A stretch of 63,959 bases of DNA, filler included, from Calcarisporiella thermophila CBS 279.70 (Eukaryota; Fungi; Calcarisporiellomycota): NCBI RefSeq assembly GCF_041956535.1. It is 5 parts of 5 records of this genome, joined end to end, with 100 filler letters (N's around TTAATTAATTAA, not from the genome) between each part and the next. Parts side by side here need not be neighbours in the genome. Positions count along the whole stretch, not along the records: positions 27,952 to 49,970 come from NW_027192236.1; positions 50,071 to 62,229 come from NW_027192218.1; 3 more parts are not named here. One strand, written 5' to 3'. The notes beneath the pieces were generated by a model, which was given only the letters and a program-made list of their open reading frames with translations, searched no databases and was not told the DNA's origin. How positions within the stretch are numbered: the stretch's first letter is position 1; every line of letters begins with the position of its first letter. The translations under genes were made by a program, and so were the position numbers. Positions 1 to 63,959 of this stretch are shown in pieces.

Positions 1-589
1 TGAGTATGGCCATTTCACTTGGGTCCTCAGTATTTGCTCCGTCTAGCTTTTTGAGTGCCGTCATCGCGTTGACGGCTCGTCGACCCGCGATTCGGCGGTG
101 GAAGTAGGCTGAGGATTTTTCCCCCGCGTCGGTCCACATTATTCTGGAGCGAATGCGGAGGGCCTCTGCTTTGCGATTTGTGTGAGTCGCGAGTTGATTA
201 CGGAGCTCGTCATTTTGAGAGCGTGATGCTTCCGTGTCTGGGGTATTCCCTAGTTGGCGGAGGGCCCTATGTATGCGCGTCTCCTCTGCCCTGAATCGGC
301 GTTGGCGTTGTGACGCGTATGCAGTTGTGAATTCTTGAAATAACCTTTTGGCCTTGTTCCAGAATTCGCCGGCCGTCTTGGAGGATTCACGTTCTAAGCA
401 TAGCTGCTGCCATTATGCTTTGAGGAGGGAGGAGTAGGCCTTTTCATTTGCAAGGGCTGCGTTGAAGCGCCATTGTCCGCATTTTCCCTTTGGGGCTGCG
501 GTCGTGCAAATATGTATTTGGATGGCCATGTGGTCATAGATAGGGTAAGGCGGGTCGATGATGGCGACGTCGGATGTCCTGGGGAGGAG
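1..589 (-). mobile_element. Degenerate L1/Tx1-clade LINE ORF2 fragment (end of APE endonuclease and the linker toward RT)
   Basis: Manual minus-strand translation gives YDH..GKCGQWRFNAAL and RIRSRIMWTDAGEKSSAYFHRR, the characteristic L1/Tx1 ORF2 linker motifs; interrupted by stops. Confidence 0.8.
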
Positions 590-1002
590 TGTGCGTCGAA
601 TAATAGACTAATAAGGTCTATCCTGACAATCCTCTAGCTATCCCTAAGCTCTTGATTGTCCTTCCGTAAACACTTCAGAAGGCTAATAAACGACACAAAG
701 TGGATTGTAAAGGAATCCGGTTCTATCCCAAAACAAAAATAGCACACTTTTATTGTAAACAAAGATGTTTCCCTTTTATACTAAAGATAACGTACCACAA
801 ACATAAATGTAAACAAGATAATAAAAATATAATGAGGTAATCAAGGAAAAATATGTTAACCGTAATTGTAAGCTAATAAATATACTAATAAAACCATCCC
901 AAGAACTTAAAGAAGTGTAAAAGAAAAATAAGCCACCAAAACCAAGCCTCCTTTCCTCCTACTGCGCCATAATTTTATATTGTGCCAATTCTCCTCACAA
1001 CA
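590..1002. mobile_element. Solo LTR, family D
   Basis: TG...CA ends; long similarity to 51157-51597 (aataaggtctatcc.gacaatcctctagctatccctaagctcttgattgtcc); no TSD seen. Confidence 0.7.
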
Positions 1003-1008
1003 ATACAA

Positions 1009-1462
1009 TGTTACGGGAATATCGGTATTTCGTACAGACAGTCATAACTGCGCCACTACAAGCCAAAAAAAAAACTTCTTTTCTTCTTTAACTTTATGCA
1101 CAATTAGTTTTTGTTACCTTAATAACCTTTCGGCAAATTACTAGTGTTTTGAAAATTTTATTCAAGTTTGTTCTGTTTTGTTAAACTAGTTGTTTAACCA
1201 GTTTGTCTATTCAGTTCGTTTAACCAGTTTGTTTATTCAGTTCGTTTAACCAGTTTGTTTAATCGGTTCGTTCTATTTAGTTTAATTTTGTTATATAAGA
1301 AGAGATTCAAGCGTGAGTGAACGGGGGAGGCGGATTAGTTTTTTTATATTGAGTAATAGTCTTGAAATTTATTGTCATTTTTTTTTCCCTTTTTTAAGAA
1401 AATCTTTCATTTGTTTTCTTTACGTACAAATATTCACGATAAACCCCAAAACCCACGTAACA
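1009..1462. mobile_element. Solo LTR, family A, 4-bp TSD ACAA
   Basis: Termini TGTTACG...CGTAACA; ACAA at 1005-1008 and 1463-1466; right end repeated at 50071-50133; internal about 26-bp tandem repeat x3 near 1190-1275. Confidence 0.8.
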
Positions 1463-2314
1463 ACAACTGCCGTTCTGCTTCAGTATAGATCCATATAAAA
1501 TGAAAGCGGGGTTTTTTTTTGGGCTGCAAATATTACTATGAGATATGTATACTTTGGCTCCGAATAATTCCATAGTAGATATATAGCAATGCTCGAACTT
1601 TTTGTTCAGAGTGTACAGAGCTGATTACGACAATTAATCACTATTGCAACTCTCGATACTGCAATACCGATAGGATAGGTCGTCCCGCCGTCTTTCAGTG
1701 TGAAAAACGAGAAGCATAGTCAAGATATTGCTGATGGCTTTGTAAGTGTAAATCTACGAAGTCAGCTGTCGAGATTTACTCTTTTCGCAACGGGCAAATA
1801 AATTCTTAGGATTCAACCAGGCATTTATGGACGCCCGGTAATGCACGATATGGCTGCGACGTCAGCTGGAGTGGGAAGTGGTGGTACATACGTCGGACGC
1901 TTCGGATTGGAGACTCTACTTCTAGTCGACCCTACTGCGCCGGCAACCCAAACGTTTTCAGCGAGGGAGGATGATGAAATCTCAAATAGGAAACAGGGCC
2001 AAAGTTTGTTCCGTTTCGGTTTCTTGTAAAGCACTAATGCAATGACAAATGAAAATTGCAGTTATGACAATACATGGTTGCTTTTAATGTGTCTGTCCAG
2101 TTGGTCCAGGATATGCAACTGGTAGCTTTGTTGCTTTCGCGTATCCACCATTGAAATTGGAAGTCGTAGCGTGATATCGCTCGCCTTATAGGTGCCTATA
2201 AAATATGACTGCTTGTCCGCAGCACCATGTGAATTAGTAACGCCCCCCAACTCCCCTGGATGGTTTACCAAGCACTGAAAATCTTCGAATACTACTTCTA
2301 GCACCGCTTTTGCC

Positions 2315-3246
2315 ATGGATCTCAATAAGGCACAACAGCAAATCCCAGGTAGATACAACCGAGCGTCACGCGCTTCCACTGGCCTTGTATACCATTTTGC
2401 TGGTGGGGTGCTAACCTGTCGTCTTCCATATAGAAATCATTAAAGGCATTCTCACTTACAACGATGAGCTCCACGCCCACATTCTCGAAAAGTATTTCCG
2501 CCCCGATGCCACATTCTCCAATCCTCTGCTTTCCACGCAAGGCGTGGCCAATATTCGCCAGGTTTTCCGCGTGTGGACCATGGTAAATAAGGATGCGCCC
2601 TCCTTCAAATCCACTGTTTTCGAGTAAGTAGAGTTCTATTATTAGTCTCTGGGAAATATCCTTTTTTTGTTATTCCTCTCCCTTTTTTTCTCCCCGCACC
2701 GAAGTGGAACATCAGCTGTCGTTCACAGCCAACAGAACTTCCGTCCTCGCATTTTCCTTCTTTTACACCTGCATGTGCCTGCGATTACCACTCTGCGCTT
2801 CGAAAAGAACGAGCAGGATGGGCTCTACTACGTGGTCTCGCAAGAGGACAGCTGGACCGTCGATGGCCTCATAAAGTCGGTTCCGCTCGTGCACTGGTGG
2901 TATAACGAGGTGCTGAGAGTCATTCTTGGGCGTGTCATCTCGGCCACTGGAAAGTATGTAGGAAAATCGCTGATAAGGCGAATGAGGCGTGGTTGACGGA
3001 CAATCTTTTTTTTTTGGAAATAGCTTCTTGTTGTCAGCACAGCACACTGGTCAACAGGCTTCGACGCGTGCGGCTGAATTACAACACTTGGCCCGTCAAA
3101 CCGTGAACAAGCAATGGGCACAGATTCAGGCACGGGGTAAAGAATACACCGAACTTCTCCAAGAATACTACCGCTCCTCACAGGCCTCCAGAACGGAAAA
3201 AGAGAGCGAGGGGATCAAGCCGAGTGAGAAGGAGGGTGGAAACTGA
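2315..3246 (+). CDS. NTF2/SnoaL-like fold fungal protein (4 exons)
   Basis: Spliced manually through GT-AG introns: MDLNKAQQQIPEIIKGIL...KYFRPDATFSNPL...QGVANIRQVF...YYVVSQEDSW; the DATF.NPL and QED.W motifs suggest an NTF2-like fold. Confidence 0.7.
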
Positions 3247-4055
3247 GCATACCTCCATTGGTGGAAACAGACACATTTCTGTTAGTTTTTTTATTAATAA
3301 TTCAACAGTTTGACTATTGAAGTTTGTAAATATTCCTTACTTTATTCACATAATCCAGAATATATATACACCTCTTTATCTAATAAAAGCACGCCTACTT
3401 CTACTCTAAATGCGTCGGGTTCCTTGGTTTTATTTTAGTTATTGGAAGGAAAGGGACCTACAGATGTCGAATCAAAAGATGGGTGAGTAGGTGGCAGTAG
3501 ATGTCCAAAAAGAGTGCAAGCCACATCTTATGTCATAAGTTGAGTTGCTTTAGGAGATCTCTCAGTAGGTCCAAGCATTCCTCTGTCCGTTCTAGGGATT
3601 CATCCTACAGGGGCTGCATTCATTATCTGCTCTCTAATGTATTTGTTCCGACATAACCCAACATTACATAACTTAGTCACAAGGTGCTAGGAAAGTGGTG
3701 TGTGACGAAGTGAAGAAGGAGGGGATATTACGAGTGTGAATGCTATTAGGATTCACACGCGTAATAATAAATCGTATATTATATTATAATTTAGTTACTT
3801 ATATAAGGCAGTCACAATGCGTTGACTGATTGTAACCTTCGGCAACTTAGTGAACACGAAATTTTATTGCTAAAACGACGTCTTTAGATTAAACCTAATT
3901 ATTCCAAAAAAAATTTCAAGGTAAAATCGATCAAACTGAGAATTAAGAGCAAATAAATAAATAAAAACAGTAGATAAATAATAAGTATCTCAAAAAAAAA
4001 AAGATAAAAAGAGTGAAAGCAATATTATAGTTGTATAGGTGTAGGTAAGAATAAA

Positions 4056-7000
4056 TTAAATTTGGTCAACGACCGCTGCAAGATCTTGTTGCTTCGCCAA
4101 TTCGCAGTACAGGCCTGACTGTGCAAGCAGCTCCAAATGACTACCTTGCTCCACAATAAACCCGTTTTTAAATACAAGGATGAGATCTGAGTCTTGAATG
4201 GACGAAAGTCGATGTGCGATTGCAATGGTGGTACGGCCCTCCATTGCATTGTCGAGGGTAACTTGCACAAGTTTCTCGCTCTCTGAGTCGAGCGCGCTCG
4301 TGGCTTCGTCAAGAAGTAGAATATGGGGTTTGCGGATTAATGCACGTGCAATGGCGATGCGTTGCTTTTGACCACCCGAGAGCTGCGAACCCCTGTCACC
4401 CACACGAGTGTGGTAGCCATTGGGGAGCTGCGAAATAAAGTCGTGCGCGTTTGCGCAGCGAGCAGCCTCTTCGATTTCTTCCTGGGTAGTTTCTATGCCG
4501 TCTTCACTCCCGTACAAAATATTTTCACGTACTGTCAAATCGAAAAGTACAGGTTCCTGACCGACTAGGGCGATTCGGCTGCGCATAGCCACTAGTTGCC
4601 AGTTGCGAACATCCGTACCCTCGATGTAAACTTCGCCAGAATGGGTGTCATACCAACGCATCAAAAGTGCAATGACGGTCGATTTCCCGCACCCCGAAGG
4701 ACCAACCAACGCAACCTTCTGCTTTTCCTTAATTTGCATCGAAAGGCCGTCGAAGATGGTAGTTTCTCGACGCGAAGGATAGGCAAAGGTAACATTTCGA
4801 AGCTCCGCTGAGTCGGGTTCAGGACCAGAGGTGTCTCCGTTCGCCTTGGGATCAATTGTAGTGCATTTGTCAAGTAGTGCAAAGATCATTACTGCGGCTT
4901 CACGCCCTTGTGTAATTCTAGGTATTTTGGCTGACAAGTGACCCAGTCCAGTTGAAGTAAAGAGTACAGGAAATAGTACGCCAAAGACCTGGCTACTAGT
5001 GTATTCCCCAGATTCCATGAACCGGACGCCAACATAAAAGCCTAGACCAGAGACGAGAAAAGAGAAACCTAATAATAATATAAATATATTAAAAGACTAG
5101 CGAGTGAGCCACAGCAAATGGCCTTTCCATTCCTAAAATAAACTTTAATAAATTGAAAAAGGTCATCCATACCTTGCGACAAGCCATATCCAATAGAAGC
5201 CAAATATGCTTTTTTTAAAGCTTCACGATGGGGCGCTTTGTTAGCATCAGAATATTTTATTTCAAATAAATCCTCGATTGTCAAGGAGGCGACCGTTCGG
5301 ATCTCGGCAATGGCCTCTCCAACTATCTGCCCAGATTTCAATATTTCTTTCCTAGATTTGATGGAAAATCTGCGGAAAGAAAAATATAAGAAATTAATTT
5401 TTTAAAAAAAATGATAAAGAGAAATATTCTTTCATACCCCTCGAGTGCTTTGAGCTCATAAATAGATGTAGAGACAACAATTGGAACGGTCGCCAATATC
5501 ACCAGTGTCAATTTCCACCCATTCGAAAATGCAATCCCTAGCCCAATTACAAGCGAAAAAAATATCTTTCCAAAGTCCATATACATATTGTTCGGTAGTC
5601 CTTGCATCTTGGTAATTTCCTTGGAGAGAAGACTAGCCAATTGACCGGTAGAATGTTCAGGATGGTCGAAAAATGCCATTTCCTGGCGCATAAGGTTGCG
5701 GAAACATAAAGAGCGAACTCTCTGAACCAAACGTTCTCCAAGGTATAACATAAGCCCTTCCTTCCCGATAGATCCGATAAAGTTGGCAACACCAAGGATT
5801 ACAAAGGCAATTGCCCAGATACGGGAAGCATCCTCTACCAGAGCCGGAGGCTGAACAAGAGCCTCTAACATACGTGCATATACGATGGCATAGACAGGAT
5901 TTATCTAGGAAGTCAATTACAAGGGTTAAGTAAATAATCCTTGGGGGTGGGGAAGAAAGGGTTGATCGGAAAGATGATAAAACATAAAGACAGTTGAAAA
6001 TATTACCGCTCCAGCGATACCGCTGCTAATAACCGATATTATCAAGAGGAGTAGATCAGGACGCATCATTCGAAGAGTCCTAAGAGCAGGATGCTTCTCT
6101 TTGGGAACACCGGTGTCGCCGAAAGACGCCCGTAACTCTGCCAACTCCGCATTGTTTGAACCCCCTCCTGTCAGTGGCCGATCAAGGCTAAGAGTGTTTT
6201 TTAGAGGAGGGCCTTCTTCAACCTCTACAGGTTTTTTAACGTCCTCCTCCTTCTCACCCACTGGGTCAGAGCTCTCGTCACCATCGCTCTCGGATTTGAG
6301 TTGCTGTTCAGCCACAAAGTGAGCATATGCTCCCCGTTTTGCAATGAGTTCGTCGTGTGTCCCTTGCTCGACGATCGTGCCATGGTCCATGACAACGATT
6401 AGATCGGCGTCACGGATAGTCGATAGACGATGTGCAATAACGATGGTGCTGCGATTTACGGCGGCCGAACGCAAAGCTTCTTGTACAAGTCTTTCAGAGT
6501 GAGTATCGAGAGCAGAGGTTGCCTCGTCAAGGAGAAGAATGGCGGGCTTGCGGATTAGGGCACGGGCAATGGCGATACGTTGCTTTTGCCCGCCCGAAAG
6601 CTGGGAGCCCTTTTCGCCAACATGAGTGTCGTAGCCTTGGGGAAGCTTCATGATCAAGTCATGGCAATTGGCCTGTTTGCATGCTTTGATAATTTCTTCC
6701 TCCGTCGGATTACGGCCTAAGGCACCAAGTGAAATATTGTTGCGAATTGTGTCATTGAAGAGAACAGGCTCTTGCCTACAAGATATGCAAGTTAGAACAG
6801 ATTTATATGGCATATTAGAGCATTGGAATATAATATATATACCCAACTAGACCAATTTGTTGCCGTAGCCACTTCACGCTGAGCTCTTTCAGCGGAACTC
6901 CATCAAGCAGCACAGTTCCCTGGGTTGGATCGTAAAAGCGCTGAACAAGTTGAATAATTGTCGATTTGCCACTACCTGAGGCACCAACTAGTGCTACCGT

Positions 7001-8568
7001 TTTCCCACTCGGGATTTCAAGGTCAACATTTCGCAGGATCTGTACCTCTTTACGAGAGGGATAGTGGAAATGTACTCCGCGCAAAACGATTGAGCCGGCG
7101 CATGAATCAGGCACCTTGCCACGGTGCTGGTCGTCGGGGGAGGTATCTATGGCGGGAACGCGGTCGATGGTGGCAAAGATCTTGGACGCAGCTGCCTGGG
7201 CTTCGACTATGGCTTTATAATTGGGAGGAATTTGGCTATTGAGAGTGCATGTGAAGGGTCAAAATACCGAATAAAAGAGAGCGAAATCAAAGGATATTTA
7301 CCCAATGGAGAACGAGCCGATAAGCAATGCAAAGAATGCACTCAATAATTCGTTACTACCCATTACACCCTGCGTCACAAGATGTGAGCCATACCAGAAT
7401 CCTAGGCTGTAAGAGCTAAATATGACGAAATTTGAGAATCCCATGAATAGGCCTGAAAACAAGATTTGATTTTATAATTCTAGATGAATCGAGACAAAAT
7501 TTGAGTGAATAATAGATTGGGTCAATACCTATGGCAATGGCCTTCTTTAGTCCAGCGTTAAACGCGATCTCGAGTTTCTTCTCGTACTGTTTGATAAACC
7601 GCGACTGCATCGAGAAGGAGGCAACAGTGCGAATACCCGAAACTGCCTGTTCCAACACCGCACCGGCACCGGAATAGGCGTCTTGCTCGGCGCTGGTTCC
7701 TCTGGTTAATATCTTGTTCAAGAGGAAACCAGAAATTGCAAGAAGAGGCATAAAGGCCAATAACACTAGCGTTAGACGCCAGCTGAAAACAAAAGCCATG
7801 ATAAATCCCGCAACGAATTGTGCGGAATTCTGTAGGAGATGCCCTGCCTTATCTGACAGCCCCTCTTGAATTAAGAAGGTTGATTCAGAGAGTCGTACAG
7901 TTAGAGATTCGGCCTCATTCGTGTCGAACCACGATAAATCTTGGCGAAGGATAGAATGAAGATAGATTTCGCGGATTCGCTATAAAACATAATGATGAAT
8001 TTTTGCAGGGTGAATAACCAGAACAACGCACATGCACATATTATAAAATAAAATTGAACTACCTTTGACTGACGCTCACCAGCCAAGGTCAAAGTACACA
8101 TTGAACCATAAGCACATATAGTGAGACCAACGCCGAAATATACAAAAATCAAGACTGATTGTGTAAGAGAATCGTGGGCTGCGGCAGAAGACACACCCGA
8201 TTGATTTATCATTCCAATGCTTTCAATCATACTACCAAATGCAACACCCATGAGCGGCTGAGCGATACCCGTTGCAATACTGAATATAATTCCAAGACTA
8301 TAAAATGATATAAGGAAGAATTAACGGCAGTCGCCAAGAGCTAATTTAATAATGGGTACAATATTAATATTAGGTCGATCCATGTTGCAAAGCGGAAGAG
8401 TTTTAAAAGGGGAACTTTTTCTGGCTCGGGTTCTTTTTCCTTAATTTCCTTCTTAGTGAAAAACCTAAAGAGACCACCTTTTTCTTTGAATTCTTGCTCA
8501 TTCCCAGAATCGAATTTCAGCTCATCTTTTTGCTCCTTGACAATGGAGTTTGCTTTCTCGAATGACAT
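4056..8568 (-). CDS. Full-length ABCB (MDR/P-glycoprotein) transporter, multi-exon
   Basis: Two TMD-NBD halves; Walker A GASGSGKS and GPSGCGKS, two [15 protein letters not shown] signatures, [10 protein letters not shown]. Confidence 0.95.
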
Positions 8569-8943
8569 TTCCAAGTTCAGAATAAATATAGTTGAAACCT
8601 AGCAATTGAAGCCATTCAATTTGCAAGCAAGAGGTAATAATTGATTGGAATCCAATTTAATGAAAAACTTGACCCAAATGAAATAAAGAGCATGTACCAC
8701 GGTATTTGTTTTAAGGAAATAGAATTATTAATTTTCCATCACATGAGGACTCCCAACACGAAAATAACCAGCCAGGCCAAGTTTATAAGCTTAATTATTT
8801 AGGTTTATCATAATAAAAGTATAACGTGGGAGGTCGCTTGATATTTAGGGTTCAAGATATGGGAATTTGATTTGCCAAACTATTTCGAAGAAAATATAGA
8901 TGGAGTTTCTTATGAGCCCGTGTTTGCTTCGCTCCCTTTTTGT

Positions 8944-9420
8944 TGGTGGTGCCATTGGCTAGTGCTTGTAGGCTTTACATTAAGTACCAACCTTAGTTTT
9001 GCTTCTCATGTACAGCTCTTCTCGTACTCTTCTGCTTCGCTAGTACACTGTATGTGTGCATGATATGTCGTTCCCCGGAAAGTAGTAAACTTAATTATAG
9101 TGATTATGATTAGTACGTGTGGATAAAATAAAAAAGTTTCTAATCGGCTTGTTTAAGTTTGTAGTTTTAAAAAGAAAACGGAGTACCAAACTTTGTTTTG
9201 CTTCTCATGTAGAACTCTTCTCGTACTTTTCTGCTGATACACTGTGTGTGTGCATTTTTGTAGGTGGTGCCATTGGCTAGTGCTTGTAGGCATTACATTA
9301 AGTACCAACCTTAGATTTGCTTCTCATGTACAGCTCTTCTCGTACTCTTCTGCTTCGCTAGTACACTGTATGTGTGCATGATATGTCGTTCCCCGGAAAG
9401 TAGTTAACCTAGTTATAGTG
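8944..9420. repeat. Direct repeat: two near-identical ~158-bp copies flanking a diverged partial copy
   Basis: ggtggtgccattggctagtgc...ttatagtg at about 8944-9101 and 9263-9420; partial copy at about 9182-9254. Confidence 0.85.
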
Positions 9421-9639
9421 TGACTTTTTATATACAATCGTTTTATTTAATTATATCATCGATAAACTCTGTGCTCTATTCTTTGTTGAGAGGAATATCC
9501 ATTTCATCTATTCATATGCTGAGAAATATTGAAAATTTACATATAAAATGAAGTGAGATTTTCTTCGAAATCATACAATTCAATCAACAAATCTTGACAA
9601 GGCTTTTAGTTACTGTCATCTGCTAGTTCTTCGAGCAAC

Positions 9640-9812
9640 ACAGCCTGAACCTGAAACGGACCAGATTCAAGCAGTCCCTAAGGCAACGTGGCCGGAACTC
9701 CAAGCGGCGGTAGACCAATGGCCCCAGATCTTCAGTACTGAGCTCCCAGGGCTTCCCCCCGAGCGGCCTGTAGAACACGTTTTTAACACAGGTAGTGCAA
9801 CACCGATTAACA
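9640..9812 (+). mobile_element. Ty3/gypsy pol fragment (protease-RT linker)
   Basis: Translates QWPQIFSTELPGLPPERPVEHVFNTGSATPIN; LPGLPPER.VEH is typical of gypsy pol. Confidence 0.7.
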
Positions 9813-9816
9813 TTAG

Positions 9817-10028
9817 TGTTATAAACTAGGGGGATAACTAGAGGGATACGGGGAATACTAATGAATACTCAGGGTTTATTTCAAAGAACAAAGAAGAAAT
9901 CCAGGTTGTTTTCAAAGAATAGAATGAACGCGTCTTTAAATACTAGCAATATCTGTGACTCGCCGTTGTGATTGGTTTCCTAGTGGCTTAGTGAGACCGG
10001 CACCTACTATCCGACTTGGTTTATGACA
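9817..10028. mobile_element. Solo LTR (family B-related), 4-bp TSD TTAG
   Basis: TGTTATAAAC...GTTTATGACA termini; TTAG at 9813-9816 and 10029-10032; left end resembles the reverse complement of the right end of 50138-50733. Confidence 0.8.
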
Positions 10029-10494
10029 TTAGATACTAGTATAGTGGTGGCTATCGAGTTACATCATCATAATAAGCATAAAAAAATATTTTTATGCTTA
10101 TTATGATGGAGTTTCCACAAAAAATCAGACAGAATCAGAAATTTAGAAATAAGAATTATGAAATTTGATTGGGCCAAACTATCTAGATATAAACCTCCAG
10201 AATTATAGCAAAATCTTTGAGGGCTAATAACTCTGCGAAAACCCATCCTAGAGCTCTCATTTTTTGTTCAATCGATCCACCATCTCTTGTAGTAGCTTTC
10301 TAATAACCACCAGCAAAACTCTCCCTTCCCCAAGTTGGTTTTTCTTTTTTACTAACCTACCCTAAGCCCCCCCTAATTCTTACCTTAATATTTACCTAAT
10401 ACTTACCATGACACTTACCACAATACGCTTCTTAGGCCATGATTTAATCCCTAAATATAGATGGTTAGTGCTAGCAGCATTTTTATCCACTTTT

Positions 10495-11170
10495 AAACCC
10501 CCTTAGCACTTTATTAAATAGGATAGAGAGGTCTGCAACGGCGTTTGCAGGAGGAAACCTCGAAGAGGGTGTAACGGTTCGGGGTGTGGTAGACCAAATA
10601 AGAAAGGAAATATGGTGAGGAGTAAAAGATCAAAAAACAACGGCCTTATATAGACAGGAAAGGAAAATAACGGGTCAGAAACATTAGGAAGGATCTCGTC
10701 TTTGAGACACATTGTCACGCTCATGTCCTACATTGGTTCAAGGATAAGAGGGTTACGGACCCATAGTAGTCCAGGGTGTCGTGCCGTTACAGGAGGTAGG
10801 CAAGAATGGTTAATTTCCCAGCGTGACCACTATATCTATATTGAACTTGCAAATGGCAAGAGAGGCCCCCATTTCCTGGGCATCCTGAGCGCGAATGCAG
10901 GACTCTGCGATCTTGAAGATGGATTCGATCTAATGCGATATTGATGATTGTTTCGCAAGATGTGATATGTTTGGGCAAAGCAAGGGTTTGGATATTTCTT
11001 GGAGTTTTCCTTTTGCCTGCCAATATCCACGATATTCGATGAAGTACTCTACCGGACACGCTTAAGAGTCTGGGTTTCGGTGGATATTGATCGGGTTGAT
11101 TATTTTCAGGTTATATCTTGTTTCCTTTAGGACATTTATCATGACCCCGTCGAATGCGTCGTTATCGATG
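10495..11170 (-). mobile_element. Highly degenerate LINE 3' remnant (tentative)
   Basis: Broken ORF followed by a pyrimidine-rich 3' UTR and AATAAA on the minus strand, similar in layout to other LINE ends in the window. Confidence 0.35.
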
Positions 11171-11606
11171 CCAATGGATTAGTGGTCCATACACCCTAGA
11201 TCCGATACAGGTGAGAAAGTGATCACAAAGGAGAGCCACCTAAGCTTGTAAGTGAACACTTGCAAGGGAATTTCTGCTTTGGGTTAACTTATAGTATAGT
11301 CTGAGCTTTTCACTATTGAACCATCAACAATTCTTTTTATCATAAATATTTCCACATACTGTAGCAGTTTCTGTCAAAAAAGACACAAACCGAGCCATTT
11401 GATCCCCCAATTATGGATCTTTCGAGAAGTGACTTAAATGCTTCATTTTCATAATATAAAAGCAATTTCCGCAAAAATAAAATGCAATGGAGGGTCGATT
11501 AACGAAATAGCTAGAACAAGCAAAAACAAGTTACAGATATATTTATAGTAAATCAGGGTCTTTCGAAAAAGAAAATACATAAGTTTATACTTTTTTATTT
11601 TTATTT

Positions 11607-14220
11607 TCATTGTTTAATCTCCAAAAATGAATATAAAATATCCTTGCGATGGAAAGTTTCTTTACCAACGGGATTGCCATTTCTATCATAGTAGTTAGTT
11701 TCATATACCTCTTTTGGGAACATTTCTCCTTCAGATTCGCACAAATAGCCCAATGCGTCCTGCAAACTTGCGCCCAATGAAAAAGATTTATAGTTGGAAA
11801 TAAATAAATATATCGGGGATTCTGACGATGTAGCTATGGAAGTTGGATGTCCCCATACTACAGTTGAGTTGCGGCGGAGCGAAATATAGAGGTGAAGATG
11901 TTGGGGAGTATGATCATTGAACCAACTTAGAAACTTAGACTCCATCTTTATGGCACAATCTCTCATATTACTAGGATCATCTCTTTCACGATTTTTCACC
12001 TGTATAGCGATGCACGAAAAGGTCCCATCCTTAAAACGAACCGGAATCAAAAGATCAATTGCTTCGCTATTTCTGGGAAGAGAAATAGCTGCTCTTCGTT
12101 TCCAACAGGTCTTGCAAAGATTAGCACCAATATCCCGTGCAGATAATTTTTCGTAGATGTTGAGAAAGTGGTTGAAAGCTACCTCTGCTTCACTAAACGT
12201 ACCTAGTATTTGTCGCAAGATATCAGTATTTTCCACCAATGTGCATGGTGCACCGTCGATTATTGGTGGTTGACTAAAAATTAAACAGTTGAGTTATAAA
12301 AGAATGGTACGAAATATGTACACTCGCTAATTAAGAATTACCTCCTGCCAACATTCCGCACTTTAGAAATGGACTTTTCTTCATCTGACAATAATGTGGA
12401 TAAAAACCGTTCCACTGAAATCTGATTTCCAAATATAGATTGGCTAGCTAATTGCATTGCTCGCAGGAGCGCAATACGAACTGCTGTTTCGCCACACTCT
12501 CCTCCGTGGGCGATACCTCGGTGCACAACGTCTACTAATACGTTAACTGAATCTGCCCATTGCCTATCGTCGTCGAGACCAGCAAGTGCTCCTGCTGCAA
12601 GAAACGGTTCCGACGGATATGTGAGAAAAACCTCTGTTCGATCTGCCGAAACCCCTAGTGCAGTAGCCATGTGATCGGCAACCAAAGTTTGTGCAAATAT
12701 AGCCATAGGCGAGAACCGAAGAGCAGCAAGGCATGCGAGCTGAGCAAGAGCCGTTAGTTTTTTGTCTCCTGATGTTCCCATTAGTTTGGTTCTTGCTAGT
12801 AAAACGATATCTTTTAAATCCGATTTTTTCGACAGAAGTGCCCCAAAAAGTGGGCGGCCATATAGAGCTAACTGGTGCGGAGTAGGATTCTCAGGCATGT
12901 TTCTAGCCAATGCATCGGTCATTGCCACATCGAAAAAGGGCTGAAATAGTGTAAAATCAGCTTCGCGTGCAGAAGAGTCGAGTTCAAACTTTGGAAAAAA
13001 ATTATTGATTTTCCCACTGGTACTTAAACACACAGAGAATAATCCTTCCCAACGAAGATACCGAATACCGCGACGCCACATGCGGAATTTCATAGAATAA
13101 TCCATTTGAGCGCTTCCTTTTCCTTTATCGAAGAGTTCATGAGCTTCATCTAGGCAACAAAGGAGCCTGATCTTGCCAATTCCTTTCCCAATATGATGAT
13201 TGTTTAGAAAAGAGGAGTCAAGCATTGCATTTTTTGCAGCAGCTTTTGAAGCTTCATCTACTGTATAGCTAATTATATAAAAAGGAAGCGTAAATTGAAT
13301 ACACCAATTAAGCTACACAAATATATGCAGTATTGTATTCAACAATACCTTTCATATCTATTCTTGATACGACTCCAAAATTGTTCGCAATCCAGTCGTT
13401 GTTCAATTTGCATCTTCCAAAATTCGTCGGGCTTCATATGAAGCTTCTCGATTTCTTCTGCTGCTGCAAGCATAATCACTGCGAACATTTGTATGTCATT
13501 TTCATTGTCCACTTCTAGCTGTTTGAACACCCAATCGACCAGAGGCGATGCCGGAGGGAAACCAGTTGATCCAGGATTTCGTTTGCAAATATAAAGTACA
13601 TGTACACTTTTGGCAATCTGCGAAATCATTCGAGTTTTTCCGTAGCCCGAGCTCTGCACTAGTGAGATGAAGGGCACTACCCTTTGACTAAAGCGCCTCC
13701 ATTCTTTATGACACCATAGCATATATTTTATAAACCTCTCGACAGCAAAATGAGGATCAATATAGTCAGTGTTAAACGCGTCTCTTACGAACTCAAATGG
13801 AGGTTCGTACGAATGTTCAAGGGTAAGTTTGGCTAAAAATTATGTGTTGTCGACAATAAAGCTATCCTATAAAAAGATTGGTTATATAAGTTATATAGTT
13901 ACCTTTAAGCGCATTTCTTAGGAGGATGCGCTGCCTTAATTTTTCTCGAAAATCCAGTAGATGACGTTGATATGCCAATTTTAAATGGGAATCATCAGTA
14001 ATTCGGATTTGATTGGTGAAAAATTTTATGGAATCTAATATGATGAATATAAGAGAATGAAATTATTGAATCTCAAAATAGAACTGTTGGTATACCATTT
14101 ATCGAAAAAATTTGCTTATCAAGATCGTCAATCGTAAGTTGCTCCTCGGACTTCTCTGAGAAATCTTGGAGTTCTTCCATCTGAATGTCTTCTTCTTGTT
14201 GTGCTTTTACTTCCATAGTA
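11607..14220 (-). CDS. Crinkler-type protein: P-loop NTPase plus C-terminal PD-(D/E)xK REase-like domain; 5' exons uncertain
   Basis: QSSGYGKTRM (Walker A), CLDEAH (Walker B), YGRPLF, YPSEPFLA, GECGE, then IDLLIP...IQVKN nuclease-type motif across ORFs 13339-13722, 12338-13225 and 11607-12239 joined by introns. Confidence 0.75.
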
Positions 14221-14437
14221 AATAAAATGTAGAATCGGTCTAATAGCGAAGCCGAGTTTTGATCAAGGAGGATATTTCTGTCAGTTTTACTCTTATAACA
14301 ATAATTTCGTCACCGCTTAAAATGATTGTCCTGTGACCATCCAGCATGGCATATATTGCTGCGCCATTTTTAACAGTAAATTGATTTGGATAATCAATTT
14401 AACCTTGGCCACTTTATGCTCACGCCATAGCAGTTAC

Positions 14438-14610
14438 TGTTGAGAGAGGTCCTGCATTACATATCAAGATGATAATGCACGCGTACATTCTCCTCGTTCA
14501 GAAACGATGACATCAAACCTAGTCATCTGTATGAGCTCAGGCCATATTGATGTCACTCACAAGGTCCTGTGTAAAATCTACCTTCCTTCTATTTAATGAG
14601 AGTGTCAACA
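14438..14610. mobile_element. Possible solo LTR
   Basis: TGTTGA...TCAACA inverted termini, 173 bp; no TSD seen. Confidence 0.4.
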
Positions 14611-14674
14611 TGCGTATCTCACAGTAGTTGTGAAGAGCGTTACCAATAATTGCATTATCATGACTCACACTCTC

Positions 14675-17600
14675 TGTTGGATTTTAATAAGAGTATATTG
14701 ATAAAAGGAAAGTAAACAGACAGAAGGGATAACACAAATAATATCTGGAATATATTCGGACTACCAGTCACGCCTGGTCGTTCTCCAACACCCCCTCTCG
14801 ATCAGGTGTGATTCCCAGTGCAGCACAGTAGCGCTCGATACGTGTTAAAGACAATGCCTTTGTCAGCATATCTGCGGATTGCTCGTTGGTTTGCACATAT
14901 TCGATTTAACGTCGTAATTAATAACAATTTCAAACACAAATGACCCACGCACCGCAATGTACTTAGTGCTGTTATGATTGCTTTCTTATCAGGTGGAAGC
15001 AGCACCAGATCCCACGCATCATGTTCGCGGAGTGACTGTAATTCATGCTCTGCTGCCTTGCGCCACTGGTCGGCATCACTGCGTTGCAGTGCTTCTCGCA
15101 TTGTGCGAGGTTCATCGGAAGCATTAGTTATAGATTGTCCCAAGTTCTGGGGCGTCTTGCGTTGTCGCGTGGATCGTCGCAGTTGCATGTTGTTCTCAGC
15201 TGATTCTTCCGGTTGACTCGTTTTCTTCTTATCCTCGGCTTCGGGTGGTTTTGGTTTGTTCGCCCACTCTAACCCCGATACATCCTTAGAGCTCTCACAG
15301 CTCAGGGATAATGTCACCAGATCGGGTTCAGATTTACTCTGCTGGGATTGGTATGGGAACTCATTCTCAATAAATCGTACATCTCGCGATTCTATTATAC
15401 GCCTTGACTCGGGTATAAATATCCGCCAAGCCTTAGACTGATAACTGTATCCCACCATGACTCCAGCTTCCGCACGGCGATCCAACTTGGATCGTTGGGT
15501 CTTCGGAATATGCGCATACGCTCGACAGCCAAAGGTACGCAATTGCGCTATATCTGGATTCTTGTCGTACCATAGTTGATATGGCGATTTCCCATTGATT
15601 GGCTTTGACGGCCACATATTTTTCACCAGTGTAGCTGTTCGCACAGCTTCGGTCCATAATTCTTTGGGGACTTGCGATTGTTCTAATAATGTCCGCACAA
15701 TCTCTAAGATGCTACGATTTGCGCGCTCGGCCGCGCCATTGCTCTCCGGGGTATATGACGTTGTAGTCTGATGTTGAATTCCCCGTTCTTGCAACATCTT
15801 TGCAACCGCATTATTCACAAATTCTGTTCCCCTATCGCTCCTGAACGCCTTTATCTCTGTTCCCGCTTCTTTCTCTGCACGGGCAATGAAATCTTTCAGT
15901 ACATCTTGGACTTGTGCCTTTGATGCTACAGGAATAGACCAAATAAATTTAGTGTAGTCATCTTGCAGAGTAAGTGTAACACGACCGAATTTACACTATA
16001 ATATTAATTATAATACATCCTTATTTACATTATTTACCTATTTAATTACCTTTCCTTTTATATACTTATTGACCACAAATTTATTATTGGTGTATTAACG
16101 TTCCACTTAGATACTCCCGAGATTCTATTTAAAATCACTCCCTTTTGTTTATTGTTCCTCACCTCTTTCCTGAATTCCATTCTATCTTGAATTGAATTCT
16201 ATTCTTTAAGAATAAGGATATCTAACAGTCCTCAAAAACTGTTACAGTAAGGAAGTATCGGGCTCCAGAAAAGGCAATAGGGTGAATTGGACCAACAATA
16301 TCCATGTGAATCAATTCTAGCTTAGCTTGCGCTCGCGATCCACTTTCCGAAAACGGTAGCCTTGTACTCTTACTTAAATGCCTGTCAACCAATTACAGGG
16401 TTGACAGGCATTCGTCATCTGTTTGATCGATTGCAGGGTTTTCGCACTTGGGTGTCCCAGTCGGTCATGCTCAGTCTTGGGGTCGGTTGTTACCATGTTG
16501 CAGCGATTTACAGCACTTGTTATTGTATGCCCGAGGATAAACAAACCATCATTATCTCGAGCAATACGAGTCATCCAGCCATTGCCATTGCGTATAGTAC
16601 ACACGTTGTTCTCAAAAGCAATCTTATTTCCTTGCTTGCATGTAATTTGCCCTACTGAGAGTAAATTTGCCGCAAGAGTTGGGACATGGAGGACATTTGT
16701 CGTTGCAAACGTCACTTCCTCGCCGTTGGCGAGTCGCATGGATACCTCAATATCACCGATCCCGATAGCCTCGATCTCTCTGTTATCACCAATCTTTACA
16801 TGCTCGCTACATGGAGCATACCTAGTGAAAAGCTCTCGTTGATAACACACATGCTGTGTAGTGCCCGAGTCCACAATCCACGCGTCTTGAATTGACCTGG
16901 CTACGCGGAGGGCGAGTACTGGCAGCATAACCTTCGACTCATCCTTCTTGCCATTTTCCTTATTTCCCTTTCCTTTTCGTCTATGGCATTCTCGTGCCAT
17001 ATGTCCTGGTTTTCCGCACACGAAGCATGTAATATTGCGCCGATTACTCGCTTGATGGATTCCTGCATTCGCGCGTTTGCCTTGCATAAACATCATGCGT
17101 TGGCCGTCGCTTATACTATCGCGTTCGTTGCGACGTCTGTCTTCAGCAAGAATACGGTCGCGCACATTTGCTGATGTGAGCGTATCCATTGTCATAGTGG
17201 CGGCTACAGAGTCATAACTGGATGGTAGACCACAAAGCATCATGACGGCAATCTCTTTGTCGTCGATATTAACGTCTATAACGCGCAGTTGCTGTATGAT
17301 CCTTTGAACGCGCGTGATATAGTCCGTGGCGGACTCTTCGGGCTGCATTTCGGTCCGAAACAATTCACGTTTGAGGGACACAATTGCAACAACGTCCGAC
17401 GGTCTATGATGGCGCTTAAGTCGGTCCCAGGCTTCTTTCGCAGTCTCTACGTCGTCAATAAGCATGAGCTGTTCATTATTCACAGCTTGATAGATCAGGC
17501 TCAATGCTTGGTTATTGGATGAAGAACTAGGGTCAGGTTTATAATTCCCTGTCGGCTCAATCTCATTAGCTATATTGCGCTCACGTAGCATTGCGCGCAT

Positions 17601-17824
17601 ATGCAGCGCCCACGCCGTATAGTTTGTCCCATCCAATCGTTCGATTGTTAAACCGGTTGTAGCCATGACGAGAGAGTAGTAGGTAGAGGGGTTTTGAGAC
17701 TCTTAATCTGTTGGATTTTAATAAGAGTATATTGATAAAAGGAAAGTAAACAGACAGAAGGGATCACACAAATAATATCTGGAATATATTCGGACTACCA
17801 GTCACACCTGGTCGTTCTCCAACA
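14675..17824 (-). mobile_element. Ty1/copia retrotransposon, internally deleted (gag-PR-IN present, RT/RNaseH absent)
   Basis: 116-bp LTRs at 14675-14790 and 17709-17824 (2 differences); PPT at 14791-14798; gag CCHC knuckle CFVCGKPGHMAREC, protease WIVDSGTTQH, integrase ELIHMDIVGP/RSDRGTEF/ESNGAAER; ORF degenerates just after the start of the RT region. Confidence 0.95.
15975..16246. mobile_element. Solo LTR nested in the copia integrase, 5-bp TSD GTAAG
   Basis: TGTAACA...TGTTACA termini; GTAAG at 15970-15974 and 16247-16251; the integrase frame resumes on both sides. Confidence 0.9.
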
Positions 17825-17834
17825 ATAGCACATT

Positions 17835-17934
17835 NNNNNNNNNNNNNNNNNNNNNNNNNNNNNNNNNNNNNNNNNNNNTTAATTAATTAANNNNNNNNNN
17901 NNNNNNNNNNNNNNNNNNNNNNNNNNNNNNNNNN
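17835..17934. other. Assembly linker (N44-TTAATTAATTAA-N44)
   Basis: Identical 100-bp linkers at 17835, 27852, 49971 and 62230; six-frame stop spacer. Confidence 0.95.
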
Positions 17935-18278
17935 AGCTTGGAATCTCCCATATAAGTAATTTGTAGATCGAAGGAAATGCTCACGGTGAGCAGTGAAAAC
18001 CAGATTGGAAAGAAATAGATCGTCCAAAGGAGTATTCGACAAAGCCAGTTATTTGAAGGAAGAATAGCATCGTTAAAATCATATGCCATGTACATTAAAT
18101 ATGAACCTCGGTAAAAGGCGTCGGCCATGCCAATCCAAAAGCTGAGAGTGAAAGTAATGTTATTCGAAACGCTTGGGCGTACGATTCGTAGCCATATTAC
18201 GATACTCATCATGCAAAGTGCAAAGAAGATAGAGGCACAGTTAAGTGCAACTTCTGCATCAGACATCGCGAAAATCAT
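17935..18278 (-). CDS. 7-TM GPCR-like protein, paralogue 1 (truncated by the gap)
   Basis: N-terminus MIFAMSDAEVALNCASIFF...SNNITFTLSFWIG is closely similar to 21543 and 23245. Confidence 0.75.
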
Positions 18279-19023
18279 CTGTGTACATTAAGATAAAATA
18301 GCCGGATAAGAAGAAAAAATATGTAACTAATGCGACTATAAATCAGCGTAAAATTGCGTGTTAACAGCCCCAAATGATTTAATCTTAAAAGGTAGAAGCA
18401 TATTGTTAGTGTATCTTTTTTCATATAACTCAGGCACAACTCTTTTGGGGGAGGTAGTTCTTGTGCATAAACCATAATCAAATAGGTGCGTGGAACTAAA
18501 TTATGACCATAAAACTCTTTATTAGGGTTATTATTTTCTGAATATTCGAATATACTGTATTCTGGGAGGTTAATAAGAATCTTCGTTACACATATTTACT
18601 CCATAACTGAATTATAACATGGCCATTGAAATCCAAGAGTACTTCAGAATAAGATGTTTTAAAAATTTTAAATAACCTTTGGATTTATAAGCTTAATGAT
18701 TTTTACCGAGAGTCAAAACATCATCAAGAGTTCAGATATTTATAAAAATTGTTCTACTTATGCATTCTCATGCATAAGATTCAAAAATACGTTAAGTATG
18801 GCAGAGTATTCTAGTTGACAAAATATTCCTCGGAGCGCGTAATTAACTAAATTGAAGGATACAATAAATAAGATTTATTGTGTGATAAATCAAGGAAAAT
18901 AATTATGGGGTTTGCTTAAAGAAAAGGCTCTGGTGATTATAAAATGTATATATAATCTACAGCAGATTATATATTGGATATAATATGATTCTATCTTCTA
19001 TTTCTTGCTCTCCTTAAAAACGC

Positions 19024-21543
19024 CTATTCAATTCGGTTATGTTCGTATGTTGTCGTTGCGTTTTTCTGTGACTTCTTCCCATGCGTGCACACAAGATTGA
19101 TACAGATTTCACTCACTCCGATCTCTTGCTCAACTCCACGCACGATCTCGTCGTACTCTTCGTTACTGATGTACATCACTTGAATCAGATATGGTCTCAG
19201 AGAATCCAGTAGTCGCATAAACCACTCTCGACCTGGTACGGTAATATATCTTGCAGAATAATCTATCGGAAATGGAATTGATATGCACTTGATATCTTCG
19301 AGGCCAATTTTGTTGAAATGAGTGGATAACCCATTAATCCAAGATGGATTAATTTCTCGCGCATGGAGAGTATTAAGCACTGTGATTGGAATAAGATCAA
19401 TATTTTTTTTTCCACTGTGATCAACAAATGCAATAAGCCTTTTTATACTAACACCCATCTGCAAGTTTTCTGAACGCTCGCCCAGATCCTTGAAGGTTGT
19501 AGTCTTTGATCATTTAAAATAAAAATGGACGTTAGCTTTCATTAGCACTCTAAATTATTTGACATGCAATTGGTTTACAGTACCCAACTCCACCACCTCT
19601 AAATATCCCCCCGGCTGAAGTACTCTCACTATCTCCCCAATGACTCTGGGCCACTCGCTCTGATACACACCAAGCCCAACACACCTAACGAACACAAAGT
19701 CAAAGCTCTCGTCTGCAAATGGGAGCGGCGCAAGGAAGTTGCCATCTTGAAAGTGGCAGTTCTCGGGTTTGATATGTTCGGGGAACCCCCTGTTGATGTC
19801 AATACCATAGAAGTGACTGCTTGGGAATTCTGCAGCCATCTCCATGGTCCAGGTGCCTGGTCCACATCTAGAACACATGAAAAGGATGTAGATGTTAATC
19901 ACCCGTGGAATGTGACAATAGTGTTCGACGTGGCTTACCCAACATCCAGCACCTTTACACCATTTAGCAATACACTTCGAACTGGTGACATGAAGTTGTG
20001 ATTGTTGAACAACGACCTAGTGAGTGTGTGGTTATACCAGTCGATCAAAATAAAGTATATCTCATTTGAAGAAGAAAATCCAACTTACCGAAACATATAG
20101 TGCTGCATAACCAATCGATCCGTCTCCTCTTCATCATTCGGCAGTATATAGTGTGCTCCTGCATCAACAAGGGGTTAGTTTATGGCTAAAAGTCAATCCA
20201 ATTAGGGCGAATAATCACCTTTGGCCCCACAGAACCTCCTCCCAAGCATCCATACATCTCCATTGCTGTCCAACTGTGGATCAGCCATATCCTCTTCTTC
20301 AAACACGCACGCATATTGTTTAGGAAATTCTTTTAGGAGCTTCATCCGTTCAAGCGGAATCGCTTCCAATGGTCTTCTTGATGACCCAGCGATATCGAGT
20401 GTTGCTTCATTGATACAGAAAGCAAAGCGAACTTTTTGACAGGGAAAAATTGCGTCTTCTTCATGTGGCTGTATCAGCTTGTCTGCAGACTTCTTCCACA
20501 TCCACAGAACTGAGCGAGACTGAGTCTCAGCTTGGTCATGAACTGTGGATGCATGAGAGATGCTTCGAGATATTGACTGAAAAGACGTCCATTTTTTGAA
20601 GATGGCCCAATTTACGAGAATTTCAGAGAAAATTGGATTGAATAGAAAGACAACAAAGCCGAGAATACCTAGCATTCCTGATGTAACGTTTTGTGCCATT
20701 GCCGTAGCATCACCGAAAGGAGTAAAACGTGTATGCGTAATAAACAAAAGTCCAAGTATACAAGTAGCTGGCATACAGACAATGAGGACTAGCGGGTACC
20801 CAAGATTTCGTAATACTGAAAGTAATATCCTAATTTCTTTATCACGAGCTTTTGATTCTTTAACCCTTCCTTTTTTCATCTTTTGAATGGTCCTGAAAAC
20901 TCGGCACAAGGAAATTATTACAATGATCAAAGAGTACAAGATGCTAGCGAGAATTATGATGCTACGCACTATTCCGAGAGCAAGTTCGGTTTCATAAGGC
21001 CAGTCATTGCTGATATATTTCTAAGAATGGTTAGTATGCAAGTATAAAAAATTAGTATCACATATTATAATGGAACAGATATTTCGCAAGTACATAATTA
21101 GTATTCCACCATGCTTTTCTATAAAATAGCTGCGGAGTCGTTGCAACAAAAGCTACCAGCGTTGATAGAGGGAGGTACCAGTTCTGATACTGTTTTATGG
21201 CAAGCTTTCCATGTATAAACGACAATTGTAGATCCAGAGTGATGCTCACGGTAAGTAGGGAAAACCAGATTGGGAAAAAAAAGAAGGACCAGAAGAGAAT
21301 TCGGCACAACCAGTTGTTGGAAGGCAAAACTGCATCATTAAAATCGTGCGCCATGAATAATAAATAAAACGCTCGGTAAAGTGCATCAGCTAAGCCAATC
21401 CAGAAACTGAGAGTAAATGAAATGTTGTTAGAAACTTTAGGGCGAACGATACGTAGCCAAATGACCATTGCCATCATAGCTAATGCAAAAAATATTGAAA
21501 CACAATTTAGCGCAACTTCCGCATTTGACATTCCGAAAATCAT
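19024..21543 (-). CDS. 7-TM GPCR-like receptor (cAMP-receptor/Git3-like) fused to a class I SAM-dependent LaeA-like methyltransferase
   Basis: Exon 1 (TM1-4) splices in frame to ORF 20202-20969 (TM5-7, GILGFVVFLFNP, then an open linker to WMLGRRFCGAK); intron 20218-20159 (GT..ctaac..CAG) joins in frame to GAHYILPNDEEETDRLVMQHY, then VLDVG|CGPGTW, GIDI, LPFADESFDFVFVR, RVLQPGGYLE. Confidence 0.7.
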
Positions 21544-22157
21544 GTTTGTACGTCTATCTATATCAAACAGGATATATATTTTAAATAATCACTTCCCTCC
21601 TTAAGCACTGGATTTAATCCTAGAAACACCCTCAAATTCCATTTGATTTTTGCATTATAAACTTTTTCTTTCTCTTCAAAGTACAAACATCTATATCCGG
21701 GTATAAAACTTTAAGGTGAGACAGTAAATCTAGGATATTTTATCTCTCGTAATACAGTATCGACTTTTAAACCACTTTTGGAAAATATGCTCATACACCT
21801 AAAGCATCTTCGAAATATCATTTATGACCGAACGCATTTGAGGTGAAGTCCTTATTAACCCTATGTTTTTTTGAAGATATGTCAATGTGCATACTTGAAT
21901 GTAAATGACAGTTGTCTATATGTTCAAGCTAGAATGTTATAAAAATGGTAGGTTTAGGTTAGGCTAATATAGTATTAATGATAAATCTGGATTCATTACA
22001 TAATTAGGACAAACCATAAAAAAATAAAGAATGAAATAATAAATAGTACTGATATATTAGATTAAATACCAATGTGTGATATTACATAAATATTCATATA
22101 GGAAATAGTACTCCCAAGGATATTTTTCTACTCATTTTTGGCCTTATTCCCCTACAA

Positions 22158-23245
22158 CTACTCAGAAGGTTGCGCTTGGCTGTCCACACGAGCGTTTGTG
22201 CCTAGACCAATAGATGAAGGAGATTGGAGAGTACTTGAGGGTTGATTTTCTTCTGGTTTTTTTACGAGAATACTAGTGTATTGGACCGTTCTTCTTTGGA
22301 ACAGCCATATATCCTTAAAGAAGGGTACGTTTGAGAGGGATTGTGTTAATGATGGATTAAACAAAAACACGATAAAATTGAGAATTCCTTGCATTCCCGC
22401 TGTAATGTTTTGTGCAACTAATGTAGCATCGCCAACGGGAGTAAATCGAGAATGCGTGGCATAAAGGAGAGCTAGGATACTTGTTGCTGGTAAACAGATA
22501 ATGAGAACTAAAGGGTATCCAAGTACTCGAATTACAGATACGATAACCTGGAGTTCTATCTTTCGGTTTTCAAACTTTTTGACTCGGTCCTTCTCCATCT
22601 TTCGAATAGTCTCGAAAACTTTGTGCAGCGAAATGATGATAATGATGATGGAGTATAAAATACTGGCGAGAATAATACTACTCTGTACAATGTTTAGTGC
22701 AAGCTCCGTTTCGTATGGCCAGTCTGTGCTTATGTATTTCTAATACATAAAAATGTAATTAATATCTTTTGATAATCATAGACAAATGTACATACATATT
22801 CTATATTCCACCACGCCTTTCTATAGAAAAGCTGTGGTGTCGTTACAGCAAATGCCACAATGGTAGATATTGGAAGATACCATCCTTGGTATTGCCTTAT
22901 GATAAGTTTCTCATGGATGAATGAAAGTTGGAGGTCAAACGCTATGCTCACAGTGAGCAATGAAAACCAGATGGGGAAGAAAAAGAACGACCAAAGTAGA
23001 ATTCGGCATAGCCAATTATTAGAAGGAAGAACTGAATCGTTGAAATCGTGTGCCATGAATAACAAATAAAATGCCCTGTACAGCGCATCAGCTAAACCGA
23101 TCCAAAAACTAAGAGTGAAAGAAATATTGTTGGAAACTTTTGGGCGCATGATACGTAGCCATACTACTATCCCCATCATCATGACAGCAAATACGATAGA
23201 AACAAGATTAAGCGCAACTTCTGCGCCTGACATTCCAAATATCAT
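22158..23245 (-). CDS. 7-TM GPCR-like protein, paralogue 3 (no fusion), 2 exons
   Basis: Same intron position as paralogue 2 (EY|KYIS); seven hydrophobic segments; ends QGILNFIVFLFNP plus a short tail and stop. Confidence 0.8.
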
Positions 23246-24689
23246 TTTCGAAAATCTATTCAAGCTCAGAATAATATAAGCTAATACGGTATATTTATCT
23301 TGTTGATGGATAAACGAATCATACCACAATTTTCAATAGAATGTGCATAGGTATTTTTTTTCCTCGACCTGTTAATCACTTATATATTTTCTCTCTCAAG
23401 AATAAGGTTTCCAGTATCACAGTTCGAAATTCAAATCATGTATTCTTAACTCAGTGTATGAATTAGTAGTTCGCTAAAACTTAGTGTTCAAACTCATTTT
23501 AGAAGTTAATAATGGTTAACATTAAGTTGGTGAGACCCTATCTCATCACCTATTCTACCATCCCTTCCTCCATCTAAATGTGCTGTTGATTCTAACCTAT
23601 AGTTGTATAAGAATTAATGTTGTGAACCTCAGCGTTATACATGTATGAGTGTATGTTCTTATTTCGTATCAGTGGAAATCTTATTATTGTGAATGACTTA
23701 AATATTGTAAGAATCCGGCGCCAAAATGCTCGAGGCAACTGAATTTGGACGAATCGCGATGCTAATAGTTTTCGTTATTGTCATTTTTTTGTCGTAGTTG
23801 CCAAAGAGCAGGAGGACAGCAGACGAAAAAGGTTTAAATGATTGGGGCAAAATTCGAATTTACGCCGGGTCAATATAGAGCACCATGATGAATTAACTTG
23901 ATAGTGAAGATCCAAATAGGAAATCATTTATTGGATATATTATATCCAATAAATGATGACGTAGTACGTAGACAGAGATTAAGAAGATCTGAAAGTAACA
24001 TATGTAACATATATAACATTTGCTCTAAGCCACAGAAAAGCCTTGGTATTCTTTTATCCCACTAGAATCATATTAATTTCTGACCGTAAATGGCTTCTTC
24101 ATCACATAAGATGGATGATGACAATGAACTGGAAATATCCAGATCAATTAAGTCAAGAAATTTCACTTATTATTTGAAGCAGTTTTTTTAATGAATCTAT
24201 ACCTTTTATAAGTATTAATATATGTAACAGGACGAACCTACTTGCAGTACTTTCCATTATTATGTGACGGTTAATTTCATTCATCATTCTCATTTTGAGT
24301 TTATTATTACCTTTTTAATATTTGTTTTATTGTTTTATGGAAGCTGCATCTTTAGTCAGCCTTTGGAAAAGCCAGATTATGTCATATTAGTTGATTTCCT
24401 ATTTTTCATATATATACTCATTCAGTCTATTTTGTTGTTCCTCACCGATCTTCTATTTTTATAAAGGTGAGGATACATCGTTTGATATTATTATTGCTAT
24501 GTTATTAATAAAGACCGATCTTCTATTTTTATAAAGATCTTCGTCTACCATTCGAACCCTGTTACAATATATGCGAATTTTGTAACTCATTTTAGTTTTA
24601 AATCTAACCCTCTTATTATAGGCGACTTTGATATATCCCATTCAAATATTTCCAAATTTTATGGAGTACCTGCAGCAAATTATGCTTTC

Positions 24690-27040
24690 GTGGATCGTCC
24701 AGCCATCATGAGAAAAATGATAGGGATTTTATCAGATAAAAATCACACAGGTGGTTGCGGAATATTGGCATTAGCGGGACTCGGCGGGATGGGTAAAACT
24801 CAACTGATGCTTCGCTATTGCTATCTCTGTCACGAAGCAAATGAATTTGTTTTTTGGCTCAACGTTAATAGCTGGACAACTACTCTCGATTCCTTTCGAA
24901 AACTTGCAAGTTATTTAGGGATCGGCGAAAACCTGCTTAATAATGAGTCAGAGGAAAATGTTATGTGCTGGGTGCGGTGTTGGCTGGAAGCAAGGGAAGG
25001 ATGGCTACTTCTTTTGGATGACTTAGACGATAGTATTAGCACAAAGATATTTAAAATATTGTCTCGCAAAGGAGGACATATAATCCTGACTACACGTGGA
25101 CCAATCTCAACTAAACTGGCTATAATTATTCAAGTGGACCGAATGTTGGAAGAGGAAGCCATCTCGTTGCTGTTAGAAAATGAGGTGTCCATCGATCGAC
25201 ATAGTGCTCGCTATTATAACGCTCGCAGGATTGTTGCTGAACTTGATTACATGCCACTTGCGATTGATCTTGCGCGTGCATACATAACAAATTCTACTTA
25301 TCCTTTTCAAGACTATCTCAGACAACTAAAAAAGAACCGACCATTGTTGTTTTCGTATCGCGATGAAAGATCAGTTGATGACTATAAGCACACGGTAGCA
25401 ACAGTTTGGGAATTAACCTTTGATCGCTTAAGGAAATTAAACCCGGCGACAGGAGTCATCCTCGAAGCTTGCGCCTTTCTTCATTCTGAAGGAATCCCAA
25501 CACGTTTTTTTGAGCGTCTGTTTTCAATTTTTGAACTTGGTTCAGAATCACTTGAACAGGATAAATTTCGATCAGCGATAGGTGATCTTAGCAAATTTTC
25601 ATTTATATCAGTGACAGTTAAAGAAGCTGATGAGAACGAGATTGAATTAATGAGCAACAGCACATTAAGCATTCGTCGACTTGTCCAAAGGATTATATTT
25701 GATTCTATCCCATATAAGAAGAAGTTATCCTGGATTCAGAAAATGGCGGTTGCACTGAATCGCGAAACACAATTTCCCGAATTCTTCGATATTTCGGCTT
25801 GGTCGGCCATGAGAGTTTATCTTCCGCGCATAAATCATTTAGTCGCAGTTGTTCTCGAACTCAATAGCGAAGAAGCATATTTCGCATGCGAGGATTTAAT
25901 CGCTTTGCTAAATACCACGACCTCATACATGCATGAAAATGGGACATTGCAGGATACAGAAAAGCTTGCACAACTTGCACTGACAATGAGTGAGATCGTT
26001 TATGGACTTGATCACATAACCACTTCACAATCTCTCCACGCTATGGCTACATTGTACTATGCTCAGGCCAAGTATGAATTGGCTGAGCCGCTCTACCAGC
26101 GTACTCTAAAACTCAGGGAGACAATATTGGGGCCTGAACACCCAGAAACTGCAGACTCCCTCAGCGGCTTATCCAATCTCTACCGGCTTCAGCTCAGGTA
26201 TGATCAAGCTGAGCCACTGTATCTACGCGCATTGACGATCAGAGAAAAGGCGTTGGGCTCTGAACACCCATACACTGCAACCCTGCTCAACGATTTCGCT
26301 GGCCTTTTTCATGATCAAGGCAAATATGAGCAGGCTGAGCCACGCTATTTGCGTGCTCTTGCGATAAGAGAGAGAAAATTAGGGGAAGATCACCCGGATA
26401 CTGCCACCTCGCTCAACGACTTAGCTAATCTCTACCAACATCAGTGTAAATATGATCAAGCTGGACCACTCTACCAACGAGCACTGGTCGTCAGAGAAAG
26501 AGTTTTAGGGGAGAACCATCGAGATACTGGGATGACACTCAACAACTTGGCGGATTTCTATCGGAATCAGGGCGAGTATAAGCTAGCCGAGACACTCTAC
26601 CTACGTGCTCTAGAAACCAGGAAAGAGTGCTGGGACCTGAACATCTGGATATTGCAGCCTCCCTCAATAATCTGGCCACTCTCTATCACGACCAAGGCAA
26701 GTACGAGCAAGCTGAACCTCTATACAAGCGTGCACTAGTGATCATCGAGAAAGAGTTGGGGGCTGTACATCCTTATACTGCTACGTCACTCAACAATCTA
26801 GCTACATTTCACTTTGACCAAGGCAAATATGAATCAGCTGAGGCTCTCTATCAACGAGTACTGGCGATCCAGGAAAAGTTGTTAGGCGCGTACCATCCTG
26901 ATACTGCAAGCTCCATTATAAAGCTGGCTGTGCTCTATGACCATCTGGGTAAATCTTATCGGGCCGAACCTCTATACCAGCGTGCTAATGCAATCAAGGA
27001 GAAGCAATTGAAAGCCACTGCCCACTTTGAATCATTCTGA
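24690..27040 (+). CDS. NLR-like NB-ARC + TPR-repeat protein with a frameshift near 26620; true start may lie upstream
   Basis: GLGGMGKTQL, WLLLLDDL, ILTTR, MPLAI motifs; tandem LGxEHPxTAxSLNNLAxLY repeats; the repeats continue in another frame (26627-27040). Confidence 0.85.
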
Positions 27041-28160
27041 AAATATCAAACATTTGCAAGAATACCATTGCAGTTTATTCCTTCTGACGAGTTATATTTT
27101 GTTACTTTGCGTAACGCAGGCTGTTTATATATTGAATTTTAAGTCACAATACAAGAAATTCTGCAAAGGATGAAAATACTGTATAATAAAGCAGCCATTG
27201 ATTTGACATTATATAATGTACGTATTTTTGTGTAATGAGTATAGGTATTCATATAAGTGAGCTAGATCCAAACCATCCGACATTGCTGGTAATATTATCG
27301 GGCTAATAGATAACTGGAATCGCTTCATGCTTATAGCTAAAGACATAGTTACTGTATATCTGCGATATCTAATCTATGGTCACATATAACCCTTTCGAGG
27401 TATACCCCAGTAAATCTAATTCGACTCGCATTGCAGAGGTATTTGCACAGGTAAAGATATATGACCATTGCATTGCATAACTGATAAAAAATACTCACTG
27501 GCACCTGATTTGAACAAGTGTACTACTAACCTGTACAAATTCGACACGGACGCGCATTGATAATGATATGATAAAAGTAGCAAGCTGCATTTAAGCGGCA
27601 CTTCATGCTGATGTTATTCAGCTGACTTAGGCAAGTTCATATAGAGGAACTAATTTATCACCCTAGGCCCAGAAAGATGGCAATTATACAAACGATATGA
27701 ACGCATCAAAATGTTGAACAAGGTATTAATATCACCTCTCCCAGACAAAAAATGTATCAAAGGCCGAGCCGCATTCTAAGCCACCACAATTGAGCCACCC
27801 GCCAAAAACAATCATTTTGACCACGATACCGAGGAATTCTGTATTTGGGAGNNNNNNNNNNNNNNNNNNNNNNNNNNNNNNNNNNNNNNNNNNNNTTAAT
27901 TAATTAANNNNNNNNNNNNNNNNNNNNNNNNNNNNNNNNNNNNNNNNNNNNAGCTTGGAATCTCCCATATTTTAATCCAGTCAATGCTGTTGTTCATATT
28001 AGGAAAATGTAATGACCTACCCAAGCCACACTATGACTGCTCTTTATTTTTTTATTCTCCGCTCTTCATTTCTTTTCTTAACTTCGCCCCGGTATTCTTC
28101 CCAGACCAATCATAATTTCCGCAATATAACTTTGCTCTTTTCAATCTACACGAATCAAAG

Positions 28161-29050
28161 ATGTCCAAGGTTAAAGGAAAGGATAAAGTTGATCCAGAGG
28201 CACTCGAAGCAAGTCTCACCAAATTAGAAGCCGTGGAAAAAGAGTTTGAGGCAGTGGAGAAACAGATTGTTCGTCAGCAAGTGAAGATGACTGCACCCAT
28301 TTTCCAGAAGCGGTCCGAGATTGTGAGAAAAATTCCTGGATTTTGGAAGCGAGTTGTAAGTATTGTATCCATTAGGACTAGAGTAGACATACCTATATTA
28401 ACTCTCTAATTCAGATCCTTGCCTATCCTCTGACCGGTAAGCCAATTGATCTCACAGAATTGAGCTCATTTAATAATATTTAAAATATCAGAACAATTGT
28501 TCGCAAACGAAGAGGAGAAATCAACGCTTGAATATCTAGAGAATGTAGAATTAGTACGCGATGAGATCGAGCCAGACTCTTATAAAGTCATCTTTACTTT
28601 CAACGAGAATCCATATTTCAAGAACTCAAAGCTTGTTAAGGTCTAGCATTGACGCATCCTCTAATTCTCTGGAAGGTTATTAGAAATGAATTTCATTTTT
28701 ATATAAATTAGGAAATCAAAACTGATGCAGACGGCAATAAAACCTCTATCTCAGCCCCAATTGATTGGAAAGAGGGCAAGAGGATTACTAAATCCTCGTC
28801 CAAGAAGGATACGAAGGAAGAACAAGACGAGGCACACGAGGATGATGAAGAGGAGCTAAGTTTCTTTGAATGGATTGAGACTACAGAGGGCGATATCAGT
28901 CTTGCAGATTTAGTGCGAGACGATTTGTATGCAAACGCAATCCGGTACTTCCTGAATGAGCATACAGATGACAAGGAAGGAGAGCAAGATGAGAAAGAAG
29001 ATGAGGAAAACGAAGAGCCACCAAAAAAGAAAAAGAAAGGAGATAAATGA
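28161..29050 (+). CDS. Nucleosome assembly protein (NAP/SET/Vps75 family)
   Basis: KIPGFWKRV, FTFNENPYFKN, IDWKEG, SFFEW motifs and an acidic tail with KKKKK; 3 exons. Confidence 0.85.
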
Positions 29051-29280
29051 GCCAGATCTTTTTACGCCTTTTGCTAATCGTAGCCCATTCTTGGCAAACT
29101 GCATTCATTCTACAAAGTGTAGAATTTAAGTAATGCAGTTTAAGTATGGATTTGTTGAAAGAATAAATATTTCTAAATTTTTGAATATTAAAGCTGGTTG
29201 AAAAATAAAAGAAAGTAGCTTTATTCGGAATCGAAGTGAATAAACGGAGATATATATAATATATTACAGAGACAAACATG

Positions 29281-30090
29281 CTATTTATCATTATTGCTGA
29301 ACTCTTCCATATCGTGCATCGGGATGCTTTCGTACTGTCCCTTTTTCCTGCTTGCGCTTGAAGATGACTCTCCACCCTCGTTGGTTTGTGTAAATTCAAC
29401 CTCTATGCTCTTTTTTAATTTTCTTCCTGCGTCTTCTCTTAAATTCCCCTCTCCACTCCCCACAGTGCTTAAATTGGCACCTCCGAGCAAGATCGGCTCC
29501 ATCTCTCGTTGCATGCACACCCACTCACCGCCAAATGTCATGATGCAGCATGTGGCAACATTCAGCATCCACCAGAGTAGAGTACGTGGTATGCGACCGG
29601 AATGGTAGGTAGTAAATACAAGGTGGAAGAAGTGGAGGGTGAGACTGAAGTCGAGGACCAGGCGAGCTCGCTGTACAATATATAGGAGAAGAAACACTCT
29701 AACATTTTAAAATAGTGTATTTTAGAGAGAATTAAGCGCCGAAATTCTCGCTTAAAATCTGGAGCAATTCAATAACCTCAAACATACCCAATACACGCAT
29801 TCATTATCCACACTACAGATAATGTCCATCCCATCACTGTGTCTGCACGGTAATCCTCATAATTTAATACGCGATCTAGAGTTAGCTCTCCCCCCATCAA
29901 AAGTAGTACAAGAAGTATCAGAGTTGTGCCAGTCACATAGTAGAGAGACTGGAGAGAAACGATCTGTGAGATAATTAATATCGGATCCCTAGTGACAAAT
30001 AGGAAAAAATTGAGGATTTTCCAGCATTACATAGTAAATAAGATTCACTCACCATGTAGTTGTACGAAATGATGATGTCCCTCTAGCCAT
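29281..30090 (-). CDS. SYS1: Golgi membrane protein Sys1
   Basis: Spliced WDPILIISQIVSLQSLYY...VQRARLVLDFSLTLHFFHL...GEWVCMQREMEPI. Confidence 0.9.
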
Positions 30091-30409
30091 TATGGAATGC
30101 CTTTTTAATGATGAGATGCCCAAGATCTACTTTAAGCACAGATAATGCAAGAGCATGAGATTGTACAAGCCACTCAAACCTGATTGGCGCAGTTTGTTGG
30201 GCGCATCGTCATCAGTAAAATTCCAACGCTCTCTTTTCTTCCCCATTTTTTTTTCAACAGACTCTTTTCAATCAATAATAACAACATAAAAGTACATTTC
30301 TTGTTTTGCTTTCATCACACTGAGTATCTCAACATCGTATTCTTTTTCCTTATATTTGGCTAGCTTGCTTTAAATATAAATTTAATATCTATTACTATTT
30401 TGCGAGATC

Positions 30410-31361
30410 ATGGCAACAAAAGCGGCCTATAAAAGATTAACCAAAGAGTATTTGCACATTCAACGCTCACCGCCGGACTTTATTATCGCTAAACCTCTTG
30501 AAAGCAATATTCTCGAATGGTAATCAAATCACTTAGATGCAATTTCCGTAATATTAAGGATTCGAAGCTTATTTTTTTACACTTATTCAATAGGCATTAT
30601 GTATTAACCGGACCTCCCGACTCACCCTATACTGGCGGCGAATATCACGGAAAGCTCACATTTCCTCCTGAGTATCCATTCAAACCTCCTGCAATCCGGA
30701 TGATAACCCCCAACGGAAGATTTCAAGTGAACACTCGATTATGTTTGACGATGAGCGACTTTCATCCAAGCAGTTGGAACCCTAGTTGGAGCGTTGCAAC
30801 GATTCTAAATGGCCTACTTAGCTTTATGGTGAGTTTTTTTATTGTTTATTTTGTTATGAAATTAAGATTTTAGTTAACATTTATCTTCTTATAATATATC
30901 AGTTGAGCGATGAAGTGACAACTGGTAGTATTAAAACAACAACTGCTGACAAGAGAATATATGCCGCGCGATCCCGTAAATTCAATCGAGAAAACGCAAA
31001 ATTTAGAGGTACATATTACTACATGTGCTAATATGCTTGAGCAAAATTTATTTCTTTCTCACCATTTTCAACCTTTATAGAGGTGTTCCCAGAACTGTGT
31101 ATCGTCAACGAATCTCACTCTCTACCCGCTGCTGACATTATAATCAACAATGATTCTACCCTTACACAACGCCGAACCCAAACCACTCCTATCCCCAGTG
31201 CTACATCTTTAACAGCAGGTCAAAACTCGACTCCCCCATCACAATCTTTAGCAACCAGCTGGTTTAGCTGGTCCTACGGACAGTGGCGGCGCTGGCTAGT
31301 TGTTTTCGCTTTTTTTGTGTATCTACTCTTGGCCAAATTGATTGCTCGTTCCTCGTCATAA
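30410..31361 (+). CDS. UBC6: ER-anchored E2 ubiquitin-conjugating enzyme
   Basis: MATKAAYKRLTKEY, YPFKPPAIRMITPNGRF, RLCLTMSDFHP, WNPSWSVATILNGLLSFM; C-terminal TM anchor. Confidence 0.95.
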
Positions 31362-31617
31362 AACCTAAGATTTTCGAATTTTGACAACTTTTGCTTTTTT
31401 ATTAAACCAGTATATATAAATTTGATTCACATTCTTTTCTTTCCGAATTTTCTTATTGTTTTAAATCCCTCCCCTTTTTCCTTCGATGTTCTTATGTGCG
31501 AATATTTATAAACGATTCTTGCTATTTTGACAATTAATTCGATATTTTCCAAGTGCGACGGGGTTTGATTTATTTTTAAAGAAAATTTTAGATCGATACA
31601 TTATTCTCACTAATTTC

Positions 31618-33685
31618 ATGAGCTCAATTCGTGCCATACTTCTAATCGTCTCATCAAGTCGCGGACATAATTTCGTGTTCCGCTACCCCGCTAATCCTCA
31701 AAAACGTGGAGATGAGAAGCAATCTAGGATTGGTCCCAGCGATAACTCCAAAACTTACAACTCTAACCACAAGAATGCCTCTTCTTCTCGTCCTACGACC
31801 TCCACATCAACAGCGAGTTCTTTGAATACAAGTGCAGCTCCCAGCAATGTTAAACGCCCTTCCAGCTCTACACCAAAATTAACGCCAGCGCTAGGAGGAG
31901 GAAGTGGAGTAAGCGGAAAGCATCGTCGCCAGCATTCATACAACGATCACGTCACGAAACATGAAGATTCGCACCAGGATTTGCTCAATTCGCCAATATT
32001 TGGATTTGACACGCATTTTCTTGCGGCTCTTTTAGCACCACGCGCCAAGCTATGCAATCGAAAATTCCAGCTGAGCGTGAATGAATTGACTTTTGTAGGA
32101 CACCCAGTAAGTTTTGATAGAGAGGGGACGGAGAGAAGAGAATCTTCCGATAATGTAACAGTGAATCCAACTAACCCGAGCATTCCTCCAAATACAACAA
32201 CAATTAATACTACTACCAATGCCTCGCAAGTTAATGGAGCTACTGGAAACGATCCACCAGGGCCTCCAGGATCGTCCTCACGTGCCCATTCTCGTTCGCA
32301 TAGCTACTCTCCTTCTCATAACGCATCCCCGCCTATGCAATCCAATATCACTCTTTTTCACCTTGTATTTATCTTGGAATCCAATGATTTGGAGCTGAGC
32401 AGAGAGGTAGACATGGTTTACAATCATTTTGTTAGAAAGATTACGGAGGCAATGCGATACGAACAACAACGTTGCGACTACGTGAGGAGGCAAACAAACT
32501 TGATCCTGCGTACCCGAGAGGAATATTATGGTACTTCGACTTCTTTTGGTTTGATAAAAAAACTTAAACTCGCTCTAATTTCCTTCCTTCTAAAGATTTA
32601 CCGGTGGAGAATCTTATGGAGAAAATACTTGATGTCTCAGCTCTAGCGCGAAATATTGCACATATCTACAGTGCTCTTGATACAAACTCTATTGCCCACG
32701 TTGTGTTCAACGACTATCTAGACCTTTATATGCAAATCCCGACAATTGGTCCTTTAAATTCCAATCCGTACGCTCTGGGTGACAATGAAGATGCCATGGA
32801 TTATCTCTATAAAGGCTACGAATACCAGGATTACCCAGCAATATGCCCATATCATACGCTTTTATTGCTGGAAGATGCAGAAGAGATATTGAAGAACTTG
32901 CCACTGGACGCCTCTCCCACGCTAGCTAAACTAATTCAAAATCTAACCCCTACCCAAAGGTATAGTTTTTTTTCATCAGTTTTATCATTATTACTGTTTT
33001 ATTTTTCACTGGCATGTAACCACTATATGTAACCGACTGTAGTCTCGCGGAGCTTCACACTCTACTTGACTGCTCTCTCGCCCAGATATATCGTCTTGCT
33101 GCACATCTGATATACTGGCGCAAGGCCAAATTAATCGACGTGATTAATGTACGCAATGTGTACGTTATCTCTCCTCAATTCAATCTGAGCAACCTCCCCG
33201 ACATTGTTAGAGAGTTTAATCACCAGTTTCCCACCCTCGATCTCGCACATTTGTTGGCTCAGTTGTCGGCTAGCCCACGTTCATACATGTCCATTATTCC
33301 ATCAAAAAAGCTCAGAACGCTGTATCTTGAAGTATTGACCCAGCTCCTACGACGAGAACTCGTAATTCAATTACATACCTATTACCTACTTCCCATTCCA
33401 TTGCATGTTAAAACTGGAACAGCTGTGGACCCAGGCTCTATTCAGGACTCTTGCACAACTATATCTACCTCTGGGCAGGCGACAGATTCCGAACGAGAAT
33501 ATATTCGTGCACTTACTGCGGAAAAGCCCGTGGATGTTGCAACCTTATTTGAACGACTAGTGCACTATTTCGATGGCCGCCATCATACAGAGGAGATTCT
33601 ATTTCGGGAAAATATTAGTAGTAAACAGCTTTTAGCCGTTACGTCGCAATTTCGAGAAGAATTAATTGTATTAATTCACTATTAA
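31618..33685 (+). CDS. NPR3: Nitrogen permease regulator 3 (GATOR1/SEACIT subunit)
   Basis: SSSRGHNFVFRYP, FQLSVNELTFVGHP, MRYEQQRCDYV, PYHTLLLL, AHLIYWRKA, YFDGRHHTEEI. Confidence 0.9.
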
Positions 33686-34130
33686 TCTACTGTATATAAA
33701 TACTCTCGTGGCCATATTTTAGTTTACATTGTATTTGAATAACAGGTACGGGGCATTTGAAGGACCAGCTACAATTCTATTTCCATGTCTTACTCTTAAA
33801 AAATGCTCAACCCATTTTGAATGCTACCCCTCAATTGCCATACGTTTCAACAGATCATAACTTATGAAAATTGAGATAAAATATAGCTATCAATTCGAAT
33901 ATTGAAAAGGAATAATGTAAGAAGGTTGGAAGAAGGTTTTAAAAGTGCAATAATGTAAAGGTTCCAAGATATAGAAATAGTAAAGGGAAGAATATAGCAA
34001 AGGCAAACGAAGAGTTGAAAAAATAAATAGCAGTAAAAATATGGGGGTTCAATAGCATATGATTATCTTGGCGTCGGTTGAAAATCCATTACAATAAAAA
34101 AACAATACAAATACAAATTCTGACGCATTA

Positions 34131-34950
34131 TTAATTTTGCTCCACAATCATAGCTTGTAAAACTCCTGCCTTGGGAACACCATTTTCTCCTATCCTTTGA
34201 TCATCCTTTAAAACCTTGCCCAGATACACAAATCGTAACCGATGTGTCTCCTCCTTTGCGCCAATAATGTCTAGCACTCTCTTACGAACAAATCCCAGTG
34301 GTTCACCTGGGTGTACTGATATTAGAACATCTCTCCCGACGGATAGCCTTATTGTAAGTTGGTGGGTATCAGATCCATCGACTACAGGTGTTTTTGGTTT
34401 CTCAGGGATGTATGGAGCCGGCTGGATATCAGATAATAAATTGGAAGGCGGAATGATACAGTAAAGGGGTACCTCGTAGCGATTGCCAAGTTCATCATAA
34501 CAACCATCGTTGAGAAAACCAGTAGGGACCACAATATTTGCTGAATCAAGAACGGCTTGTGCGAGCTGGTGATCATCGGCTTCAACAGCGCATTTTAATG
34601 CTTGCCAAATTTCCAATCTCCCCTGCATTCGTATAATCAAGTCCAAATTCGATCAGTTTTTGGGAATCAGATAGGAGAGCAGATACTAGGGGAGTTGTTG
34701 AGCACTTTACCTCGTAGGTTGGTGCAGTGTCCCAGAATGCTGCTCGTTGTATTTCGAGCTGCTTTTGCGTAATAGGGGGATCTGCGGTCCAGGAAAGTCC
34801 TTCTTTCGTAAATGGCTTACCTTCTATAGTCAACGGCATGATCATCAATACAAAGCCTCGAGAAAATGAATTGAAAAAAGATTGAAATTAGTGCTAACCT
34901 CTGAATTGCGCCTCGGAATTCTCTTCAGTACGAGATTGACAACACCCCAT
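34131..34950 (-). CDS. Ubiquitin domain-containing protein (UBTD1/2, DC-UbP family)
   Basis: MGCCQS N-terminus, FWDTAPTYE-GRLEIWQALK, CYDELGNRYEVPLYC, C-terminal ubiquitin-like domain. Confidence 0.9.
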
Positions 34951-35967
34951 TTAAAATAATCGTAATATCAGCGGGTTTGAGAGGAAAGGATGAATCAAAC
35001 TTGATATTAATCAAGCAATGAAGTGGGATTAATCACAGGCTATTGTGATTGAATCTTGGTGGAAAACTCAAATGCAAGCAAACTAGAAACAGAGTGAGAG
35101 ACCAGCTCTAATTTTCATATCGGTTATCCCTCACTTGGACTATCCACAGGGCTAAACCCAAGGAGTTGTTAGGTAAGTCAGGACGGTCCAATTGTATTAG
35201 AATTTAATTTACTATTTCCTAAGGTTAAGGTGGGCTATATATGGGCTACCTCTAGAGAAAGTATTACAAACACTTCAACAGATTTCGGGGAACCATTTTG
35301 ACATATTTGCAATAATTAACAATTTTATTAGCTCCCTAGAGGAAACAAGAAAAGTCCAAGCTATAGGACTTGGAAAACGTCTCTAATAGGTTGTCTCTGG
35401 CTATGTTAATCAAAATGGTAAATTACATCAAGGGCCTGACTTAATTTGATACGACTACTTTGGTTGAAAAATTTTGAAAGATGAGTTTCTTAGTGTAAGC
35501 ACGTTTGAGTATAAGCCTTCTCCAGATGAAGGGAAACTTTCAATTGTCCAGTTTTTTTAACAAGTCCATTAAGTAAAATTTATTAACAATAGTCAGAATA
35601 TACTGCAATTAAATATGCAAGCCCTTTTAGTACAAGAGCAATTGCTATTGAGCCAATAAATATGACAAATTCCATATGAAAATCTGATAGGTTTTATTGA
35701 CGCGAAACGCAGCAGTAAATACTCTCCACCAATAAGTCAAAAAAGGCACAATTTATTGTTGAGCGACTTGATCAGCCTTTGCTTTTACACGAGGGTTTAG
35801 AGTAGGAGAGAACTCAGTAGCTATGATTTTAATATTGATATGTCCAGCAACTTAAGTGTTATATATATTATAAGTAGAGGCAGTGCAGAGGAGAAAATGA
35901 ATTTTTAATTCACGTTAAACGTATTCCATCAGGCTGACCATGAAATATCAGCTATTTTGACCAAATT

Positions 35968-38900
35968 TCACCATAAATCTGTAGCACGAAGGCGGTGGGA
36001 TTTGAAGTCGGTAGGATATGATGAATCAGCTTGTTGCTCTGAATTTTGTGATGTGGCAGATGCCATTGATGCTGATGGCGGGAGAGCGGGGCCAATGACT
36101 GCAGTAGGTTCCGGGGCTGATATAGTATCAGGAAATGCGTGTAACAGTGTCGGTGTGATGGTTTTTTCAACCCAAATACCATCCATATCTGATTTCTCAT
36201 TTTCCTCGCCTTTTCTCCTTCGTACTCTCTCATCTCTTCTATTATCTTTCTCCTCTTCGCTTTCATTCTCCCCTTGCTTTCGATGCTTTTTTCTATCCCG
36301 TCTCTTAGAGCTCTCTTCAGTATCAGATATGCTTCTTTTCCTCTCTTTCCTCTTCTTTTTCTTCCGTCTTTCCCGCTCCCTTTCCCGCTCTTTATCACTC
36401 TCATTTTCGCCGTCTTCATCCTCCATAGCGAAAGACATTGGTCCAATTGGAGCACGAGTTTTTATTTTAGCTGGACGTGATGCTGGTAGCTGAGGTTGCG
36501 TTTGTTGTGGAGTAAATCTGGGGCGAAATTCTGACTGGGGTTCTACAGTAGATACAGGAGCATGTTCCATGATTGCATTATGTAGCAACTAAAGGCAAAT
36601 AAAAAAAATTATCATTAGTAAATTGCTTTATAAAACATCTGGAGGAGATTGTAAAATATACAGGCTTGATTAGCTGTTCATCATTTGCTGGTTTTTCTAA
36701 TTCGTTGTTTTTCATCTCTTCTTCGTCTTCGTTTTCGTCATCCTCATCGTCTTCTCCCTCGCTTTCAAATATTGCTTTAAATATATCCATTGCGGGCCGT
36801 TCATAATTCATTGGGTCATTCGGGTCAACTTCTTCCGCCTTATTCTTATCGGCTCCGTTATTCACAGTCGCAACGGTCGCAGATGATTCCTCTAGCTTCA
36901 CATCAGAGGAAGCGTTGCGTATACCCGCCACTTCACCATTTTGACCTAGCAACATCCGCTCTACCTCTTCTTGCCGTAATACCTCCCGACTACCCAACAG
37001 AGTTCTACCAGCTATGGCTGCCTCACTCACTCCAGTAACTCTCCCTCCTTTACCAGCCCCCTTATCCCCAGCATCTCTCGAAAGATCTCGGTCAGGATGT
37101 GGATCTCGCACGTTAAAGCGTTTGCACATCATCCGATTCGGATAGAAATTCATAACGCGCCTTGTCAAAGCCCCAAACATACCCATTTTGGCCGCATCTT
37201 CTCGTTGAGTCTCTTCTGTTACCTTGGCCGGTTTTGTATCAGCAGTTGATCCACTTGCAGCTGTGAAGCGCGAAGCCATCATTGAACTTATAGGCCTGAA
37301 CATTCGTGCACTTTGCGAAAATTCTCGTAACTCCTCTAGCCAAGCTTCCTCTGACATTTCCTTTGGTTTATCCGGTATAAGCCTCCCGTTTGCCATTTCT
37401 TCTAAAAATTGCCTATATCTCTTTTGCTTAGATCCCTCGAAAGGCAAAAATCCTTGCAGAGCTGCACGCGCGATCTCCGGGTTCACTTGCACATTTTCTG
37501 CTGTAGACGACTTGGGAGGACGTTCACCTTGCGTGTCAATAAAGAAGCCAAGCAAGCTATCAAGCTTTTCCTTTGACTTCGAAGGCATGTAGTCGAAGAC
37601 TGAACGCGCTGGTCCCTCAAGAGGTCTCTCCCCTAATGCAGAGCCACGCTAAAAATTTCCGGAGAAAAATTGATTAGCAATGATTAACAAGACAAAAAGA
37701 GAATAAAGAGAATCTTGCCTCTTCAGCGGTTAATGCCTTTTTTTGAGTTCGTTCACTACTCTCAGGGGCGGGTATAGGGGCCGGTAGGCTGAATATTGGC
37801 GTGGCAACATAAGTGGCCGGTATTTCCGGTGGTGCAAACCTAACATTGATAATTAGTCAAGTGCTTAAGGTTATAGGTTAAGTCCAGAAATAATTAACTT
37901 ACCATTTAGTCAAAGGTGTTGGATGTTGCGCAATCACGAAGCCCTCTATGGGAAATCGTCCATCATTACATTTCCGCTTTAGTGCGCGCTTTCCGCTATG
38001 CACATCCTCCGTCTTTATTGAATGATTCGTCGCTCTCCTTCCTTTTCCGCCAATCCTGTATGATTCTTCGTCTCCTTCCTCTACTCCTAAGGTTGCATAG
38101 TAATCTGATAGCTTCGCCCCACCTGAAAACACATCTTCGTCGTCGTCCTCATCCTCCAATGCTCCAAATCCAATTCCTCCACTCATACCCATTAATTGCT
38201 CTTGCTCTCTATTTGTTTCCCTTGCCGATAAACCACGCTGGCCAGGCTCATAGCCGATTCCAAAAGTGTTATTTTTATTTTCGAAAGTAATAAGCACCTT
38301 ATCTTTCGGAGCGAAATATACGTCCTTTGCATATTCATCTTCTAAGTCCATATCGCCAGGTGCGAGCTTACGCTTCTTTCCCAATATACGAGGGCCGATC
38401 CCTTGCCCTTCTCTCCATCCCATCCGCTTCAATAATCGCACACCAACTGGGTCCTTACTTGGTACAATTAAATCTGCCATTAAACGACCAGCAATTAAGC
38501 CTCCACTCTCCTCTGCGCTGGCGATCGCAGCTTGCTTTCGAGCCAACTCTTTTGCCGTTCCTCCAAAAGCATCAAAATCATCGGTTGCAACAAGCTTCCG
38601 TTTGGAAGCTAAATCCGCAAGATCTTCCTCATCCATAAAGTCCTCGGGGCGAAGAGTTTTTTTATTAGAGCGATTGCTACGCGATGAGGAAAATTGAGAA
38701 GGTGCCCAGCCTAACATTAAAAATTGAAGTTAACAAATACATATTCCAAGCAATGAACTTGAATCGTTAGTGACAGCAATGGAAAGTAACAACGGTAGGA
38801 AATTTCATTGTAGAGCTCAACCTCTCTATTTTTACTCACCTTCTTTTGATCCAACGGTATTAAAATAGCCTGCAGAAAATCCGCCAGTGAAAGCACCATG

Positions 38901-39143
38901 AAATCGCCTCCGCCCCTTTTCGTCTCTCACCTAATCATAGTAGTTTTAGGATTCTTTAGTTTATTACCTTTTCATATATGTGCTCAAATTTACCTCTTGC
39001 TTCCATATTGGAACAGATCTAACAGAATCTTCATCTCCTTCGCGCAGTTCTGGGAATGGGGTTCCATACACTACAAATGAATTCTCTTGGGGAGTGTTCT
39101 TTATGTCGGTTGTCAGCCTGGTTTTGTGGGAATGGCGCGACAT
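35968..39143 (-). CDS. G-patch domain protein, GPATCH1/DUF1604 family
   Basis: [38 protein letters not shown]-patch [36 protein letters not shown]. Confidence 0.9.
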
Positions 39144-39298
39144 TTCATTAATATATATAGATTCAAAGAAAATTATGAAATTATGATATGATAAAATATT
39201 AATCTAATAGAGTGGAATGTGACTGCAATTTGAATCTTTTCTCTAGCTCACTCTCAACTGTAATTGATTTATTCACGATATATCGCTTACATTAAAGA

Positions 39299-40314
39299 AT
39301 GCTATTCAGGTATCGCAATACTAAGTTAGTTTGCTCATGCCGACTCTATTCTGTTCCCGCAGTTGATACATGGCGCAAGTCAATTCTTTCACGGACATTA
39401 ACTGAAGTTGATACCGTTACCTCTTCCCCTGTTGATCTTTTCTCGCTTACCCTTGACCGCCCTTCTCCCACCAAGACACCCGAGAAGATCCTTCCACCCA
39501 ATTGGCATCTACTTTTTTTCCCTCCTCGCCTGAAAGAAAGTGAACTGGCTCCTGATGGATATGACACTATATACTCTCCTCCTCCACCCTACATTCAGCG
39601 TATGTGGGCAGGAGGCTCAGTGGAATTCAACACTCAGAATCCATTGAGAGTGGGGGATGAACTGACGCAAAAAACTCAGTGTACCGATGTTGAACTCAAG
39701 AAAGGAGGGGGAAATAAAGAAATGTGTTTCGTGTGGTTGGAAAAGGTATTAGAAAATAAACAAGGCTGGAGTGTGCGAGATCGGAGATGTTTCGTTTATC
39801 TGCCGCGTGCTGATGAGAACAAGAAAACAACGCGGCGAAATGTGATACGTATGTGACCAATTTTCAATGATATCGTTGATACTCTTTTTTGTCTTTGTCA
39901 TTCCTTTTCAGATCTGAATGCTAATGGATTACACTCAATTTTACTATGCTTATAGTGAAGAAAATACCAGATTTCGAGCGCACTTGGATTCCATCTCCAA
40001 TTTTACTCTTCCGGTATTCTGCACTCACATTCAATTCCCATCTTATTCACTACGACCATGATTATTCCACACATATTGAACATCATCCTGAACGTCTTGT
40101 CCACGGCCCTTTAACAGCAACATTACTACTCGAGCTCATTGGCGAGAATACAAAGAAAAAAGTGAAAAATTTCAAATATCGCGCGGTAAGTCCGTTTTAT
40201 GTTAACGAAAAGCTGCGCGTATGCGGAAAAGAGAGTGGGCAAGGGGAGTTTGAGGTATGGGCAGAGAATGCTGAGGGTGGAGTAGGTATGACAGGCTCAG
40301 TGGAGGTTGAGTGA
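39299..40314 (+). CDS. HTD2-like double hot-dog hydratase/dehydratase
   Basis: LAPDGYD, RMWAGG, LFRYSALTFNSHLIHYD, LVHGPL motifs; 2 exons. Confidence 0.85.
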
Positions 40315-40456
40315 TTACTTACCCTAAGATATAATATTAAAATTATTGAGATGATATCTGAATAGATATAAGATAATATTTTGTGTAAAAATAAAATACA
40401 TATAAATTATGAACCCTATATGATTACCGATAACATATGGCTATTGACTGTTCCAA

Positions 40457-42711
40457 TCAGCTTGTTTCTAAAGCATCTTCGATGCTTAATCTCTGTATTG
40501 GATCCAGTACCAATAAATTTTTAATTTTTTCTACTATGTGCTCGTTCTCAACAACCTCAAGACCAGGTGGGAACCATCTCTCTTTGCTCATATCACCAAT
40601 TGCTTCTTCTATACTCCGAAACAGCATTTTTCCGCTCCATAATTCGTATAGTAAACATCCAACCGACCAAGCATCCATAGCCGGTGTGGCTCTCATTTTC
40701 TTTTTCTTCTTCGAGAATAGAATCTCTGGGGCTGAATAGGGATTCGGTAGGATATATCCCTCCTCATTAAAGAAGAACGCTGTGCTGAAGTTGGACAAAC
40801 GCCAAGATGTTTCGTCATTGGGTTCAGAGAGGAAAGTACTGGGGCTCAGATTTAAATGAACAACTTGCTTCATGTGCAACCAGTATATAGCCTGTATTAC
40901 AGCTCTGCTTATAAGCCCGCGTAGTAGCTGATCCATTTCACCTACAGTATCTAAGAAGCTCCTAAGATTCTGCGAAGTACTTTCTGTCACAAATAAGAAG
41001 TGGCCATTTCCAAGAATATGTGCATCCCGAAATTCGACAATATGAGGAGAGCGAAGATAATTAAGGTAGGCAACCTCACGTTCGAATTCTTCTGCAGAAG
41101 ATATGAAGTTAAGATTTACTTCCAAACCTGTCACTTCATCAATCGCAACTTGAGTGACAGGTATATGATGAGGTTCGTCCATGACTCGATACCGTTTCAT
41201 AACTAGCATACCCTTGGCAATCTCAGGGGTAGCACCTGGATCTCCTCCCCTACTAACCAGAAGATATCTGCTAACTAACTCAGGCGTTGACTTAATTTGT
41301 CGCTCGCTCAAAAAAATACTGGAGTCCAACCCACTTACTTCCCTACTCAAGGTATTTCTGCCATAACTGCCTATGCTTCTAATATCTTCCTTATTCAATT
41401 CTTGTAGCCCTATTGCTGGAGGTGCTCTCTGCTCCATCAATTCTGATTCAATCACCCATTTTTTCAGCTGCACTTGCTCTGTTCTGCGTTTCTTTTGGTA
41501 TATCAACAGACCAACGATTACCAAAGCAATTACAGCAATCCCACCCAAAACGCCACCAACAATTGCTCCGATATTCGACGCTTGGGTGAATTGTTATGGA
41601 TGAGGCTCAGGTTCAGGCTGCGGCTGCGAACGCGACTGCGATTGCCATGGTCCTTTCACTATCATGAGTAAATACTTGTGACAATTTAGCGCTATAAAAT
41701 ACAAGATGATCCTTATTGAAGACAAGCGCAGCATTATCCCGTATGTCTTGCGATAGTGTGCCACAGTCGCTTGTTTCGGTCTTATCACTAAGAGATATTT
41801 CAACTTTCCACATAGTATTACCCCTTAGCGGTAGTATATACATCCATTTACCATCACTGGTAGTCAACGCTCCCCCTCTAATCTCTCCAACCTCCAGAGG
41901 TGGAGGTGATGAAGAATTAATTGGTGCTATCTGACCATTTTTGTTTAATGTGTATATGGTTCCATTCGCAACTACTGCCCCAACGATATCCACATCGCCA
42001 GGTATATCCATTATTTCCCATTGATTCAAATCCGTTGTATTCACGCTATATATGCGGCCTTTTCCTACAATAGTAATGTTTTGCTCTATCGCAACAATTG
42101 GTCCTTCGAATATGTCATTCGCAAATTGATATCGTAAAATGGGGGGACTCCAATTAGTTTTTTTGGGCTGGATTTCACTAGAGTTTGAGTTAAGGTCGAT
42201 ATCCCAAATGATGAAAGGATGTGTTACATTCGGTGAACTGTTTCGAGGGTTCGGCGCTTTAAAAGATTAATATTTTGCGAATTTGTGAAAGACTGAATAT
42301 TAGGATAAATCATAGACACCAATAAAGAAAAATTAATTACTTACAATCTTCCATTGGCGGCTTATCATTTGACTCCCCGGAAGTTGAATCCGGGATAGTA
42401 TTGTTCTGTTGATGCGATTTCCCAGGAGCTCCAGAATTGCTGTTTTTAGTCTCTCTTCCACTCGACTTTCGACTGAAAATCGATGCCCTACCACCCTCAA
42501 GCACTGTACAATGTTCAACCGTCTCTGTAAATAGGATTCGAAAAACATCCTTAATTTGGTCGCTCGTGTCTGACATTGCTTGTTTATGTATTCCATCTCC
42601 ATCAATCATATATACTTTTCCATTATATGCAATGAGACAGGGTGTTGATTCACATTCAATTGAGGCGAAAATTAGTAGGAAAATTATGTAAATAAGTATC
42701 AGAATTATCAT
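40457..42711 (-). pseudogene. Receptor-like pseudokinase (signal peptide, ectodomain, TM, kinase fold) with a frameshift and nonsense codon near 41590-41660
   Basis: N-terminal hydrophobic segment; AIVGGVLGGIAVIALVIVGLLIYQKKRR TM; kinase subdomains with HLN and NFS in place of HRD and DFG, YSAPE, DAWSVGC; in-frame TAA at 41594-41596. Confidence 0.65.
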
Positions 42712-43704
42712 TTTGACTATGTTTGGTATAAAAGATATATATAGTGGAAAAAGGAATGTATAGGTAATCCTTTAGGGCTCTATATAATGTCAATAAATAT
42801 AATATATACGTGATAAAATGGAGAGAGAGCTTTTCATCAAACAAATAAATATAATGAAGTATACCTCATTTCGAAATGCCTCACAACCTAATGCAATATA
42901 ATAAAAATAGAAATGGGGCTTGGTGTGGCGCTGCAGTTTTAAAGTATCAGGCTGATACTATCAGCACTACCTCCGAGGCTGATAATCAAATCTACGTAGT
43001 TAAAGATTATAAGTTTTAAAAAGGTCGAATGCCGAGTCAACTAGAACTCGATCCGATATAATACATTGAGTTATTTTATTGGTTTTATTTTGGAATTTTA
43101 ATCTTCTTGCATTTGATTTAGATAGGTAAAAAACAGATGTGACTGGATCCAACCCCTTTAGTTTATGATTAAATGATATAGAATATGAGCATCCTATTTC
43201 ATGGAGATATCACGGCTTTATCTTAAATATTTGATGCCTAAATAAAAATAGCCCAATTAATAATTAAATTTCAGGGTAATAGATGAATTCGTAGGTGTTG
43301 ACGTTATGCTTGATAATTTCCCACAGAATTGGGCGCTATTAAGCAGTTTCAGCCAAGAGTTTAAAAAGTAGGGTTTTGAAAAAGGTACAGGTGAAATTTG
43401 ATCAAAAAGCTGGCTCAAGTAGCTTTTATCTAGAAATTTTCACTCTTTTCAAAAAATATTATATAAGAGAAATAGGGGGGTAACTAATACTTATGCTTTT
43501 TATCCTTTACATTTACTACTATTATTTTTTTTCATCTGTATATTTCTGAGCGTGGAAATTTATTCATCTCAGTCAGGTATACGTCACATCACCTTTATCT
43601 TTTTCTTTTATTATGAATATGTCATAAGAGACCGGTTTCGAAATAATACTTATCTGTTTGTTATTTCTAGCTTCTTTCCAACACCATCTTTTCCCAACAA
43701 ACCC

Positions 43705-46180
43705 ATGTCGAACTCCTTCTTTGGGTTTGACACGACTTTACCCGAGTCTGCCTCAGATAATAATCACCTCGATCTGACTTCCGCCCTCTCTAACTTGACG
43801 TTAGAAGATGACCCGCGTAATGTCGAGACAAAATGGGGATATTCCGGCCAGGATGACCATGATTTCGATAAGCTGAATGACGAAACATTTGGCGACTTAG
43901 GCGATATCGGTATGTAAACTAATTTACCGTACAATTATTTTGTAATCATATCATGTAGTCTCACCTAATTTTTTATAGAGAAAGATTTTGATTTTGCCGG
44001 AAACACTAAACATGTTAGAAACTGTGCTGAGAATCGACATCATGACGAGATACGCGAATCTTCTTCAAAAGGTAATGCTGGTCATATCTGGTTTATTCAT
44101 ATATTTATTTAAACTTATATTCTTTCAAGAAACAGAAACAGCAATTTCTCCCACATCAACTTCTTCCAAAGAAGCCTCTATCGAAACCCCACGTTCGACA
44201 GACACTCCCCGTCTCAAAGGGGTTTGGAATGACAGGATGATTTTTGACTATCAAGCATTTATGTCAGAAAATGAGGTAACCTTGTCGCATTTCAATTTGA
44301 ATTTATACTATGATTTTATTAAAAACCTTATTGTAATTTACATTCTACATTACAGAGTAAATCACTGGATTCCCCACTATACAATATGCAAGCTTCCTCT
44401 CAGAGTCAAAACAAAGATCTGAGGGATCAAAAATCGCGTCATTCGCCTGCACCACGTCTGCCTACACCACAGCATATTATTGAAAATAGCCACAGTAAAG
44501 AACATCCTTCGTTTGTTGACCTTACACAGCAGCATTCTCCCAATCAGTCGAACCAGCAGCAACGAAATCTCCACCAACAAATTCGTCCGCCATACAGTTT
44601 GGAAAATGTGTGGGCAGAGCAAGAAAGATTGGCTGCTGAAGCAATTGAACGTGAACGAAGACGTCAAGAAAGAAGTCGGCATATGGCTGATTTGGTAGCC
44701 ATTTTTTTGTTACTTCCTTTTTACTAAGTTGCTTAATTGCCATCACACTGTATTTGTTGATAGGCAAAATATAACGGTATAATGTCAATGCAAGACAAAG
44801 AGCATATTCATCGTATTCATGTCTATCAGTTGCAGACCGACGATCCACTATCCGAGGATTATTATTTCCAAGCCTATAATCATCGCCTGCAGCAGGTAAG
44901 TGGCGCTGGCTGGACAGAGCAGGACGAGATTCGTCAACGAATTTCCGCAATGCTGAACGATGCACGACATACTCAACAACTTCCTCAAAGGCGCCATGTC
45001 CCTTCACAATTTCCAATGAAGCCGGCGTCTTTAGAGAACACACTCGGAGCACCTGCTTACCATTCCATCAAAAGTCCGCGCAAGATTCTTCAAGTTGCTT
45101 CTACAATTGGCCAAGAGCAATTTATGAGCGGTGAGGATGACGTAGAAAGACAGCAGCTGCATGCTCGTCCCACCACTAGTACTGCCACTACACCTATGCA
45201 TGACAACGATCGCCGCCAACTACTACGCTGGATTGAGGATATGTATGCTCATTTACTTTTGATTGAACAGCTTAGACGCCAGCAACCGATACCTATTCCT
45301 GGGCGTGAACATGAATCCCACATCGCCATATTGCATTGGCGTGCTGAGTATCTAGATACTCTCCAGAAGATCTGGGTCGATCTACGTGTCACAGATCCAA
45401 TTGGAAGTCATGACCACGATCATGCTTTTATTCGGCTGCTTTCCATCGGCAAAGGCAAGAAATTGGTTGGGCGGGTGTTACCTTTGTTGACACCTCAACA
45501 GTTGCTTACCGTACTGACAGTACTCGTTGCAAATTTCGAAATGATGGATGTATGTCGGCCGAATGCACCCGAAGCAGATTTGTTTGTGAATACGGTTCTT
45601 CCACCCCTGCTTCGCTTCGTCGCCGAGGCTCCGTTTCGTGTGGTGATAGGGCTGGTATATTTGTTCTTGGAACGAAACAACGTAAATCTAGTCATGCGAA
45701 GCAAAGTAATTATTTCAACAAATAAACTAGCCACTGTAACATGCGAAGCATACTAACGATGAATGGATTGAATAATATTAGGTTGGCTTAGCTTTCTTGA
45801 CCATGTTTTTAAGTCGTGCGGAAATTCTAAAGCAGGGTGGAGGCGTGGTCCAAGGAATGGCAATTCCCTCGGATCGTGAACGCTTGCAGTGGCAGGAAAT
45901 TTTCAATCATCTTTTTAGCACCATCCGTCATCACCTGCCCACCCTTTTCTCTCCAGCATACTCCTCCGGCTCGCAGGACGACCTCTTTGTTTGGCAGTTT
46001 CTGGCTGCTGTTGCTGTGGGTGCCTCTACCGAGCAACAGCAAGTGCTTGTTGTGGAGATACGTGAAAAACTTCTAGAGACGATAATGCATGCTAACCCAT
46101 CAGTGGATGCTAAGAAACTTGCAAATGTCAATCTGTTTTTGCATGCGCTAGGTGTGGATGCCTCGCAGTTGTATGCCTAA
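43705..46180 (+). CDS. PAT1: mRNA decapping activator Pat1
   Basis: MSNSFFGFDT, LNDETFG, DDPLSEDYYFQ, LLSIGKGKKL, FLSRAEILKQ, VWQFLAAVAVGA, NLFLHALG. Confidence 0.9.
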
Positions 46181-46835
46181 AATTCTGCGTTCTTTTATAT
46201 ACATACATATATAATTCTACCTATATAGTGTGTTTTTCTAATCTCTTTTTATTGCTTTCTCAGGGGCTTTTTATTTCTTGCATATCTTTCCCTTTATTTT
46301 GTGCATAAATATCAGATCTTCTTCGCCTTTTTTCTGTAGTATTCCCTTCTCGTCCCACCTTTTTTCTTTGTGTTGTTTATTTCATCAACCATTTTTCATT
46401 ATTTTTTTTTGGCTTGTAATGGTTCAAAATTTTTATGTATGTGGGGAGAGAACATATGAAGAGAAGGATTCCCATTTATACTTATTCTCTTCCCTTTCTC
46501 CTTACTCTTCTAAGCTATGGCATTATGCTTTTATTATTGCTTTATATCTCTTGCTACCCTATTACTTGTGCAACCAAAAATTATTAAATAAACAGATATG
46601 CTTCCATTCAACTAAACTATAAATTAGAGATGTTCTATACAATTAGTCTGACTATATGAATGCTTATTTGAAAATCACACGTTCACAAGCATCGGGGAAA
46701 CCCGAAATTTGCCATCGCATTTTGACGTGAGTTTTTGTAAAATCATATTCAATGAAATCTCGCTGTGGTGCATTAATCATTTGATATAGAGAACCTTAAC
46801 AGATAAAAATTAATATATTTAAAGTTAATGAGGGT

Positions 46836-48260
46836 TATATAACACTGGGCTCTTTTTCGCCAAGTATTTCAAATTGCCTCTCCAACTCGGTATATTGCGC
46901 TTCTATTTGTGCCAGGACCGAATCTTTCAGCTGTATCTCCTTGCGCAAGTATTGTTCATCGTCCAATTTCTCTTGAAGGCGGCCTTCTACATTGCTCTTA
47001 GCTGTCTCGAGAAATTGGATACGGTCTTGAAGGGCTGCAATGCTTTTATGAAGCTATTCAAAAATAAAACTATAATTGAGATATCTCTGAATACGGTGAA
47101 TTCCTTTTTAATTATTACTCTTTCATTTTCTCTTTTCAGTTCTAGAATGAGGTCACCGGGTCTATTAGCGAGGGTTTCTCGGTCAAGATGCACTAAAACT
47201 TCTTCTGAGCTCTTTCCTCGCGATGCTTTTATGGATTGATCCGAACCAGTCGAAATGAACGAGAAATTTGAGCACATATCTGTATTTTTGAGATTATTTC
47301 TAAATGCACTCGGATTTACCAGCTATGCGAAAGAAACAATTCACCCAATGTTATAGTTATTAATAATATAATTTCGCAGAAGTCCTCACCTGTTTGTGGA
47401 AAAATTCAAGCTGTCCTGCTAAAAATTCATATTCTGCACCCATCTGTTTCTCTTGTCTCCATTTTCTTGCATTCTTTGCAGCCTCGTCCAACTCCACCTG
47501 CAATAATCTATTCGCACGCTGTAATCGTTCCACTAGCATCCTTAATCTCTCTGTTTCCTGCGAATAATGTTTACTGAGAGATTGAAAACGTGAGACCGAT
47601 TCTGTAAGGTGCATTCTATGTGTTTGTTGAAGGCGCATATGCGCTATTGTCAAATATTCCATCTCTCGCTCTTGTGGAGTTTTTCGCTGTGAGGGAGAGG
47701 AGTATCTATGTGAGCGAGGAACGATCCAGTCAGCACCATCACCATCAGAACTTGAGTCCAATTGAGTATCCGAATCCTCTTGTGATATTGATCTACGAAA
47801 TGGAAATGGTTCAGTTGACTTTTCCTCGTTCATAGAATTACATGTCCCGATTCGGACAGATGTGTGTTCTATTTCTGATTTTGAGATGCTATGAACACTG
47901 TAACCACGTCGTCTCCACGAAAATATTCCAGAGATTGTACGCACTATTGCTCTATTCTTCTTTCTTATACCTTCGCTAATACTTGTGCCGCTTAATGACT
48001 TGATTGCCCGCATGTTATGCTCTTGCAGAGGAGGAGGAGTTGATAGCACGATTAGAGAGGAGGTGCCAGACGAGCATACAGAGAGTTTTGAGCAAGATGA
48101 ATAATAGCTTGTACTGTCATACTCAAAAATGGGAGCTATCGAAGTACTTGCGTCGGGAGTTGGAGCTATTGCTGATATAGGAATAGTCTTGAGAGAAAAG
48201 AAGTTTTTAAAGGAACGGCGATGGCTAAGGGAATCGTTTGGTTTCGCTGCGTTCTGCTAT
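46836..48260 (-). CDS. Hypothetical Ser-rich/coiled-coil protein; start uncertain
   Basis: ORF 47360-48049 with a heptad region plus downstream spliced exons. Confidence 0.55.
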
Positions 48261-49887
48261 AGAACACAAATCTTGTTTAGTTGTGCAACTAACAACCCTA
48301 TTGCTACGCCAAACCAAAAGTCTGGATAATAGGTATATTGGCCTTGATACCTACATCTTTAGTTAATACTTGTGTAGGCATTAACAATCAAAAAGCGGTG
48401 TTATCTACTTAATGTGAATATGAAATATCAGGGAAAATGGAAGAGAATATATCTAGAGATAGGTGTTTCTCGTCGTTTAAAGCATTTAAACTTTACAAAT
48501 AAATGAAAAAACTCCGCTCCCTATTGGTATCCAATTTTATGCTTTAAAACGAAATGTAAAGTTACGGTGATTTTAGGAGAAATTCTAATGATGACCAGCA
48601 ATGAGAGTAAAAAATAAAAACAAAAATAACTCGGGCTATTTCTTGTTGGGGTGGGAAGATATATTTCCTCAGTTGTATTCAAGCTTCCAAGTATTAGCAG
48701 TGCAAATACATAGAAGAAGAAAACAGGTGAAACCGTTTTGAAAAGATCTTCATTGTAAATTTCATATGTTCTAATAAGGTGAGAGGTTGATTATACTAAA
48801 AAAATAAAGCATGATCATTTGGTCTCAAAATAATTCACTAGTGTTGAACCAAACTCCAGCTCGACTATACACATGCAAAATTCACCAGAGTATTCTCAGT
48901 TAGGGCAGAATTATCAAGATATTTCTTTTTTTGTATAATATTCTAAAATCAGCAAGTAGTCTAATTTCACTAACCTCTACTAACATTCAGATTATCATAA
49001 TATAGACCAGCAATGCACTGCATATTAACCGCGATACAAGAGGTTGTCCAACAAGGCGGATACAAGCTGCTATAATTTCTCCTTGCTCTAGTGGTGTAGG
49101 AATGACTTTCGAGTCATCAATTTATTCAAGTGGTATACATCACAAACGGTATTCCAGTCAATATGACAAATATTGAAAATAAAAAAAGTATATGGAAAAA
49201 GGTGGACAAGAATTCTCCCTGCGATGGACACTAGAATAATCAGGCGTAAACGTCGCTAATATAACTATTGTTGTATTAAATGGTATAACATATTAGCATT
49301 AACCTACAAATCTGCTAACATACCCTTAGATTCTTATAAGTCTAATACCTGCTGTAATTGCTGCTATTACATATCCCTTGGGGTTTATTACATAATGGCT
49401 CGTCTTTATATCTATTACTATATATTGCTGACACTTAACAACCATTTCTTTGGCATGAAGGTCACACCTTTGAAAAGCAATATCAACGCTGACGGAATTG
49501 TAAATCTAAGACTCCCAATAAATAGCTGCTGTCCTTTAGCAAATACAACTCGGCCACCAACCATAAAAATAGATTACCCAAAACCGAATCAGAATAGATA
49601 AATTCCCTATACGAAATGGTACTAAAGGACGATATAGACTTTTCGACATATTTCTAAAGCTGTAAACCATTAAAGATATATACTAGTTGAGGAAATGAAA
49701 ATAAACTAGCAACAATCACGGATTCAACAATTTAAGCGTTATAAGCGTATTTGCCAAGTGAATCTCATTCTTCTAAGCACTGAGATATTATAGATTTTCG
49801 AGAAGTGGAAATCTACCGCCAAAGGTTTATATCATTTTAATTTGATTGATGGGCTATATTTTTTTTTTGAGTTAGAAAAAATATGAG

Positions 49888-49959
49888 CTCTCCGGCCGGG
49901 AATTGAACCCGGGTCGCCCGCGTGACAGGCGGGAATACTAACCACTATACTACCGAAGA
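49888..49959 (-). tRNA. tRNA-Asp(GTC)
   Basis: 72-nt cloverleaf, anticodon loop CTGTCAC, GGTTCAATTCC T-arm. Confidence 0.95.
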
Positions 49960-50070
49960 ATCTTATTGGTNNNNNNNNNNNNNNNNNNNNNNNNNNNNNN
50001 NNNNNNNNNNNNNNTTAATTAATTAANNNNNNNNNNNNNNNNNNNNNNNNNNNNNNNNNNNNNNNNNNNN

Positions 50071-50133
50071 TTTTTTTTCGTTTGTTTTCTTTACGTACAA
50101 ATATTCACGATAAACCCCAAAGCCCACGTAACA
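50071..50133. mobile_element. Right end of a family A LTR (remainder in the gap)
   Basis: Near-identical to 1400-1462, ends CGTAACA. Confidence 0.8.
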
Positions 50134-50137
50134 CTTT

Positions 50138-50733
50138 TGTCATAACTCGAGTCACATATCAAGCTATCCCAACGATTCAAGCTCCGACATTAATTAGGAA
50201 CTAGTTAGGGGGAGGGTTAGTGTAGTGGACTATCCCTGGTATGCCGATGAGAACGGCGTGGGTTCAAATCCCACTTCCCCCACCAGCACTTACTCTTAGT
50301 TTGTGGCTGCTATCCACTTGATCAGAAGCTGAGTCTTGGTTATTGAAAAGACCGCCCTTACGATAAGTACAAAAGATTACATCGGTTTCACGTACATGCT
50401 ATACACGACAACTGCGATACACGCATATCGATTGAAAGTCTATCGATCAAGGACCTATATCTCGTTAAGTCCATTGACATTAACTTCATGTAATATATGG
50501 AAATTAAATAAAAAGTTTCCATTGATTGATCAAAAAAAAAAAATTAGGAACTAGTTATAAACCAGTATTCATTAGCTTAATTAGTTAACAGGTTATATAG
50601 TTATTATATCTTATAGTATAAAAGGAACACTCTAATGAGAACTTCCAACATACACACCTGGTTCTTGAATAAACCTATAGTTTTACCTATGTTCCCCGAG
50701 TATCCCCTAGATATATCGCTCTAGTTTATGACA
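50138..50733. mobile_element. Solo LTR, family B, TSD CTTT, containing a SINE
   Basis: TGTCATAA...TTATGACA termini; CTTT at 50134-50137 and 50734-50737. Confidence 0.85.
50208..50541 (+). mobile_element. tRNA-derived SINE family 1, full length, 16-bp TSD
   Basis: A box TAGTGTAGTGG, B box GGTTCAAATCCC, poly(A) tail; TSD aattaggaactagtta at 50192-50207 and 50542-50557; further copies at 52934 and 60219. Confidence 0.9.
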
Positions 50734-50736
50734 CTT

Positions 50737-51153
50737 TGTTACGACGAGAATAGGGTAACGTGGAGCATAAGGTTGTGACGGCGTTTTTGGGATTCGATAT
50801 CTTTCAAAGAAGATGCATATTTCAGTTTTACTGGGTATTACCATTTATTTTAGTTTTATTGAGGATTTTCTTGGTTTTATTGAATACTAGCAACAGTTAT
50901 AGTCTTATTGAATATTGAGCTATTCTTTGATTATTTGTTATGAGTCATAGTTTTATCTAACATTATTATAAAAAGGGTGATAACTTTTATGTAATAAAGC
51001 AAGGATTCAAAGTTCTATTTTCTTGATATCAAGTTCTCGGCATCTCCTATCTTAAGTGCGGGTCTGCATACGGATAAGCAGACGACTTGAGATAGCGCTC
51101 AGATAGTTGAGATAATCCCCTCATACCACACATCTCCTGTTTCCAACATAACA
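50737..51153. mobile_element. Solo LTR, family C
   Basis: TGTTA...TAACA termini, wedged between LTRs B and D. Confidence 0.6.
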
Positions 51154-51156
51154 TCT

Positions 51157-51597
51157 TGTTGCGTCGAATATATGTCTAATAAGGTCTATCCCGACAATCC
51201 TCTAGCTATCCCTAAGCTCTTGATTGTCCTTCCTTAAACACTTCAGAAGGCTAATAAACGACACAAGATGGTGGTTTGAAACGTATCCGGTTCTATCTCA
51301 ATACAAAATAGCACGTCTTTTATTGTAAATGAAATATCGGTCTTTTTATACTGTTGTTAACGTATCACATAGGGAAAAATATAAATAATAAAAGTAATAA
51401 AATGGCATCATCTCAATATAATAAAGTTATCATAAAATAAGGTTGGCGTAATAAACAACTGTATAATATTAAATATTCTCACAAAAGGACTCAGTTAAAG
51501 AAATAAAGATAATAAAAGCGATCAAGTCACAAAAGCTAAGCCTCCATTTTCTACTACTGCGCCATTGATCCATTTAGTTCCAAATTTCCTCACAACA
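51157..51597. mobile_element. Solo LTR, family D
   Basis: TGTTG...CAACA termini; homologous to 590-1002. Confidence 0.8.
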
Positions 51598-51663
51598 TTC
51601 TAATATGGTGGAAATTGGACCTTTGTAGTAGAAAATTAAAAGCAGCCACGAAAAAGTCGGATT

Positions 51664-51919
51664 GTATTGTCGCCACCCGGGCCAAACTAGATATTGAGGA
51701 AGTGATAGGAGCCGAACTAATCCGAGCACGAAAAAACCGGCAAATCGAACAGTTTCGAAGAAGGTGGTGCAAGTTGGGTGCGGTCAGAAAAGGAGCGATC
51801 GGAGCGGCACTGATATTGGGATAACGCAATAACCCCTACCTTATCCCCTTCCTATCCTCTGCTTCCATTGCTTACTCCCCACTCCATTTTTCTTGTTATC
51901 CTTTGATATCCACAGTTCA
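51664..51919 (+). mobile_element. 5'-truncated LINE 3' fragment (family 1-related)
   Basis: RAKLDIEEVIGAELIRARKNRQIEQFRRRWC is homologous to the ORF2 C-terminus at 59513-60004. Confidence 0.8.
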
Positions 51920-52921
51920 GCTACGGAGACTTTTATTAGTTACCGTAGCTTACAAGAGTCTAATGATTACAATGAAAAAAGAAAGGGGGGAATAAAGGGG
52001 TTGAGATATAGTTAGGTGGCAAGGTGGAACTTAGGTTTTGACCATTTATGTTAGCCCAGAAAAGAAGAGAAGAGAAGGAAGCAAAGAAACGCAAGGGGGT
52101 AAGAACATAAAGAAGGTGATAAACGTGGAGTAAGGGAGTAAAGGGTAGAGTAGATGTATATAGTGATCGGGTATTTGGTGAAAGATATGGAGTAAAGAGG
52201 AGGGGAGGAGGTAAAGAGCGGATTGGGAGAGAGGAAGGGTTGCTTCGTCACTCCAGTTTTAGTCTTGCTCTATCCGAACTTTCTATTACCGCTCCCTGAC
52301 CGCACCACCTTCTTCGGAATAACTCTATCTCTCGTCTTTTTTGTGCCTTTATCAGTTCAGCTCCGATAGCCGCCTCGATGTCCATTTTGGCACGGACGAT
52401 GATTGTCTCGGGTGATGCTCGAATGCATTCGAAGTGGTAGGCTATTCGGTCCCGATGGATTTGCCATAGCACCGAATCGAAGACGATTTGAGCCGCGTGT
52501 CTTACTGTCCTCGGGGCTTCTGGTAGGTCGCCAAGTACGAGGTTCCTGGGGCTCAGCACCTGAGTGTTTAGGGGGCCTGAGATGGCGTTGATACACCTTT
52601 CCGTCCAATGCCACACTGATGTGAGTTCGGGACATTTGAAGAAGGTATGACGGATGGTGTCCCTCGGAGCGTTACAGCGGGTACATTTCGGGTCATGACC
52701 GGGGAATGTCGAGTTTGTAATCACACGCTCTACGAGGATTCGCCAGCGTAGTGTGCAGTGCTTTGGGAGTGTTGGCCGTTTTTGAATGGAGGTCCAGACC
52801 TTTTCCCATTCCTTTGCCGTGGATGCAACCTCTGGTCAGGATTGGGGCGTCAGCGTTTCTGGTTCCGGAGAACCATTTCGCTAGAAGTGTCTTCCCCGTC
52901 GGATGGAGTATTCCAGGACGT
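51920..52921 (-). mobile_element. 5'-truncated L1/Tx1-like LINE, family 1
   Basis: zf-RVT-like LWRIL...CTRC...DTIRHTFFKCP C-terminus; near-identical to 59591-60204; pyrimidine-rich 3' UTR. Confidence 0.9.
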
Positions 52922-52933
52922 TGCACTAAAAAA

Positions 52934-53272
52934 TTTTTTTTGATCAATTAATGGAAACTTTTATTTAATTTCCATATATTATATGAAGTTAATGTCAATG
53001 GACTTAACATAATGAGATATAGGTCCTTGATCGATAGGCGTGCAATCGATATGCGTGTATCGTAGTTGTCGTGAATAGCATGTACGTGAAACCAATGTAA
53101 TCTTTGTACTTATCGTAAGGGCGATCTTTTCAATAATCAAGACTCAGCTTCTGATCAAGTGGATAGCAGCCACAAACTAAGAGTAAGTGCTGGTGGGTGA
53201 AGTGGGATTCGAACCCACGCCGTTCTCATCGGCATCCCAGGGATAGTCCACTACACTAACCCTCCCCCGCCC
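52934..53272 (-). mobile_element. SINE family 1, full length, TSD tgcactaaaa
   Basis: Reverse complement of 50208-50541; TSD at 52922-52931 and 53273-53282. Confidence 0.9.
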
Positions 53273-53353
53273 TGCACTAAAATTTGGGGCCGTTCATAGA
53301 AGCAAAAAAAATCTCAGATCTGTAGTATTTTTTGAAAAAATTTTACAAAAAGG

Positions 53354-53426
53354 GTTCCTATGGTCTAGTGGTTAGGACATTCGCTTTACACGCGAAGGAT
53401 CGCCGGTTCGAACCCGGCTAGGGACA
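53354..53426 (+). tRNA. tRNA-Val(TAC)
   Basis: Acceptor stem GTTCCTA/TAGGGAC, anticodon arm TTCGC-TTTACAC-GCGAA, T-run terminator. Confidence 0.95.
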
Positions 53427-54404
53427 CTTTTTCTCATTCTTATTTTTACTTTTACTTTATATTAATTAGTAAACTATGCAGAATACATATAAATCATACA
53501 TTTTTTATTTATTTATACTCTCACAGCATAGGTGTGCTTTGTAAAAACTCGTTTAAATATTGTAACCCTATAATTTTTTTCACGGCTCCATATATAAAAT
53601 CTTCAACTTATAGATGGAGTTGAGAGCGGATATTTTTGTAAGTTTAAAAAAAAAGAGAGCATGTGGAAAATATTTTTACCGCTACATAACTTTAAGGAGT
53701 TTAACCGTTTGAAATTGCCAAAGTTACATTATGTGAGATATGATTGCGTAGGCTTTCAAAAACATTGTGAGAAAAATATGTATACTAAATTGTAAATTAT
53801 GATTCGACGTCTATAAAGTAATGATTGAAAACTATACGCAAATTACTACAATAAATAATATTTAGGAGAACATTTGAAAATATTTGGTATTTGTGATAAG
53901 ATTTTATTATTTGGTATAAACTCAATAGAACTTTTTTTCATTTTATGTGAAAGTGAGCAATATGACTTTTGACGTGTCGCAGAAGACAATCGCTTAGTGC
54001 AATAACATGACCAAGCTATCTACTACAATACTTTCTAACATAATATATGAAAACAGGACAAATTTAGATTCTAACCAAGCCAAACTCCACTAAAGGAGCA
54101 TCTAGAACATGGACCAAGTTGAAACCTGATTTTATTATTTTTTCTTTATTGACCGGCTTCTTTCTGTTTTAATCGAATATAGTAACTTCAGATTTACATT
54201 TTATAATAGCATACCAATTTTTTGATTTTTTTTATTAATCCCTCTTTATCAAACAGAGTTTGTTTATTTTTCTCTATTCTGTACTTAATATCAAGCTACC
54301 TCACAGACCTAACTTTTAGGCTAATTTCAGGTAGAGGCCCTTATGTAATAAAAATAGGCCTATGGTGAACTTTGGATTGAAATAGAAAAATATCAAAAAA
54401 ATTG

Positions 54405-54488
54405 TCCGGCCACCCGGATTCGAACCAGGGACCTAAAGATTGCCAACGATACTACAGTCTTCCGCTCTACCAGCTGAGCTATAGCCGG
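54405..54488 (-). tRNA. tRNA-Tyr(GTA) with an 11-nt intron
   Basis: CCGGCTATAGCTCAGCTGGTAGAGCG...CTGTAG[tatcgttggca]ATCTTT...GGTTCGAATCC; canonical intron position. Confidence 0.95.
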
Positions 54489-54559
54489 ATCACGGTCTTT
54501 CTGTCAAGAAGTTTATTCTTTATATGGGAACTTATAATAGCAGTCACACAGACAGTCAC

Positions 54560-54748
54560 ACTTACACTTACATCTGCTCCTTCCCTTGTTCAGCGTCCTA
54601 ATGTCTCCACCTCTTATCTTATACACATCACGGACTTTATACACCCTTAAATTCTTGCATGGATTTCTTTTCTTCTGATGTTTATCAATTGCTTTTTTAA
54701 GAATGAAAAAGGATACTTTTAATAAAGATCCTCTCAACAAAAAAAAAA
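54560..54748 (+). mobile_element. Short LINE 3' tail (family 3/4-like); left boundary approximate
   Basis: Ends aaaaaggatacttttaataaagatcctctcaac(A)10, resembling the tails at 62150-62188 and reverse complement 58427-58470. Confidence 0.55.
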
Positions 54749-55166
54749 TGCACATAGGAACTCTAAGTCCTATGTATGCATTACACGAGTTTTGCACCAT
54801 CTTTTGCAAGCCTAATGCTTGTGTTTATTGCATCTGTGCTTTATTTCTTTATATTACTAGTTAAGCTGGTTAGCATTTTATAATATTTGATCTCAATATT
54901 CTATAGCTTGATACTATATTTTGACGGTATTTTTGGTATAATCACCGACTAAAACTTTTACCGTCAGAAAATATTGTTGTATTGCTTTTGCCAATTTTTT
55001 CAATACCTAGCAAAATTATGCCCATCTAATCCATTGAGAGTTATGATCTAAGTGCATTCCCACCAAAAAACTTTATTTCAATTCAAAAGATATAACACAC
55101 AGCTTATAGGATCATCACCGCATTAAGGACAATTCTCCTAATATTAGGTTGGGACTCACCCGCTTT

Positions 55167-55978
55167 TTACACCTCATCAAATTGCCATTGCTGTTTTATA
55201 TTATTGGGGAAATCCTAACATAATTAGATATTCACACAATCGGTGTTATAAATTATCTCGGATTTTAATAACATATTGTGCAAAATACTCAAACTCTTAC
55301 TATCAGCTCTGTTACCACAATCTTTGTACCATCGTCGAATTTATTGTCGTGCACTGCAAGACAGACTTTGGGATCGAAGGGCTGTAGATATTCATAATTG
55401 TAGCTGTATGAACAAATTAAATAGAGTTATTTTCTCATTTTTCGCAGCTGATAACACTTCGAATTCTAATGCCACAAATATTAATACTAGCAACTGGTAT
55501 ACATACGCCCAGAGCTGATTTATACTCGTTGGTGGCTCTCTCCTTTTTGCCTGTACTATATCTGACCCAGGTTTCAGGTTTCCTCCACCAATGCCTCCCT
55601 GAACTTCCAGAACAAAGCCAGTTTCTTTGTTGATAATATAGCCATCCTCGTATCTAAATAAGAATATAGTTAGTAATTTAGACCCTAATTTTTTTTTATG
55701 TTTGAGGCTGGATAGAGATACGATTTAGTTAATAACTCGAAAGAGGAGATTATTATAATTAAGGCAAAAATATTTTAGAGTATTTGAAAGGATAGATGAA
55801 GATATCAATGAATTAAGAAGATTCTAGATATTTACTTCCACAACTGGTTATCATTGAGCAAAGACTTCCTGTGCCAAAGAATAATATTTGCCCCTTCTTT
55901 TTTACTATGGTCCTTAACGTCGAGGACTTTTCCACTAAACACGTTCCGAATGAAAAAATATCCTTCAGGAAAAGACAT
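55167..55978 (-). CDS. Ricin-B (beta-trefoil) lectin-like protein, 4 exons, absent from the ORF track
   Basis: MSFPEGYFFIRNVFSGKVLDV...DNQLW..YEDGYIINKETGFVLEV...INQLW...KQQWQFDEV; three QxW repeats; no signal peptide. Confidence 0.85.
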
Positions 55979-56769
55979 CGTATCGTAAATTTAGCTACTT
56001 AAATTTGCTTTTTGAATAGTAAATAAATCGATCGAAAGTGATCATTTTATATATCATGATTAATTACTGACTTGGACTATATGCACTAATCATGTGTTCG
56101 CTTGGATTAATATTTTACGGTTCAATTAGAAAAATTGAAGTTTAATAAATTATATAATTTTACCCGGTTGATCAGAAAATTTGCTTAATAATGAATGTAT
56201 TAGCGATACGGCGTGAGAGCACAACATCTTACATGCACGCAATTTTTTGCCAGATGGTGAAAAATTCCTCGTATGCGATAGATGGAATCAATACCCGATA
56301 TACTGAATTACCATATCCGATTTTGGAGTAAAAGTATCCGAAATGGCATATGTATATTCACATAAATCAAATACCACTTAACCCAAGATATTCATTCACG
56401 TATCAACCTTAATATAAAACTCTATATTATTTATACAAACTTCAGAACTATTTCTCATTAAGGCTGACTATGCAAGATCACCTAAAAACTCTATACTTTG
56501 AACTGATGAGAATAAAGCCAAACAAATTAAAGTTGTTCTCAATAGCTTTATTACTGGGTTTTGTCTCTAATTTTTTAACAACCTTTCAACAAAGCATTTT
56601 CCTTTTCCTTATGCATACCACATTTCATTTTCATCTCTCTTCTTTTATAAACAGTATACAGTATAGTTAAACCGTGGGAGAAATGAATCTTCGACGAAGC
56701 GTGTGCAGATTCGCACGGCACTTGGTATACATTAATAATTTAAGCCTAAGGTAGTATTAAAACTATTTC

Positions 56770-58764
56770 AAGTGCTTGGTTCATAGGAAATGAGAAAAAG
56801 AAAGGGAAAGATTAAGAGCAAAAGCTACAACATAAAAGGCAAGGGTAAAGCCAGTAGGATTGAATGGAATCAGGGGAAGTATATGTATTAATCGATATTG
56901 TGTGAAGGATAGTATAGATAGGTGCAGAGTTGTTATGGAGTGGTATGGGAAACAAGAATTAATAAGAAAAAAAGGTTTCATTAAATAACTACAGAGTAAA
57001 AAAAAAAAAGAAAAAATGGCAGGGGAAATGAGATAAGCCATTGTATCATTTCAGTTCAACAGTTCCTTATAATCTCGCACCTCTTATTCACTTCTTTCTC
57101 TGGAACCAATCAAGCTCTCGCCGCTTCCGTACTCATAACGATTCTGCTCCTATGACCTCCTCGAAATTATGTTTAGCACCCCCGGTAATAATATGGTGAG
57201 AAAATCGATATTATAAAAGTGGAAAACGATTTGGTCCCGCTTTATTTGCCAGAATACCGAGTAAAGTGCAAGTTTGGCGCCACGTCTTGTCGGTATTTGA
57301 AGTCTCAAATATATCACCAAGTAGCTGGTATCGGTCAGCTAATGCTTGGGTAGCCTATGGCAATGCGATGGCAAGGGTCCATCATTTCGCATTTGGGGTA
57401 TTTGTATCTAATAATAATGTATTCCACAAGAATCCGACAATTTAGTTAATGGCAGCATCGGCCTTTTCTTTTCCTTTAGGGCGCAATTACTTGAGTCCTT
57501 TGATTTATTTATAGTATATTGTAAAAGTTACGGAAGGTTTTGAACTAGATCATTAAGTACTAATACACCTTTATCCATTCCTGCTTGAATCTTTCTTTGA
57601 TTTTTTTTCTGTGCTTGTACATATTGCCCTTTGATTGCACGAAATAAATCAGATAGAAAGATAGATTTGAGAGTAATACAATGCTCTTGGGCATCCATGA
57701 CAATTGCAACCCTCTTTTCCTATATATTCCATACTATAGTAACGTATAGAAGCATGGCGATTTGTCAGTTTTCCTTGCGTCTCCTTGTGGAAACTGATGA
57801 GTTGCTCGTATCACTGGACGTGCATCCAGGGCTTATCTAGGATCCTCTGATGGAGTATATTGAATCACCTCTAAAGGTCGCCAATTCTCGCATATTCAGA
57901 GAAGTCGTGTATTATGGTCTCTATCTCTTCTCGTTGGCATCCCTTGCAGTCAGTGCTGGACTGGTCAAAGTGTTGAGCAGTTTTTGCAGTGACTAGCTTA
58001 AGTTTGTAAGATATGCTATAGAAGGATACAGTACTTTGATTCATATGGGAGTCTGGGCTAGTTATTCCAGGTTAAACTCCGAAACCCACTAGGTCACCCG
58101 GGGACGACGAGTAAGTCCCCTTTTTTTAAAAAAAGGGCCATTATTGAAAAGTATCTTATCCTTGTAAGAGGTAGGGTAGCGTCTACGTCAATAACACTCA
58201 GGCAATGCTCCTGGTTTACTTTGAGAGAAAACGGAGAGATAGGAAAAAGAGGAAAATAGGAGAAGTCTGCAATAGTATTATGATGTATTACTCATGTACA
58301 TGAAATAGAAGAACAAGGGTAACACATAAAGGAAAAAAGATAAAGGAACTGACTTTGATCTACAGCAGAGGTGGGTAGGGTGCGGATCTCAAGTGGTTAG
58401 GTTAAGACGGCGAAAATGGTCCCATCTTTTTTTTGAGATTAATGGGCCATTATTGAAAAGTATCCTTTTTAGTTAATAAAGTGACTCGACAGTCCTCAAA
58501 AACAAGAAATACATGTAAGCAATGGTTGGGCGTGTGAATACCAACCTACTTTTCAAGGAAGGTAGTATACAAGAAAAGAAAGGAATAAAAAACAAAAAAA
58601 ATAAAAGGAAAATTGGAATGCGGGTGGTAGGGTATTCGGCAAGGTCGTATTGGAGCTAAGTGTTTTGGTTGAAGCATATTCCGTCTCCTTAAACTTGTAT
58701 CCAACTTCCCTTACACCAAAGTTCTTGAAAATCCTCTTTCTTATCCTTTATGGGCGCTGGCCAC
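56770..58764 (-). mobile_element. Stack of four 5'-truncated LINE 3' fragments, all on the minus strand
   Basis: About 56770-57330 family 1-like; 57464-58115 homologous to 60528-61375; 58121-58410 tail homologous to 62090-62188; 58427-58764 with TSD cgaaaatgg(t/c)cccatc at 58411-58426 and 58765-58780. Confidence 0.8.
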
Positions 58765-59431
58765 CGAAAATGGCCCCATCNNNNNNNNNNNNNNNNNNNN
58801 NNNNNNNNNNNNNNNNNNNNNNNNNNNNNNNNNNNNNNNNNNNNNNNNNNNNNNNNNNNNNNNNNNNNNNNNNNNNNNNNNNNNNNNNNNNNNNNNNNNN
58901 NNNNNNNNNNNNNNNNNNNNNNNNNNNNNNNNNNNNNNNNNNNNNNNNNNNNNNNNNNNNNNNNNNNNNNNNNNNNNNNNNNNNNNNNNNNNNNNNNNNN
59001 NNNNNNNNNNNNNNNNNNNNNNNNNNNNNNNNNNNNNNNNNNNNNNNNNNNACACTCTTATTACAAAACAATTATGATGATCTTTTAGAATTAAAAAAGA
59101 AATTATTTAATTTAGATCTCTTCTTATTTAATAAAAAATCCAATATTAAAAATTATATATGAAATTTTACATGTTATTCTCCAACGGATATGTAATTATT
59201 ATATCGTGAAAATTTTTTGTATAGATTTTGTATAGACTTCGCTAATATTACTATATCTTATGAAAATATCCTACAAAACAAATATTCAGTTGGAGTATTG
59301 GAGTAAACTCAAAGTTTTTACTTTTCCTGTGAGCAGAATGTAGTCAGTCAAGGATCGCGATAAACTCTGTACTAGCAAGATAAAATAGATATAATTTTCA
59401 ATAGATTTCATGGGAAAATAAAAATACAAAG

Positions 59432-59505
59432 TGCTCGTGACAGGGATCGAACCTGTGACCTTGGCGTTATTAGCGCCACGCTATAACCAACTTAGCTACA
59501 CGAGC
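59432..59505 (-). tRNA. tRNA-Ile(AAT)
   Basis: 74-nt cloverleaf, anticodon arm TGGCG-CTAATAA-CGCCA, GGTTCGATCC. Confidence 0.95.
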
Positions 59506-59590
59506 TCGAACTATGTTTTGTCACGTGAATTTGTACATAACTATAATGACTTTTTACAATTTTTTGAGAGCGATGAGGTCCCAAAAACGG

Positions 59591-60204
59591 GACACCATCC
59601 GCCACACCTTCTTCGAATGTCCCAAACTCACATCAGTGTGGCATTGGACGGAAAGGTGTATCAACGCCATCTCAGGCCCCCTAAACACTCAGGTGCTGAG
59701 CCCCAGGAACCTCGTACTTGGCGACCTACCAGAAGCCCCGAGGACAGTAAGACACGCGGCTCAAATCGTCTTCGATTCGGTGCTATGGCAAATCCATCGG
59801 GACCGAATCGCCTACCATTTCGAATGCATTCGAGCATCACCCGAGACAATCATCGTCCGTGCCAAAATGAATATCGAGGAGGCTATCGGAGGTGAACTGA
59901 TAAAGGCACGTAAAAGACGAGAGATAGAGTTATTCCGAAGAAGGTGGTGCGGTCAGGGAGCGGTAATAGAAAGTTCGGATAGAGCAAGACTAAAACTGGA
60001 GTGACGAAGCAACCCTTCCTCTCTCCCAATCCGCTCTTTACCTCCTCCCCTCCTCTTTACTTCATACCTTTCACTAAATACCCGATCACTATATACATCT
60101 AATTTACCCTTTATTCCCCCCTTTCTTATTTCATTGTAATCATTAAACTCTTGTAAGCTACGGAAACTAATAAAAGTCTCCGTTGATTGATCAAAAAAAA
60201 AAAA
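59591..60204 (+). mobile_element. 5'-truncated LINE family 1, 19-bp TSD
   Basis: ORF2 C-terminus, 3' UTR, poly(A); TSD gatgaggtcccaaaaacgg at 59572-59590 and 60205-60223. Confidence 0.9.
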
Positions 60205-60218
60205 GATGAGGTCCCAAA

Positions 60219-60513
60219 AACGGCGTGGGTTCGAATCCCGCTTCCCCCACCAGCACTTACTCTTAGTTTGTGACTGCTGTCCACTTGATCAGAAATTGAG
60301 TCTTCATTATTGAAAGCATCCCTCCTACGATAAGTTCAAAGCTTACATCGGTTTCACGTACATGCTATTCACGACAACTACGATACACGCATATCGATTG
60401 AACGCCTATCGATCACGGACCTATATCTTGCTATGTTAAGTCCATTGACATTAACTTCATGTAATATATGGAAATTAAATAAAAAGTTTCCATTGAAGAT
60501 CAAAAAAAAAAAA
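60219..60513 (+). mobile_element. SINE family 1, 5'-truncated, 14-bp TSD
   Basis: B box retained; TSD gatgaggtcccaaa at 60205-60218 and 60514-60527. Confidence 0.9.
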
Positions 60514-60527
60514 GATGAGGTCCCAAA

Positions 60528-61375
60528 TATAGCTGGCGTCAATATCAAGCTTTATTCTATCAAGTTTGGCAGACTATACCAGATACCACCAGATCAAGTA
60601 GGGGTAACCAGAGAATGGGTGCATGTCAGATGAAGGAGCGTGGAGACGAGCTTGGAAGAGCTGGCCGAGACGCCCAAGCGAGCCAAAGCAAAGGATTCTT
60701 CGATGGCGTATACTTCAACATAAGTTAATCACAGCAAGAATTGCTCAACACTTCGACCATTCTATCCCCAACTACAAGAGATGCCGACGAGAAGAGGTAG
60801 AGATCATTGAACACGCGTACTTTGAATGAGCGAGAATTGGAGACCTTTGGAAGTGGTTTGACAGACTCCATCAAAAGATCCTCGATAAGCCCTGGACAAG
60901 CATGCAAAAGTATGAGAAGCTCTTCGGATTCCACAAGGAGACGCAAGGCAAAGGTCGACAAGTCTCCATGTTGTTACACGACATCATGGTCTGAAGAATA
61001 TATAAGGCCAGGATCACAACTGTCATGGACAACCAAGAACATGGGGACATCGCATTCAAGTGTATCTTTTTATCAGATCTACTCATAGCAATCAAAGAAC
61101 AATGGATACAAGCACAGAGGAATAAAGCTGAAGAAAATTTCAAGCAGAAATGGGGAAAGAGCTCGCTAATCCGGATGGATGATAACAATGAAGTAGTTTT
61201 CGATATTGAGGAAGCAAAAAATACATAATTTGATCCACTTGAGCACGGAACTCTTTAAGTTTCATCCCTTGTTTTTTAGTACTTAATTATCTTATTCGGA
61301 AGTATCCTTCACATTTGTAATATATATTAAATAAACCACAGGACGCAAGTTCTCACGTCCTTAGAGGAAAAAAAA
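60528..61375 (+). mobile_element. 5'-truncated LINE, family 2
   Basis: WRILQHKLITA...KRCRREEVEIIEHAYFE zf-RVT-like region, degenerate; poly(A) end; second copy at 57464-58115. Confidence 0.85.
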
Positions 61376-61394
61376 GCGATAGGGCCGCAATGTT

Positions 61395-61747
61395 GGGTGG
61401 GGGGAAGTAGCTTAGTGGTGAAATAGTCCATGGAGCCATCGATGACGATGGCGCGGGTTCGAATCCCGCTACCCCCACCCAGCACACCTGTGCCTGGACT
61501 ATCCACTATCCCAGTCTGGCTCTCTCACCTCTCTTGTAACTTTTGCCAGTAATTGGCTATAACCTTCACAAAATCATACAACCTTTGATTCATTTTTCAC
61601 CATCTATATTCTGTTAAAAATTGTCAAAAAAAACATCTCAAAAAAGGCTGGCCAGAAGCATAATCTGGGTGATTTTTGACGTAGAAGGCAACCCTGCCTT
61701 TCACTTGTAAAGGAGACTTTGCAATAAAGGTTCTTAGTTAAAAAAAA
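61395..61747 (+). mobile_element. tRNA-derived SINE family 2, 13-bp TSD
   Basis: A box TAGCTTAGTGG, B box GGTTCGAATCCC, poly(A); TSD gggccgcaatgtt at 61382-61394 and 61752-61764. Confidence 0.8.
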
Positions 61748-61764
61748 GGGGGGGCCGCAATGTT

Positions 61765-62188
61765 CTGTGATCTTTACCTAGGACGCCTCTGATCATCAAA
61801 CCTCAGTCCCGACTCCGTCTTGAGAACCACACCCAACCTCTCACTGCTTTATATTAATATCTTTTTTTTTTCTTCTCTTTCTTCATTATACATGTACATA
61901 TGCAACTTATCTTAATACTGTTGCACACACCTTATTATATCACTCCCTCTCACAAATATTCCTTTCTCTTTCTTGATTACCCTAATTTCTGTTCCCCTTT
62001 TCCTAGTTCTTTCCTTTTCACCTTTTCTCTCTTCTTCTTTCACATACACTATTTTTTGTTCTTTTTCCTTCTAACTTCCAGATCCTTCGAGGTAGGCCAG
62101 GAGCATTACCTGGGTGATTTTGACGTAAATCCATCCTACCTTTTGACAGGATAGGATGCTTTTCAATAAAGATCCTTTGTTAAAAAAA
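61765..62188 (+). mobile_element. LINE family 3, 3' UTR fragment
   Basis: Pyrimidine-rich, poly(A), followed by a diverged TSD copy ggggaccgcattgtt; homologous to reverse complement 58121-58410. Confidence 0.7.
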
Positions 62189-62329
62189 GGGGGGACCGCA
62201 TTGTTGAAAAAAAAAAGAGATAAGGCCACNNNNNNNNNNNNNNNNNNNNNNNNNNNNNNNNNNNNNNNNNNNNTTAATTAATTAANNNNNNNNNNNNNNN
62301 NNNNNNNNNNNNNNNNNNNNNNNNNNNNN

Positions 62330-63959
62330 AGAATTGGCTATCACATAGGCAACCAGCCGCTTATTGCTCTCTGCTCCTAAAACAACCACTACAGCCTCGG
62401 CTACCAAAGGATGTTCATGCAGACGCTCCTCAATCTCGCCAAGCTCGATTCGGAAACCGCGGATCTTGACTTGATGGTCATTGCGACCCAGATATACCAG
62501 GTTGCCATCAGGAAGATACCGAGCCAAATCTCCAGTCTTGTACATCCGTGCTTTAGTGTCTCCAGCAAAGGGATCTGGAAGGAATCTCTCAGCGGTCAGC
62601 TCTGGCCTGTTCAAATAGCCTCGTGCCACGCCAACGCCACCAATATACAGCTCTCCCATTGCTCCGAGAGGTACTGGATTGCCATGTGTGTCCAGAATAT
62701 AGATCCGCTTGTTGATTAGAGGACGACCAATTGGCACCAAGTTGTTTCGAATGTCTCTTGTGGATTTCCATGATGTTGCAGCCACGGTGGTCTCGGTAGG
62801 ACCATACTCGTTGATGATAGTACAGCTGGGAAGCATATCATGCATTCTTCGAACAAGCGTGGCTGAGATTGCTTCTCCTGCAATGATTAACGTTGTCGGT
62901 GTGCTCAGAGACGGCAAATCCTTGCATTCCTGAAGTACTGCGGGTGTTAGCACGACATGGGTAATTGAGTGCTTTTCAAGATACTCCCATAGTTGATACC
63001 GGTCAAATCGAGTACTATCCTGTAATAAATGAAGGCTCCCTCCAAGGCATAGGGTAGGGAATATCTCACACACACTTGAATCGAAGCTGAATGAAAAAAA
63101 CTGCGAGAGTCGAGAGCGAGAGTCGAGGCCAAGGGATACTTGGCGGGATTTGACCAGGTTTACGACACCGAAATGCTCGAGCATCACTCCTTTTGGCCTG
63201 CCGGTAGTTCCCGATGTATAAATGATGTACGCGAGATGGTGGGACGACAGGCTGGGAATATGAGGGTTGGCAGTTGGACCTCCTGGCAATGCATTTGGAT
63301 CTACAATGGCCAATTTTGACATGTCCGCTCCTTGAAGCGCTGCAGTACCACGCGTATCTGCCAGAACTACAGATGGAGATGCATCCGAAAGAATGTCAAG
63401 GAGACGCTCACTGGCATACGCAGGGTCAAGAGGCACGTAGGCACCCCCACTCTTCAGAATTGCCAATATTCCGATGATCAGTCCAAGCGAACGCTCGACA
63501 CAAATTCCTACGGGAGCGTCAGGCTGAACACCGAGCTTGATGAGATGATGTGCTAGGCGATTGGCGCATGCATTCAGTTCGGAATAGGTCAGGGACTGAT
63601 CCTCGTGCACGACAACAATGGCATCGGGCGTGCGTGCGACTTGCTGCTCAAAGAGGTGGTGGAGGCACAGGTCAGCTGGATAGTCCTCCTGAGTCATATT
63701 CCATGTCTGCAGAAGTAGTGTGCGCTCAGTAGGTGTCAAGAGATCAGTGGCACTGATGAGCTGATCCACATCAGCTGTCATTGCTCGTAACAACGCAGTC
63801 AAATAACCGACATGCCTTTCGATTGTTGAGCGATCAAACAGAGACGTGGCATAGCGTAGACTTCCTGCAATTCCTCCTTCCGACTCATAAAGCATGAGTT
63901 CAAGATCGAACTTGACTGACTCATAAAACAGACCATAGGGTGCTGCTTGTAGACCCTCT
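62330..63959 (-). CDS. Non-ribosomal peptide synthetase fragment (end of a C domain plus an adenylation domain), intronless
   Basis: VKFDLEL, YTSGTTGRPKG (A3), NEYGPTE, GELYIGGVGVARGYL, YKTGDL, QVKIRGFRIELGEIE; runs off the window and into the gap. Confidence 0.95.

Follow-up and report, generated by a model that had tools for sequence, protein, structure and literature searches.

The window analysed here, a 63,959-nucleotide stretch (filler included) of the genome of the thermophilic fungus Calcarisporiella thermophila CBS 279.70, encodes on its minus strand a protein that is very probably a real single-polypeptide fusion, in which a seven-transmembrane (7TM) receptor-like domain is joined to an S-adenosylmethionine (SAM)-dependent methyltransferase. 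A sequence-only reading of the window had proposed that receptor and enzyme form one protein, and this is supported by the public 674-aa product, by domain matches and by the retention of the junction in diverged paralogues. The gene, termed gene A here, maps to MU987573.1 (L001), and all data for it and its paralogues derive from a single assembly, that of the CBS 279.70 genome. The features of gene A and of two further 7TM genes in the window are as follows, with positions counted along the window.

19024..21543, minus strand: gene A, the fusion gene, whole coding region; seven exons, about 696 aa from ATG 21543; counted from ATG 21477, the exon sum agrees with the 674-aa public product
21094..21543, minus strand: exon 1, 150 codons; short outside N-terminus and TM1-TM4, from hydropathy and the helices of the copy B model
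21021..21093, minus strand: intron 1, 73 nt, phase 0, GTACTT...CTAAC...TAG, within extracellular loop 2; position common to copy B and P0002
20219..21020, minus strand: exon 2; TM5-TM7, the cytosolic tail (linker) and the opening W.LGRRF residues of the N-terminal motif of the methyltransferase, uninterrupted; its equivalents are single exons in P0002, P0010, P0011, P0013 and P0003
20253..20624, minus strand: linker from the end of TM7 to the methyltransferase motif, about 124 codons; from the open-frame test, dN/dS and alignment
20159..20218, minus strand: intron 2, 60 nt, phase 1, GT...CTAAC...CAG; position kept in five paralogues
20089..20158, minus strand: exon 3, motif HYILPNDEEETDRLVMQHYMFR; Y.LPND..E..RL...H..FR does not vary within the clade
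19939..20016, minus strand: exon 4, terminating in VLDVG, the first half of SAM-binding motif I
19584..19867, minus strand: exon 5, CGPGTW to GGYLEVVE, Rossmann core of the methyltransferase; Pfam Methyltransf_25, dN/dS 0.06
19453..19503, minus strand: exon 6, 17 codons, DYNLQGSGRAFRKLADG; same exon in all paralogues
19024..19379, minus strand: exon 7, C-terminal, substrate-side half of the methyltransferase; stop TAG 19026-19024; model pLDDT 90
22158..23245, minus strand: copy B, tandem paralogue with a receptor half only (P0001, VTP21DRAFT_1080, 343 aa); intron 22795-22740 between its two exons
17935..18278, minus strand: copy C, third 7TM paralogue, first ~114 codons; ends in an assembly gap (N run L001:15312-18532)

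All six introns of gene A have GT...AG ends and are 60-80 nt in length. The 60-nt intron that had been read at 20218-20159 is borne out; it joins in phase to (G)AHYILPNDEEETDRL...QHYMFR and occupies the same position in five paralogues, and a further intron (19938-19868) separates VLDVG from CGPGTW. The same exon model is given in GenBank as one product, the 674-aa "uncharacterized protein" VTP21DRAFT_1079 (P0023), to which the exon sum counted from ATG 21477 is identical at every residue. This public start is an internal ATG, 22 codons late, which truncates TM1; the start at 21543 chosen in the earlier reading holds, since TM1 begins there, as does the N-terminus that is shared with the paralogues by conservation. 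The exons were searched singly, P0023 was used for whole-protein comparisons, and an Rfam search of the gene A piece yielded no match.

The N-terminal half of gene A contains seven hydrophobic helices in the hydropathy profile, with 16 lysine and arginine residues across the three inner loops versus four on the outer side; hydropathy, model helices and charge counts together give seven helices with the N-terminus outside and the C-terminus inside. The fold comparison was run on an AlphaFold model of copy B, which is 75% identical to gene A in the 7TM part. This model (pLDDT 80, pTM 0.76) has loop 2 folded into a beta-hairpin and TM7 followed by a further helix, and a Foldseek search against the PDB returned 436 matches at E<=0.001, the best 50 of which are all class A G protein-coupled receptors (GPCRs; probability 1.0, TM 0.48-0.63, 11-17% identity). 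Its structural neighbours in the Atlas are likewise class A GPCRs (TM 0.73-0.79), and the nearest Atlas neighbours by sequence features are Dicty_CAR-like receptors. Together with the modelled topology, these comparisons support a GPCR fold for the N-terminal domain of gene A, with its C-terminus predicted to lie in the cytosol. The fold, the TM6 proline and the TM7 NP motif, the latter two present in the 7TM family, are held in common with class A and cAMP-receptor-like GPCRs. The 7TM half differs from class A receptors, however, in its low identity in structural alignments, in the lack of a DRY-type motif, TM3 terminating instead in a near-invariant D-L, and in the lack of a significant sequence-family match. 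None of the Pfam families, 7tm_1, Dicty_CAR and Git3 included, reaches the cut-off on this half (best 7tm_1, E=0.13), and the precomputed Pfam assignment is empty for every receptor-only family member. The earlier description of a 7-TM receptor thus stands at the level of the fold.

For the C-terminal half, the expected Methyltransf_23/25 assignment proved significant, with Methyltransf_25 matching exon 5 alone at 5e-15, above the cut-off, and Methyltransf_23 matching the paralogues at 1e-13. The model of this half (pLDDT 90) has a class I fold, with motif I (G.G.G) and an acidic residue at the post-I position in its Rossmann core, and the alignment shows no variation across the clade in VLDVGCGPGTW, GIDI, FD..R or P.GY.E. 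The gene A methyltransferase is likely to be active. Upstream of motif I, the N-terminal motif GR.(F/Y)...Y.LPND..E..RL..H is kept without change in every fusion and in P0025, the nearest stand-alone paralogue, and is also present in relatives from Bifiguratus and Umbelopsis. This motif is taken here to be a marker of LaeA-type enzymes, and the label "LaeA-like" given earlier holds in the broad sense only, that of a fungal Methyltransf_23-type enzyme with a GRRF...Y.LPND..E..RL motif. The nearest named relatives carry generic names: stand-alone Mucoromycota and Dikarya methyltransferases ("putative methyltransferase C1B3.06c", "S-adenosyl-L-methionine-dependent methyltransferase") contain the same domain (30-37% identity in the alignment), the Y.LPND..E..RL motif and Methyltransf_23/25/11 matches but, unlike gene A, are without a membrane domain.

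Among solved structures, the best matches to the methyltransferase are M. mazei 3mgg, OxaG, RoqN, TmtA/GtmA, LahSB and the phosphoethanolamine N-methyltransferases, and the nearest solved relatives act on small molecules rather than proteins. The best solved sequence match to the methyltransferase profile is the AtPMT2 core (2.5e-23). Identity as a phosphoethanolamine N-methyltransferase was nevertheless rejected, because the catalytic Asp and His positions after motif II (D128 and H132 in PfPMT) are not kept, R-D-A-I-L-H of the PMT enzymes being aligned to R-C-V-G-L-G in gene A. Both residues are named in the titles of PfPMT mutant structure entries and presumably act in catalysis.

The gene A product would accordingly comprise a GPCR-fold seven-helix domain, a cytosolic tail of ~125 residues that is probably flexible and a C-terminal class I SAM methyltransferase. 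It may work as a "GPCR-bigram", the 7TM domain keeping an active methyltransferase at a membrane and the state of the receptor controlling enzyme activity, substrate access or release; the output would be the methylation of some target close by, in the cytosol or near the membrane, which could replace or add to G-protein activation. A selected fusion in which the 7TM portion positions or regulates an active enzyme is somewhat favoured, while methylation under the control of the receptor can be put forward only tentatively. The predicted complex of the receptor and methyltransferase domains of P0002 (score 0.13, mark 0.34) speaks neither for nor against docking of the two domains. The most specific form of the proposal is speculative and, on balance, doubtful: a ligand-gated methyltransferase, in which an extracellular cue at the 7TM domain would switch the attached enzyme on or off or free it, and the target could be a signalling protein, the tail of the receptor itself or a metabolite close to the membrane. 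Methylation would then be a second message and an output independent of G proteins, invented once in the Calcarisporiellomycota and expanded to ~7 receptors with different ligand pockets.

Alternatively, the 7TM domain may be a membrane anchor rather than a receptor, which only positions the enzyme or binds and presents a lipophilic substrate, such that a small molecule or lipid head group is methylated and no signal is passed. The small-molecule substrates of the solved neighbours and the lack of a match to a curated GPCR family are in keeping with this, as is P0025, whose myristoylation-like start (MGNVKS) suggests that the clade works at membranes anyway. An anchor is nonetheless rather unlikely: the loop-2 hairpin, TM6 proline, TM7 NP motif and post-TM7 helix make the fold specifically GPCR-like, unlike that of a generic anchor, seven helices evolving at a dN/dS of 0.12-0.16 and present in ~30 copies exceed the needs of tethering, and the absence of the phosphoethanolamine methyltransferase Asp and His positions also argues against it.

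After the FLFNP motif of TM7 (P at 20636-20634), gene A stays open for 135 codons up to WMLGRRFCGAK, as the sequence-only reading had described; the other two frames of this stretch contain four and eight stops, and only 2/20,000 shuffles of it are free of stops. The linker begins with a Ser/Thr-rich cluster (SISRSISHAST) and has small islands that are conserved among the closer paralogues. Compared with the closest paralogue, the P0003 locus, gene A has a dN/dS of 0.26 in the linker, where this measure had been proposed as a check, 0.12-0.16 in the 7TM part and 0.06 in the methyltransferase core, showing purifying selection on all three parts of the predicted product and, for the linker, in the fusion frame. 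TM7, linker and GRRF lie within one unbroken exon in P0002, P0010, P0011 and the P0013 locus (30-36% identity to exon 2), as well as in the P0003 locus (70%), and five methyltransferase intron positions are common to all of these. The 7TM and catalytic domains are hence contained in one predicted polypeptide in gene A and five paralogues, and the public annotation pipeline called a single gene at gene A and at three other fusion loci. From these data we infer a single transcript across both halves.

A locus with two products, the receptor arising from a transcript that ends early or retains intron 2 and the methyltransferase from an internal start, with the fusion itself rare or absent, is improbable. 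It could draw on in-frame ATGs in the linker (for example ...EEEDMADPQL... near 20290) and on the in-frame TAA at 20204-20202 which, as had been pointed out, is met immediately if intron 2 is retained. At the P0003 locus (L002), moreover, the 7TM half is frameshifted and the linker and methyltransferase reading frame is intact and annotated as its own gene, and therefore the enzyme half may function alone. Against two products, the five intact or near-intact paralogues have no stop between the halves and the junction never falls at an exon border, in addition to which the selection on the linker in the fusion frame, the congruence of the two domain trees and the single-gene calls of the pipeline all favour the single-polypeptide fusion. 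An explanation of the fusion as an error of annotation or as a recent pseudogene without function is scarcely credible, since the broken or fragmentary family members (the P0003 locus, P0060, P0005 and P0006) and the confinement of the family to one species must be set against a frame intact over ~696 codons, canonical splice sites throughout, the retention of all SAM motifs and a dN/dS well below 1 in every part.

The 7TM family comprises ~30 genes in the genome, ~7 of which are fused to a methyltransferase. The methyltransferase halves of seven sampled fusions form one clade (support 98/99), and in the 7TM tree the fusions branch as they do in the methyltransferase tree, with one fusion in each of the three main clades. 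Sequence comparison within the family thus shows that the predicted fusion arose once in the Calcarisporiella lineage and then multiplied to ~7 loci, and that receptor-only copies such as copy B derive from it through loss of the 3' half. Independent repeated fusions were rejected on account of the single exon that spans the junction, the identical introns and the agreement between the trees. Copy B is 85% identical to gene A over exon 1, shares its first intron and ends 61 residues past FLFNP, confirming the short tail recognised for the neighbour at 22158-23245; the exon layout, stated to be the same, is shared as regards this first intron, copy B having two exons. Every match to the 7TM family is from C. 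thermophila: the 7TM profile found no relative in metagenome contigs, and there was no match in bacterial and archaeal genome contigs. The architecture whose occurrence in related genomes had been suggested as a check is thus found in diverged paralogues but not in other species. The Bifiguratus protein P0024 (665 aa) was considered as a fusion outside C. thermophila and rejected, as it contains two methyltransferase domains in tandem.

Receptor-enzyme fusions reveal biochemical outputs that are wired directly to sensing. To our knowledge, the substrates of LaeA-type methyltransferases have remained elusive for two decades; a receptor attached to the enzyme could offer a means of triggering the activity and trapping the substrates. 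With ~30 7TM genes in the sole sequenced member of a fungal phylum, the family also illustrates how an entire set of receptors can grow from a single fusion gene within one lineage. The 7TM receptor partners in the GPCR-bigram literature are lipid kinases and phosphatases, cyclases, phosphodiesterases and protein kinases (PMC6033456, PMC5784254, PMC12716839), to which the gene A enzyme would add methylation.

Gene A has the N-terminal 7TM domain and cytosolic C-terminal catalytic domain of the GPCR-bigrams of oomycetes, amoebae and choanoflagellates (GPCR-PIPK/RpkA, GPCR-INPP, GPCR-AC, GPCR-PDE and GPCR-TKL), and like them occurs as several paralogues per genome. Its partner is a Methyltransf_25/23 domain, however, rather than a PIPK, INPP, AC, PDE, TKL or aspartic protease, and SAM methyltransferases are absent from the partner lists in PMC6033456, PMC5784254 and PMC12716839, in which the word "methyltransferase" has no occurrence. 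The earlier remark that no GPCR-methyltransferase fusion is known agrees with this, and no description of a 7TM receptor-methyltransferase pairing was found in the literature. The host differs as well, gene A being fungal and GPCR-PIPKs being reported as absent from fungi (PMC12716839), and the gene A 7TM family, known from one species, has no sequence relation to the GPCR-bigram receptors, for whose action models have been proposed (PMC6033456). The methyltransferase of gene A is regarded as a catalytic partner that is new to the known GPCR-bigram architecture.

Fungal GprK-type 7TM-RGS proteins also carry a cytosolic C-terminal effector domain on a seven-helix receptor-like domain, as does gene A. 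They have no sequence relation to gene A, and their RGS domain, unlike the methyltransferase, does not act enzymatically on anything but G-alpha. The plant AtRGS1 protein has the same arrangement of seven-helix and effector domains (PMC6033456). The closest functional picture in fungi is that of Aspergillus nidulans, where VapA holds the LaeA-like SAM methyltransferases VipC and VapB at the plasma membrane, from which they are thought to be freed on a signal (PMC4299510). The VapA tether is a separate FYVE zinc-finger protein which binds non-covalently, whereas that of gene A is a covalently attached 7TM domain, and gene A would hence represent a natural covalent version of membrane-tethered LaeA-type methyltransferases.

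Reading of the region from 21700 to 18900, translated in all three frames, resolves gene A, coding for the receptor-methyltransferase fusion, into seven exons on the minus strand. All six introns are 60-80 nt in length and have GT...AG ends.

Exons of gene A in the window, from three-frame translation
21543-21094, minus strand, exon 1
21020-20219, minus strand, exon 2
20158-20089, minus strand, exon 3
20016-19939, minus strand, exon 4
19867-19584, minus strand, exon 5
19503-19453, minus strand, exon 6
19379-19024, minus strand, exon 7, with TAG at its end

A single 674-aa gene is annotated in GenBank at 21477-19024 of the window, and its product P0023 (VTP21DRAFT_1079, 'uncharacterized protein') is residue-for-residue identical to the exon model counted from ATG 21477, so the fused model is already public, albeit without a name. 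This internal start deprives P0023 of 22 residues and half of TM1. As copies B and C, the receptor-only tandem paralogue and a partial third paralogue, and the other fusions all conserve the 22 codons that begin at ATG 21543, and similarity ends just 5' of this ATG, the start is taken to be ATG 21543, giving a predicted product of about 696 aa. The exons were searched singly, with P0023 standing in wherever a whole protein was required. The copy B product matched P0001 exactly in a protein search, and the P0001 contig (GCA_041956535.1, MU987573.1), from the thermophilic-fungi study that produced the C. thermophila CBS 279.70 genome (PMC11393059), spans the window.

Exon 2 is free of stops from extracellular loop 2 through TM5, TM6 and TM7 (FLFNP) and, as the sequence-only reading had claimed, for a further 135 codons to WMLGRRFCGAK. 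The other two frames of this tail contain four and eight stops, and only 2 of 20,000 shuffles were open, whether the tail itself was shuffled or random sequence was drawn at the base composition of the piece. The proposed canonical 60-nt intron (20218-20159) likewise holds, being of phase 1 and leading in frame into AHYILPNDEEETDRL, and its retention would indeed bring in a TAA at 20204-20202. The observation of a receptor-methyltransferase fusion is confirmed, and its interpretation is supported at the level of architecture. Alignment of the paralogues shows small conserved islands in the linker, including a Ser/Thr cluster (S.S.S.AST) directly after the receptor, which resembles the phosphorylation clusters in GPCR tails.

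The 7TM half of gene A has seven hydrophobic helices by hydropathy and obeys the positive-inside rule, with 16 K+R in the three inner loops versus four outside, which places the tail and enzyme in the cytosol. Copy B, 75% identical to gene A across the 7TM part, was modelled with AlphaFold using 16 paralogue rows (pLDDT 80, pTM 0.76); in the model loop 2 forms a hairpin and TM7 is followed by a short helix. In Foldseek against the PDB, its best 50 matches are all class A GPCRs (probability 1.0, TM 0.48-0.63), while the structural neighbours in the ESM Atlas are class A receptors (TM 0.73-0.79) and the feature neighbours are cAMP-receptor-like clusters. Near-invariant positions in the family alignment comprise SFWIGLAD (TM2), D-L (end of TM3), YP.VLI..P (TM6) and NP (TM7). 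The copy B model shows the N-terminal half to be a GPCR-fold membrane domain; no Pfam family was reached by the 7TM half (best 7tm_1, E=0.13).

Exon 5 alone matches Pfam Methyltransf_25 (5e-15) and the paralogues match Methyltransf_23 (about 1e-13), in line with the families anticipated; a Pfam CheR match on gene A was not significant. CGPGTW, GID, FD..R and P.GY.E are invariant within the clade, and the enzyme half is a class I SAM methyltransferase with intact SAM motifs. Related stand-alone enzymes, which occur across the Mucoromycota and in Dikarya, carry generic names, and the label 'LaeA-like' is accordingly fair in a broad family sense and no narrower. The methyltransferase domain model (pLDDT 90) has small-molecule methyltransferases as structural neighbours (3mgg, LahSB, OxaG, RoqN, TmtA/GtmA and phosphoethanolamine methyltransferases), and the best solved sequence relatives by profile are plant phosphoethanolamine methyltransferases (2.5e-23). 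Identity with the latter is rejected, as Cys and Gly face the Asp and His mutated in PfPMT entries. Solved neighbours of this kind favour the main alternative to a signalling receptor-enzyme, namely that the 7TM part does no more than anchor a methyltransferase of small molecules or lipids, or present its substrate.

Further fusion loci are encoded elsewhere in the genome, including on the contig regions L002 and L006.

Paralogous fusion loci of C. thermophila
P0002: 704 aa, full-length receptor-methyltransferase, 36% identity to exon 2, own scaffold
P0010: 743 aa, full-length receptor-methyltransferase, 34% identity to exon 2, own scaffold
P0011: 764 aa, full-length receptor-methyltransferase, 30% identity to exon 2, own scaffold
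P0013: 454 aa, L006:3213-5676, annotation truncated by TM1-TM4 or more, absent 7TM exons found in frame upstream
P0022: 528 aa, model begins in extracellular loop 2, without TM1-TM4
P0003: 357 aa, L002:5004-7498, same contig about 25 kb off, nearest paralogue of gene A at 70% identity
P0060 (VTP21DRAFT_6132): 337 aa, odd model with TM1-3 joined straight to the methyltransferase

The evidence for fusion comes from comparison within this one genome, with proteins mapped onto the DNA. TM7, the linker and GRRF lie in one continuous exon in every mapped case (P0002, P0010, P0011, P0013 and P0003), the whole receptor and linker of P0011 fall inside a single 414-codon exon, and five methyltransferase introns occupy identical positions in all mapped paralogues. 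For copies so diverged to have kept the frame open across the junction, selection must have acted on the joined product. Compared with the closest paralogue, gene A has a dN/dS, rough because dS is high, of 0.12 for TM1-4, 0.16 for TM6-7, 0.26 for the 135-codon linker, 0.06 for the methyltransferase core and 0.13 for its C-terminal part. These comparisons show a predicted GPCR-fold domain, cytosolic tail and methyltransferase held in one frame under purifying selection. At the P0003 locus, a diverged 32-bp tandem duplication (about L002:5722-5785) causes a frameshift between TM5 and TM6, while the linker and methyltransferase remain open with the same junction exon as gene A; the intact enzyme ORF beside a broken 7TM half lends something to a second alternative, two separate products from the gene A locus, against which stands the selection on the joined protein.

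The public P0003 model contains the linker and methyltransferase alone and also skips the VLDVG exon. Beside the P0013 gene, but on the other strand, is a 7TM-coding stretch (L006:1367-261, minus) that may supply the TM1-TM4 of P0022, in which case the P0022 and P0013 genes would be head to head. The receptor-only genes 1080 (window 22158-23245) and 1089 (L002:8514-9605) adjoin the most closely related pair of fusion loci, 1079 and 1088, respectively, and have similar short tails (FFKDIWLFQ...), which suggests duplication of the fusion-plus-receptor pair as a block. Copy C (window 17935-18278, minus strand; L001:14968-15311 on the MU987573.1 region) is unannotated and runs into a 3.2-kb stretch of N; its closest resemblance is to the 7TM half at the P0003 locus. 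A neighbouring NLR-like gene at 24708-27040 (plus strand) encodes an NB-ARC NTPase and, after it, many TPR_10/TPR_12 repeats. The annotation gives it a single product of 764 aa; its raw ORFs split at about 26627-26738, indicating an intron or frame change there.

The seven sampled fusions and the stand-alone methyltransferase P0025 form one clade (support 98/99) in the methyltransferase tree, apart from enzymes of Bifiguratus, Umbelopsis and Mucorales and another from C. thermophila. Each of the three main clades of the 7TM tree contains a fusion, the order of fusions agrees with the methyltransferase tree, and at least four switches between fused and receptor-only forms are required. The simplest reading of these trees is one ancient fusion, then duplication and repeated loss of the 3' half, copy B representing one such loss. 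P0025 (VTP21DRAFT_11468, L007:4001-5728) falls within the clade of fusions, has another methyltransferase, P0041, directly upstream, and shares its C-terminal tail (...P.ER..L..R.KEL...) with the fusions P0010 and P0011.

Exon 2 found 21 matches among 1.84 billion representative proteins, all 20 with a source looked up being from C. thermophila, and a 7TM-domain profile found 16 among 5.8 billion proteins, from C. thermophila only, with no 7TM-domain relatives in the JGI metagenomes. The species is assigned to a separate phylum, Calcarisporiellomycota, and its genome is apparently the only one of the phylum in the searched data, making species-specific indistinguishable from phylum-specific. 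Outside C. thermophila, the enzyme half has a single long relative, P0024 (Bifiguratus adelaidae BZG36_03077, 665 aa), which is ruled out as a receptor fusion, having two methyltransferase domains in tandem. Each copy is preceded by a ...NRRFHNEEDSAY.LPNDE... motif.

The sequence itself is not new, since it stands in GenBank as an uncharacterized protein, while recognition of the fusion architecture and its family appears to be. Full-text literature searches found no GPCR paired with a methyltransferase domain, and the word 'methyltransferase' is absent from three papers on GPCR-bigrams and GPCR diversity (PMC6033456, PMC5784254, PMC12716839). One of these three reports that fungi lack GPCR-PIPKs. 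Gene A is classed among receptors that carry an accessory catalytic domain, with a new partner and a new kingdom for catalytic fusions of this type.

We infer that the receptor would tether the enzyme at the membrane and govern its activity, access or release. The stand-alone P0025, which has no 7TM gene upstream, begins with MGNVKS and then basic residues, a myristoylation-like start that would fit a clade acting at membranes. Bacterial chemoreceptors, which tether CheR through a flexible tail, provide a further analogy. In the GPCR-bigrams of oomycetes and amoebae, a 7TM domain is joined to PIPK, INPP, AC, PDE or TKL domains, and direct activation, cleavage or G-protein relay are the models of their action (PMC6033456); gene A is alike in combining a 7TM and a catalytic domain, with a methyltransferase as the partner instead. 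In Aspergillus, VapA retains VipC and VapB, two methyltransferases of LaeA type, at the plasma membrane, from which a signal frees them (PMC4299510), and a membrane-held methyltransferase awaiting a signal is, by analogy, what is proposed for gene A.

What the first reader, a model, noticed from the sequence alone, without database searches (positions are those of the whole stretch)
49888..62229. tRNA-gene-targeted non-LTR retrotransposon system: LINEs and SINEs sit head-to-head about 65-70 nt upstream of tRNA genes
Seen: all four tRNA genes have non-LTR elements upstream with their 5' ends facing the tRNA 5' end. tRNA-Ile: 66 nt from its 5' end (59505) to the first TSD (59572). tRNA-Val: 68-71 nt to the SINE TSD (53273-53285). 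tRNA-Tyr: a LINE tail starts roughly 70 nt upstream (boundary approximate). tRNA-Asp: elements lie across an assembly gap. TSD sequences differ between loci, so distance rather than sequence appears to set the site. At least four LINE families and two SINE families follow the pattern. Established: Dictyostelium TRE5 elements integrate orientation-specifically about 50 bp upstream of tRNA genes through TFIIIB contact, and some Tx1-clade L1 elements are target-specific. Inference: a convergent Pol III-tethered LINE/SINE system in an early-diverging fungus, which I do not know to be described.
Basis: partly seen in the sequence, partly recalled or inferred. Interest (0 to 1): 0.88.

Follow-up and report, generated by a model that had tools for sequence, protein, structure and literature searches.

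The report
Fungal LINEs and SINEs target tRNAs
In this early-diverging fungus, broken copies of several jumping-gene families (LINEs and their short passengers, SINEs) are piled head-first in front of tRNA genes, about 66-71 bases upstream where it can be measured, likely because they are guided by the tRNA gene's transcription machinery, a habit that the papers I could search describe for this class only in social amoebae.

Summary
Fourteen L1-type LINE and tRNA-derived SINE pieces form five single-orientation stacks; ten point their 5' ends at one of four tRNA genes. The spacer to the target duplication is 66 nt (Ile), 68-71 (Val) and at least 69-71 (Asp, once a solo LTR is discounted); Tyr cannot be measured. 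Target duplications differ between loci but repeat within stacks. At Ile a LINE reused a SINE's exact nick; at Asp a SINE landed inside a solo LTR. Both point to distance, not sequence. Solo LTRs also stack about 11-16 nt upstream of tRNA-Asp. The LINEs match Calcarisporiella thermophila gene models, 6 of 26 of which join different families. Against: one stack faces an assembly gap, one related LINE has no recognisable tRNA, no genome or reads were available, and ORF1 and kinship to TRE5 are untested. Best reading: TRE5-like tethering to the Pol III complex. Unchecked notes of this scan report similar stacks in anther-smut fungi and a budding yeast. My paper searches found no fungal case.

The parts
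49888..49959 (-). tRNA-Asp(GTC) gene, anchor of the Asp stack
50071..50133 (.). end of solo-LTR-like element X, rest presumably in the gap; visible spacer to the tRNA is 11 nt
   Evidence: 96.6% over 58 nt to the end of the complete copy at 1009-1462 (7-bp terminal inverted repeat, 4-bp TSD)
50138..50733 (.). solo-LTR-like element W (8-bp terminal inverted repeat, 4-bp TSD CTTT), interrupted by SINE1
   Evidence: 9 of 2000 resampled sequences give such a pattern
50193..50557 (+). SINE1 copy (body 50208-50543) with 14-16 nt TSD, inserted 54-56 nt inside LTR W; spacer at least 69-71 nt once X is discounted
50737..51153 (.). probable solo LTR Z (TG...CA, 6 of 8 terminal bases complementary); single copy, less certain
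51160..51597 (.). probable solo LTR Y (TG...CA; 73% to copy at 592-1002)
51677..51925 (+). LINE-D 3' remnant (ORF2 C-terminus and 3' UTR), fused tail-to-tail with the Val-side LINE; poly(A) lost
   Evidence: 98% over 48 aa to P0002
51923..52917 (-). LINE-A 3' remnant with zf-RVT domain, outer member of the Val stack
   Evidence: Pfam PF13966 E 2.8e-8; 88% to P0001
52920..53285 (-). SINE1 copy (52934-53272) with TSD; proximal TSD 53273-53285, spacer 68-71 nt
53354..53426 (+). tRNA-Val(TAC) gene
54405..54488 (-). tRNA-Tyr(GTA) gene with intron
54555..54748 (+). old C2-type LINE tail; 5' boundary uncertain (homology starts at 54654), no significant TSD
   Evidence: 69% over 96 nt to 58427-58519
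56690..57440 (-). LINE-E, decayed ORF2 C-terminus and 3' UTR, outermost member of the gap-facing stack
57466..58105 (-). LINE-B copy 2 in the gap-facing stack
   Evidence: 71% to 60642-61159
58120..58410 (-). C1-type LINE tail
58411..58780 (-). LINE-C2 ORF2 C-terminus and tail with 16-nt TSD whose proximal copy abuts the gap
   Evidence: 86-91% to P0269; TSD 0 of 3000 null windows
58781..59051 (.). assembly gap of 271 N, predicted to hide a + strand tRNA gene (untested)
   Evidence: inference
59432..59505 (-). tRNA-Ile(AAT) gene
59572..60223 (+). LINE-A 3' remnant with 19-nt TSD (59572-59590 / 60205-60223) that includes the first 5 nt of the next SINE; spacer 66 nt
   Evidence: 96.6% to the Val-side copy
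60219..60527 (+). 5'-truncated SINE1 with 14-nt TSD starting at the same base as the LINE-A TSD
60528..61374 (+). LINE-B copy 1 (decayed ORF2 C-terminus, poly(A))
   Evidence: 25-30% to P0002/P0008, E 1e-11 to 3e-15
61381..61765 (+). SINE2: tRNA-like head with A and B boxes, C-type 3' tail, 13-nt TSD
61766..62229 (+). C-type LINE tail with diverged TSD, then a further poly(A) run at the gap
1..591 (-). LINE of the A/D lineage (end of endonuclease and linker), outside the finding; no recognisable tRNA at its 5' end
   Evidence: 57-63% to P0011
592..1462 (.). tandem solo-LTR-like copies Y (592-1002) and X (1009-1462), same order as at tRNA-Asp

Best explanation
Several 5'-truncated L1-type LINE families and two tRNA-derived SINE families sit head-to-head 66-71 nt upstream of tRNA genes wherever the spacer can be measured, likely because the LINE insertion complex is tethered to the Pol III transcription complex on the gene, as shown for Dictyostelium TRE5-A. 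Steps. (1) Shown: poly(A) ends, 13-19 nt target duplications, one orientation per stack, unrelated target sequences between loci. (2) Inferred from target-primed reverse transcription: the tRNA-proximal edge of each duplication is the first nick, on the tRNA's sense strand. (3) Shown at Ile for one pair: a new copy enters on the tRNA side of the previous one, since the LINE's duplication contains the SINE's first five bases; inferred for the rest from decay increasing outwards. (4) Inferred: SINE1 borrows LINE-A/D proteins and SINE2 borrows C-type proteins through shared 3' ends, and so inherits the site. (5) Inferred by analogy only: the tether is a contact with TFIIIB, with the nick just beyond its upstream edge; because protein-free SINEs use the same nick, the targeting protein must act in trans. 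(6) Inferred: separate LTR elements use the transcription start, about 11-16 nt upstream, and push older LINE/SINE layers away.
For: Spacers 66, 68-71 and at least 69-71 nt, 0.04% under a 500-nt uniform model. Within-stack target copies alike in 9 of 12 adjacent pairs at p < 0.05, between-locus 0 of 6. SINE1 at Asp sits inside LTR W, DNA that arrived after the gene's own flank. 14 of the 15 non-LTR pieces found lie in the 12-kb tRNA cluster, 1 in the other 50 kb. SINE1 shares 66 nt at 82% with the LINE-A tail, with the same hairpin; SINE2 shares 120 nt at 76% with the C tail. RT of the family is closest to human L1 ORF2p among solved structures (E 2e-16 versus 2e-8 for R2). 6 of 26 close gene models join two or more families, 4 head-to-tail and 2 head-to-head, so stacks recur at other loci; one carries an antisense tRNA-like head facing LINE-A. 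TRE5-A shows strict head-to-head orientation, tandem formation and B-box dependence (PMC5391098 passages).
Against: One window only; three measurable spacers, one resting on the assumption that the Asp gap holds only LTR X. Tyr boundary not measurable. Four pieces face a gap, 651 nt downstream of tRNA-Ile, with no visible tRNA. The LINE at 1-591 has no recognisable tRNA (a possible remnant at about 1474-1520 matches 11 of 15 bases of tRNA-Asp; 50 of 5000 null windows do as well). LINE-D is 98% identical to another copy yet must predate four LTR-like insertions and a SINE in my layering, and its junction implies a nick about 72-77 nt upstream. 3 of 12 adjacent target pairs are not significant. 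The spacer is about 20 nt longer than the TRE5-A peak of 47 +/- 3. No ORF1 or full-length element was recovered. Individual 3' hairpins are weak (z -2.8 to +0.1). The gene models show clustering, not tRNA position.
Confidence: 0.68

Rival explanations
1. Passive targeting: the tRNA gene positions an open, AT-rich stretch and the first upstream nucleosome, and an unspecific L1 endonuclease nicks at that boundary without any protein tether.
For: The first 50-60 nt upstream are AT-rich and G+C rises near the nick at Ile and Val. Six LINE types and two SINEs share the site, which a chromatin feature would explain without a conserved contact.
Against: It does not explain strict orientation in all five stacks, the base-exact reuse of the nick at Ile, or the absence of elements in the AT-rich downstream flanks of the four tRNA genes. 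None of 15 distant L1 loci with at least 5.5 kb upstream has a tRNA gene, so this is no general L1 habit.
Confidence: 0.17
2. Tx1-type sequence specificity: the endonuclease reads a degenerate motif that happens to lie upstream of tRNA genes.
For: A loose G-rich then C-rich patch lies near the nick at Ile, Val and the gap stack (listing; Ile versus gap p = 0.09). RT neighbours by score include a cluster with a coral member. Tx1 families choose targets by endonuclease sequence specificity (PMC4494074 passages).
Against: 0 of 6 between-locus TSD pairs significant; the patch lies on different sides of the nick at Ile and Val; the SINE1 site inside LTR W lacks it.
Confidence: 0.06
3. Repeat island or self-homing: elements land in each other (as Zorro3 lands in poly(A)) or survive only in a gene-poor tRNA cluster, and the spacing is coincidence.
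For: The region is gene-poor and repeat-rich; two groups of elements lack a visible tRNA; gene models show stacks without showing tRNA genes.
Against: Target duplications are not poly(A); growth is at the 5', tRNA-proximal end (Ile); survival bias does not yield a 6-nt spacer window or one orientation.
Confidence: 0.09

Closest known systems
Dictyostelium discoideum TRE5-A/B/C (and dictyostelid TRE5 relatives)
   Same: L1-like non-LTR elements with RT and C-terminal zinc finger, poly(A), 5' end facing the tRNA 5' end, tandems formed on the tRNA side (PMC5391098, PMC5911963 passages).
   Different: Peak 47 +/- 3 bp (genomic range 37-90) versus 66-71 here; the described passenger TRE5-A.2 keeps ORF1, whereas here the passengers are tRNA-derived SINEs; host is a fungus; kinship untested.
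Polysphondylium pallidum NLTR-B
   Same: Independent non-LTR element 39-64 bp upstream of tRNA genes (PMC5006619 passages).
   Different: Has RNase H in place of the zinc finger; here zf-RVT is present and no RNase H is listed for the family's proteins.
Ty3, Tca8/beta, DGLT-A (LTR elements at the tRNA transcription start)
   Same: The solo-LTR-like pieces at tRNA-Asp lie about 11-16 nt upstream, within the 6-30 and 13-33 bp windows listed in PMC5911963.
   Different: Only solo LTR-like ends are seen; no integrase or RT to class them. They are a second system beside the finding.
Sequence-specific Tx1 families (Tx1L, Keno, Kibi, Koshi, Tx1-Mar with SINEU passengers)
   Same: L1/Tx1-type ORF2, fixed landing sites, SINE passengers sharing the site (PMC4494074 passages).
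   Different: They cut a conserved sequence; here target sequences differ between loci.
Mucorales L1 elements, including Grem-LINE1; Candida Zorro3
   Same: Fungal L1-clade elements; a quick tree places this lineage weakly (SH-aLRT 87) beside Rhizopus/Mucor/Lichtheimia L1s.
   Different: Grem-LINE1 is pericentromeric and the preprint text has no occurrence of 'tRNA'; Zorro3 targets poly(A) (PMC7175516 passages). Whether any row in my tree is Grem-LINE1 was not tested.

Membership tests
L1-clade non-LTR retrotransposon | RT of L1 type | tested here: met
   P0008 (69% to LINE-A, 83% to LINE-D) hits human L1 ORF2p at 2e-16, R2 at 2e-8; tree among L1/Tx1-like proteins. No RT lies in the window itself.
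L1-clade non-LTR retrotransposon | C-terminal zinc-binding domain | tested here: met
   PF13966 in 52248-52835
L1-clade non-LTR retrotransposon | N-terminal AP endonuclease | tested here: inconclusive
   Window 1-591 aligns with the endonuclease end and linker of PF03372-bearing relatives (E 2e-9, 2e-12); no complete domain recovered
L1-clade non-LTR retrotransposon | poly(A) end, variable TSD, 5' truncation | tested here: met
L1-clade non-LTR retrotransposon | ORF1 | not testable with these tools
   no full-length copy, no genome
TRE5 family | 5' end faces tRNA 5' end; tandems on the tRNA side | tested here: met
   4 of 4 visible tRNA genes; order shown at Ile
TRE5 family | insertion peak at 47 +/- 3 bp | tested here: not met
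   66, 68-71, at least 69-71 nt; inside the wider 37-90 range of PMC5006619
TRE5 family | RT groups with dictyostelid TREs | not tested
   no identified TRE5 sequence among the 118 rows
TRE5 family | ORF1-TFIIIB contact and B-box dependence | not testable with these tools
   needs ORF1 and experiments
tRNA-derived SINE | tRNA-like head with A and B boxes, unrelated body, poly(A), TSD | tested here: met
   SINE1 and SINE2 (box patterns recalled)
tRNA-derived SINE | dispersed multiple copies | tested here: met
   SINE1: 3 copies at 90-94% and traces in P0003, P0247; SINE2 has one copy in the window, so this is inconclusive for SINE2
tRNA-derived SINE | 3' end shared with a partner LINE | tested here: met
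   SINE1/LINE-A 82% over 66 nt; SINE2/C tail 76% over 120 nt
Sequence-specific Tx1 | conserved target sequence | tested here: not met
   0 of 6 between-locus pairs significant
Zorro3-type poly(A) homing | poly(A) target on both flanks | tested here: not met
   TSDs are mixed sequence
Ty3/DGLT-A-like LTR elements at the tRNA start | gypsy-type internal genes | not testable with these tools
   only solo-LTR-like pieces present

The most novel reading that the evidence does not exclude
Fungi carry their own old lineage of Pol III-tethered L1 elements that land 60-75 nt upstream of tRNA genes, spanning Mucoromycota, anther smuts and budding yeasts; in Calcarisporiella it has recruited tRNA-derived SINEs that are delivered in trans to the same nick, the SINE heads may themselves seed new target sites, and the same genes are shared with a second, LTR-based system at the transcription start.
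Probability: 0.3. Interest if true: 0.85.

Novelty: new variant of a known kind. Interest (0 to 1): 0.66.

Why it matters
The two reviews and two dictyostelid papers I read in passages list tRNA-gene-targeted non-LTR elements only for social amoebae. A fungal case with several LINE families, true SINE passengers and a different fixed distance would show that LINEs reached the Pol III safe haven again, or kept it from far back. The SINEs make a mechanistic question testable: they encode no protein yet use the same nick, so targeting must be supplied in trans, which separates ORF1-in-cis, ORF2 and chromatin models. A LINE that writes at a fixed distance from a Pol III gene is also of interest as a safe-harbour insertion tool. 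The stacks give a readable time order of insertions at single genes.

Tried and rejected
No whole genome is held, so the genome-wide histogram could not be run. Sequencing runs: none was listed for 53286-58780, so the gap could not be read. A SINE1 pattern found 0 matches in metagenome contigs. A search for full-length relatives of P0001 gave only two weak plant hits. The tree is the quick search only, the careful one did not finish; 2 of 120 rows were left out. Look-ups of earlier notes by place, by sequence and two by words were empty. A Pfam scan of the gene models was not obtained; precomputed domains were used. A second Atlas look-up did not complete. PMC2169388 is not held, so the ORF1-TFIIIB claim rests on passages in PMC5911963 and PMC5391098. 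Rejected: ARAGORN's tRNA-Arg at 63735 and its low-threshold calls; tmRNA hits on SINE heads (below gathering score); a TRE3-like reading of the gap-facing stack (651 nt is far beyond the 40-150 bp in PMC5911963, though the gap size is an estimate); 9 of 11 LTR-pattern hits were not followed. No supplements were opened.


Full report
Setting. The window is eukaryotic, with NPR3, PAT1, ABC transporter, NB-ARC-TPR, copia and NRPS reading frames. The LINE remnant at 52248-52835 carries zf-RVT and its 4 of 4 hits are Calcarisporiella thermophila gene models at 71-88% identity; a SINE1 stretch translates into 12 of 13 residues of one such model. The host is therefore that species or a very close relative; its placement in Mucoromycota is recalled. 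No genome is held.

tRNA genes. Rfam finds four: Asp 49888-49959 (-), Val 53354-53426 (+), Tyr 54405-54488 (-), Ile 59432-59505 (-). Self-comparison and searches with element pieces and all proteins held at that point give 15 non-LTR pieces: 14 between 50.2 and 62.2 kb in five stacks, each of one orientation, and one at 1-591.

Ile stack (+). After a 66-nt spacer come LINE-A, SINE1, LINE-B, SINE2 and a C-type tail. The LINE-A duplication is 19 nt and includes the first five bases of the truncated SINE1, whose own duplication is 14 nt and starts at the same base. So the SINE came first and the LINE reused the nick on the tRNA side. Further out the target copies are progressively diverged; 5 of 6 adjacent pairs score p < 0.05. 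The inner LINE-A frame is open; LINE-B is broken by stops and a frameshift.

Val stack (-). SINE1 at 68-71 nt, then LINE-A, whose tail is fused to the Asp-side LINE-D near 51920.

Asp stack (+). Right of the gap lies the end of a repeat whose full copy at 1009-1462 has TG...CA inverted ends and a 4-nt duplication. Next comes W (8-bp inverted ends, 4-nt duplication; 9 of 2000 resamplings), then Z and Y, which are less certain. SINE1 sits 54-56 nt inside W. If the gap holds only X and its duplication, the SINE's spacer was 11 + 4 + 54-56 = 69-71 nt, and it landed in DNA that was itself an earlier insertion: the best single argument for distance over sequence. Discounting all four LTR-like pieces puts the LINE-D junction about 91 nt from the gene, a nick near 72-77 for a 14-19 nt duplication; LINE-D's 98% identity to P0002 means those later events would have followed quickly, a weak point. 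The LTR-like pieces would have entered about 11-16 nt upstream.

Tyr. A C2-type tail faces the gene, poly(A) at 54739-54748, but no duplication is significant (p = 0.12); the ~70-nt figure is unconfirmed.

Fifth stack (-). C2, C1, LINE-B and LINE-E run from 58780 to about 56690, with a 16-nt duplication abutting a 271-N gap. No tRNA is visible. A hidden + strand gene would fit the gap and mirror the convergent Val/Tyr pair; this is a prediction.

Exception. The LINE at 1-591 belongs to the A/D lineage (57-63% to P0011) and is followed by Y and X in the same order as at Asp, but no tRNA is recognised. A possible remnant matches 11 of 15 bases of tRNA-Asp (50 of 5000 null windows; 9 with a T run). 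I count it against, weakly.

Statistics. Three spacers within 6 nt: 0.2%, 0.04%, 0.006% for uniform windows of 200, 500, 1000 nt. Between-locus target similarity: 0 of 6 significant; within stacks 9 of 12.

Elements. P0008 supplies the RT: best solved-structure hits are human L1 ORF2p; relatives outside the close group are mostly 24-35% identical. A quick tree of 118 rows gives a Calcarisporiella clade (100) weakly beside Mucorales L1s (87); no TRE5 row was present, so convergence is untested. The Atlas's third hit by features is a mainly basidiomycete cluster named BQ5605_ (that this prefix is Microbotryum is recalled), a lead only. SINE1 and SINE2 have tRNA-like heads with A and B boxes and share 3' ends with LINE-A and C tails; the SINE1/LINE-A hairpin is predicted in all five A and SINE1 ends folded, with modest z-scores.

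Other loci. Of 26 close relatives examined (15 looked up, 14 full-length-fragment ones named C. thermophila, the rest unnamed but similar), 6 join different families: P0003, P0247, P0269, P0349 head-to-tail and P0004, P0011 head-to-head. P0004 also holds a peptide that reads like an antisense tRNA-type head facing LINE-A; a pattern written after seeing it has 0 matches in 287,835 residues of 366 other proteins. Its context resembles the SINE heads more than a tRNA gene. These show stacks elsewhere, not distances. Among 80 distant L1/Tx1-like metagenome loci, 1 has a tRNA gene, on the 3' side, and 0 of 15 with at least 5.5 kb upstream has one.

Mechanism. I commit to tethering at the Pol III complex (0.68 overall); the fixed position, orientation and proximal growth are shown or closely inferred, the TFIIIB contact is analogy. 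Rivals: passive chromatin boundary (0.17), repeat island or self-homing (0.09), degenerate sequence motif (0.06).

Literature. Read as passages: PMC5911963 (its table lists only dictyostelid non-LTR elements), PMC5006619 (first of 8 parts and passages), PMC5391098, PMC7175516, PMC4494074, PMC3747384, 10.1101/706580. Eight searches listed no fungal tRNA-targeted LINE or SINE by title or abstract start; subscription papers and Repbase entries are outside the library. Unchecked notes of this scan describe similar stacks 60-75 nt upstream in anther-smut fungi and about 60 nt in a budding yeast; I did not test them.

Verdict. A real, TRE5-like but distinct system: it works like TRE5, is not shown to be a member, and adds SINE passengers and a longer spacing. 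New variant of a known kind; interest 0.66, limited by the single window.

Noticed in passing
window 50071-51597: Four tandem solo-LTR-like pieces (X, W, Z, Y) inferred to have entered about 11-16 nt upstream of tRNA-Asp: a probable Ty3/DGLT-A-like system sharing the gene with the LINEs.
   Followed up: partly
window 58781-59051: Gap predicted to hide a + strand tRNA gene facing the fifth stack.
   Followed up: partly
window 1-1520: A/D-lineage LINE, LTR Y and LTR X in the Asp-like order, then a 46-nt stretch ending in T9 that may be a deleted tRNA gene; LTR Y here has unmatched flanks, suggesting rearrangement.
   Followed up: partly
window 51900-51960: LINE-D and LINE-A tails from the divergent Asp and Val genes are fused tail-to-tail at their shared 3' hairpin, both poly(A) ends lost.
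   Followed up: partly
window 49888-59505: tRNA genes alternate in strand (- + - [+?] -) within 10 kb, with stacks filling the divergent intervals.
   Followed up: no
P0004 residues 44-69 (protein, not in window): Antisense tRNA-like head, probably a third SINE family, facing a LINE-A copy: SINE heads may act as targets.
   Followed up: partly
window 14673-17824: Copia element (gag, zinc knuckle, protease, integrase) with 118-nt direct repeats at 98%, next to a gap; not near a tRNA gene.
   Followed up: no
window 24486-26738 and 62282-63958: NB-ARC plus TPR-repeat gene (fungal NLR-like) and an NRPS condensation-adenylation module.
   Followed up: no
window 17958-23259: Three paralogous segments (71-76% identity) without a significant Pfam match.
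   Followed up: no
window 58117-58135, 61741-61752, 62181-62192: C-type tails end in a short A run followed by a G run rather than plain poly(A).
   Followed up: no
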